DNA from: an uncultured Planctomycetota bacterium
GTDB lineage: Bacteria; Planctomycetota; Planctomycetia; Pirellulales; Thermoguttaceae
NCBI GenBank assembly: GCA_902797455.1
Contig: CADBTE010000237.1
Coordinates: forward strand, 1 to 39,986
Reading direction: 5' to 3'
DNA: 39,986 nucleotides
Positions within the stretch are counted from its first letter, which is position 1. Each line of letters opens with the position of its first letter. Below the pieces are notes generated by a model. The model ran no database searches. It was not told where the DNA came from and saw nothing but the letters and a program-made list of their open reading frames with translations. This document shows, one piece after another, positions 1-39,986 of this stretch. The translations under genes and the position numbers were made by a program.

Positions 1-118
1 ACGCTTCGGTTTTTTACCCGAAAAACACGGGGATTTGCGGAAAAACACGAAGGACTGTTTTCTGCCGTCCAACAAGGAATTTTTCCCGCGCGTACCCCAA
101 TAAGGAGGCCGCACAACG

Positions 119-151
119 AAAAAAAGGGCGCGGCCTAAAAAAGCGCGCCCT
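119..151 (-). terminator. Rho-independent terminator after the alpha/beta hydrolase gene
   Basis: The minus strand reads AGGGCGCG-cttttttaggc-CGCGCCCT followed by TTTTTT. That is an 8-bp GC-rich stem (125-132 with 144-151), an 11-nt loop and a T-run, 44 nt downstream of the stop at 195-197. Confidence 0.7.
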
Positions 152-194
152 CAAAAATCATATTTTTGACGGGACAAGGCAAAACCGCGATAGG

Positions 195-1037
195 TCAAAA
201 CTCTTTACTGAGCCAGTCGCGGACAATTTTTTCGAACGCCATCGGGCGTTCCATCGGCGCCAGGTGCCCACCCTCTTCGATAACGGCGTAGGACGAACGC
301 TGCGCTTTTTCGGCCAAGGCCTTCATCGAGTCGGGAGGAGTCAGACGATCATCCTCCCCCACAACCACCAGGACGGGAACACGGAGTTGCTCGAGAACGG
401 CAGTGGTATCGCCGCGCTCGGCCATCCCGAGCGCGGCGGCAGCCACCCCCGTCGGGTTTTGGCTGTTCATCATCGTCTGGACAGCATCGAGAACGGCGGG
501 AGTGTCATCAACGGTCACGGGAGAAAGAAAGCCGGACGCACCGTCGGAAAGATCCTCAACACCCTCTTGAAGCACCGTGTCGGCCAAATGTCGGCGGCCG
601 GCGGCGGCCTTCGGGGTATCGGCTTCGGTCTTCGTATCGCAAAGAATGAGCCCTTTGAGCCGATGGGGATATTTTTTCGCGAATTGCATCGCGATGTACC
701 CCCCCATGGACAGACCACAGACTATCACCTGGGGGATATCAAGCTCGTCGAGAAGCGACGCCAGGTCATCGGCAAAGACGCCCATCGTGGTGGGCGGCGC
801 GTCGCAGCCGTCGAGATCGTCGAAGTCGTCTTCGCAGGCGGGATCACGAAAAACGAGATTCGACGCGCCAAACCCCCTCAAATCGGGAAGTATCGACTGG
901 CAGCAGCGCGCAAGAGACCTCGCGGCGGGAACCCACATAATGTGATCAAAGGGGAACCCGTGGACAAAAAGGATCGGCGTTCCCCGGCCGACTGTCCAAA
1001 CAGCGAGGTTCCCCCCTAAGTATCTTTCCGCGATCAC
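195..1037 (-). CDS. Alpha/beta-fold hydrolase
   Basis: 280-aa ORF with a GTG start preceded by AAGGA. It has the HGFPFD motif after strand 3, the nucleophile elbow GLSMGG (G-x-S-x-G) and a C-terminal GGHLAP His motif, all typical of alpha/beta hydrolases. Confidence 0.85.
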   Translation of the reverse strand: MIAERYLGGNLAVWTVGRGTPILFVHGFPFDHIMWVPAARSLARCCQSILPDLRGFGASNLVFRDPACEDDFDDLDGCDAPPTTMGVFADDLASLLDELDIPQVIVCGLSMGGYIAMQFAKKYPHRLKGLILCDTKTEADTPKAAAGRRHLADTVLQEGVEDLSDGASGFLSPVTVDDTPAVLDAVQTMMNSQNPTGVAAAALGMAERGDTTAVLEQLRVPVLVVVGEDDRLTPPDSMKALAEKAQRSSYAVIEEGGHLAPMERPMAFEKIVRDWLSKEF

Positions 1038-1120
1038 CTCTGATCCTTTCGTCTCTTTGGCCTAATAACCATTCGGAAAAACCGGACGCTCCATCAAGTT
1101 CACCTCGGCGAGGAATGCTG

Positions 1121-1150
1121 TTACGCGCCGAGGTTTAAGTGTGGTATAAT
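1121..1150 (+). promoter_or_regulatory. Candidate sigma70-type promoter with extended -10 for the transglutaminase-like gene
   Basis: TGgTATAAT lies at 1142-1150 (perfect -10 at 1145-1150 with an upstream TG). A weak -35, TTACGC, lies at 1121-1126 with an 18-nt spacer. An 8-bp inverted repeat CCTCGGCG (1103-1110) / CGCCGAGG (1126-1133) overlaps the -35. Confidence 0.4.
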
Positions 1151-1245
1151 GGGATGGGGTCTGGTTCCGTAATCGTAACTATAGTGCCTTGCGCTTTAAA
1201 AAGGAAGTTCTTCCCCTCCTAAAAAACCGAAATTACGAGAAAAAC

Positions 1246-2469
1246 ATGTCGAATCGGGCGAAAATCTCTGTTTGGGCATCTCCGTCCCTGTCGGAAAGCA
1301 AAAAGGGGGGGCTCTCTCCTGTTGTTCTGTGGGCGATTGTTTTTTCCCTGGCGCCGTCGTTCTGGGACGCGGCGGGGACATTCCCCGCCTCTTATCTGGC
1401 GGCTCAGGCCAGTTTCGGGTCCCTCACGGCCCCGTCGGACCAGTCGCCATCGCCCGAACAGCCGAAGAAAAAGCATCGAACCAAGAAAAACGCGAACGTC
1501 TCTTCGGAAACGACCGGAGGAACATTTTCGGGCGACGCGCAGGGAGGTGAGGCGGGCAAACCGAATTCACCGAACAAGGGCCCCGTCCTCGGCATCCCTC
1601 AGAAAGTCCGCTACCGCTACGGGATGGAGTTTGAGGCCAGGCCGGGAGGGGAGTGCTCCAACCTCTTCGGATCGGCGCCGATCCCGATGGAGTGGCCCGA
1701 ACAGAAAGTCACGTTGGTCGAAGAGGTCTTTCCCCGCGAGGCGAGGGTCGGTTATCGCGAGCTGAAAGAGGGGGGGGTTCGGCAGCTCCTGTTCAAGATG
1801 CGAACGCTCCAGGAGGGCCAAAAGACCGAGGCCTCGGTGGTGATCGAGGTCACTCGATATACCCAAGCCCCTCCGTCGGATACCCAGGGGCTCGTCGTTC
1901 CCAAAAAACTGGGACGTACCATGCGTCATTACTTGGACGATTCCCCTTTTATCGAGGTGGGAGATCAAAGAGTCCGAAAAATCGCCCGGACAATTAAGGA
2001 ACAGACCAAAGAAGAATCCCCCTGGAACCAAGTCTCGGCTGTTTTCAACTACGTCCGCGATCATGTCCGCTACAACGAGTCCTTAAAAGAGACGACCATC
2101 CGCGGCGCCGCCGCCGCGATTGAAACCGAAGAGGGGGATTGCGAGGATATGTCCGCCCTGTTCATCGCGATCACGCGCAATCTCGGGATTCCCGCGCGGA
2201 CAGTCCGGGTTCCGGACCATTGCTGGGCTGAATTCTACCTTGAGGATCCCGAGGGGAATGGGTATTGGTTCCCCGCTCAGGTCGCAGGTAACGAGGCGCT
2301 GGGCGTTTCGTCCGATACCCGCCCCATTCTTCAGAAAGGGGATTCGTTCCGCATTCCGGAATCCCCCCGTGAGGAGACTCGGTATGTCAAAGAGCTCTTC
2401 ACCGGAGATGTCCGCCAAAACGGTCCTGACCCGCGTGTACAGTTCATTCGTGAAGAGGTTTCCCGGTAG
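1246..2469 (+). CDS. Membrane-anchored transglutaminase-like (cysteine protease fold) protein
   Basis: EGDCEDMSALFIAITRNLGIPARTVRVPDHCWAEFY matches the transglutaminase-core Cys and His motifs. There is an N-terminal hydrophobic segment (VVLWAIVFSLAPSFW) followed by a low-complexity linker. I preferred ATG 1246 over the TTG at 1189 that opens the ORF. Confidence 0.8.
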   Translation: MSNRAKISVWASPSLSESKKGGLSPVVLWAIVFSLAPSFWDAAGTFPASYLAAQASFGSLTAPSDQSPSPEQPKKKHRTKKNANVSSETTGGTFSGDAQGGEAGKPNSPNKGPVLGIPQKVRYRYGMEFEARPGGECSNLFGSAPIPMEWPEQKVTLVEEVFPREARVGYRELKEGGVRQLLFKMRTLQEGQKTEASVVIEVTRYTQAPPSDTQGLVVPKKLGRTMRHYLDDSPFIEVGDQRVRKIARTIKEQTKEESPWNQVSAVFNYVRDHVRYNESLKETTIRGAAAAIETEEGDCEDMSALFIAITRNLGIPARTVRVPDHCWAEFYLEDPEGNGYWFPAQVAGNEALGVSSDTRPILQKGDSFRIPESPREETRYVKELFTGDVRQNGPDPRVQFIREEVSR

Positions 2470-2514
2470 ATGACGCCCCGGCAGCGGCCAAAAAAAGTTT
2501 CTGCGAGTTCCCCC

Positions 2515-3717
2515 ATGAAGCGAGCGTTTTTGTTTCTCCTTTGTTCCGTCCTCCTTTCGGGCTTTGCAACCGCGCAGGAGGCGATTCAGACATTGGATTC
2601 CGGAGCCGCGATCTTCGGGACAATCGCCAAAGAGGACGACAGCACGGTCACGCTCGATCTGACCGGCGGGGGACAGCTGGTTCTGGACGCCTCGCGGATC
2701 AAAAAGAAGGACACCCCCTCCTCAGATCTGATCGAATGGCGTACCCACGTTCCTCTGTTGCCCGATACGGTCGAGGAACATCAAAAGATGGTCAGCTGGT
2801 GCCGCGATCGGAACCTAACCGACCAGGGACGTCTCCATGCCGAGCGAATCATCGAACTCGATCCGGAAAATGACGCCGCGCATAAATTCCTCGGCCACGT
2901 CAAACTCGACGGGTTATGGATGACCCCCGTGGAGCGCAAAGAACAGCTGGGGTATTCCAGTTTTGGAGGACGGTCGGTCACGCGGCAGGAAGAGGTGCTC
3001 TTAAGGCAAAAGCAAGAAGACAAAAAAGCCGTCAGCCGCTGGAAAAAGCAGATCAAGTCGAATCTCCCCCTTCTGCGGGAGCGCGATCCGCGCGGACTGG
3101 AATTCTTTCGTCAGATACATGACCCAAGGGCACTGGCTGCGGTGACCGATTTTCTTCGCCGTGAGGAGGACCCACAGGTTCGCGTTCTCCTCGTTCAGAC
3201 GATGGGTGGAATCGGGACTCCCGCCTCTTACGGCGACCTGGCGACTGTCTCGGTCATCGACGACGATTATGAGGTCAGGCGTACCGCGCTGGAAATCATC
3301 GGTTCGCAGCCGAAAGTGATCCCCAGTGTTATCCAGTTCTACCGCCGCCGCCTGTACAACCCCGACAACGCCACGATCAACCGCGCGGCCGCCGCGCTGG
3401 CCTACCTAAACGCCGGTGAGACGATCCCCGACCTGATCAACTCGCTGGTCACCAATCATCAGCGGACCATCACCGAGGGAGGAGATCGGCCAATCGCCAC
3501 GTTCTCCAATGAGGGATTCTCCTTCAATCCCGGCGGCGCCGTCACGAAGACCGTCACCGATACGATCGAAAACAGCGATGTGCTGGCCGCTCTTCAGCAA
3601 CTTGTCGAAAGCAATCTGCCGCCGGCCGTTGACTTCGGTTTCGATATCGACGCGTGGAGAACCTGGTATTTCCAGAGAATGGAACTCGACGGCTTCGATA
3701 CCCGCCGATCCGAATAA
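2515..3717 (+). CDS. Secreted HEAT/PBS-lyase-like repeat protein (hypothetical)
   Basis: Signal-peptide-like N-terminus MKRAFLFLLCSVLLSGFATAQE. The C-terminal half has HEAT-like repeats (DPRALAAVTDFLRREEDPQVRVLLVQTMGGIG; DDDYEVRRTALEIIG; NATINRAAAALAYLN). The alternative ATG at 2470 directly abuts the upstream stop (TAGATG). Confidence 0.6.
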   Translation: MKRAFLFLLCSVLLSGFATAQEAIQTLDSGAAIFGTIAKEDDSTVTLDLTGGGQLVLDASRIKKKDTPSSDLIEWRTHVPLLPDTVEEHQKMVSWCRDRNLTDQGRLHAERIIELDPENDAAHKFLGHVKLDGLWMTPVERKEQLGYSSFGGRSVTRQEEVLLRQKQEDKKAVSRWKKQIKSNLPLLRERDPRGLEFFRQIHDPRALAAVTDFLRREEDPQVRVLLVQTMGGIGTPASYGDLATVSVIDDDYEVRRTALEIIGSQPKVIPSVIQFYRRRLYNPDNATINRAAAALAYLNAGETIPDLINSLVTNHQRTITEGGDRPIATFSNEGFSFNPGGAVTKTVTDTIENSDVLAALQQLVESNLPPAVDFGFDIDAWRTWYFQRMELDGFDTRRSE

Positions 3718-3750
3718 ACGCGTCCCCCTTTCCCACCACGCGCCTTGCGC

Positions 3751-3788
3751 AAAAAAAGGAGGCCATTCGGCCTCCTTTTTCTTTTTTT
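3751..3788. terminator. Bidirectional rho-independent terminator between convergent genes
   Basis: AAAAAA-AGGAGGCC-attc-GGCCTCCT-TTTTcTTTTTTT. A perfect 8-bp stem with a 4-nt loop has an A-run on one side and a T-run on the other, so both strands read hairpin plus U-tract. It lies 34 nt after the + gene stop (3717) and 46 nt after the rpsA stop (3823). Confidence 0.75.
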
Positions 3789-3822
3789 CGCGCTCACTTT
3801 AATCGGAGCTGAGCTTGGAAAA

Positions 3823-5679
3823 TCAGTTCTCGTCGGTCTTCTCTTCTTCATTGACGGGGAACGAGAAGAGCGGGCCGGAACCACTTCCCATACCGCCCTT
3901 GAGGGTGTCGGGGTTCACCGTCTGGGCGGCCGCAGCGGAGGCCTGCTCCTCGGCGGCTTCAGCGGCCTCTTCCTCTTCGGTCCATTCGGCGCGCTTGCGC
4001 GACAGGCCGATCTTTCGCTCGTCGGTATCGACGCGGAGAACCTTGACCTCGATATCGTCGCCAACCTTGACGACCTCAAGCGGATCCTCGACCTTGTGGT
4101 TAGCCAGCTCAGAGATATGGAGCAGACCTTCGAGGTTATCCTCAAGCGAGACAAAGACACCGAAATTGGTGACCTTGGTCACCTTGCCGGTGACGATCTG
4201 GCCGGCCTGGTACTTCTCGGGGATACGGCTGACCCACGGATCTTCCTGGAGCTGCTTCAGCCCCAGGGCGATACGGTGGCTCTTCTTATCGACAGAGAGA
4301 ACCTGGCATTCGATTTTCTGTCCCTTCGCGACGACTTCGTTCGGATGGGTGACCTTGCGGACCCAGCTCATGTCGCTGATGTGAAGAAGGCCATCGATCC
4401 CTTCCTCGATCTCGATGAAGGCGCCGTAGTTGGTGAGGTTGCGGACCGTACCGGTAACCGTCGAACCGATCGGGTATTTCTCTTCGACCGATTCCCAGGG
4501 ATTCGGCTGGGTCTGCTTGATACCGAGAGAGATTTCCTGCTTGTCTTTGTTGATCCCCAGGACGATCACCTCAACGGAATCACCAACCGAGAGGATGTCG
4601 CTCGGGTGGTTGATACGTTTCGTCCAGGACATCTCACTGATGTGAACCAGACCCTCGATACCATCTTCGAGCTTGACGAAGGCACCGTAGTTCATCACGT
4701 TGACAACCGTACCGGTAACGCGGGAACCGATGGGGTACTTCTCACTGATATTCTCCCACGGGCTGGGGGTCTTCTGCTTCAGACCAAGAGAGATTTTCTC
4801 TTTTTCTCGGTCGATCTGGAGAACGACAACCTCGATCTCTTGGTCAATCGAAACCACGTCACGCGGATCGGTCACGCGGCCCCAGCTCATATCGGTGATG
4901 TGGAGCAGACCGTCGATACCGCCCAGGTCGATGAACGCGCCGAAATCGGCGATGTTCTTGATGACCCCCTTGCGGATCTGTCCCTCTTCCAATTCATTCA
5001 ACAGAGCGTTCTTGCGCTCGGCCCGCTGGGCCTCGATCAGGGCGCGGCGGCTGACGACAATATTGCGGCGCGCCTCGTCAATCTTGAGAATGAGACACTC
5101 GATCGGCTTGCCGATGTATTCGCCAATGTCGCCCGGACGGCGGACATCCACCTGACTGGCGGGGAGGAAAACGTTGACGCCGATATCGACCAGAAGACCA
5201 CCCTTGATCTTCTTGGTGACCGTACCGGTGATCGTCTCACCTTCCTTGATCTTCTCCATCATCTTGACCCAGGCCTCGATCTTAGCCGCCTTCCGCTTGC
5301 TCAGCAGAATCATATTGCGGGCGGCTTCCTCGCCGGTCATAGTATCTTCGAGCTCTTCGACCAGGACTTTGATCGTCTGACCCGCAGCGGGGGCCTCTTC
5401 TCCCTCTTCCCACTCGGAAATCGGGATTTGGCCCTCGCTCTTATAGCCGACGTCGACAATGACGAATTCTTTCTCGATACGGACAATCTTCCCCTCGATG
5501 ATTTCGTTCGGGGTGATTTCCTTACCCTCGACGATCTTCTGGCCAAAGTCGCCACCGCCGAGAACCTGTTGGATTTCGTCGTCCCAGTCCTGTTCGTTCA
5601 GATCCAGCCCGCTGATCAGGTTTCGATTTACCACAACTAATATTCCTAAAGGGTTTTTAGTCCAACCGAAGCGTTCCAT
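3823..5679 (-). CDS. rpsA: 30S ribosomal protein S1
   Basis: Six tandem S1 domains (e.g. GKIVRIEKEFVIVDVGYKSEGQIP; GTVTKKIKGGLLVDIGVNVFLPASQVD; four copies of G-x-V-x-N-x-x-x-[YF]GAF[IV]-x-[LI]-x-x-G-[IL][DE]GL[LV]HIS[DE]MSW). It has an acidic C-terminal tail. The start is uncertain: ATG 5679, TTG 5700, or an in-frame GTG at 5634 that is preceded by TAGGAA. Confidence 0.95.
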   Translation of the reverse strand: MERFGWTKNPLGILVVVNRNLISGLDLNEQDWDDEIQQVLGGGDFGQKIVEGKEITPNEIIEGKIVRIEKEFVIVDVGYKSEGQIPISEWEEGEEAPAAGQTIKVLVEELEDTMTGEEAARNMILLSKRKAAKIEAWVKMMEKIKEGETITGTVTKKIKGGLLVDIGVNVFLPASQVDVRRPGDIGEYIGKPIECLILKIDEARRNIVVSRRALIEAQRAERKNALLNELEEGQIRKGVIKNIADFGAFIDLGGIDGLLHITDMSWGRVTDPRDVVSIDQEIEVVVLQIDREKEKISLGLKQKTPSPWENISEKYPIGSRVTGTVVNVMNYGAFVKLEDGIEGLVHISEMSWTKRINHPSDILSVGDSVEVIVLGINKDKQEISLGIKQTQPNPWESVEEKYPIGSTVTGTVRNLTNYGAFIEIEEGIDGLLHISDMSWVRKVTHPNEVVAKGQKIECQVLSVDKKSHRIALGLKQLQEDPWVSRIPEKYQAGQIVTGKVTKVTNFGVFVSLEDNLEGLLHISELANHKVEDPLEVVKVGDDIEVKVLRVDTDERKIGLSRKRAEWTEEEEAAEAAEEQASAAAAQTVNPDTLKGGMGSGSGPLFSFPVNEEEKTDEN

Positions 5680-5965
5680 CAGACCGCCTGACGGAAACAA
5701 CCATGGATACCTCGGTTAAAACCTCAGGGTTTCGCTTCCCGTCCGCGATGCTTCGGGAACCTCTCCCGAAAATTGAACACGCGAACTTTCAGCGCTTCGC
5801 GCGCTTACAAAGCCAGTCGTCCCCCCGCGGAGCCCCGCAAAGACGGAAGGGCTTTAATAAAACGGCAAACTCGCTTATAAAGCAGATTAATCGGCTTATT
5901 CTACCTGAATCCCGCCGCAGGATAAGGGACCCCTCGTTCTGGAAAAAGCGGGATGGTCCCCGGGG

Positions 5966-7300
5966 CTATTTCGCCTTGACCACCGGAAGGTCGGCCCAGC
6001 AGGTAGTATAGCTTGGGGAACGAAACTTCGAGGACGGCCGCCAGGAGGGGCCGTCCTCGTTTCCCCTGGCGGCACTTTCGGCAGCGCTGTGAATTTTCCC
6101 CGTACCGAAAGCGCGATTGACCTGATCGACCGCCCGCATCAGCTCGAATCGTTTGGCCCGGCGATCGACATCTTCCTCGGTATCGAAGAGGGCCCGATAC
6201 GATCTCTCGGTACTTTGGTCGACGATACCGACCAAAAGAACCATCCCGCGCTGATAAGCGAACCCCTCTTGATAGACCTGGTCGGTCAGGAACTTCGCGT
6301 GGTGAAGAATGGAGATCGTGTCGGAAGTCGGTTCTGCGAAGCCGATCGTTCGAGCCTCGTGCGATTGGGGCAGATCGGTTCGGAACCGATTGGTGTCGAG
6401 CTGGACGATGATCGCCGAGGCGGCGCAGCGACATCGGCGAAGTCGCTGCGCCGCGCTGGCGGCGAACTGGGCGATGGCGCGATGAATCTCCTCACGGGAG
6501 GAGATCAGCTCGCCGAAGGAACGGGAGACCCGGATACTCTGCGGGGTCGGCGGCTCATCCTCCAAGGGGAAGCACTCCTCGCCGCGCAGTTCACGCAGCG
6601 TCATCTCTTGGACGATCGTAAAATTCTCGCGGATCCACTTCGGGTCAACACGAACCAGGTCGGCCGCCGTCTTCAGGCCATACCGGTGGAATTTCTTCGA
6701 CAGGCGGCGGCCGATCCCCCAGACTTCCTCGATCGGGAAGTTTTGGAGCGCCGCCAGCCGCTCGTCGGGGCTCATCAGCGAAAAGTAGCGATCCGGCCTT
6801 GACTTCGCCAGGTGATTCGCCGCCTTCGCCAAGGTCTTGGTCGGTCCCACTCCAAAGGAGATCGGAATCCCCGTCCAGCGGGGAACGGTGGCGACAATCT
6901 CTTCTCCCAGCCGAGCCAGGGGTGTTCGGAGATCATCCGCGGACCATTCCTTGGCCGGCTGGGCGAATCGCCCGGTGAGGTCCAAAAACGCCTCGTCGAT
7001 GGAATAAATCTCGACATCGGCCGTCCATTGAGCCAGGGTCAGCATCACCCGATGACTTAAGTCGCCGTAGAGAGAGAAGTTCGAGGAGCGGACAATCACC
7101 CCGTTTCGGGCCAGGAACTCCCGCACGCGGAAGTACGGCGTCCCCATCGCCACCAGGGGTTTGGCCTCGGCCGATCGAGCGATGATGCAGCCGTCGTTGT
7201 TCGACAGGACCACGACCGGCCGAGAGCGCCATTCGGGGCGAAAGACCTTTTCGCATGACGCGAAGAAGGAATTGCAATCAGCCAGACCGTAAATTTTCAT
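5966..7300 (-). CDS. umuC: Y-family translesion DNA polymerase, UmuC-like
   Basis: The N-terminus MKIYGLADCNSFFASCEKVFRPEWRSRPVVVLSNNDGCIIARSAEAK is a near-canonical UmuC signature. It also has VWGIGRR and a C-terminal SPSYTTCWADLPVV motif. ATG start preceded by GGGAAGAAAG. Confidence 0.85.
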   Translation of the reverse strand: MKIYGLADCNSFFASCEKVFRPEWRSRPVVVLSNNDGCIIARSAEAKPLVAMGTPYFRVREFLARNGVIVRSSNFSLYGDLSHRVMLTLAQWTADVEIYSIDEAFLDLTGRFAQPAKEWSADDLRTPLARLGEEIVATVPRWTGIPISFGVGPTKTLAKAANHLAKSRPDRYFSLMSPDERLAALQNFPIEEVWGIGRRLSKKFHRYGLKTAADLVRVDPKWIRENFTIVQEMTLRELRGEECFPLEDEPPTPQSIRVSRSFGELISSREEIHRAIAQFAASAAQRLRRCRCAASAIIVQLDTNRFRTDLPQSHEARTIGFAEPTSDTISILHHAKFLTDQVYQEGFAYQRGMVLLVGIVDQSTERSYRALFDTEEDVDRRAKRFELMRAVDQVNRAFGTGKIHSAAESAARGNEDGPSWRPSSKFRSPSYTTCWADLPVVKAK

Positions 7301-7327
7301 AGGTATCTTTCTTCCCGGCTTACGCTT

Positions 7328-10300
7328 TTAAGGCCGCTGCCCAAACATCAAAAGGCCAAACGCGTGCTCGGTTCGATCGGAGTTTTCGACATTCCAGCAC
7401 TCGACACCGCGATCAGGGACAATCCTTCTCACCGCCAGCGCCCAGACATCAGTGCGGGTCGGCGCTATACGGGTGAGACTTTCCCAAGGAATCGCGATCT
7501 CCAGCGTCCAGCGCCCTTGATCCCCGCCTTGAGCAACAAAGCAGCGCGCGTCCCAGCCAAGACGGTTCCAGCACGAATCGGTCACGTCCCCGTCACGACT
7601 GAAGAGGAACCGATAGTACGTCGTGTAGTCTCGATCAAGGTCCAATTCTATCTCGACCCGATCCTTATCGTCAAGATTCGCGTCCCGGCGGCGCGGTCCC
7701 TGTGTTTTGGGCCCCGCGCCGGGGATATCGCTGCACTCCAGCGCGATATAGAGAAACTGGGCGTCATAGAGAAACGACACAAACGTTCCAAACTCGGTGG
7801 AAAGAGCATACTTCTCAGCCAGATCTTCCCGGTTCGCGTCCGGATCGGGAGCTGTCTTCTGCGGCCGGTCCGAAAGCGAGAAACGCTCGGCTTTCTCCCA
7901 AACCTCCGGTTCCAAGACACCGTCGAGAAAGGGACGTACCGAGGTGGTTCGACACGAGGCGATCGACAGCGGGCACAGACGGGACAGCTCGGATTCCTCC
8001 CCCGTTTGGGGAGACAGCAGCTGGAACTCGGCCTCGGCACGCGCTCCCCAAAGCCCCGATTTATCAACCATCGATCGATTCATAAAGTAACGAAGCGCGT
8101 CGTTATCGAACCCGCGAACCCGCTGAATCATCGCCAGAGGGAAACGAATCTCGGGATTCATGTAAAAATCGGGCTGGACCGAACGGATCAGTTTTCCCAG
8201 CTCGTCGGCATTCACATAGCGGGAATTCATCGCCGAGGTATCGACCGCCAGCGAGGAAGAGAGCGACTCGTTCCCTACGGTCCCCTCGCTGCTGGTGACG
8301 CGGTTCCCGTCGTTCGTTCTCCAGAACGGCTCCCGTCCCGAATAAAATTGGACGAGCCAGGTCAGGGCCCGGCGTGCCTGGGGCGATTCGGGCGCTAGGT
8401 TGGCCACCCGGGAGAAGACCTCTTCGGCTGAATCCCAATTTCCCGCGGCTGCCAGCGCCGATCCGACCTCGGTGAGGTACTCCACCGCCAGATCCGCGTC
8501 GAGCTGAAGCCGCTGCCGATCGACATCGGCCAGGAGCACCTCCACCGCGCGGGGGTCCCCGCCGGAAGCGAACCTTCCGACGATCCCCAAGGTCTTTCGG
8601 CGCAAGGCGCTGCGCTGACGCGGGTCGGTATCCTCACACACCAGGGGGACGGGTTCACTCCTGCGGGCCGCACCGCTGTAGGGGATATCCAGATGGTCGA
8701 ACATCGCGGCACACTCTTTCTCCCCCTGTCGATCGTACAGGACGCTCATGACCAGATCCGTACTCTTATCCACTGCGGTATTCGCCGCAGTTCCCTCCAC
8801 CAGCCAGCGCGCGGCCAGCGCCGCCTCACTCATCTCGCGGCCGATCGACGACACGAAGAACGAACCGCTCAGACGGATTCCCCCTTCCCCATCCTGAGTG
8901 ATCATCTCAACCCGCTGAACGGCCCAGGGAGACAACCCCGCCTCGGTTATTTGCTCGGGATAGGCCGTGGGGGACTGCGCCGCTAAAATCGCTCCGGGGA
9001 GTTCCCGTTCGATCAGGGATCGAGCGGCCTCGGTCTCGGGGCTTTTTAGCCCGCGGGCGTGCTGGGCCAGGAGCTGAACAACATCTCCCCCGCTTTGAAC
9101 CGCCTGTGAGGCCGGACGCGCCGGGGTGGAAATCACCAGCACTTCGGGACGCCAGACACGGATCAGACGAACCAATGATTCTCGGAATATCTCCAGACCG
9201 CGGTTATCCGACTCGGCATCGAGCGCGGCCAGCAGCGCTTCCACCGTTTGTGCCGTCGAGGGAACCGAAAAGCGTCCCGGTTCCGCGGTGGAGCTTCCCA
9301 GGGAATCGAGTACCGCCGCCCGCAGGCGATTGGGCTTGGAGATTTCGTCTTCCGACGACTCCTCCGGCCGGAAAACCAGCGCTGCCCCGCCGAGATACCC
9401 CTCCTGACCGGAGGGTTGAATGAACAGTTCGGGACGAAACGCCTCCGGTTCCGCCAGCAGAGCCAAAAAGGCCAGACGCCTCCCCCCCTCATGCTGAACC
9501 TGCCAGGTTTGCCCGCCGTCGCTGGTAGCGACGATCGTCCCTAAGTCCCCTCCCCCCCATCCGTGAAGGGAGTCGACAAAAAACAGAGTGCGGATCGGGA
9601 CGCTGACCCCGGTATCGAACCGCTGCCAGTTCCCTCCGCCATCGCCGCTGACCACCACCCGGCTCCCCGGGTTCCCCGCCAAAACAATGTGCCTGTCTCG
9701 CGCGCTGAGCGCGTAGAAATCGAATTGCCCGCTCGTCCCATCGGGGAGCTCGCCGGCCGGACGCCGCCATGAGCGCTGATCATCCGAACAGACAAGTACC
9801 ACCCCTCGATCACCGGCGGCCCAAAGCTCTCCGGTACTATCCTGGGTCACGGCGCGGATCGGGGTCTTTTCCAAACCGGGCACCGGCCAGACACGCCCCC
9901 CCGAGACGGTTTGAAGCGTGAGATTTTCTCCCGTGCCGATCACCTGATCGCCGGCGGCAAGCGTCTGTGCCGAACACCAGCCGCCATGCCGATTGCCGCG
10001 TGCCATCGGTTCCCAGCTGTGTCCCGCATCATGGCTGACGAACAGTCCCGACGGGTAGAGTTCCGAGGAATCACCGGCAATCATCCACTCGGTTTCACTG
10101 AGGATCTGAATCGAGCGCAGTATCGGGAATGACGCATGGGGGATCTCTTGCCAGGTCGCTCCCGCGTCAGCGGTCACGAGAATGATGCCGCAGCCGTTTT
10201 CTCCCCCGGCGATCACCCGCCCGCCAACGACGATCCCCCGCTGGGAATCGAGGAACCGAACGGCGTACAGTTCGTTATCGGTCGGAAGTTTCATCAGCAG

Positions 10301-10915
10301 CCATCGTTTTCCCCCATCGAAGGTGGTCCACAACGTCCCCCGGTCCCCCGCCGCCCAGCCGCGAAGCGGGGTAAGGAAGAAAATATCGTGAATTGTCGCG
10401 TCGTTCTGGTACCTCGGCAGCCCCCGGTACGACGGAAGGGGGGATGGGGGCAGGATCGCCGCCGGGGGTTCTTCCTCGGTCTCGACCCCATAGACCAGCG
10501 AAGCGTCGGGGCCGAGCGACTCGGTGAAATCGATCATCCGCTTCTCCCTTTCTAAAGGAGGAGCGCTTGGCTCGGCCGACAGTTCTTCACCGGCGGGGAC
10601 GTCAACCGCCGAGAAATCCTCCTCCCCGCTCGCTTCGATCAGAGTTTCTTCCTCGGCCTCCTCCCGGTTCATCGGCGCGGGACCGGCTGAATCGGAATTG
10701 CCGGGACGGATCTGATCGGCGAAGAGTTTCCACGGCTGTTCTCCCCAAACAGGCGCGAAGGACGCGGCGGCCAAAAACATCACCCCCGCGCAAACAAGCG
10801 CCGAAAAAAAGGCAAACACCCCCCGTGCGGGACAAGCGCGCCTAAACGCCTGCCTCACGTCATCATTCCCCGCGGGGGAAGCGAACACCTTTCGCGCCGG
10901 CAAATCGAGTTTCAT
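7328..10915 (-). CDS. Large membrane-anchored protein: BNR/Ycf48-like beta-propeller + TPR-like region + CBM9/DOMON-like C-terminal domain
   Basis: TM segment GVFAFFSALVCAGVMFLAAASF. Six BNR-type S/T-x-D-x-G-x-x-W motifs (TTFDGGKRW, TADAGATWQ, SHDAGHSWE, CSDDQRSWR, SGDGGGNWQ, TSDGGQTWQ) lie at about 9482-10393. The C-terminus (about 7331-7890) has DAQFLYIALEC...DRVEIELDLD...YYRF...WTLEIAIPWESL, resembling carbohydrate-binding family 9. Confidence 0.7.
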   Translation of the reverse strand: MKLDLPARKVFASPAGNDDVRQAFRRACPARGVFAFFSALVCAGVMFLAAASFAPVWGEQPWKLFADQIRPGNSDSAGPAPMNREEAEEETLIEASGEEDFSAVDVPAGEELSAEPSAPPLEREKRMIDFTESLGPDASLVYGVETEEEPPAAILPPSPLPSYRGLPRYQNDATIHDIFFLTPLRGWAAGDRGTLWTTFDGGKRWLLMKLPTDNELYAVRFLDSQRGIVVGGRVIAGGENGCGIILVTADAGATWQEIPHASFPILRSIQILSETEWMIAGDSSELYPSGLFVSHDAGHSWEPMARGNRHGGWCSAQTLAAGDQVIGTGENLTLQTVSGGRVWPVPGLEKTPIRAVTQDSTGELWAAGDRGVVLVCSDDQRSWRRPAGELPDGTSGQFDFYALSARDRHIVLAGNPGSRVVVSGDGGGNWQRFDTGVSVPIRTLFFVDSLHGWGGGDLGTIVATSDGGQTWQVQHEGGRRLAFLALLAEPEAFRPELFIQPSGQEGYLGGAALVFRPEESSEDEISKPNRLRAAVLDSLGSSTAEPGRFSVPSTAQTVEALLAALDAESDNRGLEIFRESLVRLIRVWRPEVLVISTPARPASQAVQSGGDVVQLLAQHARGLKSPETEAARSLIERELPGAILAAQSPTAYPEQITEAGLSPWAVQRVEMITQDGEGGIRLSGSFFVSSIGREMSEAALAARWLVEGTAANTAVDKSTDLVMSVLYDRQGEKECAAMFDHLDIPYSGAARRSEPVPLVCEDTDPRQRSALRRKTLGIVGRFASGGDPRAVEVLLADVDRQRLQLDADLAVEYLTEVGSALAAAGNWDSAEEVFSRVANLAPESPQARRALTWLVQFYSGREPFWRTNDGNRVTSSEGTVGNESLSSSLAVDTSAMNSRYVNADELGKLIRSVQPDFYMNPEIRFPLAMIQRVRGFDNDALRYFMNRSMVDKSGLWGARAEAEFQLLSPQTGEESELSRLCPLSIASCRTTSVRPFLDGVLEPEVWEKAERFSLSDRPQKTAPDPDANREDLAEKYALSTEFGTFVSFLYDAQFLYIALECSDIPGAGPKTQGPRRRDANLDDKDRVEIELDLDRDYTTYYRFLFSRDGDVTDSCWNRLGWDARCFVAQGGDQGRWTLEIAIPWESLTRIAPTRTDVWALAVRRIVPDRGVECWNVENSDRTEHAFGLLMFGQRP

Positions 10916-11098
10916 AGCTGCCGGTTACCGTACCGATTTTTAAGCGCGAAGACAAGGGGAAAAACCGTTTTGAGGAGGGAAAAGATCATCGCGGCCGCGG
11001 GGGACAGTGCCTTGAAACAAACCAAGAACGACACTTTCCCCCGCCGGCTTTTTTCGTCTGCCGCTGCGCCAGGGCCCGCTTTGGGTACACAGCCAAGA

Positions 11099-11869
11099 TT
11101 ACCGGGAGGCCTTCCCGCTCACCCAATCGAGCCCGCGGTAGAAGATCTCACGGTAACGCGGATCGTTGAACGCCCCCTTATCATGGCCTTGAATCAAGAC
11201 AAAGACCGGGCTGTTCTTATACTGACGCGTCCAGCAGATCGGCTCCGAAGAATCGGGATGGTCGGTCCGGATCAACACATGATTCCCCTCCGGAGCAAGC
11301 CAAAGATCCCCAAAAACCTCGTCGGTGAGGGTAAAATCCTTCAGCCCCTGGGTAATCGGGTGGTCATGATCGACGACGATAAAGTTCACGTCCGCCGGCT
11401 GAATGTAACTCGACGCGGGGTAGGTCGTCCCATCAATCTCCATCGGGGCGGTCAGATACGCCGTTCCATAAACTTCGCGAAACAGAGGGAAGTCATTGTG
11501 CGAAATCAGCGCGTGATGGAGCATCACCGTCGGTACCCCTTCTTCCCACATCGCGGCGAGTTTCTCTTTTTGCGCGTCGGTCAGTTCGAAGGAGGACTGA
11601 TCGTGGAATACCAGTACGTCGTACCGCTGCGAGATCCCGGCGTCGAGCTGATCTTCCCCCTCGGGGAGCACCAGCTCGTCCATTTCGGTGTTGGGATGAT
11701 CGAGGATCATCTTATGGAGACCCTCTTGGTCGTACCAGTGCCCGCCGGTCACCAGCAGCACGCGCAGCGGTGAGCCGTCTTCAGCGGCCCGAACATCAAC
11801 CGAAAACGCGATCGAAACGGCGGCCAAAAACGTCAGAACAAAAAAAACGGGACGAATCAGTTTCATCAT
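11099..11869 (-). CDS. Secreted ThuA-like (trehalose-utilisation / class-I glutamine amidotransferase-like) protein
   Basis: Signal-like N-terminus MMKLIRPVFFVLTFLAAVSIAF. LRVLLVTGGHWYDQ, MLHHALIS and PICWTRQYKNSPVFVLIQGHDKGAFNDPRYREIFYRGLDWVSG match the ThuA domain pattern. ATG at 11869. Confidence 0.8.
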   Translation of the reverse strand: MMKLIRPVFFVLTFLAAVSIAFSVDVRAAEDGSPLRVLLVTGGHWYDQEGLHKMILDHPNTEMDELVLPEGEDQLDAGISQRYDVLVFHDQSSFELTDAQKEKLAAMWEEGVPTVMLHHALISHNDFPLFREVYGTAYLTAPMEIDGTTYPASSYIQPADVNFIVVDHDHPITQGLKDFTLTDEVFGDLWLAPEGNHVLIRTDHPDSSEPICWTRQYKNSPVFVLIQGHDKGAFNDPRYREIFYRGLDWVSGKASR

Positions 11870-11946
11870 CGGTAAATCCTTATCTCCCAGATACGCGTCA
11901 GACCCGCACGGCAATACCCAAAAATGCCGGCGAGCTAAAGATATGG

Positions 11947-11975
11947 TGGCGCGAAAAGCGCCGACCCCCTATAAT
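11947..11975 (+). promoter_or_regulatory. Candidate promoter for the AddB-like nuclease gene
   Basis: Perfect TATAAT at 11970-11975 in a GC-rich intergenic region, 70 nt upstream of ATG 12045. The -35 is poor and is occupied by the palindrome GGCGC-gaaaa-GCGCC (11948-11962). Confidence 0.3.
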
Positions 11976-12044
11976 TGTATCCGAGGATCGATAGAAAATC
12001 CAACGGTCAAAATACCCAAACGATCAGTTTCTTCCCGAGCGCCG

Positions 12045-15000
12045 ATGAAATTTTTTCTCTCCCCCAATGACGGGCCTTTTCTCAAGGGAATCGCCAAGTT
12101 TTTCTCTCAACCGGAAAACCGGCGGTTCAATCACCGCGCAGTCCACGTGATTGTCCCCAATTCCAGGGCGAAAGATCTCCTCGGCGGCCTCTTTAAAAGC
12201 GCGGGCGTCAACTGTTGGGTCAATGACCTAAGCACCTTCACCGACTGGCTTTACCAGCCGCACAAAAAACTGGCCGATCCGTTCACGGAGCTGCTCACCT
12301 GGGGGAAGGTTCTTCAGCAAATGGAATCGGCCAATCCGATCCGCCGGGAACTCTTTAGGGACAAGCCCCCCAAATTCCGAAGCCGGCTCGATCTGGCCGA
12401 ACGCATCACCCTCCTTCGCGTCGAACTGGCCGATGAGGGGCACAGCTTCGATACGGTCGCCCAGCTGCCGATTTTGACGTCGGAAGAAAAAGCACGATGG
12501 GAGGCCCTCTCTCGGCTCGAGAAAGAGTACCTGCGCGCTTTGTCCGACACATCCCTCGCCGACCGTGCCGAGGAGCGCCGCCGTATCCTTGCCGGCGTCC
12601 TGCCCCCGGGGAATGTCACACTCTTCTTAGCCGGCATTTTATACCTTCCGTCCATTCATAAAAAGCGTCTCGATCAGTTCGTTCAGGCCTCCCCAAACTC
12701 GGTAAACTGCCTTCTGTTTGCCGACCCACCGCAAGAAGACCGCTTCGATTCGTACGGAACGCTCATTCCGGAACGCTGGACCGATCTGGCCTTTCATATC
12801 CCGGAGGGGCAAATCGTTCAGCTGCCGAGCGTTGTGGAAGAGGGGGAATCATGCGCGCGCTGTTTGGAAACACACGATCTTGACGACACCGCCATCGTGA
12901 TGGTCTCGCGGGAATCGTACCCGTTCCTGGTCTCGGAATCGCGAAAGCTCGGTCTTACCTTCCCTCCCGCGCCGGAGGAGCCCCTAACCGCCAATCGTCT
13001 CATCCGACTTCTTCTGGACATCGCCCGTTTCCTCGAGCAGCGCCGCTATGACTGTTTCGCTGACCTCATTCGGCATCCCGATCTCGACGCGTGGTTTCTT
13101 CGCGAGGTTCCCGAGATTTCCTCCCGCGACTGGATCTCGGCATTGGATCAGCTTCACGAAAAATACCTCCCCGACCAAATCAAAACCGGGCTGGGAACCT
13201 ACAGCATCAACAACCCCGGCGATGAGGAAGACGACCGACGAAAGAATCTGCGGGAAAACCGCGAGGCGCTGTTTCGCCTATGTGATCTTCTCGACACCCT
13301 ATTGGCACCGTTTTACCGCGACAAAGATCCTGCCGAGCCGCACCGCGGCGGCGGTATCTTCCCGGCTGAGCGCCGACCGGCCGAGTGGGGAGAGATTATC
13401 CGCGCCATAGCCGGGACCATCTACCCTGCTGCAGCCGATATTCTGGCGGAAACGGCCGGCGGCAGCGCGGCAGATATTTCGACCGACGAAACAACGCTCG
13501 GCGGCGAAACCGCCGAGCCCGTTCCAACCGTGGAAGAAGAAACCGCGGACACAACAGACAGTCCGTCGGAAAAACAGATCAAAATGGGAGCCAGCGTCCT
13601 GAAATCATTCCTGGATAAGCTGGGCGGACTGCCAACGATTTTGGACAAGCCGATTCTTGCGGTGGAGTTCTTCGCTGTTTTGCATAAATACTGCGCCGCG
13701 CGGCGTGAAGCGGCCCCCGCGGAGGAGTTCCCGGTCCCGATCCTCACCTGGAACGACGCCCGGTTCGAAACTCGTCCTCACCTGATTCTCACCGGAATGA
13801 CCGACGACCACCTTCCTCAAGTTCCCGGCGCCGGATTGTTCCTCAGCGAAACGCTGCGCCGAGAGCTTCGGCTGGTGACCGCCAATGATCACGCCGTTTA
13901 CGACGCCGTCCGCTTCGACGCGGTCCTCCGTTCCCACAAGAGCGTCACCATACTCTTCCCCTGTGAAGCGATCGACGGATCCCCCGCCAGACCGTGTCGA
14001 TTTCTCCTCATGACCGGACAGGTCACCGACTCGGCCAAACGAATTCTGCGCTTTTTCTCGAAGACCGACGATCTGACCGCCGGTGGCGAGGAACTCCAGT
14101 CCGACCAGGCGGAAGAGGGGTTCCGGCCGCCGATCCTCACCTTCACCGGCGACCCGCCGTCCCATTTTTCCCCATCCTCGTTTAAGACCTTCTTCGAGTC
14201 CCCGTACATCTGGTTTCTCCAGCAGGGACTCAAACTCGAGGCACTGACCGACCGCGCCGTGGAACTGGGCCCCGATAAGTTCGGGAGCGTGGTCCACGAT
14301 ATGCTCCGCCGCTTCGGGGAAGATACGGCCGCGCGCGAATCAACCGACGAACGACAGATTACCGCGTTTCTCGATCATTGCCTCGACCAAAAGCTCCGCC
14401 GTGACCAGGCCGGTTTCGCCGGCCGAATCCCACGCCTCCAGCTCGAACAGGCCCGAGAACGCCTGCACGATTTTGCCCGGTGGCAGGCACAGTGGCGTGA
14501 GCGCGGAAACAGGATAATCGATGTCGAGACCTCGGTTCCTCACCACGATCCTTGTCTTCTGACGGTCGACGGGGGCGATGTCAAAATCACTGGACAGATC
14601 GACCGAATCGACTACTGCCCACAGACAGGGGAACTTTTTGTCTTCGACTACAAGACCTTCAATTCATGCGCCGAAGGGAAAGGTCCCGACGCAGACAACC
14701 CGCTGCTCAACCGTCGGAAGAAAAACGAGATCGACAAACGTTACTGGAAAGAGCTCCCCTACCCGCCTTACAGAATCGGGACGCTGGCCCCAACACCTCT
14801 AGACAACGGAAAATGGCGCCACTGGATCGATTTGCAGCTGGTTCTCTACCGGCCGCTGGCCGAGAAGATCCTCGCACGGAAGAACTTCGGCCAACCTGTC
14901 AGCAAGATCACCTGCGGCTACATCATCCTCCCCAAAAAACGTCTCTGCAAAGCGTTCGCGGCCGACTGGTCGAAAGACGATCTCGATGAGGCGTTTCAGA

Positions 15001-15158
15001 CCTTCGAATGGGTCATTCGGACCATTCGCGCGCACTGGAGGCTCGGTGTCGATCCATCCTCTTTGATCGACCCGAGCGTCCCCGAGCGGGGGACGATGCT
15101 CGACCATAAGGCGGGTAGGTTTTACACCGACTTCGCGCCGATCACCGGACTGTACTAA
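12045..15158 (+). CDS. AddB-like PD-(D/E)XK nuclease family protein with an inactive-helicase-like N-terminal region
   Basis: The C-terminal nuclease motif GQIDRIDYCPQTGELFVFDYKT (D...D/E-x-K) is as in RecB/AddB nuclease domains. The N-terminus HVIVPNSRAKDLL resembles the AddB N-terminus. I saw no G-x-x-x-x-GK[ST] Walker A anywhere. There is an acidic low-complexity insert (TDETTLGGETAEPVPTVEEETADTTDSPSE). ATG 12045 chosen over ATG 11943. Confidence 0.7.
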   Translation: MKFFLSPNDGPFLKGIAKFFSQPENRRFNHRAVHVIVPNSRAKDLLGGLFKSAGVNCWVNDLSTFTDWLYQPHKKLADPFTELLTWGKVLQQMESANPIRRELFRDKPPKFRSRLDLAERITLLRVELADEGHSFDTVAQLPILTSEEKARWEALSRLEKEYLRALSDTSLADRAEERRRILAGVLPPGNVTLFLAGILYLPSIHKKRLDQFVQASPNSVNCLLFADPPQEDRFDSYGTLIPERWTDLAFHIPEGQIVQLPSVVEEGESCARCLETHDLDDTAIVMVSRESYPFLVSESRKLGLTFPPAPEEPLTANRLIRLLLDIARFLEQRRYDCFADLIRHPDLDAWFLREVPEISSRDWISALDQLHEKYLPDQIKTGLGTYSINNPGDEEDDRRKNLRENREALFRLCDLLDTLLAPFYRDKDPAEPHRGGGIFPAERRPAEWGEIIRAIAGTIYPAAADILAETAGGSAADISTDETTLGGETAEPVPTVEEETADTTDSPSEKQIKMGASVLKSFLDKLGGLPTILDKPILAVEFFAVLHKYCAARREAAPAEEFPVPILTWNDARFETRPHLILTGMTDDHLPQVPGAGLFLSETLRRELRLVTANDHAVYDAVRFDAVLRSHKSVTILFPCEAIDGSPARPCRFLLMTGQVTDSAKRILRFFSKTDDLTAGGEELQSDQAEEGFRPPILTFTGDPPSHFSPSSFKTFFESPYIWFLQQGLKLEALTDRAVELGPDKFGSVVHDMLRRFGEDTAARESTDERQITAFLDHCLDQKLRRDQAGFAGRIPRLQLEQARERLHDFARWQAQWRERGNRIIDVETSVPHHDPCLLTVDGGDVKITGQIDRIDYCPQTGELFVFDYKTFNSCAEGKGPDADNPLLNRRKKNEIDKRYWKELPYPPYRIGTLAPTPLDNGKWRHWIDLQLVLYRPLAEKILARKNFGQPVSKITCGYIILPKKRLCKAFAADWSKDDLDEAFQTFEWVIRTIRAHWRLGVDPSSLIDPSVPERGTMLDHKAGRFYTDFAPITGLY

Positions 15159-16609
15159 TAATCTCCCGACGAGTACGCACCAAAATCTTCCGTCGGGCCG
15201 TACTCCTCGTCGCCTCCTGGGGCATAATTAGCAAACAGCGCAAATTCGGGAAGCCAGGTAAGACGAACGTCGCCAACCGGCCCGTTTCGCTGTTTCGCGA
15301 CGATGACCAGCGCCTCGTGATCGGACTGCCGATCATCGGCCTCTTCGGCAGTCTGGTAATAGCTGTCGCGGTGGACAAACATCACCACATCGGCGTCCTG
15401 CTCAATAGCCCCCGACTCGCGCAGGTGCGACAGCCTCGGGCGGTTATCTTTGGCCTGCTCGGTCATTCGGTTGAGCTGCGCCAGACAGAGGACCGGGATT
15501 TGAAGTTCACGCGCCAGACCTTTAAGCCGCCTGGCCGTCTTGGCGACCTGCTCCTGACGCGGATCCTGATCGTTATCGGGAGAAATCAGACCCAGGTAGT
15601 CGATCACCAGCATAGCCAGTCCCTGTTCGCTTTTGCGCTTGAGCCGGCGGGCGACCGCGGCGATCTCGGTCACGGTACGGGAGGGTGTATCGTCGATAAA
15701 CAGGGGGGCCTGACTCAATTCAGAGGCGGCTTTCGCCAAGGATTGCTGATCTTTGTTCGTAAGGAATCCCCCCCGCATACGCTCTCCACCGATCTTTCCG
15801 CGGGAACACAGCAGACGCTGACCGAGCTCCACACGTCCCATTTCGAGCGAGACGAAAAGAACCGGCTGTCGACTGTTCACGGCGACGTGGTCGGCGATAT
15901 TCAGCGCCAGAGCCGTCTTCCCCATACTCGGACGCGCCGCCAAAATGATGAGCTCGGAGTTGTGAAACCCATAGAGCATTTTATCGAGATCGCCAAACCC
16001 GGTCTGCACCCCCTCTGTCCCGTTTTCGCTGCGCCGATCGATCATCCGGAGAGTCTCCTGCATCACCTCGTCCATCTTCTGAACATAATTGGAATCGCGC
16101 CCGTCGCCAATGGCGAAAAACTTCTGTTCAGCCCTGTTCATCAGTTCCTGAGACGAGCTTCCCGGCTCATAGCCATCCTCGAGCACTTCGGAGGCGGCGA
16201 TGATGATATCGCGGCGGATCGCCTTCTCGCGCACGATCATCGCGTAATGCCTCGCGTGCGCCACCACTTGAACCGAACTCATCACCTCGGCCAAATAGGC
16301 CTCGCTGCCGATTTCCTCCAGTTCACCCGCTTCGCGGAGCCGCTCTACCAAGAGGGTCAGGTCGATCCCCCGCATCGACGCGTTCATATCGAGGAGGTTT
16401 CGATAGATGATCCGATTGGCAGGGACGAAGAAATCGTCCGGGCGGACAATGACCGCCACCTCATCACAGACTTCGGGCTCGAGGAGAATCGCCCCCACCA
16501 CACCCTGTTCGGCTTCTTGACTGTACGGCAGCGGCCGATCGAGAATCGGTATAGGCAGCTCTTTAGTCATTCCCTTCCTCGCACGTTTCGAGGGACCACT
16601 ATCGGCCAT
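15155..16609 (-). CDS. dnaB: Replicative DNA helicase DnaB
   Basis: LPYSQEAEQGVVGAILLEP (DnaB N-terminal domain), Walker A ARPSMGKTALALN, VIDYLGLI, LAQLNR and IEQDADVVMFVHRD. ATG 16609 chosen. No intein-sized insertion. Confidence 0.93.
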   Translation of the reverse strand: MADSGPSKRARKGMTKELPIPILDRPLPYSQEAEQGVVGAILLEPEVCDEVAVIVRPDDFFVPANRIIYRNLLDMNASMRGIDLTLLVERLREAGELEEIGSEAYLAEVMSSVQVVAHARHYAMIVREKAIRRDIIIAASEVLEDGYEPGSSSQELMNRAEQKFFAIGDGRDSNYVQKMDEVMQETLRMIDRRSENGTEGVQTGFGDLDKMLYGFHNSELIILAARPSMGKTALALNIADHVAVNSRQPVLFVSLEMGRVELGQRLLCSRGKIGGERMRGGFLTNKDQQSLAKAASELSQAPLFIDDTPSRTVTEIAAVARRLKRKSEQGLAMLVIDYLGLISPDNDQDPRQEQVAKTARRLKGLARELQIPVLCLAQLNRMTEQAKDNRPRLSHLRESGAIEQDADVVMFVHRDSYYQTAEEADDRQSDHEALVIVAKQRNGPVGDVRLTWLPEFALFANYAPGGDEEYGPTEDFGAYSSGDY

Positions 16610-16662
16610 AGACGCACTCCTTGCATAAAAACGATTGATGGTGAACTTACAAGGGCCTTTGA

Positions 16663-16671
16663 TTATCCACA
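16663..16671 (+). promoter_or_regulatory. Perfect consensus DnaA box (TTATCCACA) upstream of dnaB
   Basis: An exact 9-mer TTATCCACA lies in the dnaB / ABC-ATPase divergent intergenic region, 54 nt upstream of the dnaB ATG. It is a single copy, so chance cannot be excluded. Confidence 0.35.
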
Positions 16672-16732
16672 CCGCCAAACACAGCGCAAGGGCCCCGGCC
16701 AAAAAATTCCCCGAGGAGTCCCTCTTAACCCG

Positions 16733-16760
16733 TTGCCGAGGCGGAAAAAAAGGGAATAAT
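16733..16760 (+). promoter_or_regulatory. Candidate promoter for the ABC ATPase gene
   Basis: TTGCCG (16733-16738), a 16-nt spacer, then AATAAT (16755-16760). AAGGAA Shine-Dalgarno lies about 9 nt before ATG 16800. Confidence 0.3.
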
Positions 16761-16799
16761 TACAACAGAGAAAATTTTCCCACCCAAGGAACCGACCCA

Positions 16800-17603
16800 A
16801 TGGCCGAGGCGATCGTTGATCTTCAATCCGTCACCTTCTCGTACGATGGACAAGCCCCCGCCTTGGAGGATGTCTCGCTGAAAATCGCCCCGGGAGAGTT
16901 CGCCTCGATCGTCGGACCGAACGGGGGGGGAAAGACCACGCTGGTGCGGCTGATGCTCGGGCTGCTTCATCCCCAAAAGGGGACGGTGAAGCTCTTCGGT
17001 CAGCAGCCAGAAAAAACCCGGCTGTTCGTCGGCTATACCCCACAGCTGCTGCGGGTCGACCGTCTCTTCCCCATTACCGTCGGCGACGTCGTCCTCACCG
17101 GCCGGCTCGGCGGCGCGCGCAATAAAGAGGTCTCCTTCGTCGGCCGCCTCTTCTGGCGATACTCCAGGCAGGATCGAACCGAGGCGGCCGCGGCGATGGA
17201 GCAAATGGGGATCGCCGACCTGGCGAACCGAACCTTCGGGTCGCTGTCGGGAGGCCAGCGACAGCGGGTTCTCATTGCCAGGGCGCTGTGCAGCCGCCCC
17301 AAGCTTCTGATCCTTGACGAACCGACCAACAACGTGGATCCCTCCAGTGTCGAGCAGTTCTATCACCTCCTCGAGGAACTGAACCGCACGGTCGCCATTT
17401 TAATCGTCTCGCACGACCTGGGGGTTGTCTCACGCTGCGTCCAGAGCGTTATCTGTGTCAATCAGCGGGTGGTTGTTCACCCGACCAGTGAGTTCGACGG
17501 CCGGGCCATACGCGAGATCTACGGCGGTGATCTGAAGATGATCCGTCACGACCACCGCTGCAGCGAAGGAGGGCACCTCTTTGAGGGGGAACACCTCATT
17601 TAA
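16800..17603 (+). CDS. Metal (Zn/Mn, ZnuC/TroB-type) ABC transporter ATP-binding protein
   Basis: Walker A GPNGGGKTT, signature LSGGQRQRV, Walker B LLILDEPT, VSHDL...VICVN and a His-rich C-terminal tail (IRHDHRCSEGGH), as in ZnuC-type ATPases. Confidence 0.88.
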   Translation: MAEAIVDLQSVTFSYDGQAPALEDVSLKIAPGEFASIVGPNGGGKTTLVRLMLGLLHPQKGTVKLFGQQPEKTRLFVGYTPQLLRVDRLFPITVGDVVLTGRLGGARNKEVSFVGRLFWRYSRQDRTEAAAAMEQMGIADLANRTFGSLSGGQRQRVLIARALCSRPKLLILDEPTNNVDPSSVEQFYHLLEELNRTVAILIVSHDLGVVSRCVQSVICVNQRVVVHPTSEFDGRAIREIYGGDLKMIRHDHRCSEGGHLFEGEHLI

Positions 17604-17635
17604 CGGGCCCTTTTCTCTGGGCTGAAGAGTTTCTC

Positions 17636-19045
17636 TTAAACAAACGCCTCCTCACCGTACTCGGGCAGGGCGACCTTCGTCTCGGGGGCGATTCCCCTGA
17701 TCTTCTCCGCCAAAGTCTGTGAAGAAGTGATCTCCCCGTGAACCACAAAGGTGGTCTCGGGATGCTTCGGGATCGCGCTGTACCACGCCAAAAGTTCTTT
17801 TTGATCGGCGTGACCTGAGATTCCCCGGACCGAAACCACTTCGGCGCGGACCATATACTGCTGGCCGAGAATTCGAACGTTCTTCTCGCCGCTGACAATC
17901 CTTCGCCCCAATGTTCCCTGCGACTGATACCCCAAGAAGAGGACCATATTGCGCTGATCCCCGATATGGTTGGCGAGGTGGTGTTTGATTCGGCCGGCGT
18001 TGCACATCCCGCTGGAGGCCAAAATCAGCGCGGGCCCGCCGAAGGTGTTCAAGGTGCGAGACTGATCGGGGGTCTCCAAAAGATGGAGGTTTTCGATCGA
18101 TTCTCTGCTGTCGAGCATCTCGAGCGTCTCTTGATCGAAACACTCCTTGTGACGGACAAAGATACGTGTCGCCTCGACCGCCATCGGGGAATCAAGGAAG
18201 ATCGGGATATCTTTCGAAAGGGCGCCGCTTTGCTGAAGTGTCGCCAGTCGATAGAGCATCTCCTGAGCGCGCTCGACGGCAAAGACAGGCATGATCACCT
18301 TTCCGCCGCGGGCGGTTGTTCGCGCGATTGCTTCACGGAGCTGATCGTCAACGCTTTCAATCGGCGCGCTTTCACGGTCGCCATAGGTCGACTCAATCAG
18401 CAGGGTATCGACCGGCCGGCCCGGGTCGAGAAAAAACGCCGGGTCGCGCAGGATCGGGCGATCCGGACGGCCAAGATCGCCGGAGAAGAGAATCCGGCGT
18501 TCATTTCGCTCGCGCGGTTCCCGGTAGGTTACCTCGACGAAGGCGCTTCCCAAGACATGCCCCGCCTCGTGGAAGGCGACGCTCACACGGGGAACAATCT
18601 CTGTTTGGCATTCGTAGTCAACTGGGACAAACATCGGGAGAACTTGCTGAACGTCGGCGTTGGTGTACAGCGCAACGACGGGGCGCCCCAGACGGTTTTC
18701 TTTGCGGTGACGCTTCTGCTTGAACAGCGCGTCTTCCTCTTGGATATGAGCCGAATCGAGCAGGATCAGCTTGGCCAGGTCGCAGGTCGCCGCGGTCGCG
18801 TAGATCTTCCCGCGAAAACCGTCCTTCCAGAATTTCGGAATCAACCCGCAGTGATCCAGATGGGCGTGCGTCAGAAAGATCGCCTCTATTCCCGCGGGAT
18901 CCTCGGGGCACTTGTCCCAGTTGCGCCAGAGGTAATCGCGCTCCTGGGTCATTCCACAGTCAACCAGAAAACGAAAATCCCCGGTCTCGGCGAAGTGCTT
19001 CGAACCGGTGACATTCCCATTACCCCCCAGAAAACGCAATCTCAT
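17636..19045 (-). CDS. MBL-fold beta-CASP family hydrolase (RNase J / CPSF-like nuclease)
   Basis: Metallo-beta-lactamase motif FLTHAHLDHCG, beta-CASP-type spacing with ESTYG and the late GHADQKELLAW His motif. ATG start. Confidence 0.85.
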   Translation of the reverse strand: MRLRFLGGNGNVTGSKHFAETGDFRFLVDCGMTQERDYLWRNWDKCPEDPAGIEAIFLTHAHLDHCGLIPKFWKDGFRGKIYATAATCDLAKLILLDSAHIQEEDALFKQKRHRKENRLGRPVVALYTNADVQQVLPMFVPVDYECQTEIVPRVSVAFHEAGHVLGSAFVEVTYREPRERNERRILFSGDLGRPDRPILRDPAFFLDPGRPVDTLLIESTYGDRESAPIESVDDQLREAIARTTARGGKVIMPVFAVERAQEMLYRLATLQQSGALSKDIPIFLDSPMAVEATRIFVRHKECFDQETLEMLDSRESIENLHLLETPDQSRTLNTFGGPALILASSGMCNAGRIKHHLANHIGDQRNMVLFLGYQSQGTLGRRIVSGEKNVRILGQQYMVRAEVVSVRGISGHADQKELLAWYSAIPKHPETTFVVHGEITSSQTLAEKIRGIAPETKVALPEYGEEAFV

Positions 19046-19276
19046 AATCGTCTCGTTCGCTTTTGCGGTGGATGAAAAAGAAGCGGCCCTTCGGCCTTCC
19101 CCTTTTCGGCAGTACTCCCCCTATTGTAAAAAATCGGCTCAAACGACGCAATCATCCCGCCCTCGAACAAAAAAAACGGCTCTTCCCCAAGTGTCCAGCG
19201 CAGGACTATTCCGAAATAACGTCAAATGCGCCATAATAGCCTCTGATCCCGATCACGTTTGACAGGAAGAAAACCG

Positions 19277-20665
19277 ATGAACCGTTTCCACCGATTCCCC
19301 TTGCTTTTGAGTCTCCTCCTGCCGCTGGCCGCGGCGGCCTTCGCCCTGGAAACGCCCAAGAGTCCCCCACTGAGCGATCAAGACCGAACCGCCAATCTTG
19401 ACCGCGCCAAGGAAGCACGACGCCATTGGCCGAGTTTCGGAGAATTAAAGATTCTCTATATGGACGATCTGGGAATCCGCGCGCTTTCGGGCCGCTATGT
19501 CGATCTTTACACCGACTTGCCCTCAAACGAAAAGAACGACGAGATCATCCACCTGCTCGACGCCGCGGTCCCCCGGCTGTGCGAGTTCTTTCATCTTGAT
19601 CCGCGCCAGTACGACGACTGGAAGATCTCCGCTTTTCTTATGACCGACCGGGAACCGTTCGACATCTTCGGCGCCTTCGATTTCAGCGAGGAGGAGATTC
19701 CTGAATTTCCCAACGGTTTTTCGCTCTACGATCGGATTTGGGTCTTCGATAAGAACCAGGTCTACTACAACCGTTTCCTGATGCTCCACGAGCTGGTCCA
19801 CGCCTTTATGCTCCATACCTTCGGCTCTTTGGAACCTCGCTGGTTCACCGAAGGGATCGCTGAGTTTCTCGCCCTCCACCGCTGGGATGGGCAGACCATC
19901 GAGCTGGGAATCTTCCCCGACACACGGGAAGAGGTCGAGGGGTTCGGCCGGATTGATCGCATCCGATCCTTTGTCCAATCGGGCGAAGTCCCTTCGGTGG
20001 AAGAATTGCTCGCCATCAAACCGAAGGCCTTTGACGATGTCTCGTCCTACGCGTGGTGCTGGGCCCTGGTGACCTTGCTGGCGCGCCATCCTCAGTACGC
20101 CGATGCCTTTGGCGCTCTCCCCTTCCTGGCGATGGAGAAGGACCCTAATAAGCCATTTCTCGAACTGCTGGGAAACAGCGCCGGCCGCCTTGCCGCCGAC
20201 TGGCAGAATTTCGTCGAATGGCTTGACTATGGTTTCGATTTCGATCACGCGCCGGACGCGAGTGTGCCGGGTTTCGGTCTGGAGCCCCTCTCCGATGAGG
20301 GAACATCCTTCACTCTCGACGCCGAAAACGGCTGTCTCGCGACCGGTGTCATACTGGAACCGGGAAAAGAGTACCGTTTCAGCGCCTCGGGACGGTTTCG
20401 TGTCGGATGCCAGGGAAAGGTCTATCCGTGCGAAGCCAACGGAATCACCCTATCGTACTTCAACGCTCGTCCCCTTGGGACGCTCCTGGCCGAAATCGTC
20501 CCCGAGAAGGCCTCCTTGAACGAGCTGCCGATTCAGACCGAACCGATCGGCGCGAAAGGAACGCTTACACCCAAAAAACGAGGGGAGCTTCACCTGCGGC
20601 TAAATCTCCCCACAAATCAGATCAAAAACAGCCGGGGGACCTGTACGGTCACGGTTCGGCCGTGA
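19277..20665 (+). CDS. Secreted gluzincin-like HExxH metallopeptidase (DUF1570-like), hypothetical
   Basis: Signal peptide MNRFHRFPLLLSLLLPLAAAAFA. HELVH at 19787-19801 is followed 16 residues later by WFTEGIAEF (HExxH...E, as in MA(E) clan peptidases). AGGAAG Shine-Dalgarno lies before ATG 19277. Confidence 0.6.
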   Translation: MNRFHRFPLLLSLLLPLAAAAFALETPKSPPLSDQDRTANLDRAKEARRHWPSFGELKILYMDDLGIRALSGRYVDLYTDLPSNEKNDEIIHLLDAAVPRLCEFFHLDPRQYDDWKISAFLMTDREPFDIFGAFDFSEEEIPEFPNGFSLYDRIWVFDKNQVYYNRFLMLHELVHAFMLHTFGSLEPRWFTEGIAEFLALHRWDGQTIELGIFPDTREEVEGFGRIDRIRSFVQSGEVPSVEELLAIKPKAFDDVSSYAWCWALVTLLARHPQYADAFGALPFLAMEKDPNKPFLELLGNSAGRLAADWQNFVEWLDYGFDFDHAPDASVPGFGLEPLSDEGTSFTLDAENGCLATGVILEPGKEYRFSASGRFRVGCQGKVYPCEANGITLSYFNARPLGTLLAEIVPEKASLNELPIQTEPIGAKGTLTPKKRGELHLRLNLPTNQIKNSRGTCTVTVRP

Positions 20666-20672
20666 GAGAAAA

Positions 20673-20939
20673 CTAATCTTGCAGCGCCTTGTACTGGCGC
20701 AGAACATCTAAAAAAGAGGCGACATCTTTGCGAGCCGTTTCGGCGTCGACTTCATAACGCGCCGTGAGGCGTTCGACCAGTTCGTCCTCGGTCACTTCGC
20801 TGTGGAGCTGCTCCACCAGGAAGGCCCCGACGGCATTGACCGTGATCATCCCGTTGAAGTCGACCTGCGCCTTTCCAAAGGGGACTAAAATCGTCGTATC
20901 ATCCAGCGTCCGAAGAACAAATTCAGAATTTAGTTTCAT
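20673..20939 (-). CDS. PqqD-family protein (RiPP recognition element-like peptide chaperone)
   Basis: 88 aa: FVLRTLDDTTILVPFGKAQVDFNGMITVNAVGAFLVEQLHSEVTEDELVERLTARYEVDAETARKDVASFLDVLRQYKAL. The size and pattern are typical of PqqD/RRE winged-helix proteins. Confidence 0.85.
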   Translation of the reverse strand: MKLNSEFVLRTLDDTTILVPFGKAQVDFNGMITVNAVGAFLVEQLHSEVTEDELVERLTARYEVDAETARKDVASFLDVLRQYKALQD

Positions 20940-20973
20940 TGTATTATATCAGAGGTTTCACCCTTCAGCGGAA

Positions 20974-21471
20974 TCACCGGAAGATCCCCCTCACCCGGCG
21001 TTTGAGATAATGATAGACTTGTCTGGGAAAACGCAGCGCCATCCATGCCTCGCTGTAGAGGCGGTAAAGCCGGCTGTCGCAATGGATGACCCGCGAGCCG
21101 CGCCGGATCGAGCGAACCACCGCCAAAACCTGCTCACGATCAATCCCCCGCTCCAGCGCTATCTGGTTATCGCCGCAGAGAGTATACCGCTGCCGCGGCC
21201 CGGAGACCCCCACTATTCTATGCAGAACATAGGTTCCGTCCAGACGCCGATAGAGAATGATATCACCTCGGCGGAGCTTTTTCTCCCCTGGGGCCTCTAG
21301 AACGACTGTGTCACGCCCCCCGCGCAGGGTCGGGAGCATACTGCTTCCGGTGGGGGTGATCGAGACGCGCTTACCGGCCGCCAACAGTTCCCCGGCCAAG
21401 GCGAAAAAGGGCTCGGAACCGACCAAAAGCGTCGTCTTTTCACCATCCGGGGGGGGAACGGAATCACTCAT
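20974..21471 (-). CDS. S26-family (SipW/ER/archaeal-type, Ser-His) peptidase lacking a membrane anchor
   Basis: Box B GSSMLPTL, box C RGDIILYRR, box D YVLHRIV (His where LexA/UmuD and SPase I carry Lys) and box E CGDNQIALERGID. No hydrophobic TM stretch at either end. ATG 21471 overlaps the upstream stop as ATGAGTGA. Confidence 0.8.
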   Translation of the reverse strand: MSDSVPPPDGEKTTLLVGSEPFFALAGELLAAGKRVSITPTGSSMLPTLRGGRDTVVLEAPGEKKLRRGDIILYRRLDGTYVLHRIVGVSGPRQRYTLCGDNQIALERGIDREQVLAVVRSIRRGSRVIHCDSRLYRLYSEAWMALRFPRQVYHYLKRRVRGIFR

Positions 21472-22258
21472 CGCGTACCCCCGGGGGCAGCTGTTCGAGG
21501 GGCCGCGCGTCACGCATCGCGGCGTACGCGACTCGGACCGCCCCAGTGGTCGGTGTGCAGCTCAATTGGAAGATCGGGATTGTCTTGAGAAGCCTGACCA
21601 TTCGGTCGAGCGCATCCTCCATCTGCTCGCCGCCGGCGGGACGAAGCGTCTGTGACAAAAAGGGATAGACCGCCTCGGACGGCGTCATGGGATGGATCGT
21701 ATCCTCGATCCCGCGGCGCAGGAAGGCAATCGCCGCCAAAGGAACACGAAGCGGGCGATTCAAGTCACTCTTCCCCGACCAGGGGGTTCCATAGACATAC
21801 CACGCGCCGTCGACCAAACGGATGACCGGTTTGTCATCGTTGAGGATAAAGGCGCGGTCACGGCCAAAGTGGCGGCACCAAAGCTGGGTATGGGTCGACT
21901 TGCCAACACCGCTGTCGGCGGAAAACAGATAGGCCCGCCCGTCACATACCACGGCCGAGGCGTGCAGGCCAATACCGTTGAAGTCGAGAATCGAACGGAT
22001 AAAGTCGATTCCGGTGAGAATATACAGAAGGGAATCGGGGGTCAGATGGGGGTTTTCGCGCAGCTTCCTCTCAAAGAAATCATCGGGGATATCGATCACC
22101 AGATCAACCTTGGGAGGTGGGCTTTGGCTCGGCAGCTCATACGCCCGGGCCTGCTTATACAGACGCCCCCGGCCGGAATCGAACGAGACTACCAGATCGG
22201 CGATTCGGTAATACGTCCGATGACCGGCGCGGGGGTTATCTTGGGGAAGGATCGGCAC
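21464..22258 (-). CDS. HPr kinase C-terminal-domain-like P-loop kinase (HprK-related)
   Basis: LHASAVVCDGRAYLFSADSGVGKSTHTQLW (compare HprK/P G-x-SG-x-GKS), FILNDDKPVIRL (compare HprK ADD motif) and YGTPWSGKS. The P-loop is encoded at about 21890-21916. GTG start 33 nt after the giant-gene stop. Confidence 0.8.
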   Translation of the reverse strand: MPILPQDNPRAGHRTYYRIADLVVSFDSGRGRLYKQARAYELPSQSPPPKVDLVIDIPDDFFERKLRENPHLTPDSLLYILTGIDFIRSILDFNGIGLHASAVVCDGRAYLFSADSGVGKSTHTQLWCRHFGRDRAFILNDDKPVIRLVDGAWYVYGTPWSGKSDLNRPLRVPLAAIAFLRRGIEDTIHPMTPSEAVYPFLSQTLRPAGGEQMEDALDRMVRLLKTIPIFQLSCTPTTGAVRVAYAAMRDARPLEQLPPGVRDE

Positions 22259-22291
22259 AGTGCTTTTTTGGCATCTACTTGTTCGAAGCGG

Positions 22292-25200
22292 TCAATCCAT
22301 TACCGGTATATCGTAATCGAGCAGTTCGCTGTCAATTTTCTCTTCGGCAGCGGCATCTTCTTCGAAGTCAAAGAGCCAATCGGTACGATCCGACTCGGCC
22401 GCGAAGGGTACAGCCGCCAAGGCGGCGGGAACCGCGTCGTCGCGAAGAGCGTCGAGCGCCTCGACAATCACCGCGTCGGAGGGAGAACTCTGCGCGGCGG
22501 CCGACGGCCGCTCAAAGGCCGAGACGACGAAGCAGTCGGACTCCAATGCCGAGGAGACAATCGAATTGGGACGGACTGTCCAGCCGAGAAGGTAGGGATC
22601 GAACCCCGCGTCTTTGTAGAAACCACCCGTGCGGTACGAGACCCCTCGAATACCGTCATAGGACCACCCGTAGCCGGCCAGGAAATAGGACAGGTCATAA
22701 TCGCTGATCGTCGTGGCTCCGGGATTGGTATCGACCAGGAGAATTTTGTATTTCCCGACAGGTCTTTGAGCGTAGTACTTGAGGAAGAAGGCCAAATCGG
22801 CATCGTCCACAGCGCCGTCGTCGTTGACATCAAACCGTACGGGGAAGTAGGTGGTTGTGTTCAGCGACTCGGTCACCGTATTGACCCCATTAGACTGATT
22901 GATCGACTGGGAATCTTTTGAAACCAACAAATTGAACGTCTCCGAGTTGGTGAACGCCTGGAAAACCCCGACATTCGCCAGGTCGTCCAGAAAGATGCCG
23001 CCCCCTTCCACCGGCGCCATCTTGACACGGGCCAGCAGCACCTGCTTCCCGGAGGCGACCGTCACCGGCGTGCCGGCGAACCCCGAGACGGTGACCTTGC
23101 CGGCGGTACTGTCGTCGGCCGTCACGGTGAACCCGGTGCCGGCTTCCACGTCGCTGTAGACATAGTAACCCGCGCGGAACGACAGTTCGGCGGAGAATTG
23201 GGTGATCGTACTGGAGGTACTCGGGGCACCCCAGATCTCGACATAGAAGCTCGACCACTCGTCGAGCCAGTCATAGACGAAGTTTTGATCTTTGATCTGA
23301 TCAACGGTCATCGCTGCGGAAGCGACCGTCCCGTTCAGTCCGCGGATCACCACGGTCATCGTCCCTTCCGTATCTTTTTCGTAGGAGGGATCCAGCCGCA
23401 GAACCGTCTTCCCCTTGACGGCGTAGACCGACGGTTCGCCGGTGCCGCGGTCCGCCGCCGAGACCAAAAGGTACGGGGCGGCGAGCAGTTCACCGTCCGT
23501 CCCCTGGAAGTTGACCCCATCGGCGTCGTCACCCGCCAGGGTGTTATAGACAGGAAGATTGAAGCGCGAATCACCGTCTTTGCCGAGCGCCCAATAGAAC
23601 TTGGAGCGTCCCGCGTTGTTCACGGTAAAGACCGCGTCGAGCTTTCCGTCACCGTTGATATCGCCAAGGGTCAGACCGCCGACCTCACCGATTTGGTCGA
23701 TCCCGCCGTTGAGCGTCACGGGGGGGTTGTCGCCGGGGAACCCTTCGTCCGGCCGATGGTTATTCCCCCCCGCTTCTCCAGACCCCGACGTGTTGAGGAC
23801 ATAGGTCACGGTGGAGAAACCCTCACCGGTCTGGAGGACGTACCCAATCGCGGCGTCCAGCGCTCCGGTTCCCTTACTGAGGAAAACGATATCCGTCAGT
23901 CCATCGCCATTGATATCGCCGCAGGCGACACTGACCGGCTGATAGGGATTATAGAGAAAAACGTACTGACCGCGGGGGACCGCCGAGATAGTTTTCCTCA
24001 CGGCGGCATCGACACTGCCGGTGGTATTGTCGAGGACAACGATCGTCGAAGCGGCGTTCCCCGTGCGGCAGACGGTGTACAGAACATCGGCGTACGGATC
24101 GCTCCCCGCGCACAGAGCCCCCACCCACAGCGCCGTGAGCTCGTGGGAGGAGGTGAATTGCGATTCCACACAGCGGTTGGAGACAATCATCGCTCCCACC
24201 TCCTGGAGCGGATCGATCACCGAGAGATAAAGCCCCGATTGCTCACTGCCCTGGGCGGTGTGGTAGAACCCCACCACAATCTGATCGGCCGGACTGGCAT
24301 CGGTCTTCCCGAGAACATCACCCGAGGCGATCAATGTCGTGTAGGCCGTTGAGGGAACCGACTCGAAGGTAACGGTACAGGAGCCCTCACTGACCACCCC
24401 TTCAGGGGTAAAGCGGCCATCCACCCCCTGGTAGAAGATACCGACTTTCCCCTCATAAAGGACCGCCACGTCGATTTTATCGTCTTTCATACCGGCCGTA
24501 CCGGTACCGAAGTAGCCAAAGACAGCGGACGAAGCCGTTCCGTTGAGATTGCCCAGCTGAATCGGCTGAGCGCTTAAATCGGAATCGGCAAAGAGCCAAA
24601 TGCCCGACGCGCCGGCCACCAGAAGATCGAGCGAGCCGTCGCCGTTATAATCCCCTTCCCAGGAAGCGAAGTAATCGGGCTGAGTCACCAGGGACACCGG
24701 GGAAAAGGGGGACTCACCGCCGGTGGCGTTAAAGAAGACATAGTCCGTTCCGGAGACGGCAATCAAATCGGTGGAGGAAACGGAAGCGAAAGCCCCCGAA
24801 GCCATCGCCACAGACCGGGTGGACGAGGAGAAACCGCTGAAGGCGACCGCGGAAGCATCGCCAAACGAACCGGTCCTGGCCGCTTCGTCGAGCGACAGCG
24901 TCAGGGAAACAAGCTTTTTGGTATTGCAGTAGTAAAGATTCTGTCCGGAGGCGACCGCACCGAGCGGTTCGGTCATCGAGATCGCCGTGCCGGCGGTATA
25001 ATTCCATGACTGAACAGCGTACGCGAAGCTGGCCTTGCCGTACGAAACAGAGACATCGTAGGCGTTAAAGCATGTCCGACCGGCGCCCTTATTGACGGTC
25101 ACCAGGAACGAGTGGCCACCCTCGGTGAGGGAACCAACCAGTCCTTCCCCATTGACGGTCCCGTAGGGGGAACCGGTGGTAGCGGTAAAGGAACCCGCCG

Positions 25201-25834
25201 CGCTGCAGGAGAACAGGACAATTCTGTCACAGTCCGAAGTGCTGACACCCGGAACTTTGGCCTGCATGCGAACGGCCGCGCCGCCGTCGATCTGGACGAC
25301 TTCGACCGACCAGGGAAGGAAAACGGTTGCCGAAGGCGCAAAGACCGAAAGCGAGATCGGATCTGAGGTCTTCGTTAAAGAGAACGAACCGTTCGACCAG
25401 GAGTAAAGTGAAAATACAATATTTTGGGTACTGGAGGTATCGGCGACCAAAAGATCGAATTTTCCATCGCCGTTGAAATCCCCCAGCGCCGCTGCGATGT
25501 CGACTTGAGAAAGATTCTTGTCGATGGCGGTCGTTTTCGCCGCGCCGTAGCCCCCCGCCGCGTCTTTGAGGTAGACGGAAACTGTCGAATCGGCCTTATT
25601 GACCGCGATCAGATCGTCGAAGCCGTCATGATTAAGATCGGCGGCGCCGATCAGATCGACATTCTCTTCGAAATCGACAATCGCCGATCCCGATTCGTAG
25701 ACATTACGCTCGGGAAAATTCTCAAAGCCCTGCCAGTCACCCACGGCGAGGAGAATCCGTCCCTCGAGGGGTTCCATTCTCATCGAACGGAATGAATGAC
25801 TGCGAGAGGAACGGGAGACAGAATGTTTCTTCAT
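22292..25834 (-). CDS. Giant surface protein 1 (about 1180 aa): LEPR-XLL-like N-terminus, FG-GAP/VCBS integrin-like repeats, cohesin-like + dockerin-like C-terminal modules
   Basis: ATG 25834 is preceded by AAGGAAG. The N-terminus is MKKHSVSRSSRSHSFRSMRMEPLEGRILLAV. Ca-binding FG-GAP loops are present (DLNHDGFDDLIAV, GDFNGDGKFDLLV, GDYNGDGSLDLLV, GDINGDGLTDIVF, GDINGDGKLDAVF). A cohesin-like block lies at about 23000-23200 and dockerin-like FDVNDDGAVDDADLAFFLKYY at about 22675-22850. Acidic C-tail. Confidence 0.85.
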   Translation of the reverse strand: MKKHSVSRSSRSHSFRSMRMEPLEGRILLAVGDWQGFENFPERNVYESGSAIVDFEENVDLIGAADLNHDGFDDLIAVNKADSTVSVYLKDAAGGYGAAKTTAIDKNLSQVDIAAALGDFNGDGKFDLLVADTSSTQNIVFSLYSWSNGSFSLTKTSDPISLSVFAPSATVFLPWSVEVVQIDGGAAVRMQAKVPGVSTSDCDRIVLFSCSAAGSFTATTGSPYGTVNGEGLVGSLTEGGHSFLVTVNKGAGRTCFNAYDVSVSYGKASFAYAVQSWNYTAGTAISMTEPLGAVASGQNLYYCNTKKLVSLTLSLDEAARTGSFGDASAVAFSGFSSSTRSVAMASGAFASVSSTDLIAVSGTDYVFFNATGGESPFSPVSLVTQPDYFASWEGDYNGDGSLDLLVAGASGIWLFADSDLSAQPIQLGNLNGTASSAVFGYFGTGTAGMKDDKIDVAVLYEGKVGIFYQGVDGRFTPEGVVSEGSCTVTFESVPSTAYTTLIASGDVLGKTDASPADQIVVGFYHTAQGSEQSGLYLSVIDPLQEVGAMIVSNRCVESQFTSSHELTALWVGALCAGSDPYADVLYTVCRTGNAASTIVVLDNTTGSVDAAVRKTISAVPRGQYVFLYNPYQPVSVACGDINGDGLTDIVFLSKGTGALDAAIGYVLQTGEGFSTVTYVLNTSGSGEAGGNNHRPDEGFPGDNPPVTLNGGIDQIGEVGGLTLGDINGDGKLDAVFTVNNAGRSKFYWALGKDGDSRFNLPVYNTLAGDDADGVNFQGTDGELLAAPYLLVSAADRGTGEPSVYAVKGKTVLRLDPSYEKDTEGTMTVVIRGLNGTVASAAMTVDQIKDQNFVYDWLDEWSSFYVEIWGAPSTSSTITQFSAELSFRAGYYVYSDVEAGTGFTVTADDSTAGKVTVSGFAGTPVTVASGKQVLLARVKMAPVEGGGIFLDDLANVGVFQAFTNSETFNLLVSKDSQSINQSNGVNTVTESLNTTTYFPVRFDVNDDGAVDDADLAFFLKYYAQRPVGKYKILLVDTNPGATTISDYDLSYFLAGYGWSYDGIRGVSYRTGGFYKDAGFDPYLLGWTVRPNSIVSSALESDCFVVSAFERPSAAAQSSPSDAVIVEALDALRDDAVPAALAAVPFAAESDRTDWLFDFEEDAAAEEKIDSELLDYDIPVMD

Positions 25835-26029
25835 CGTCAATGGCTTCCTTCGTCAAAGCTTCCTGGAATAATGGGGACTTCCCTGTTTATCGCCCTCATA
25901 GAAGAAATGCACGGCATCTCCCCTAGAGTGTAATGACTTTATGAAATCTTTTCAAGGGATCAGCCCGGGAACGGAAAAAAACACCCCAAAGCGGGAGTGA
26001 GTCCCGGCCGCCCTCGCGGGCGCTTTTTT

Positions 26030-26072
26030 CAAGAAAAAGCCCCGTCGGATTCTACCAAGGATCTGATGGGGC
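26030..26072 (-). terminator. Probable intrinsic terminator after giant gene 2
   Basis: The minus strand reads GCCCCATC-(18-nt loop)-GACGGGGC followed by TTTTTCTTG, about 60 nt after the stop at 26133. The stem has one A:C mismatch. On the plus strand the same stem is perfect with one G:U pair and is followed by TTTTTG. Confidence 0.5.
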
Positions 26073-26132
26073 TTTTTGCTTTCGATCCGGGCGGGGCGGA
26101 CCGCCGCCGGGGAGAGGTGGGCTTCTCAGAAC

Positions 26133-29100
26133 CTAGAGAAGATCCTCCTCCAGACCATCCCCGGCAAAGAACCCTTCCTCGTCGCTTTGACTTTCGGAAC
26201 CTTCACCCAAGGCAAAGTCGTACTCGTCATCCGACTCGACGATCTGGCTAAAGGACTGTGCCGCCATGAGTTCGTCGACCGCGGCGCTGTGCCGCGCCTC
26301 CAGCGCCGACTCGTCGTACCGGCGGAGATTGCCGATCGCCAATCCCGAATCGGCCAGCGATTGGGCCAAACGGGTATCGAGGAAATAGACCGAATGATCC
26401 TCCGACGCGGCGGCCGGCCCCACTTCGATCTTCGAAGCGGCCATCGCCTCGCAAAGCGGTGTGTCGACACAGATCGCCGTCATCGAATTGACTGCCCCGG
26501 CGGTCGACCCCCCAGCGTCTCCACCGGTCAGAGTATCGAGAATCGCCCGTGCCGCGGCGATATCCTGCTCGGTCAGTTCCTTGCGCTGACCAACCTCCAC
26601 CCCGTAGTACATCACATCGGCGATATCGTCGGAGTGCCCCTCGGCGTTGAGGTAATCGAAAGTGGTCATCACCGTCATATAGGCGGCACTGGTCGGATCG
26701 AATCCGTAGAAGTGCCCCAGCTCGTGGAGGATCACCGTGTAGAGATCGTACCGCGAAGCGTCGACAGGATCACTGAGCTGCGAATACCAGAGTTTCCCGG
26801 CCGCGTCGTCATCGATGTAGATGATGCCGCTCTTGATCACCCCGTTGACATCGACCTGCGTGACCTGCGCCTGGGCCAGCGTCTCGGAATCGGCAAAGTC
26901 TTTCACCGCCAGCGTCACCGAGACGGACTCATCCAAACCGAGCGCCTCAACCCACGCCTGGTTGGCCGCGTCGTAGACGGTGCCGACCAGAGCGATCTGA
27001 TCGGTGCTGAGCGTCGTCCCGACATAGCGCTGCGTGAAGGTCTCGGGAAGAAGGATCGTGCGATTCCCCGAGACGACATCTTCCTTGGTCGCTCCGTAGA
27101 GACTCAGGAAGTAAAGGAGGTCGGCATCGTCAATCGATCCGTCGCGGTCATAATCGGAACCGACTTTGTAAGAATTGCCGGCAATACCGTGGCCGTACGC
27201 GACGAGGAATTTCGCCAGGTCGGCGTCGGTAATCGCGCCGTCGTCATCGGTATCGTAAGGATTCGCCCACAGCTCGACGGTCTGCTTCAGACCAACGCTC
27301 ACCTCGGTATTTCCCGAGAGGGTATAGAGGTCCGCCGCGGTGAGCTCCCAAGACAGGGCGATCGGATCGGCCGTGGCGCTCCAAGCGACGGTGTCCCCTT
27401 CACCTGACTGCCACGCCACCCGGGCCAGGAGAACCAGTCCCGTGCCCGCGATCCCACCGTCGGCCGCCAAGGCGCTGACGGTAATCAGGCCGTTGTCGGC
27501 ATCGATCGAGTAAAGACCATCGCTGAACATCGAGCCGAACTCGACACTCGCCGCGGTAAAGTACCCCGGGGTGTAGGAGAACTGCGCCGAGGCCCCCAGG
27601 TAGGTCTCCAGCTCAGAGGCCTTAACCCAGATCTCGGTGAAGTGGGACTGCCACTCGTGGAGGTACTCGGTGTTGCTTACCAGGGTACTGTCGACACGGC
27701 TTTCGTCGGTGGCCTGAGCCACCGTACGGAGATAGACGCCATTGTCGGCAATCACCTCGATCCCGCTTAAACCGACCACGCGCTGCGGCACGACCACCCC
27801 CTGATTGAGGCGGATCTGCGTATCGTTGAGCTTGGTATCGAGCGTCTCCCCCCTGGGAACAAGGTTCAAGCCCTCTTTAAAGGGGGTGATATTCTGAGAC
27901 GGATACTGCTTGGTCACCGCGCCGATGGTGATCGAGTGATCGGCCATGCACTTCGTCCCGCTCTGGCTGGTCGCCGCCTTGACGACCACCTTCATACGGC
28001 ACACGAGGTAGGCCTGGGAACCGTCCTTCACGTTAAAACCGCCCGTACTGGAGAGCGAAACATCACGCAGACGCGCTCCCAGGTCGTAGTCTTCCGCGCC
28101 ATTGACGTTGATCTGGCCGTCGTCGTACATGTCGCTGTGCATGCCGAAGATCGGATTAACGCCGATCAATCCAGTCTCATCCTCATCCCAGATATGAATC
28201 GACTCAATGTTCGAGGAGTTGTGATTCAGCTGGAAAGAAACCATCGTCAGTCTGAAGTCTTCCCCACTGAATTTCCCGTTGGTATCACGGAACCAGACCT
28301 CGAGGTAGTACCAGTAGTTATCGTTAACCGCGTCGTAGTTTCCGAGGGTATCGACGTCCGTCGTCTCAAGCTTTTCGTAGTCCGCCGTTCTCCCGTTGAG
28401 GTTCGCCGTCGTCGCCGTATTCGTCCCGTAGAGGATCAGATTCGCCGTGCACTGCTCCTCGTCGGCCAGTTTGACCTGGAACAGATTCGAGGAAACCGAA
28501 TTGGTCCCGTCACTGACGGTGATCTTGGCATAGACCGGGGCGGTATTGAGCGTCGAGGCGTAATCGGCGGTCTTCAGCTCGATACTGGTATTGCCGCTGG
28601 AGTCGGTCACCATTCGATACTGTCCGACAAAGTGGGCGGCGCCATCGTTCCAACTGACGTCGGTCCACTCGGTCGCGTAGGCCAAATCGGCAAGTTTGCT
28701 CACCCCCTGCGAGGTGGAATAGATAGCCGCCGTCGTGTTCTCGGCTATGTAGGCGCCAGTGAAATGGCCGGAGAGCGGGAGCGTCAAAATACCGTCGTAG
28801 GATCCGTCGGCGTAGGCGAAGTGGGTCGTCTGCACGGTGTAGGCGGTGACAAACCGAGGCGCTTCATACCAACCTTCCACGGCCACAGCGGCTGTCGCGG
28901 CATCGGAATCAAGACCGTGAGTGTCGGCGACGGTGAAGTTCACCGCGAGAGAAACGGTTGAACCGATCGCCAGCTTCGGGAAGAGCGCGCGCAGCTTGGC
29001 GATATCGAAGACGACCGTCTTCGAATCGGTCAACGACCAGCAGTCGGCCGGCAGATCTTTGACCGTGCCGCCGTCCTCGTAGGTGATCGAGGAGACCGCC

Positions 29101-32100
29101 GCGGTTTGGGCATAGTCATCGATATCTGGGTCTTCCGCGCCGCTGGTCAGATCGAGCGCAGTCTGCGTACCGGCGGCCAGATCGACCGTTCCGGTGAGCG
29201 TTGTCGAGGCAACCGGGGCGTCGTTCTTCCCGACAACGGTGACCGTCAGGGTCTTGATTCCTTCTTTGACACTCGCGCCGGCGGAGTCTTTCACCAGGAA
29301 GGTGACCGGGATCGCGACGGTATCGTCCTGCGCCAGCTTTAAGAAATCGCTCGTCAGCGCGGCAAGATCGATACTCACCTCACCGGTGGAAGCGACCGAG
29401 ATCGCGCCGGGAGAAATCGTGAACGTATGCCCATAGGCCGTCACACTCGTCGGAACCGAGACATTGGCCACCGACAGCGCATTCCCATCAGGGTCGACCA
29501 CACCGTCGAGAATATTCAGGATATCTTTGTCGGTGTCGTACTTCACCGTCTGGTTGATCAGATTCACGTCGGCGGTATGGTCGTTCGCGCCGTACGGGGC
29601 GTCGTTGACACCGATAACGTTGAAGTCGTAAGCAATCGACTCGGTCACCGCGCCGGCCTTGTCACAAACGACGAACGAAATCGAATCGGCCGCGGTTTGA
29701 CCGGCCGGGAGGTTCGGAACCCTTTCGGCGCGCCCGGCGACGTTATAGCTGCACGAGGTGATCCCGCTGGCGTTTTTGACCAGCGTCAGCGTCGCGCCGG
29801 AGGCGAACGCCTGAGTGAACGTATTGCCCGACCATCCCGCGGTCTGGGCGGTAATCGTTGTCCCTTCGACGGTCACACTCTGGAAGTAGAGGGTAGTATC
29901 GTTCAAGTCGATATCCTCGGCGAACATCGCGGGGGTGATCGACACCGGTGCCGAAGCGGTTGATTCCTCGATATTGGCCGAACCGGTCGGGGCGTCGGCC
30001 TTTTTGGTCGGCGCTTCGTTTTTGCCCAGTACCGTCACGGTCAGTGACCTTTCGCCCTCGGCGACAACCAGTCCCTGATCATCGCTGATGGTAAATTTCA
30101 CCGCAATTTCTGCCGACTGACCAAGCCCAAGCTTCACGAAATCGCCGGTAAGCTTGTCGACATCGACCGAAACCGTCCCATCGGCGGCAACAGTGACCGC
30201 CCCCTCGGAGAGGGTGAACGTGGTTCCGTAGGCGGTGACCGTCGCGGGGACGATCCACGTCGTGCTCAGACTTCGACCTTCGGGATCGACAACGCCGTCG
30301 AAGATATTCAGCGTCGCCGAGCCGGTGTCGTACACCACCGCGCCGGTGGTCAGATCGACCGAGGCGGTATGGTCGGCCGCGCCGTAAGGAGCGTCGTTGA
30401 TACCGGTGATATTGACGGTGATGGGATTGTTCGTCGAGGGGACATCCCAGACGACACCGTCTGAGGTGTAGCCGTCGATCGTATAGTGGTAGGTCACGTG
30501 CAGCTCGGCCCCATCGGCGAGGAAGGAGAGGAACGTCCCGTCGTTGCTGAAGGTAAACATCTTCGACGCGCCGTCGACCGACGCGGCCTCGCTGAGCTGC
30601 TGGATAAACGCCGTGTACCGATCCGCCGTCCAGCCAAGATGATCCTTGATCTGCTCGCCGGTATAAGTTCCGGTCGAATCACTTAAGGCAACCGTATGAA
30701 CCGGAAGCTCGCCGAGCGTCTTGAAACGCACATCGGTAACAGTCGCGGTCGCCTTGTCGGGATCGATGAAGGTGTTTTCCGACAGATCCTTCGAAATGAG
30801 CGCGACATCTTCGGTGATCGCGGGCAGATCGATCGCGGCGGCCTCGACACCACTTTTGTCTTGAATGGTGAGATTGATCGTGTGATCCTGAACGTCGGCC
30901 TCACCGTCGAGATTCTCAGAGGTGAAGGCAAGAACATAGTCACCCGGAGGCAGAATCGGCGAGGGCCCCGTCACCGCGTCTTGTTTCACAAAGAGCGTCA
31001 CCTTGCCGCCGGTTGCCTCCATCTTGAAATACTGCGCCAGGTCAGTATCATCATTGGCCTTCGTGACAGTAAACTCGTACGCCTGGCGCCCGCTGCCGGG
31101 AAGCGCGTCACTGAAGAAACCGAGCCGCTCGGTCGCCGGAATCCACCCCTCGACCGCGGGAGACTTATTGGTGATCTTCAAGGTTGTCGGATTTTCGGGA
31201 TCCATCTCAAGCGGATCGAACCGGCCGACCACCTCGACGGCGGCGTCGGCGGTGTCCGAGGTCAGCCGGCCGTCGGAAACTTGGTAGGTGAAACCGACGA
31301 GGCGGGTGTCGCCTTTCGCCAGATCCCACTTCAGGGCATCGCCGGCGGCGGTGTAGATGAGGACCTGTTCCCCACCGACGATCGAGACGGTCAGATACCC
31401 GACATACTGATCGTTGTCATACAGATCGATCACCTGAGGATTGGTCTGCGTCGCGGTGACCGCGACATCGTTGATTTTGACCAGCGTGACCGGGTCCTTG
31501 AAATCAACATCGTTCGAATTGGCCCGCCAGTCGATCACGACAGAATCGCCGGCGTCGACCGAAACGGAGATATCCTGAGCGGTCGGCGCCTGGTTTGTCC
31601 CGGTGATCGTCACCTGGATATCTTCGATAGTCGTTCCCCCCTTGCCGTCACTGACTTGGAAGCTGTAAGCCAGCGTAGCGGTTACCGTCTCGGGGAGCGC
31701 CTTGAAAATCTCCGAGCCGGGCGTGAATACATACTCTTGCCGCGCGGCGTCCCAAGTCAGCCAGGTCGAGAAATCGGCCCCATCGACAATGGCCGCGATC
31801 CCCTCCGGGGCGTTCCCGCTGAAGACCACATCTTCGCCGGACGGACAGCTGTTAAGCGTATAGACCAGCTCGGAGGCCGGCGTATCGGCGTCGGTCACTT
31901 TCGAAGAGGCCGAAGCGGCCGTATCGACGTCGCTTAAGGCGATATCGACCGTGCCATGCGCCACCGGAGCGTCGTTGACACCGGTAATCATCACTGTCAC
32001 GTCGCCGCCGCGAAGCGTACCGGAAATCGCCTCGCCGTCGATCACCAAGTTAGTCAGCGAATAGCCGAACGACAGAGTCAGCGAGTCTCCCTCGGCGAGA

Positions 32101-35036
32101 TACTGCAGTATCTCGCTGGCGGCGGTATCGAGGCGGAAGAGGAAGTTGCCAGCGCTGTCGATCGTCGCGCACGAGAGAAGATGCGCTTTTTCGACATCGG
32201 TCAGGTCCGCGGCTCCCGCCCCCGCGACATCGTCTAACCTCAGCGTGGTCGAGAAATCGTACGAATCGACCGTCGCCACCTCGCCGCCGCTTTTTTGAGC
32301 GGTCACACTAACGATTTTAGTGGTCAGATCCACCGCCGCCTGATAGCCGGTCTCGGGAGTGTAAACCTGATCCTCGGTCAGTGTCCCCCCTTCGATCACC
32401 GCCGGGGTCACGGTAATCGTGTAACCGACGATCGACAGGGTGAAGGTCCTCTGTCCGGCATCATCAGCGTGGGCATCGGTGTCGGTATTGGCGTAATCGA
32501 AGGTCACCGTATAGTCGCCGTACCACTCGGCCGGAATCGTCGCCAGGGCGTCACGATTGACCTGGAGCTCGACCCAGCCGTCACGGCCGTAAACAGGATC
32601 GGCAAAGCGAAGAAGACTAGCCGCGTCGAGCGTATGCTCATCGTTTTTAATCTCCTTGACACAGAAGACATACGTCTGGCCGGCGTCACTGTGGAAGGTG
32701 ACCTTCCCATCCAGCGTCTTCCAGCCGGTCTCGGTCCCGAGGGCATTCACCTCTTGGTCCGGGATATCCACAAGCTGGAGCTTGTCGAAGGCGCCGACGT
32801 AGGTATAGCTGACCGCGGCACTGTTGGACATAGCACCGTGATTGTCGGCCATCTGATACTCAAGCCCGCCAAGCTCGATAGCTTCGGTCCCCCCCGCGGG
32901 TGTCGTCCAGCGGAGCTGCTCGCTGTAACCGTCGCTCAGCGTGTAGAGAAGCGCTTTGTTCGCGGTATCGAGCGTGTAGGTTCCGTAACCGGCGACCTCG
33001 ACCGAACTTTTGCCGGGGGCGAACTCTCCGGCCTCCCAGTCAATCACATAGGTCGTTCCGCCAATCGTCACCGCCGCCAGCGCGACGGTATCACTGTAGT
33101 CTATATCTTCGCCTCCGCAGGGAACAGCGAGCACGATCGCAGCGGCCGAGTCGGGGACGGCGGTATAGGTCTGGTCGATCGCCTCGGCGACAGGCGCTTG
33201 ATTCGTACCGGTGACAGTCACCGCGACAGTCTCTTCGGTTGTCGCGCCAAGCTTGTCGGTCACCGTGCAGGTATAGGTCAGGATGAACTTCGCCCCGATC
33301 GGAAGCTGTTTGAGGAAATCAACACCCTCAGGCACCTCGAAAACATACTCTCCCGAGGCACTGTCAAAAGTCAGCCACGAAGAAAAATCAGTCCCCACCG
33401 GGACGATAGCCTCGATCCCTTCCGGCGCGTCTTGGAAGGTCGGCGCGCCGACCGAATTCACCGCCGAGGAGAGGACATCACCGCGGTCGCGGTCGGTCGT
33501 GTTTGTTTTTTCGGCGGCGGAAACCGTGGTATCGATCAGCGCGATTTGAACACTGGCGTGGGCTTCCGGTGCGTCATTGACACCGAGAACGTTGAAATCC
33601 CAAGCGGCGGACTCCCCGCCGATATTGGTCATCGAGAACCAGACCGGATCGATGTCTCCCTCGGGAAGATTGACGGCTTTGTCCCACCGGCCGTTCATCC
33701 GATAGGTCATCGAGGTAATGCGGCCCTCGCCGTCGAGAACCAGGTCAACTATCGCGCCGGACGGCAGAACGATCGTGTCGGACGTCCCGTCCCAATCGGT
33801 CACGGAGTTTCCCTCGTAGATCGTCAGGGAGGTGATCGCGGCCCCGTCGCCAAAACTCCAAGCCGGGTCGTAGGTCGTCTCGTTCTTGGCGGTTTCTCGG
33901 GCGTTCCCGGCGATATACCGGACAAAGACGTCGGTCGGCGGCATCTCGTTGCCGGCGTTATCGGTCGCGGTGACCGTCATCGGGTAGTCGCCGTTGTTCA
34001 GTTCACCGGTGCGGTCATCGCGGAAGAAATCCTCAAACGAGACCGGCTGACCTTCAACAAAGACGCCGACGATATTGGTGATCCGTTGTCCTTCCGGTGT
34101 CGTACCGCCGTCTTCGAGCACCGCGTCATAGACGTCGTCGCCGACTTTCACCGTGGCAATGCCAACCCCCGTATCATCGATGACGGGGATATTGAATTCA
34201 GCCGGATCGTTGACCACCATCGGATTGTCCGGATCGGTCCACGCCGGATCGATCTCGGGGGCATCGCTGTCGTACTCAAGCTTGACGCTGGAAGTATCAC
34301 GGATGCCGAGCTTGATGAGCGACAGGTCATCACTGGTCATCACGCCATCCATATTGACGTCATAGACCGTGCTGTAGACATTGCTCCACTGGGAAATATC
34401 GACATCCTCGCCGAACATATGGCGATAGATATCGATCGAGGCGGGATTCCTCCCGCCGGAGAAATAGGCGTTCGTGTACGAGACGAATTTGAAGGTATCC
34501 TGGATCTCGAAATCGTCGATGACCCCATTGTGGTTGGCGCTTCCGGGGGTAAAGACCGAGCAAGTGAAGGCGCCGGTGAGTCCCTCATCCTTCCCCGAGA
34601 TGAAGAGCTTATATCCCTCTTCATTCGGCGTCACGCGAAGGATAACGAACGAGCTGTTCGTCCCACCGGCATCGGTCAGCATCCCGCTTTTGATGATCTG
34701 CCACCCGGTGACCTGGTCGTCGAGGGTGATCGCCGCCGGATCGAGCACGGACGGCTCGCCGGCTTTTCCGCTGACGACAACACCAACGAGAAGATCGTCC
34801 GTCCCCGCGGTCTGGCCGAAGGTCAGCTTCACTTCCGAGGGATTTCCGACATCCGAGACATAGCCGTACTCCACGTTGGCTTCCGGGGTATCGACAATAT
34901 CCCACCCATTGGGTGTCGCGGTGAGCAAATTCCGATCTTCCAGCGGCTCCATCTGCAATCCGCGCTCGCGAATCGGCCTCATCCGACCTTGCAGACGAGA
35001 GAAAATCCGTTCCTGAAGATACTTTTTCACACTCAT
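26133..35036 (-). CDS. Giant surface protein 2 (about 2967 aa): LEPR-XLL-like N-terminus, many VCBS/cadherin-like Ig repeats, cohesin-like and dockerin-like modules, C-terminal matrixin-like HExxH region
   Basis: ATG 35036 gives MSVKKYLQERIFSRLQGRMRPIRERGLQMEPLEDRNLLTATP. Repeat junction motifs recur: GVNDAP (three times), GINDAP, GTNQAP (twice), GKNEAP, GKNDAP and GWYEAP. Dockerin-like loops are YDVNMDGVMTSDDL (about 34300-34365) and DTDDDGAITDADLAKF + DYDRDGSIDDADLLYF (about 27090-27265). HELGH lies at 26712-26726. Acidic C-tail. Confidence 0.9.
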   Translation of the reverse strand: MSVKKYLQERIFSRLQGRMRPIRERGLQMEPLEDRNLLTATPNGWDIVDTPEANVEYGYVSDVGNPSEVKLTFGQTAGTDDLLVGVVVSGKAGEPSVLDPAAITLDDQVTGWQIIKSGMLTDAGGTNSSFVILRVTPNEEGYKLFISGKDEGLTGAFTCSVFTPGSANHNGVIDDFEIQDTFKFVSYTNAYFSGGRNPASIDIYRHMFGEDVDISQWSNVYSTVYDVNMDGVMTSDDLSLIKLGIRDTSSVKLEYDSDAPEIDPAWTDPDNPMVVNDPAEFNIPVIDDTGVGIATVKVGDDVYDAVLEDGGTTPEGQRITNIVGVFVEGQPVSFEDFFRDDRTGELNNGDYPMTVTATDNAGNEMPPTDVFVRYIAGNARETAKNETTYDPAWSFGDGAAITSLTIYEGNSVTDWDGTSDTIVLPSGAIVDLVLDGEGRITSMTYRMNGRWDKAVNLPEGDIDPVWFSMTNIGGESAAWDFNVLGVNDAPEAHASVQIALIDTTVSAAEKTNTTDRDRGDVLSSAVNSVGAPTFQDAPEGIEAIVPVGTDFSSWLTFDSASGEYVFEVPEGVDFLKQLPIGAKFILTYTCTVTDKLGATTEETVAVTVTGTNQAPVAEAIDQTYTAVPDSAAAIVLAVPCGGEDIDYSDTVALAAVTIGGTTYVIDWEAGEFAPGKSSVEVAGYGTYTLDTANKALLYTLSDGYSEQLRWTTPAGGTEAIELGGLEYQMADNHGAMSNSAAVSYTYVGAFDKLQLVDIPDQEVNALGTETGWKTLDGKVTFHSDAGQTYVFCVKEIKNDEHTLDAASLLRFADPVYGRDGWVELQVNRDALATIPAEWYGDYTVTFDYANTDTDAHADDAGQRTFTLSIVGYTITVTPAVIEGGTLTEDQVYTPETGYQAAVDLTTKIVSVTAQKSGGEVATVDSYDFSTTLRLDDVAGAGAADLTDVEKAHLLSCATIDSAGNFLFRLDTAASEILQYLAEGDSLTLSFGYSLTNLVIDGEAISGTLRGGDVTVMITGVNDAPVAHGTVDIALSDVDTAASASSKVTDADTPASELVYTLNSCPSGEDVVFSGNAPEGIAAIVDGADFSTWLTWDAARQEYVFTPGSEIFKALPETVTATLAYSFQVSDGKGGTTIEDIQVTITGTNQAPTAQDISVSVDAGDSVVIDWRANSNDVDFKDPVTLVKINDVAVTATQTNPQVIDLYDNDQYVGYLTVSIVGGEQVLIYTAAGDALKWDLAKGDTRLVGFTYQVSDGRLTSDTADAAVEVVGRFDPLEMDPENPTTLKITNKSPAVEGWIPATERLGFFSDALPGSGRQAYEFTVTKANDDTDLAQYFKMEATGGKVTLFVKQDAVTGPSPILPPGDYVLAFTSENLDGEADVQDHTINLTIQDKSGVEAAAIDLPAITEDVALISKDLSENTFIDPDKATATVTDVRFKTLGELPVHTVALSDSTGTYTGEQIKDHLGWTADRYTAFIQQLSEAASVDGASKMFTFSNDGTFLSFLADGAELHVTYHYTIDGYTSDGVVWDVPSTNNPITVNITGINDAPYGAADHTASVDLTTGAVVYDTGSATLNIFDGVVDPEGRSLSTTWIVPATVTAYGTTFTLSEGAVTVAADGTVSVDVDKLTGDFVKLGLGQSAEIAVKFTISDDQGLVVAEGERSLTVTVLGKNEAPTKKADAPTGSANIEESTASAPVSITPAMFAEDIDLNDTTLYFQSVTVEGTTITAQTAGWSGNTFTQAFASGATLTLVKNASGITSCSYNVAGRAERVPNLPAGQTAADSISFVVCDKAGAVTESIAYDFNVIGVNDAPYGANDHTADVNLINQTVKYDTDKDILNILDGVVDPDGNALSVANVSVPTSVTAYGHTFTISPGAISVASTGEVSIDLAALTSDFLKLAQDDTVAIPVTFLVKDSAGASVKEGIKTLTVTVVGKNDAPVASTTLTGTVDLAAGTQTALDLTSGAEDPDIDDYAQTAAVSSITYEDGGTVKDLPADCWSLTDSKTVVFDIAKLRALFPKLAIGSTVSLAVNFTVADTHGLDSDAATAAVAVEGWYEAPRFVTAYTVQTTHFAYADGSYDGILTLPLSGHFTGAYIAENTTAAIYSTSQGVSKLADLAYATEWTDVSWNDGAAHFVGQYRMVTDSSGNTSIELKTADYASTLNTAPVYAKITVSDGTNSVSSNLFQVKLADEEQCTANLILYGTNTATTANLNGRTADYEKLETTDVDTLGNYDAVNDNYWYYLEVWFRDTNGKFSGEDFRLTMVSFQLNHNSSNIESIHIWDEDETGLIGVNPIFGMHSDMYDDGQINVNGAEDYDLGARLRDVSLSSTGGFNVKDGSQAYLVCRMKVVVKAATSQSGTKCMADHSITIGAVTKQYPSQNITPFKEGLNLVPRGETLDTKLNDTQIRLNQGVVVPQRVVGLSGIEVIADNGVYLRTVAQATDESRVDSTLVSNTEYLHEWQSHFTEIWVKASELETYLGASAQFSYTPGYFTAASVEFGSMFSDGLYSIDADNGLITVSALAADGGIAGTGLVLLARVAWQSGEGDTVAWSATADPIALSWELTAADLYTLSGNTEVSVGLKQTVELWANPYDTDDDGAITDADLAKFLVAYGHGIAGNSYKVGSDYDRDGSIDDADLLYFLSLYGATKEDVVSGNRTILLPETFTQRYVGTTLSTDQIALVGTVYDAANQAWVEALGLDESVSVTLAVKDFADSETLAQAQVTQVDVNGVIKSGIIYIDDDAAGKLWYSQLSDPVDASRYDLYTVILHELGHFYGFDPTSAAYMTVMTTFDYLNAEGHSDDIADVMYYGVEVGQRKELTEQDIAAARAILDTLTGGDAGGSTAGAVNSMTAICVDTPLCEAMAASKIEVGPAAASEDHSVYFLDTRLAQSLADSGLAIGNLRRYDESALEARHSAAVDELMAAQSFSQIVESDDEYDFALGEGSESQSDEEGFFAGDGLEEDLL
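28856..30404 (-). repeat. Three B-type repeats of about 125 aa in giant gene 2
   Basis: GINDAPYGAADHTASVDL...VLGKNEAP, GVNDAPYGANDHTADVNL...VVGKNDAP, and a third copy ending VEGWYEAP. Shared strings include N[IL][FL]DGVVDP[ED]G and VTAYG-x-TF[TS][LI]S-x-GA[VI][ST]VA. Confidence 0.6.
30405..31982 (-). repeat. Intragenic super-module copy 2 (about 526 aa) in giant gene 2
   Basis: Runs from GVNDAPVAHGTVDIAL to just before GINDAPYGA. It has the same four-block order as copy 1 (EDIDYSDTVAL / NDVDFKDPVTL; GDYTVTFDYANTD / GDYVLAFTSENLD; FLFRLDTAASEILQYLAEGDSLTL / FTFSNDGTFLSFLADGAELHV). Confidence 0.65.
31983..33584 (-). repeat. Intragenic super-module copy 1 (about 534 aa, four Ig-like blocks) in giant gene 2
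   Basis: Runs from GVNDAPEAHASVQIAL to just before the next GVNDAP. It is block-by-block collinear with copy 2, e.g. APEGIEAIVPVGTDFSSWLTFDSASGEYVF versus APEGIAAIVDGADFSTWLTWDAARQEYVF, and both contain TVTGTNQAP/TITGTNQAP about 125 aa in. Confidence 0.65.
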
Positions 35037-35106
35037 GCTATCGATCCTTAACGCAAAGGGATGGAATACCCGGTGAGCCCAAACAACGGACAACGGCGCG
35101 AGGTCT

Positions 35107-35135
35107 ATTTTACCTATACTGCGCGCCCGGCGCAA
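35107..35135 (-). promoter_or_regulatory. Candidate promoter for giant gene 2
   Basis: The minus strand reads TTGCGC (35135-35130), a 17-nt spacer, then TAAAAT (35112-35107), about 70 nt upstream of ATG 35036. Confidence 0.3.
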
Positions 35136-35424
35136 CCTGCCGAGATATTACGCTTATTGTGCCTGCGTAACACCCCCGCACACGCCGAAAGAGACAAAAG
35201 CGTCCCCTTCGGTGCAAAGAATGCGCTTATCCCTATTTATCAACCATTTTCCCGACCGAACTAAAATCATTTTTTACAGTTGCCCTGTTTTTTTCATACC
35301 AACCTCCCCCACATAAAAAAATCGTTATATTCCGCCCCCCTCTCATAGACGCAGCCGCCGGCCGAAAAGTTCCTCGAAAGGCTGAAGAGGAGATTTCGGC
35401 GGCCGACGGCACAGGGCCGACGAG

Positions 35425-35453
35425 TTGATTATAACAGGCTCCCCTTTTATAAT
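35425..35453 (+). promoter_or_regulatory. Near-consensus sigma70 promoter for the sugar-phosphate isomerase gene
   Basis: TTGATT (35425-35430), an exact 17-nt spacer, then TATAAT (35448-35453). The ATG at 35526 is preceded by GGAAG. Confidence 0.55.
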
Positions 35454-35525
35454 GTTTCCACAGAAGAGGTTCTTGTAGAGAAAACCGACAAGAAAACCGG
35501 AAAAAACACCAGCAGGAAGAAACCT

Positions 35526-36377
35526 ATGAAGATCGCGTTCTGTAATGAAGTCTACGGCAATTGGCCGCTCGAGAAACAGTTTGAGTTTACTGCCGCCTGC
35601 GGATACGACGGCGTTGAGCTGGCCCCGTTCAGTCTTGACGAGTCGTGGGTCGGCGGGGCCGAAAAAAACGCCGATGTGCGGCGGATCACCCCAAAACAGC
35701 GGGATGAAATGGCTCGCCTGGCCGAAAAGGCATCGATCAAGCTCCCGGGGATGCACTGGCTTCTGGCCAAGACGAAGGGATTCTTCCTGACATCCCCCGA
35801 GGCGGATATCCGCAGGAATACGACTGCCTACCTAAACGAGTTGATCACGCTGTGCGCCGACCTAGGGGGCGAATACCTCGTTCTCGGTTCCCCTGCCCAG
35901 CGTTACGTGCTCCCGAATTTTTCCTATAACGACGCCCTCGGCTGGGCGGCCGACACCCTCGCCGGAACGCTCGATAACCTGAAACGGAATAATATTGTCC
36001 TGGCGCTGGAACCGCTGGCCGCCAGCGAGAACAACTTCCTGATGAACGCCGCCCAGGCGCTGGAGCTGATCGAGAAGATGGGTAACCCCGCGCCGATCAC
36101 CATTCACCTCGACTGCAAGGCGATGGCCGGCGGTGAAGACCGTCCGATCCCCGAGGTCATCCGCGACCCAAGATTCGTCCCCTTCGAAAAGACCTTCCAC
36201 GCCAACGACCCAAATCTGCGCGGCCCCGGCTTCGGCGATCTCGACTTCGGACCAATTATCGCGGCGCTGCGCGAAACAGGCTTCGACGGCTGGATCGGGG
36301 TCGAACCGTTCGACTACAGCGTTGGGGTCGAAAATCTTGCCCAAAAGAGCGTGGCGTACCTGCGTTCTTTTGAATGA
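35526..36377 (+). CDS. Sugar phosphate isomerase/epimerase (xylose isomerase-like TIM barrel)
   Basis: MKIAFCNEVYGNWPLEKQFEFTAACGYDGVELAPFSL, ...LEPL...NF... and HANDPN..G.G.LDF..I...L...GFDGWIGVEPFDY are typical of the AP_endonuc_2 / xylose-isomerase-like TIM barrel family. Confidence 0.85.
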   Translation: MKIAFCNEVYGNWPLEKQFEFTAACGYDGVELAPFSLDESWVGGAEKNADVRRITPKQRDEMARLAEKASIKLPGMHWLLAKTKGFFLTSPEADIRRNTTAYLNELITLCADLGGEYLVLGSPAQRYVLPNFSYNDALGWAADTLAGTLDNLKRNNIVLALEPLAASENNFLMNAAQALELIEKMGNPAPITIHLDCKAMAGGEDRPIPEVIRDPRFVPFEKTFHANDPNLRGPGFGDLDFGPIIAALRETGFDGWIGVEPFDYSVGVENLAQKSVAYLRSFE

Positions 36378-36387
36378 TCCCAGCGCA

Positions 36388-36401
36388 GCAAGATATCTTG
36401 C
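36388..36401. terminator. Perfect 14-bp palindrome between convergent genes (weak terminator or binding-site candidate)
   Basis: GCAAGATATCTTGC is its own reverse complement. It sits between the stop at 36377 (+) and the stop at 36430 (-) and is followed on the plus strand by GTCTTTCCC. There is no strong U-tract. Confidence 0.3.
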
Positions 36402-36429
36402 GTCTTTCCCAAGAATGGGCCGCTCACGC

Positions 36430-38661
36430 TTACCTTACCGCGTCAGCGGCCCGTTCTTTTAGGTCGTTCTTGAGTTTTCGATCCGAGTGCGTCATCGCCT
36501 CATCGAGAGCAATTCCCCGCGCGTATTCTTCTTTTCCCGCGACGCGGTTTCCCGCGAGGCCAAGCGCCAGGGCGTGATAGAGTCGGTACTCGGCATTGGA
36601 GGGAAATCGTTCGACCGCCTCGGCAAAAGCCCGCTCGGCCTCTTGAAGCAGCTGCACGCGTGTCTTTCCCCGCGCGCTTTCCCCCAGGGAAAGAAGAAGT
36701 TTCCCGGCGTGGAATCGAATCGATGCCGAGGGGGGAATCACCTCAAAGAGCGCCTGCTTCTGTGACAGGAGGGAGGGAAGTATCCTCGCACCGCCGCTTG
36801 CCAGGTGCTGCCGCAAAACGTCGGCAGTGCTATCGAGACAAAGCATGCGCAAGGGAACGCAATCGCCAAGGCCGCAGGGGAGCGCCCCGCGTTTGAGTTC
36901 CCCGGACAATTGTTCCAGGGCCTCCTCGCTCGGGTGGCCGAAGCGATTTTCCATCTCCCGAGCGTCGCCGGAGACGATGGCCGTGCGCCAAATTCCGACG
37001 GTGCAGGCCAGCAGCGCAGCGACCACGGCACCGAATACCCAGCGGCCGGTTCTTTCGGCGGACAGCCTCTTTGCCGCGGCTGTCTTCTCGGGCAGCGTCT
37101 CGGCCAAGGGAACCATCGCGGCGGCGAGCAAAATCAGCGGCAGCGCCGTGGGGGGATAAAATACCCCGCCGGCGGCCAGAAGATTGATTCCTCCCGCCAT
37201 CCAGGCCGGAAGCAGCCAGCGGCGCGGAAGCGTCCGGGTCAGGAATCTCTCTCCCAAGAACAGAGCCGGGGGTATCGCCGCAAGAGCGCAGAGCAAAAAA
37301 TCGAAATCGATCGGGGCCTCGGTCTGCATCGACAGGAAGAACGCCGCGAAGCAGGCAGCGGCGAAAAAAAGCCCCCAAAACAGCGAGCGAAACAGCCCCA
37401 TGGGCTTTTCTCCCTCCGGGGAGTTCGTCGGTTCGGAATCGGGGCCCGCGCGAAGTGCCTGATAACCGACCTTCAGCAAAAACGCGAGCAGCGCCACCAG
37501 CGCGGGAAGGCCGAGCAGCGAGGAGATCTCGAAAGCGAAGTTATGCGGGTCGGCGATCACCTCGCTTGCCGAGGCGTTCATAAAGCGTGTATACATCGGC
37601 TGGAAGTTCCCCGGCCCTACCCCAAGCCAGGGATACTCCGCCGTCATCCGCGCGGCGGCCTGCCAATAGTCGAGCCGGAAACCGAGTGACTTTTTCGCCT
37701 CGGTGAAGAACTCCCGATCGAGAATGCCGCAGGCCAGTCCCGCCAGGAGCAGCAGCGCCAAAAGAATCGGCGAGGCGGCCAGCGCTAGACGGAAAAACTT
37801 AGGCACGCGTCGCAGGCCGATGATCAGCAATGCCAGGAGAACGCCGCAAAACAGCGCCAATACACCGGTGCGACTCTTCGTTAAAAACAGCGCGTACCCC
37901 CCTATCGCCAGGGTCGGCGCCAAAACAAGAAGGTCGACAAGACAGACGCGGCGCTTTCCCTTTCCCCCGTCGGGGTTCGCGCGCCAAAGAAAGATCAGGC
38001 GGCAGATACCCTCAATAAACAGCGTAACGAGAAAAACCAGCGCCGGAACCAGAAAACCGGCCAGGGTATTCGTCAAACCGAAAGTCCCCAGCGGCTCGAC
38101 ACTATTGAGGCGGTTTTCGAACAGCTCCCGCTGCGGCGTGCCGGCGGGGATCACCAGCGAATTATCGGCGAGCATCTTCTCCGGGTCGGCGTGATACTGC
38201 GCCCGCAGCGCCGGATCACGGACCTCGTAGCAGTAGACGGCAAAGAGGGACTGAGCAAAAAACAGCGCGAGCAGGAAAATCCCGAGCAGTCTGTTGAGCG
38301 GCAGCGCCCCCGCTTCCTGACGCGGAAAAAATCGAAGGACAAAATACGATACGGGAAGAAGGAGTATCGTTCCGCTCTGGCAGGCGGCGTAAAACCGGTT
38401 CCCCGTATTCCCCTTCACCAAAGCGATCCATGAAAGCAGCGAAAACAGGGCAAAGAGCGCCATGAAACCGTCGGCGCCGGAAAAAACCGTTGGACGGACA
38501 AGAAGAAACACCCCCAAAGAAAGCGCCGCCAAGAGCCAGCCGAGGTTCTCTGTCAGCAAATCCCCCCCGCGTACAGAACCTTCCGGGGCGAGAACCAGGG
38601 AGACCACCCACAAAAAGGCGATCAAACCAAGCAAAATACCTCGAAGAGCGCGCGCTGTCAT
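36430..38661 (-). CDS. O-antigen ligase-like (Wzy_C) polytopic membrane protein with C-terminal TPR-like domain
   Basis: At least 10 hydrophobic segments, the DPHNFAFEISSLLGLPALVALLAFL motif typical of O-antigen ligase/polymerase family proteins, and a C-terminal soluble helical-repeat region (...AERAFAEAVERFPSNAEYRLYHALALGLAGN...). ATG 38661 is preceded by GAGGAA. Confidence 0.8.
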   Translation of the reverse strand: MTARALRGILLGLIAFLWVVSLVLAPEGSVRGGDLLTENLGWLLAALSLGVFLLVRPTVFSGADGFMALFALFSLLSWIALVKGNTGNRFYAACQSGTILLLPVSYFVLRFFPRQEAGALPLNRLLGIFLLALFFAQSLFAVYCYEVRDPALRAQYHADPEKMLADNSLVIPAGTPQRELFENRLNSVEPLGTFGLTNTLAGFLVPALVFLVTLFIEGICRLIFLWRANPDGGKGKRRVCLVDLLVLAPTLAIGGYALFLTKSRTGVLALFCGVLLALLIIGLRRVPKFFRLALAASPILLALLLLAGLACGILDREFFTEAKKSLGFRLDYWQAAARMTAEYPWLGVGPGNFQPMYTRFMNASASEVIADPHNFAFEISSLLGLPALVALLAFLLKVGYQALRAGPDSEPTNSPEGEKPMGLFRSLFWGLFFAAACFAAFFLSMQTEAPIDFDFLLCALAAIPPALFLGERFLTRTLPRRWLLPAWMAGGINLLAAGGVFYPPTALPLILLAAAMVPLAETLPEKTAAAKRLSAERTGRWVFGAVVAALLACTVGIWRTAIVSGDAREMENRFGHPSEEALEQLSGELKRGALPCGLGDCVPLRMLCLDSTADVLRQHLASGGARILPSLLSQKQALFEVIPPSASIRFHAGKLLLSLGESARGKTRVQLLQEAERAFAEAVERFPSNAEYRLYHALALGLAGNRVAGKEEYARGIALDEAMTHSDRKLKNDLKERAADAVR

Positions 38662-38691
38662 CGTTTCCTCTTTGGCCGAAAGGAAAGGAAG

Positions 38692-38733
38692 CGCTTTTGA
38701 CGCCAAAGACAAAAGCCGCCGACGTCAAAAGCG
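38692..38733 (-). promoter_or_regulatory. Intergenic RNA hairpin with a perfect 11-bp stem upstream of the O-antigen-ligase-like gene
   Basis: CGCTTTTGACG (38692-38702) and CGTCAAAAGCG (38723-38733) are exact reverse complements with a 20-nt loop. On the minus strand the hairpin is followed by TTCCTTTCCTTTCGG, then the Shine-Dalgarno and ATG. It could be an attenuator, terminator or stability element. Confidence 0.4.
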
Positions 38734-38756
38734 TTTGTGTGGAGGAGAAGCTCCCC

Positions 38757-39986
38757 TTACTCTCCTTCAACCAGCAAATTATTGAACGGATAAATGGCGA
38801 ACCATCGGCTCGACCCCTCACCAAGGGAACGAACCGTCAGGACGGTTCCTGCCTTGCTGCGGAGCGATTCGGGAAGCGTCAGGCGGAAACGCCCAAAGGC
38901 GTCGCTGGGACTGCGGCGAAGGACCTCAAACTCCATGCGGGCTCCCTCACCCTCCCAGGCGAAACGATCCCCCTCCTCGGGAACCACGTCGAAGGTGAAC
39001 AGCTTCTTGCCGTTGGCCTCAAAGACAAATCCCTCGCTCGCCGGGGAAGAGGTAAACCCCAGTCCGCCGGCGAAGATGTAGGTCACCTCGCCGTCGGCGG
39101 GAGCAGGAGCGGTCCGCCACGAAAGGACGTTCTCCTTCGAGTTCTGACGGCAGACGATATTCGGGTCATTATCGCCGCGCCAGGTCTTCCAGGTCGTCTG
39201 TTCGTACTTTCCTTCCATCAGTCTGCGGAAACCGAGGACCGTCCCTTCGGGAACAGCGTCGGTTGTCGCCAGGTCGCCGGCTTTCATCACCGCCGGACCG
39301 CTCGGACCGGCGGCTGCCTGTTTCACAAGCGCGGCTAAGGTCGAATCGCTTTCGGGCTGGCCCTTCGCTTTGGAGTGGTTCAGTCCCGAGACCACCAAGG
39401 TTCCCTTCCCGACCGCGGCGTCGAAAACCACCGCCGTGTCCTGGACACGAACCAGACTCGGAAGGGCGCGAATCTGGACGTTCGGGCGAACGGGGAGTTT
39501 CTCCAAGTAGAACTTCACGGCCTTATCCAGGAGGGTATACCAATGCGGCTGGCACCAGTCGGCGGTCTCCAGATGTTCGGTGAAGGGGGTCTTGTAGACA
39601 AACGTCCCGACATGATTGGTGTGATCACTGTCGCCCCCCTTCCACCACGTTTGCTGATACTGAATCGACTCCGTGGGGAAAATCCCTCCGGAACCGAGCA
39701 GAACGACCCCCGCACCGGCGTCCAGCGCCTTGGTCAGACGCTCGTCGAGATAAGAGGTGACGTAGAGCGCGTCACTGGACAGTTCCCCTTCCAGCGGGAT
39801 GGGGGACATCCCGGCCTCGGGGAAGATGTTCAGAACATCCTCGTCGGCATAGACCGCGCGGCCGTCGATTTGCGACAGCGGAACAGACTTCGGGTAGAGC
39901 ATCGCGTGCCACAGGTTGCTCTGGATCGTCTCGCCGGCATCGTCTTGAAGCTCCAGGCGAATGGTCAACTCGCTCGGCTGATCGAC
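38757..39986 (-). CDS. Hypothetical protein, 5'-truncated by the window edge
   Basis: The frame stays open from the TTG at 39968 to the window end (upstream codons V-D-Q-P-S-E contain no stop). The coding-like composition is uniform. I did not recognise a family with confidence. Confidence 0.6.
   Translation of the reverse strand, partial: VDQPSELTIRLELQDDAGETIQSNLWHAMLYPKSVPLSQIDGRAVYADEDVLNIFPEAGMSPIPLEGELSSDALYVTSYLDERLTKALDAGAGVVLLGSGGIFPTESIQYQQTWWKGGDSDHTNHVGTFVYKTPFTEHLETADWCQPHWYTLLDKAVKFYLEKLPVRPNVQIRALPSLVRVQDTAVVFDAAVGKGTLVVSGLNHSKAKGQPESDSTLAALVKQAAAGPSGPAVMKAGDLATTDAVPEGTVLGFRRLMEGKYEQTTWKTWRGDNDPNIVCRQNSKENVLSWRTAPAPADGEVTYIFAGGLGFTSSPASEGFVFEANGKKLFTFDVVPEEGDRFAWEGEGARMEFEVLRRSPSDAFGRFRLTLPESLRSKAGTVLTVRSLGEGSSRWFAIYPFNNLLVEGE

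Follow-up and report, generated by a model that had tools for sequence, protein, structure and literature searches.

A kinase, S26 peptidase and RRE gene trio in a gut planctomycete resembles the core of the linear polyphosphorylated peptide pathway

Three adjacent genes of a gut planctomycete, encoding a kinase, an S26 peptidase and a PqqD-type RRE, match the core of the Linear Polyphosphorylated Peptide (LPP) pathway described by Popov et al. (Nat Commun 2026; PMC13381572) and do not represent a system of unknown kind. The trio probably supplies the core enzymes (K-S-B) of an LPP-like pathway for RiPP synthesis, and it is likely, taken jointly with that reading, that the genes for the precursor, the exporter and any additional tailoring enzyme (NTP-transferase) lie outside the contig. 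We observed support for this interpretation in the gene order, motifs and folds, in homology to LppS and LppB, in conserved synteny and in purifying selection. The analyzed stretch of DNA, hereafter the window (39,986 nucleotides), covers almost the whole of a 41,254-bp Thermoguttaceae MAG contig.

Gene layout and family assignments

Both the sequence and the ORF list agree with the preliminary description of three minus-strand genes with one stop/start overlap and gaps of 34, 33 and 7 nt (Table 1). The ATGAGTGA overlap couples the kinase gene to the peptidase gene, and the 34-nt gap (20940-20973) separates the peptidase and PqqD genes. Between the trio and the upstream gene for a 1182-aa FG-GAP protein lie 33 nt, and the trio is followed after 7 nt by a convergent 468-aa gene. 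According to the ORF list, five genes have the same orientation (the trio, the FG-GAP gene and a gene for a 3000-aa cadherin-like protein), which, together with the 33-nt gap, suggests that the trio may share one operon with the giant-protein genes.

Table 1 Positions of the trio genes and of their overlap in the window.
Feature	Position	Strand	Remarks
Putative LppK-like kinase, HprK/PEPCK-fold P-loop protein	21464..22258	-	264 aa, GTG start (ORF list)
Putative LppS-like leader peptidase, ER/archaeal-type S26 (SpI-like)	20974..21471	-	165 aa from ATG
Putative LppB-like discrete RRE, PqqD fold	20673..20939	-	88 aa, PF05402
ATGAGTGA stop/start overlap of kinase and peptidase genes	21464..21471	-	read from sequence

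All motifs quoted in the preliminary description are present, namely ADSGVGKST, LNDDKP and GTPWSGKS in the kinase and GSSMLPTL, GDIILY, LHRIV and GDNQ in the peptidase. Its three family assignments also hold, that of the PqqD protein through PF05402 and those of the kinase and peptidase through structure. The curated profiles that it named gave a mixed outcome: PF05402 passed (5.7e-17; among curated HMMs, only PqqD exceeded its threshold), whereas the S26 profiles were sub-threshold (PF10502, 0.0033, 17.8 bits vs 22.9; TIGR02228, 7.7e-8, 32.3 bits vs a cut-off of 51.85) and the curated HMM search gave no match of PF07475 (HprK_C) to the kinase.

With regard to the kinase, single-sequence and profile searches of PDB sequences returned noise or generic P-loop matches only. 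Nearly all of at least 1192 homologues are precomputed as PF27840 'ScmC', a broad Pfam domain that is also precomputed on a homologue 92% identical to the window kinase. Invariant positions in the homologue alignment included the G119-K-S-T P-loop, N140-D-D, G157-T-P-x-S-G and H99. Foldseek with the AF2 model (pLDDT 91.3) placed HprK/P (2qmh, 1kkm) and PEPCK at the top of the PDB matches; the HprK/PEPCK-fold assignment, weak by HMM, is thus confirmed at the level of the predicted structure.

The peptidase assignment to S26, also weak by HMM, is similarly confirmed by its modeled fold. Profile searching gave SEC11C/A as best matches, and the AF2 model (pLDDT 88.5) retrieved SpsB, SEC11A/C and LepB on top, then LexA/UmuD. 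Among 24 homologues, S44, H84-R85, G100-D101 and E107 were invariant, and Ser44/His84/Glu107 is the predicted triad, with a subfamily-wide Glu instead of the catalytic Asp as third residue. The protein shares its fold and the boxes GSSMxP, LHRIV and GDN with the SipW/Sec11/archaeal type I signal peptidases (S26B), but differs from them in its Glu, in scoring below curated family thresholds and in having no transmembrane anchor. No membrane segment was found along its length, including the N-terminus (maximum 19-residue hydropathy of 1.34), which points to a cytoplasmic enzyme. Unlike S26B signal peptidases, it should require an RRE partner. Without an anchor and below the TIGR02228 and PF10502 thresholds, it does not qualify as a housekeeping type I signal peptidase.

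Relation to the LPP pathway and to homologous loci

The LPP cluster lppA-K-B-S-D-N is from Paenibacillus alginolyticus DSM5050 (PMC13381572). There, the RRE LppB binds the YxxP leader, LppK polyphosphorylates core Ser3, and the SpI-like LppS (catalytic residues S29/H68/D93) cuts off the leader, a step that requires LppB and is stimulated by phosphorylation (PMC13381572). The leader of the precursor LppA follows the pattern YxxP...Px9Fx[T/A], the core also includes an MsbA-like exporter (LppD) and an NTP-transferase (LppN), and LPP clusters often occur in capsule regions (PMC13381572). Described from Bacilli, the pathway was called restricted to Bacillota; its peptidases fall in SSN cluster 1 and its RREs in an LPP RRE clade (PMC13381572). 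The recognition-phosphorylation-cleavage logic that the preliminary description proposed for the trio is that of a pathway shown experimentally for LPP clusters.

As in LPP, an HprK-like kinase, a discrete PqqD-type RRE and a soluble SpI-like S26 leader peptidase are encoded side by side in the window, and the kinase can be likened to LppK through its fold and intact P-loop. BLASTP aligned the window peptidase to P. alginolyticus LppS (125 aa, 33% identity, E 3e-15), pairing S44 with S29, H84 with H68 and E107 with D93. In the alignment of the RRE with LppB (9x8z_B), N34=N33, Y61-E62=Y60-E61, D71=D70 and F75=F74 were conserved. LppB N33 and D70 bind the YxxP leader, this Asn/Asp pair fixing the Pro kink and the leader Tyr (PMC13381572).

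By pairwise identity, the peptidase is nearer to SCH01704.1 of SSN cluster 9 (39%, E 3e-27) than to LppS, and the RRE is 38% identical to the cluster-9 RRE SCH01659.1. These comparisons suggest that the trio belongs to a sister subfamily of LPP that is closest to SSN cluster 9, a cluster left uncharacterised in the paper; the authors filed the RRE of this cluster as 'other', and it has no listed LPP precursor (PMC13381572). The window locus departs from LPP in its K-S-B order, in Glu107 in place of the catalytic Asp and in its host, which is from Planctomycetota and not Bacillota, and its contig carries no precursor, exporter or NTP-transferase. Apart from gene order, these departures count against an LPP-like reading, as does the difference between its subfamily and the characterised one.

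A locus search with a 10-sequence S26 alignment located the subfamily module in 457 or more species, most of them gut Clostridia. Next to subfamily modules lie short precursors whose leader is of the YxxP type, and at least 610 are found in the family, with the leader MKKFExPEIEVxxFxVEDVITTS; the consensus in the trio's relatives ([FY]ExPEIEVxxFxVEDVITTS) differs from that of LPP (YxxPxVLxHQxIxFETxxS). For counting nearby genes we used the 42 loci with enough flanking DNA, of which 37 had PqqD, 28 the kinase, 26 an MsbA-like ABC exporter and 13 NTP_transf_5, while a precursor was recognisable within 10 kb in 10. The exporter, NTP_transf_5 and a cell-surface or capsule location are thus common to LPP and the trio's relatives, whose modules often lie in capsule regions, although their surroundings vary widely (groESL, aconitase, rpoD).

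Nearly all relatives have the gene order K-B-S, as opposed to K-S-B in the window and in its sister genome (L006). Within Thermoguttaceae, one locus reads ABC-K-B-S (L001), another NTase-K-B-S (L089), and L086-88 combine ABC/NTase-K-B-S with a 52-aa precursor, the only convincing one that regex, leader-HMM and intergenic-ORF scans gave among the Thermoguttaceae loci. The preliminary description had called the trio an orphan; this is accurate for the 41-kb MAG contig but not for related Thermoguttaceae loci, which include exporter, NTP-transferase and, in one lineage, precursor genes. Compared with L006, dN/dS was 0.17 for the kinase, 0.19 for the RRE and 0.23 for the peptidase, similar to neighboring genes (two genomes, dS ~0.33), and the trio genes are under purifying selection.

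Enzyme activities, step order and the nature of the substrate are read across to the window by homology. The PqqD-type RRE would bind the [Y]xxP motif of a ribosomal precursor peptide as an added beta-strand, and the HprK-like kinase, using ATP, would phosphorylate a Ser at the start of the core peptide, probably more than once. The soluble ER-type S26 peptidase (Ser44/His84/Glu107) may then dock via its N-terminal helix on the RRE-leader complex and remove the leader. Substrate and chemistry had been considered open. They are not fully so, since homology to LPP predicts a candidate substrate class, i.e., a YxxP-leader peptide that would undergo RRE-guided (poly)phosphorylation of an early core Ser and subsequent leader removal.

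Partner genes and alternative interpretations

No precursor was detected in the whole window using two regexes, two leader HMMs (including E up to 200) and a listing of intergenic ORFs. All candidates lay inside larger genes, in other frames, and FERPSA near the FG-GAP protein C-terminus was judged a chance match to a loose pattern. Given that a precursor is recognisable within 10 kb in so few of the well-flanked relatives, its absence here is not unusual. Nor did the window contain a lasso cyclase, radical-SAM enzyme, ABC_membrane exporter or NTP_transf_5 protein, as the preliminary description had noted for the cyclase, radical-SAM enzyme and precursor. A 403-aa ORF (38757-39968) was rejected as NTP-transferase (no Pfam match and no similarity to the L089 transferase), and an ABC ATPase (16635-17603) was rejected as an LppD-type exporter because the ABC_membrane domain is absent.

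It is conceivable, though we consider it unlikely, that the trio targets the adjacent FG-GAP and cadherin-like proteins instead of a small peptide, for instance through recognition and processing of a terminal segment. The co-orientation of the five genes and the 33-nt gap would be consistent with this, the arrangement is kept in L006, and giant surface proteins also lie beside the module in L089 and in E. callanderi (L074). In Clostridial relatives, moreover, the variable C-termini of precursor cores (QLPFLPGV, NQLPLG, PNATPWG, G(T/I)LPDDEF) exactly match the outermost C-terminal tails of neighboring SLH-domain surface proteins. However, the window giants have no YxxP leader (the N-termini of both share a MEPLExRxLL motif) and are predicted to be exported, whereas the three enzymes have no membrane or signal segments. 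Peptides of 30-60 aa serve in the LPP precedent and in the relatives, which number at least 610, and the variable neighborhoods of the module also count against this reading.

A broader version of this idea, to which we give a similarly low probability, is that products of the subfamily are functionally tied to cell-surface proteins. The mature phosphopeptides could mimic the tail motif in soluble form or compete with it, or the same machinery could recognise the tails themselves; the window trio, apparently co-transcribed with the giants, might then act on them or on peptides mimicking them. The two giant adhesin-like proteins of the window have acidic tails. If true, such a link would mean that LPP-like systems take part in organising the cell surface.

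That the trio serves as an accessory to a lasso-peptide cluster, or to another kind of RiPP cluster, located elsewhere, with the kinase tailoring as in paeninodin and the PqqD protein serving as lasso B1, appears quite improbable. Lasso PqqD chaperones were the best NCBIfam matches of the RRE (all sub-threshold), TbiB1 was its best PDB sequence match, and paeninodin-type lasso peptides are tailored by HprK-like kinases. In the published data set, about one SpI gene in three lies beside lasso genes (PMC13381572). The parallels extend further: in paeninodin-type clusters an HprK-like kinase, guided by an RRE, phosphorylates a Ser in a precursor with a YxxP/WxxP leader, as proposed for the trio, and an NTP-transferase and ABC exporter are optional there too. 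Compared with paeninodin (PadeK, B1, B2, C), however, the trio has neither the macrolactam cyclase nor the cysteine protease B2, and leader removal is already supplied by the serine S26 peptidase. The RRE signature of the window is Asn/Asp (Tyr-binding) as opposed to Gly/Gln (Trp-binding) in paeninodin. Lasso membership was rejected, as the core enzymes are missing from the window: there is no Asn-synthase-like cyclase or B2, and the sole Transglut_core protein (1189-2469) lies 19 kb off, beside HEAT-repeat and housekeeping genes. No lasso cyclase or B2 was found in the sampled homologous loci either, in agreement with the view that such modules are not tied to lasso cyclases; a radical-SAM enzyme occurs only in a minor subtype.

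We regard it as very improbable that the trio no longer functions and is the decaying remainder of an LPP-like cluster that was gained by horizontal transfer and has since lost precursor, exporter and transferase. The A, D and N genes are indeed absent and the order is rearranged relative to nearly all relatives, but the reading frames are all intact, every catalytic and binding residue is kept, dN/dS resembles that of the neighboring genes, and precursors are found close by in just a minority of the well-flanked relatives.

Membership in the HPr-rel-A system, a link raised in the preliminary description, or in a SynChlorMet (Scm) radical-SAM cassette can be dismissed as extremely improbable: these systems likewise combine a small PqqD-like protein and an HprK-related P-loop protein, the kinase family's Pfam domain is named 'ScmC', weak NCBIfam matches were obtained to ScmC (2e-6), ScmD and HprK_rel_A/PqqD_rel_X, and a minor subtype (L002-4) additionally has a radical-SAM enzyme together with a Cys-rich precursor, but scores fell far under curated cut-offs (ScmC, 27.4 bits vs 125; ScmD, 17.4 vs 100; TIGR04352, 13.2 vs 200; TIGR04353, 16.1 vs 35), and the trio has an S26 peptidase but neither a second HprK-related protein nor, anywhere in the window, a radical-SAM/SPASM gene.

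Significance for LPP-type systems

The LPP-like interpretation places a kinase/RRE/S26-peptidase core under purifying selection in Planctomycetota, a phylum new for LPP-type cores. The locus also points to a far larger sister clade in gut Clostridia, with a leader consensus of its own and a predicted Ser/His/Glu peptidase. This clade extends the range over which phosphorylated linear RiPPs are known from gut microbiomes and offers many precursor/enzyme sets for probing peptide function.

Family assignment of the three genes

The preliminary description reported three packed minus-strand ORFs, and the window sequence bears out its coordinates, overlap, gaps and every motif it quoted. The kinase and peptidase genes share the stop/start overlap ATGAGTGA, the peptidase and PqqD-type genes lie 34 nt apart, and the trio is separated by 33 nt from the upstream 1182-aa gene and by 7 nt from a convergent 468-aa gene.

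Of its three proposed families, profile HMMs recovered PqqD only (PF05402, 5.7e-17, above the curated threshold). The S26 models stayed sub-threshold for the peptidase (PF10502, 0.0033; TIGR02228, 7.7e-8, 32 bits against a cut-off of 52), and the kinase-like protein had no match in our local Pfam copy and only weak NCBIfam matches (ScmC, 2e-6, 27 bits, cut-off 125; HprK_rel_A, 0.035). Conserved residues and modelled folds nonetheless uphold both assignments. The kinase call is settled by its homologues (at least 1192, almost all with the precomputed Pfam assignment PF27840 'ScmC'), by their invariant GKST P-loop, NDD, GTPxSG and one His, and by an AlphaFold model (pLDDT 91.3) whose best PDB matches are HprK/P and PEP carboxykinase. 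The peptidase call is settled by residues invariant among homologues (S44, H84-R85, G100-D101, E107), by a family profile that best matches SEC11C/A with E107 opposite the catalytic Asp, and by a model (pLDDT 88.5) that in structure searches matches SpsB, SEC11A/C and LepB first and LexA/UmuD after. No 19-residue segment of the peptidase was hydrophobic enough for a membrane anchor. Between the window and L006, a locus encoding a close relative, dN/dS was 0.17 (kinase), 0.23 (peptidase) and 0.19 (PqqD protein), with similar values for neighbouring genes.

Relationship to the LPP pathway

The trio belongs, in pared-down form, to a subfamily that is sister to the Linear Polyphosphorylated Peptide (LPP) pathway, its enzyme activities being predicted. 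LPP core genes encode the precursor LppA, HprK-like kinase LppK, RRE LppB, SpI-like peptidase LppS, MsbA-like exporter LppD and NTP-transferase LppN, and the clusters are often hosted by capsule loci (Popov et al., Nat Commun 2026, PMC13381572). In that pathway LppK adds several phosphates to core Ser3; LppS (S29/H68/D93) removes the leader only with LppB present and prefers the phosphorylated precursor (PMC13381572). The recognition-phosphorylation-cleavage logic proposed earlier was thus right, as LPP is the same kind of system (window activities are predicted), and the trio is not of an unknown kind.

Using sequences from Supplementary Data 1 of Popov et al. (PMC13381572), we found the window peptidase 33% identical to LppS (E 3e-15), S44/H84/E107 aligning with S29/H68/D93, and 39% identical (E 3e-27) to SCH01704.1 of SSN cluster 9. 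This cluster lay outside their analysis, its RRE filed as 'other' and no LPP precursor listed (PMC13381572); that RRE shares 38% identity with the window PqqD protein. Aligned to PDB 9x8z, its N34, Y61-E62, D71 and F75 equal LppB N33, Y60-E61, D70 and F74, the residues that grip the YxxP leader at its Pro kink and its Tyr (PMC13381572). The Gly/Gln signature seen in Trp-binding paeninodin RREs is absent from the window protein.

The trio also differs from characterised LPP clusters. LPPs were called restricted to Bacillota (PMC13381572), the hosts of those clusters, whereas the trio is in Planctomycetota; its order is kinase-peptidase-PqqD (K-S-B), unlike theirs; its peptidase triad has Glu in place of Asp (D93); and its contig lacks the precursor, exporter and transferase that they carry.

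The module and its precursors in other genomes

A pattern scan with one genome per species found at least 457 loci with a relative of the window peptidase, mostly in gut Clostridia and a few in Thermoguttaceae. In the 80 covered by gene-order analysis, the recurrent module is kinase, PqqD, S26 and ABC exporter, sometimes continued by a ~400-aa protein. By Pfam, its partners include an MsbA-like ABC transporter and NTP_transf_5, and common neighbours are Wzz, CpsB, CapD, LCP, sortase, SLH and VanZ proteins. Among the 42 loci whose peptidase gene is flanked by 3 kb or more on each side, PqqD was nearby in 37, the kinase in 28, the ABC exporter in 26 and the NTP-transferase in 13, and 10 had a recognisable precursor within 10 kb. 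Three Ruminococcus loci (L015, L021, L028) carry a kinase-less form of the module, with PqqD, S26 and NTP_transf_5 straight after groES-groEL.

Our gene-order and Pfam survey of the retrieved loci found no lasso cyclase, and a radical-SAM enzyme in one subtype only (L002-L004 and L076). The 81-84-aa Cys-rich precursor of this subtype bears the leader MKVYEKPALTLL, the same as other precursors, and the subtype looks like a hybrid of an LPP-like set and a ranthipeptide-like enzyme.

Short ORFs with strong ribosome-binding sites adjoin many modules and encode a lasso-like leader; in one example, MKKFEMPEIEVEVFAVEDVITTS precedes a core that is short and acidic. A profile search found at least 610 such LppA-like precursors (32-64 aa). 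At locus L082, three tandem precursor genes lie ~9-10 kb from the peptidase gene, so precursors can be distant from the enzymes. At Clostridial loci (L044, L078, L026, L010), extreme C-terminal tails of neighbouring SLH-domain surface proteins equal the core C-termini of the small LppA-like precursors (QLPFLPGV, NQLPLG, PNATPWG), and GGTILPDDEF matches GGTVLPDDEF of P0289. The ending [LT]P[LIMWF]G or LPDDE[LF] is shared by many cores.

Window surroundings and Thermoguttaceae relatives

Judging by the names of its homologues, the window belongs to Thermoguttaceae (Planctomycetota); it is nearly all of the 41,254-bp contig JAFOLT010000300.1 (MAG GCA_017421235.1). Family searches of the whole window found no lasso cyclase or radical-SAM enzyme, in line with the reported absence of the usual RiPP core enzymes, and no ABC_membrane exporter or NTP_transf_5 protein. 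The claim of no precursor ORF by the trio also held: neither two leader HMMs, run to E = 200, nor regex scans revealed a leader-like ORF in the window, and every match lay within a larger gene but in another frame. As evidence the absence is weak: the contig covers 41 kb of a MAG that is fragmented, and among well-flanked relatives a recognisable precursor lies within 10 kb in only about one in four.

Upstream of the trio, in the same orientation, are genes for FG-GAP and cadherin-like giant secreted proteins; the convergent downstream gene encodes an HExxH-like secreted protein. The giants, both kept in L006, have an N-terminal motif in common (…MEPLEGRILLAV / …MEPLEDRNLLTA), and the C-terminal tail of each is acidic (…LLDYDIPVMD; …GDGLEEDLL). 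Elsewhere in the window, a beta-CASP ribonuclease reached 358 bits with the NCBIfam model for type VII CRISPR Cas14, whose cut-off is 800, and 284 bits with aCPSF1. Its probable identity is an ordinary beta-CASP RNase rather than Cas14. A Y-family polymerase gene has no adjoining UmuD-type S24 peptidase gene, and a 631-aa ORF without a family match lies opposite the ribosomal protein S1 called on the source contig.

Coordinates of features in the window and at related loci
Feature	Location	Coordinates	Strand	Length
Kinase-like gene	window	21464-22258	minus	264 aa
S26 peptidase gene	window	20974-21471	minus	165 aa from ATG
PqqD-type gene	window	20673-20939	minus	88 aa
FG-GAP giant secreted protein	window	22292-25840	minus	1182 aa
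Cadherin-like giant secreted protein	window	26133-35135	minus	3000 aa
AP_endonuc_2 and Wzy_C proteins	window	35526-38712		
AP_endonuc_2 and Wzy_C proteins	L089	12866-16714		
Beta-CASP metallo-beta-lactamase-fold ribonuclease	window	17636-19045	minus	
ORF without family match	window	3745-5700	plus	631 aa
Ribosomal protein S1 (source-contig call)	window	3823-5700	minus	618 aa
Y-family polymerase (IMS/UmuC-like, DUF4113)	window	5966-7300	minus	
Radical-SAM subtype	L002-L004	5892-8199		
Three tandem LppA-like precursor genes	L082	19247-20349		
SLH tail/precursor	L044	7624-7755, 7988-8887		
SLH tail/precursor	L078	798-917, 1155-2306		
SLH tail/precursor	L026	333-464		
SLH tail/precursor	L010	79-588		

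Among the Thermoguttaceae relatives, L006, whose peptidase shares 86% identity with that of the window, has the window's giant genes and then K-S-B; L001 and L018 read ABC-K-B-S; L086-88 carry ABC, NTP_transf_5, K-B-S and a 52-aa precursor (…EEYTAPVCAVLSFQVEEDVTQSYS…); and L089 reads NTP_transf_5-K-B-S, with a kinase 57% identical to the window's. The L089 module adjoins a giant cadherin/dockerin protein, AP_endonuc_2 and Wzy_C, as the window's does. AP_endonuc_2 (63% identical between the two) and the O-antigen-ligase-like Wzy_C protein both lie near the module at each site but are arranged differently, which marks this neighbourhood as an old one in the lineage that has undergone reshuffling. 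A rough neighbour-joining tree, lacking bootstrap support, groups the kinases of Thermoguttaceae as a single clade within Clostridial sequences, which is compatible with a single acquisition.

Follow-up and report, generated by a model that had tools for sequence, protein, structure and literature searches.

The window, a stretch of 39,986 nucleotides from an uncultured Planctomycetota bacterium of the Thermoguttaceae (GenBank assembly GCA_902797455.1, contig CADBTE010000237.1), encodes two giant repetitive proteins and, directly downstream of giant 1, a tightly spaced trio of small genes in the same orientation as the giants (Table 1). The named source of close homologues is likewise the Thermoguttaceae. 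Giant 1, which is 1180 aa long in public gene calls on the source contig, matches FG-GAP_3 in Pfam (5e-19), and the only module besides the N-terminal tag that BLASTP found to be common to both giants is a cohesin/dockerin-like segment with 32% identity over 206 aa (E 3e-14). The terminator-like and promoter-like elements that a consensus scan placed between the two giant genes suggest that giant 1 and the trio could be a transcription unit of their own. Further, no terminator was found between giant 1 and the trio and, given that the trio lies on the same strand only 33 nt past this tagged giant, the two are likely to be co-transcribed.

Table 1. Features of the giant genes and the adjoining trio in the window.
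Feature	Position	Strand	Details
Giant 1 CDS	22292..25834	(-)	1180 aa; from ORF and translation; FG-GAP/VCBS repeats, cohesin/dockerin-like module near C-terminus, acidic tail
Giant 1 leader core MEPLEGRILL	25748..25777	(-)	aa 20-29; regex
Giant 1 basic pre-motif stretch MKKHSVSRSSRSHSFRSMR	25778..25834	(-)	translated or not depending on the start codon chosen
Giant 1 copy of shared cohesin/dockerin-like module	22667..23272	(-)	aa 855-1056
Terminator-like hairpin and T-run (25999-25982), then promoter-like site (25955-25927)	25927..25999	(-)	consensus scan only
Giant 2 CDS	26133..35036	(-)	2967 aa, as in public gene call; Cadherin_4/VCBS repeats, dockerin-like module, HELGH motif, acidic tail
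Giant 2 leader core MEPLEDRNLL	34923..34952	(-)	aa 29-38; regex
Giant 2 basic pre-motif stretch MSVKKYLQERIFSRLQGRMRPIRERGLQ	34953..35036	(-)	frame kept in variant P0241
Giant 2 copy of shared cohesin/dockerin-like module	27093..27668	(-)	aa 2457-2648
ScmC-family P-loop protein	21464..22258	(-)	264 aa; GVGKST; starts 33 nt past giant 1 stop
Soluble S24/S26-fold Ser/His peptidase	20974..21471	(-)	165 aa; 8-nt overlap with end of ScmC gene
PqqD-type RRE	20673..20939	(-)	88 aa

The first protein of the trio is a kinase-like member of the ScmC family with a predicted HprK/PEPCK-like fold. With TIGR04249 (2e-6) it scored 27 bits where 125 are required, and it is therefore not the equivalog itself; a protein identical to it has a precomputed match to PF27840. 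The AlphaFold2 model (pLDDT 91.7) found its best Foldseek matches in PEPCK and HprK/P (E ~1e-5), and the Walker A motif GVGKST is invariant. The second protein is a putative Ser/His peptidase with the catalytic motifs SM.P (Ser) and HR (His) and a GDN box, in which S44, H84 and D101 are invariant among 35 homologues. The AlphaFold2 model (pLDDT 87) most resembles SpsB and SEC11A/C (Foldseek E 2.5e-4 to 9e-4) and LexA (~5e-3), and has a helix at either end, an amphipathic one at the N-terminus and a basic amphipathic one at the C-terminus (residues 134-164). It scored 32.2 bits with the archaeal signal peptidase I model TIGR02228 (cut-off 51.85). Sequence searches of the PDB with the peptidase and the ScmC-like protein gave no meaningful match. 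The third protein is a clear PqqD (PF05402, 5.7e-17, 62.3 bits, gathering score 23.4). An earlier, sequence-only reading of this DNA had proposed a leader-binding RRE, a dedicated SipW-type peptidase of cytosolic appearance and an HprK-like P-loop protein directly downstream of the giants. The P-loop protein and the RRE are borne out, as is the cytosolic appearance of the peptidase, in which we found no hydrophobic transmembrane segment or membrane anchor. The SipW label holds only as far as the fold, which is SipW/ER-like, since the SipW model NF046067 gave 24.1 bits against a cut-off of 190. In tapA-sipW-tasA of Bacillus subtilis, a dedicated ER-type signal peptidase acts on secreted proteins encoded alongside it, and the window is similar in that genes for large secreted proteins have an S26-fold peptidase gene (SM.PT, HR, GDN) next to them. 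However, SipW is membrane-anchored and cuts classical Sec signal peptides, whereas the window peptidase lacks a transmembrane helix and comes from a family that sits in cytosolic RiPP-type cassettes, and the giants have no Sec-type signal peptide.

The trio also has counterparts elsewhere. In a scan of species-representative genomes, ScmC had at least 598 matches, and virtually all of the top 80 came from gut or rumen Clostridia. In about 50 of these 80 loci the genes ran ScmC-PqqD-S26, whether or not ABC and NTP5 genes were present. A metagenome scan with the window ScmC returned gut Firmicute-type loci only and no new planctomycete contexts. The normal arrangement is a RiPP-like cassette of (NTP_transf_5)-ScmC-PqqD-S24/S26 peptidase-ABC exporter. 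At least 13 loci, including another Thermoguttaceae cassette (L004-L006), encode small precursors with the leader MKK.Y..PE[IL]E[IV]..FE.EDVI..S. These canonical precursors are 35-50 aa long; their leader is lasso-like (YxxP...F..EDV) and their core is acidic and contains Trp or Tyr (..DEDYDEDWTPIG, ..SDWDETNM, ..GGDDGWQDI and ..GSDATQDDWE). The cassette is reminiscent of SynChlorMet-type and lasso-accessory RiPP modules, which combine ScmC (TIGR04249/PF27840) with PqqD, NTP_transf_5, an HprK-like kinase and an ABC exporter: ScmC, PqqD and the S24/S26-like peptidase of the window form an adjacent trio that is conserved in hundreds of genomes, and the small precursors share the lasso-like leader. 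In lasso clusters, modification of the C-terminal Ser relies on an HprK-like kinase together with a nucleotidyltransferase (PMC7533575). The cassette differs in that most canonical loci have no radical SAM gene, and the few cassette loci with Pfam annotation showed neither a lasso cyclase nor a B2 protease. The literature that we searched held no experimental characterisation of the cassette and no paper on a RiPP class combining PqqD, an S24/S26 peptidase and a kinase. By homology, the leader of the small precursor would be bound by the PqqD domain, and its core would be modified by ScmC, the kinase-like protein, acting with the nucleotidyltransferase; once the cytosolic Ser/His peptidase had cut off the leader, the ABC transporter would export the product. 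A widespread gut and rumen Clostridial ScmC-PqqD-S24/S26(-ABC/NTP_transf_5) cassette with acidic, YxxP-leader precursors may be of use to natural-product researchers.

The copy in the window is altered. Its order is ScmC-S26-PqqD, and neither NTP_transf_5 nor an ABC exporter adjoins it. Both genes are present in L004, in two further loci (L090, L091) and in many Clostridial loci, and NTP_transf_5 alone is present in L007, a syntenic relative of the window that shares giant 2, AP_endonuc_2, Wzy and the cassette with it. This shared content suggests that both descend from a single neighbourhood whose genes were subsequently rearranged. By regex, profile and inspection of intergenic ORFs we found no small precursor in the window or in L007, nor did the cassette leader profile match either at E<=10. 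Given that a precursor is detectable in only about a quarter of canonical cassette loci, this result says little either way. We regard the window trio as probably a truncated and reordered copy of the RiPP-like cassette.

One reading of such a copy is that it derives from a Clostridial cassette gained by horizontal transfer, is decaying and has no function today. The missing partner genes and precursor would fit, as would the in-frame stops that a close relative, L089, has in ScmC and in giant 1. Nevertheless we consider this unlikely, because the trio is under purifying selection (dN/dS 0.12-0.29 against L089, similar to that of neighbouring genes), retains all catalytic and invariant residues and occurs as identical, intact copies in at least 14 contigs from several samples. 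The L089 stops may also be assembly errors, as L089 is a fragmented MAG.

The two giants open with a shared non-canonical leader, as the sequence-only reading had described: MKKHSVSRSSRSHSFRSMR-MEPLEGRILL-AV in giant 1 and MSVKKYLQERIFSRLQGRMRPIRERGLQ-MEPLEDRNLL-TA in giant 2, a basic stretch followed by MEPLE[GD]R[IN]LL. In a six-frame translation of the window, the regex [LM]E.LE.R.[LM]L matched only at these two N-termini, and there were no matches in 300 first-order Markov simulations of the window. The core of giant 2 is unchanged in P0241, a 93%-identical variant. A homologue search with the first 400 aa of giant 2 returned one 93%-identical fragment and no further tagged-giant loci. The absence of Sec and Tat signals asserted in that reading also holds. 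The first 30 residues of the giants contain 7-8 K+R, uncharged stretches extend to at most 6 positions within the first 60 (as against 12-18 in two Sec-type controls encoded nearby) and the maximum Kyte-Doolittle value over 10 residues is 1.3 and -0.1 (2.6-2.9 in the controls). Neither leader has a Sec h-region of some 10-15 hydrophobic residues or the twin-arginine consensus S/T-R-R-x-F-L-K.

It could be argued that giant 1 owes its basic stretch to misannotation and that the protein starts at the Met of MEPLE and so opens with the motif. Public calls on identical DNA do differ, at 1180 aa (M1) and 1161 aa (M20, the Met of MEPLE), and a Met directly precedes EPLE in both giants. We think this quite improbable, however, since M1 is preceded by AAGGAAG and nothing like a Shine-Dalgarno sequence stands before M20. 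Likewise, M1 of giant 2 has a well-placed AAGGA ribosome-binding site 7 nt 5' of the ATG, and P0241 keeps the upstream frame with conservative changes only. Further, the L007 orthologue has Leu rather than Met at the position adjoining the motif, so that the basic stretch must be translated there from an upstream start, and basic residues normally precede the core in members of PF07595.

This Pfam family, Planc_extracel, is also the only one that matched either giant leader or the L007 orthologue. Giant 1 scored 12.7 bits (profile positions 5-18 of 20), giant 2 20.9 bits (E 2.7e-4, positions 5-20 of 20) and the L007 orthologue 14.4 bits; both giant leaders thus fall below the gathering score of 25.5 bits. 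The putative Planc_extracel export signal RRLxxExLExRxLLA goes back to Studholme, Fuerst and Bateman (2004), in the form in which it is used in PMC8567305, where 52 T. immobilis proteins carry the tag, 8 of the 10 longest among them. The giants resemble this type in having, at the extreme N-terminus and within about 40 residues, basic residues and then the core ExLExRxLL with no h-region. They also resemble it in their carriers: in a planctomycete, the tag sits on the largest repetitive proteins of the cadherin, FG-GAP or dockerin type, which are extracellular-type and have no Sec h-region. They differ in having Met for the first Leu of the core and Pro at +2 (MEPLE), and the upstream 'RRL' part matches poorly.

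The sequence-only reading had instead matched the tag to LEPR-XLL. This identity was rejected, as NCBIfam NF012209 (model name LEPR-8K) gave no match to the giant leaders at E<=10, whether in fragments of 30-70 aa or in the whole proteins, and did match synthetic canonical LEPRxLL N-termini used as controls (26.9 and 33.9 bits, cut-off 17 bits). The two types are alike, both being short N-terminal tags of huge repetitive proteins with an LE-P/x-R-x-LL look, but in the giants the Arg lies three residues past the Pro (EPLExR) rather than adjoining it. We know of no receptor for LEPR-XLL. The family assignment of the tag is thus corrected from LEPR-XLL to the Planc_extracel type. We conclude that the giants probably carry the planctomycete 'extracellular' tag, a basic stretch plus [L/M]ExLExRxLL of a type described as early as 2004, which repetitive surface proteins of very large size typically bear in Planctomycetota.

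Taken together, these data favour, with a probability of roughly 70%, the reading that the giants bear a Planc_extracel-type tag and that the trio beside them is an unrelated RiPP-like cassette in inherited synteny. The tag would most likely direct export or surface display through a genome-wide rather than a locus-specific pathway. In the lineage of the window the cassette appears to have shed NTP_transf_5 and the exporter and no longer has a linked precursor that can be recognised, yet it has stayed under purifying selection. The trio probably continues to act on a small precursor, either one encoded elsewhere in the genome or one missed by our searches. Its position next to the giants would be synteny inherited in one Thermoguttaceae sublineage, possibly with co-transcription, and would imply no functional pairing with the tag. 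In support of this, the adjacency of cassette and tagged giants is limited to that one sublineage, whose neighbourhood is shared by descent: within 1.63 Mb of cassette loci the tag was found only in the lineage of the window and in L007, and the other Thermoguttaceae cassette (L004-L006) combines a canonical small precursor with no tagged protein within 10 kb. The tag probably also occurs without the cassette, on the basis of the literature count of tagged proteins and one Thermoguttaceae counter-example. The phylogenetic co-occurrence of cassette and tag that the sequence-only reading had set as its test is therefore largely lacking, the cassette being mainly Clostridial and having precursors of its own.

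That reading had put the trio forward as the missing recognition and cleavage machinery of the tag. As the trio belongs to a small-peptide cassette common in gut Clostridia, it is unlikely to be this machinery, and the proposal probably fails as a general one. A narrower version is a local co-option, in which PqqD would bind the MEPLExRxLL leader of the co-transcribed giants and the Ser/His peptidase, perhaps with ScmC, would process it. The same-strand position 33 nt behind giant 1 without a terminator, the loss of precursor, NTP_transf_5 and exporter, the new gene order and the purifying selection would all fit, and a change of substrate would also explain why the trio is under selection without partners or precursor. 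MEPLE also has a likeness, superficial only, to the xxP-hydrophobic core of RRE-bound leaders. However, the cassette leader profile gave negative bit scores on the N-termini of the giants, where the P-3 aromatic conserved in true precursors is R or Q and the register past the Pro differs. The window PqqD aligns normally with the PqqDs of loci having YxxP precursors, from which it is no different, and its nearest counterpart comes from L004, a locus with a canonical YxxP precursor. In L007, too, no more than 3 kb separates the cassette from a tagged giant, but the giant is transcribed divergently with an esterase gene between them, and because L007 and the window share ancestry the two represent a single association event. 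Finally, a cytosolic cut of an export tag ahead of the export of a 1000-3000 aa protein would defeat the purpose of the tag. We therefore regard co-option as very unlikely. Residues 40-62 of the giants (TPEANVE, IVDFEEN) were also tried as a cassette leader and rejected, as they gave negative bit scores and matched different parts of the profile.

To our knowledge, no export machinery for the Planc_extracel tag has been identified in 20 years. A dedicated receptor and protease would therefore have been valuable, and removing the trio as a candidate for general tag machinery saves wet-lab effort. There is a slim chance that the RiPP-type trio has been re-targeted in this one rumen Thermoguttaceae lineage to the tag or the acidic tails of the giants. 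If so, we would know of no earlier case of RRE-guided maturation in a protein of such giant size (1000-3000 aa), and the planctomycete export tag would for the first time become accessible to experiment. That the trio acts on the acidic C-terminal tails (...ESDRTDWLFDFEED... and ...ESDDEYDFALGEG...), for instance by phosphorylation or trimming, and not on the tag is highly improbable: the tails are similar in composition to the acidic, Trp- or Tyr-containing precursor cores and the HprK-type kinases of lasso clusters do modify C-terminal serines (PMC7533575), but the resemblance is compositional only, nothing resembling a leader precedes the tails, acidic tails are common among secreted repetitive proteins, and in L089 the tail of giant 1 is conserved no better than the rest of the protein.

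The two longest ORFs in the window encode giant 1 and giant 2, which lie head to tail on the minus strand and begin MKKHSVSRSSRSHSFRSMR-MEPLEGRILL-AV and MSVKKYLQERIFSRLQGRMRPIRERGLQ-MEPLEDRNLL-TA, respectively. A six-frame regular-expression search of the window for [LM]E.LE.R.[LM]L matched these two N-termini only, and none of 300 Markov-simulated windows contained a match. Both leaders lack an h-region, as their longest uncharged stretch is 6 residues and that of two neighbouring Sec-type controls 12-18, and the Tat consensus was found in neither. These results confirm the shared non-canonical leader proposed in the sequence-only reading, which had also placed the motif exactly. Outside the leader, the two proteins share just two features, a ~200-aa cohesin/dockerin-like module (32% identity) and an acidic tail at the C-terminus. 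These strongly acidic tails look alike, and their composition is reminiscent of the acidic cores of the small precursors described below. Giant 2 also carries a zinc-protease-like HELGH (HExxH) motif ~200 aa before its C-terminus (aa 2771-2775; window 26712-26726, minus strand; …DLYTVILHELGHFYGFDP…), in a region that no family in Pfam or NCBIfam covers.

In public gene calls for identical DNA, giant 1 begins either at M1 or at the Met of MEPLE, the latter giving 1161 aa; EPLE is immediately preceded by a Met in both giants. The upstream starts are favoured by AAGGAAG upstream of giant 1 M1, by a well-spaced AAGGA upstream of giant 2 M1, by a 93%-identical giant 2 variant (P0241) that keeps the upstream reading frame, and by a Leu at the position of the MEPLE Met in the giant 2 orthologue of L007, a syntenic Thermoguttaceae locus.

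The motif had been likened to LEPR-XLL. However, neither the whole giants nor short leader fragments gave a hit at E<=10 to NF012209, NCBIfam's 24-position LEPR-XLL model (cut-off 17 bits), while the model scored two synthetic N-termini of canonical LEPRxLL form at 26.9 and 33.9 bits; by this model, the leaders are not LEPR-XLL. The sole family matching the leaders was Pfam PF07595 Planc_extracel (profile positions 5-20) at 12.7 and 20.9 bits, both below the gathering score of 25.5; the L007 orthologue (…FSLESLEDRLLLTAVP…) scored 14.4 bits. Together with the silence of NF012209, this marks the leaders as divergent members (MEPLE vs LExLE) of a known tag type rather than a new one. The Planc_extracel tag, a putative export signal described by Studholme and colleagues in 2004, occurs in 52 proteins of Tuwongella immobilis, including 8 of its 10 longest, and several of these tagged longest proteins were found in the SDS-soluble envelope fraction (PMC8567305). 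In the literature searched, we found no paper assigning a receptor or protease to this tag. In the giants, it probably directs export or surface display via a general planctomycete pathway.

Coordinates of the giants, the downstream trio and small ORFs beside homologous cassettes
Feature	Locus	Position	Strand	Remark
Giant 1 CDS	window	22292-25834	-	1180 aa ORF
Giant 1 alternative starts	window	25777 vs 25834		public gene calls
Giant 1 alternative starts	L119-L124	925 vs 982		public gene calls
Giant 1 acidic tail	window	22292-22400	-	ends …ESDRTDWLFDFEEDAAAEEKIDSELLDYDIPVMD
Giant 2 CDS	window	26133-35036	-	2967 aa ORF
Giant 2 acidic tail	window	26133-26260	-	ends …ESDDEYDFALGEGSESQSDEEGFFAGDGLEEDLL
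ScmC-family protein	window	21464-22258	-	264 aa; start 33 nt past giant 1 stop codon
S24/S26-like protein	window	20974-21471	-	165 aa; 8-nt overlap with ScmC
PqqD	window	20673-20939	-	88 aa; 34 nt after S24/S26-like gene
Small ORF	L004	11708-11866	-	
Small ORF	L008	9773-9907		
Small ORF	L017	9728-9847		
Small ORF	L024	7417-7521		
Small ORF	L051	8457-8576		
Small ORF	L071	9510-9632		
Small ORF	L084	9785-9904		

The trio (ScmC, S24/S26-like peptidase and PqqD) lies on giant 1's strand, with a convergent gene beyond PqqD. The identity of PqqD is unambiguous (PF05402, 62 bits), which bears out the leader-binding RRE seen earlier beside the giants. The S24/S26-like protein matched the models of archaeal signal peptidase I and of SipW, all below their cut-offs; the SM.P serine, HR histidine and GD[NA]Q aspartate do not vary among 35 aligned homologues, and its AlphaFold2 model (pLDDT 87) is nearest to SpsB, human SEC11A/C and LexA/UmuD. 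It has no transmembrane segment, consistent with the initial impression that it is cytosolic. The ScmC-like protein (PF27840, precomputed) has an invariant GxGKST motif, and PEP carboxykinase and HprK/P are the structural matches of its model (pLDDT 92), so 'HprK-like kinase' seems a reasonable label at the fold level only. The 468-aa product of the convergent gene (19259-20665, plus strand) has a classical Sec signal peptide as well as an HELVH motif; its only family match, to flagellinolysin, is weak (26 bits; cut-off 205).

Homologous neighbourhoods share the order (NTP_transf_5)-ScmC-PqqD-S24/S26-like-ABC exporter(-NTP_transf_5). A ScmC-alignment scan of one genome per GTDB species gave at least 598 matches; virtually all of the best 80 come from gut or rumen Clostridia, with two MAGs labelled Bacteroides, and ~50 of these 80 loci have ScmC, PqqD and S26 in that order. 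At least 13 loci encode peptides of 35-50 aa upstream of ScmC (e.g. MKKPYEKPELEITRFETEDIAYSVPDPSGMEGIDLD), with a lasso-like leader (Y/F-x-x-P…F-x-x-E-D-V/I…S) and acidic cores containing Trp/Tyr. The small ORFs in the table (33-54 aa) have in common the leader MKK.Y..PE[IL]E[IV]..FE.EDVI..S and acidic cores rich in Trp/Tyr. Another Thermoguttaceae cassette, L004-L006 (GCA_028695965.1), has a small precursor of this kind (…EEYTAPVCAVLSFQVEEDVTQS…), and within 10 kb of it no tagged protein is encoded. These precursors indicate that the ordinary substrates of the cassette are small peptides. The cassette is RiPP-like and akin to the accessory genes of lasso clusters, namely those for the kinase, nucleotidyltransferase and PqqD (PMC7533575), although its peptidase slot holds an S24/S26 fold rather than a B2 protease. 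We found no experimental characterisation of it in the literature searched; with its small ORFs, it looks like a widespread RiPP class of gut and rumen Clostridia with the S24/S26-fold protein as candidate leader peptidase. In one JGI contig (L001 7489-10432), a radical SAM gene and a Cys-rich ORF of 63 aa (MKKSYQKPVMTFMRLRPEEKLAVCEW…) accompany ScmC, the S26-like gene and PqqD, linking the cassette to SynChlorMet-type radical SAM clusters. Some S24/S26-like homologues lacking ScmC or PqqD lie beside an ABC transporter and capsule genes, or FtsH (L002 10001-10459; L003 9194-9649), so the peptidase family is broader than the cassette.

The sequence-only reading had put forward the downstream RRE and peptidase as candidate machinery for recognizing and cleaving the tag. 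Across 1.63 Mb of loci that carry the cassette, tagged N-termini are confined to the window (two) and L007 (one), with none within 10 kb of L004-L006; phylogenetic co-occurrence, whose lack that reading had itself set as refuting, is thus largely lacking within the loci examined, which argues against this proposal. Common to the window and L007 are giant 2, AP_endonuc_2, Wzy, ScmC (57% identity), PqqD and S26. The L007 giant is transcribed divergently, and an esterase and NTP_transf_5 lie between it and the cassette; in the window, giant 1, which L007 lacks, is directly upstream of the trio and NTP_transf_5 is missing. Gene content thus points to one ancestral neighbourhood, later rearranged, and the two cases therefore count as a single association event. 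The trio is probably a trimmed RiPP module still serving an unlinked or undetected small precursor, and its adjacency to the giants is probably inherited synteny. A small precursor is detectable in only ~1/4 of canonical loci, so its absence in the window is weak evidence either way.

A lineage-limited co-option, with the trio acting on the giants at the N-terminal tag or the acidic C-terminal tails, appears improbable. The trio is clearly maintained, judging by dN/dS of 0.12-0.29 (like neighbouring genes) against L089, a close Thermoguttaceae relative with 85-91% identity, and by identical copies on 14 or more contigs, which come from several samples; it is also probably co-transcribed with giant 1, since the sole terminator-like and promoter-like signals lie between giants 2 and 1. 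Both points would suit co-option. However, all three giant N-termini had negative bit scores with the cassette-leader profile, whose best local alignments on the giants lay outside the MEPLE motif and which had no match at E<=10 anywhere in the window or L007. Co-option must also rest on that single association event, and the window PqqD aligns normally with PqqDs of precursor-bearing loci, nearest to that of L004. In L089 (MAG GCA_017652365.1), ScmC (2578-3345; ILD*HGIG) and giant 1 (11-2542; APSTS*TITQ) each have one in-frame stop codon, which could be assembly errors or early pseudogenisation.

The window corresponds to contig JAFOLT010000300.1 of the MAG GCA_017421235.1, which has Thermoguttaceae as its nearest named relatives. 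Window sequences recur in ruminant-associated assemblies, and this habitat, common with Clostridia, together with ScmC identity of 45-48% across phyla, would fit a cassette acquired horizontally.
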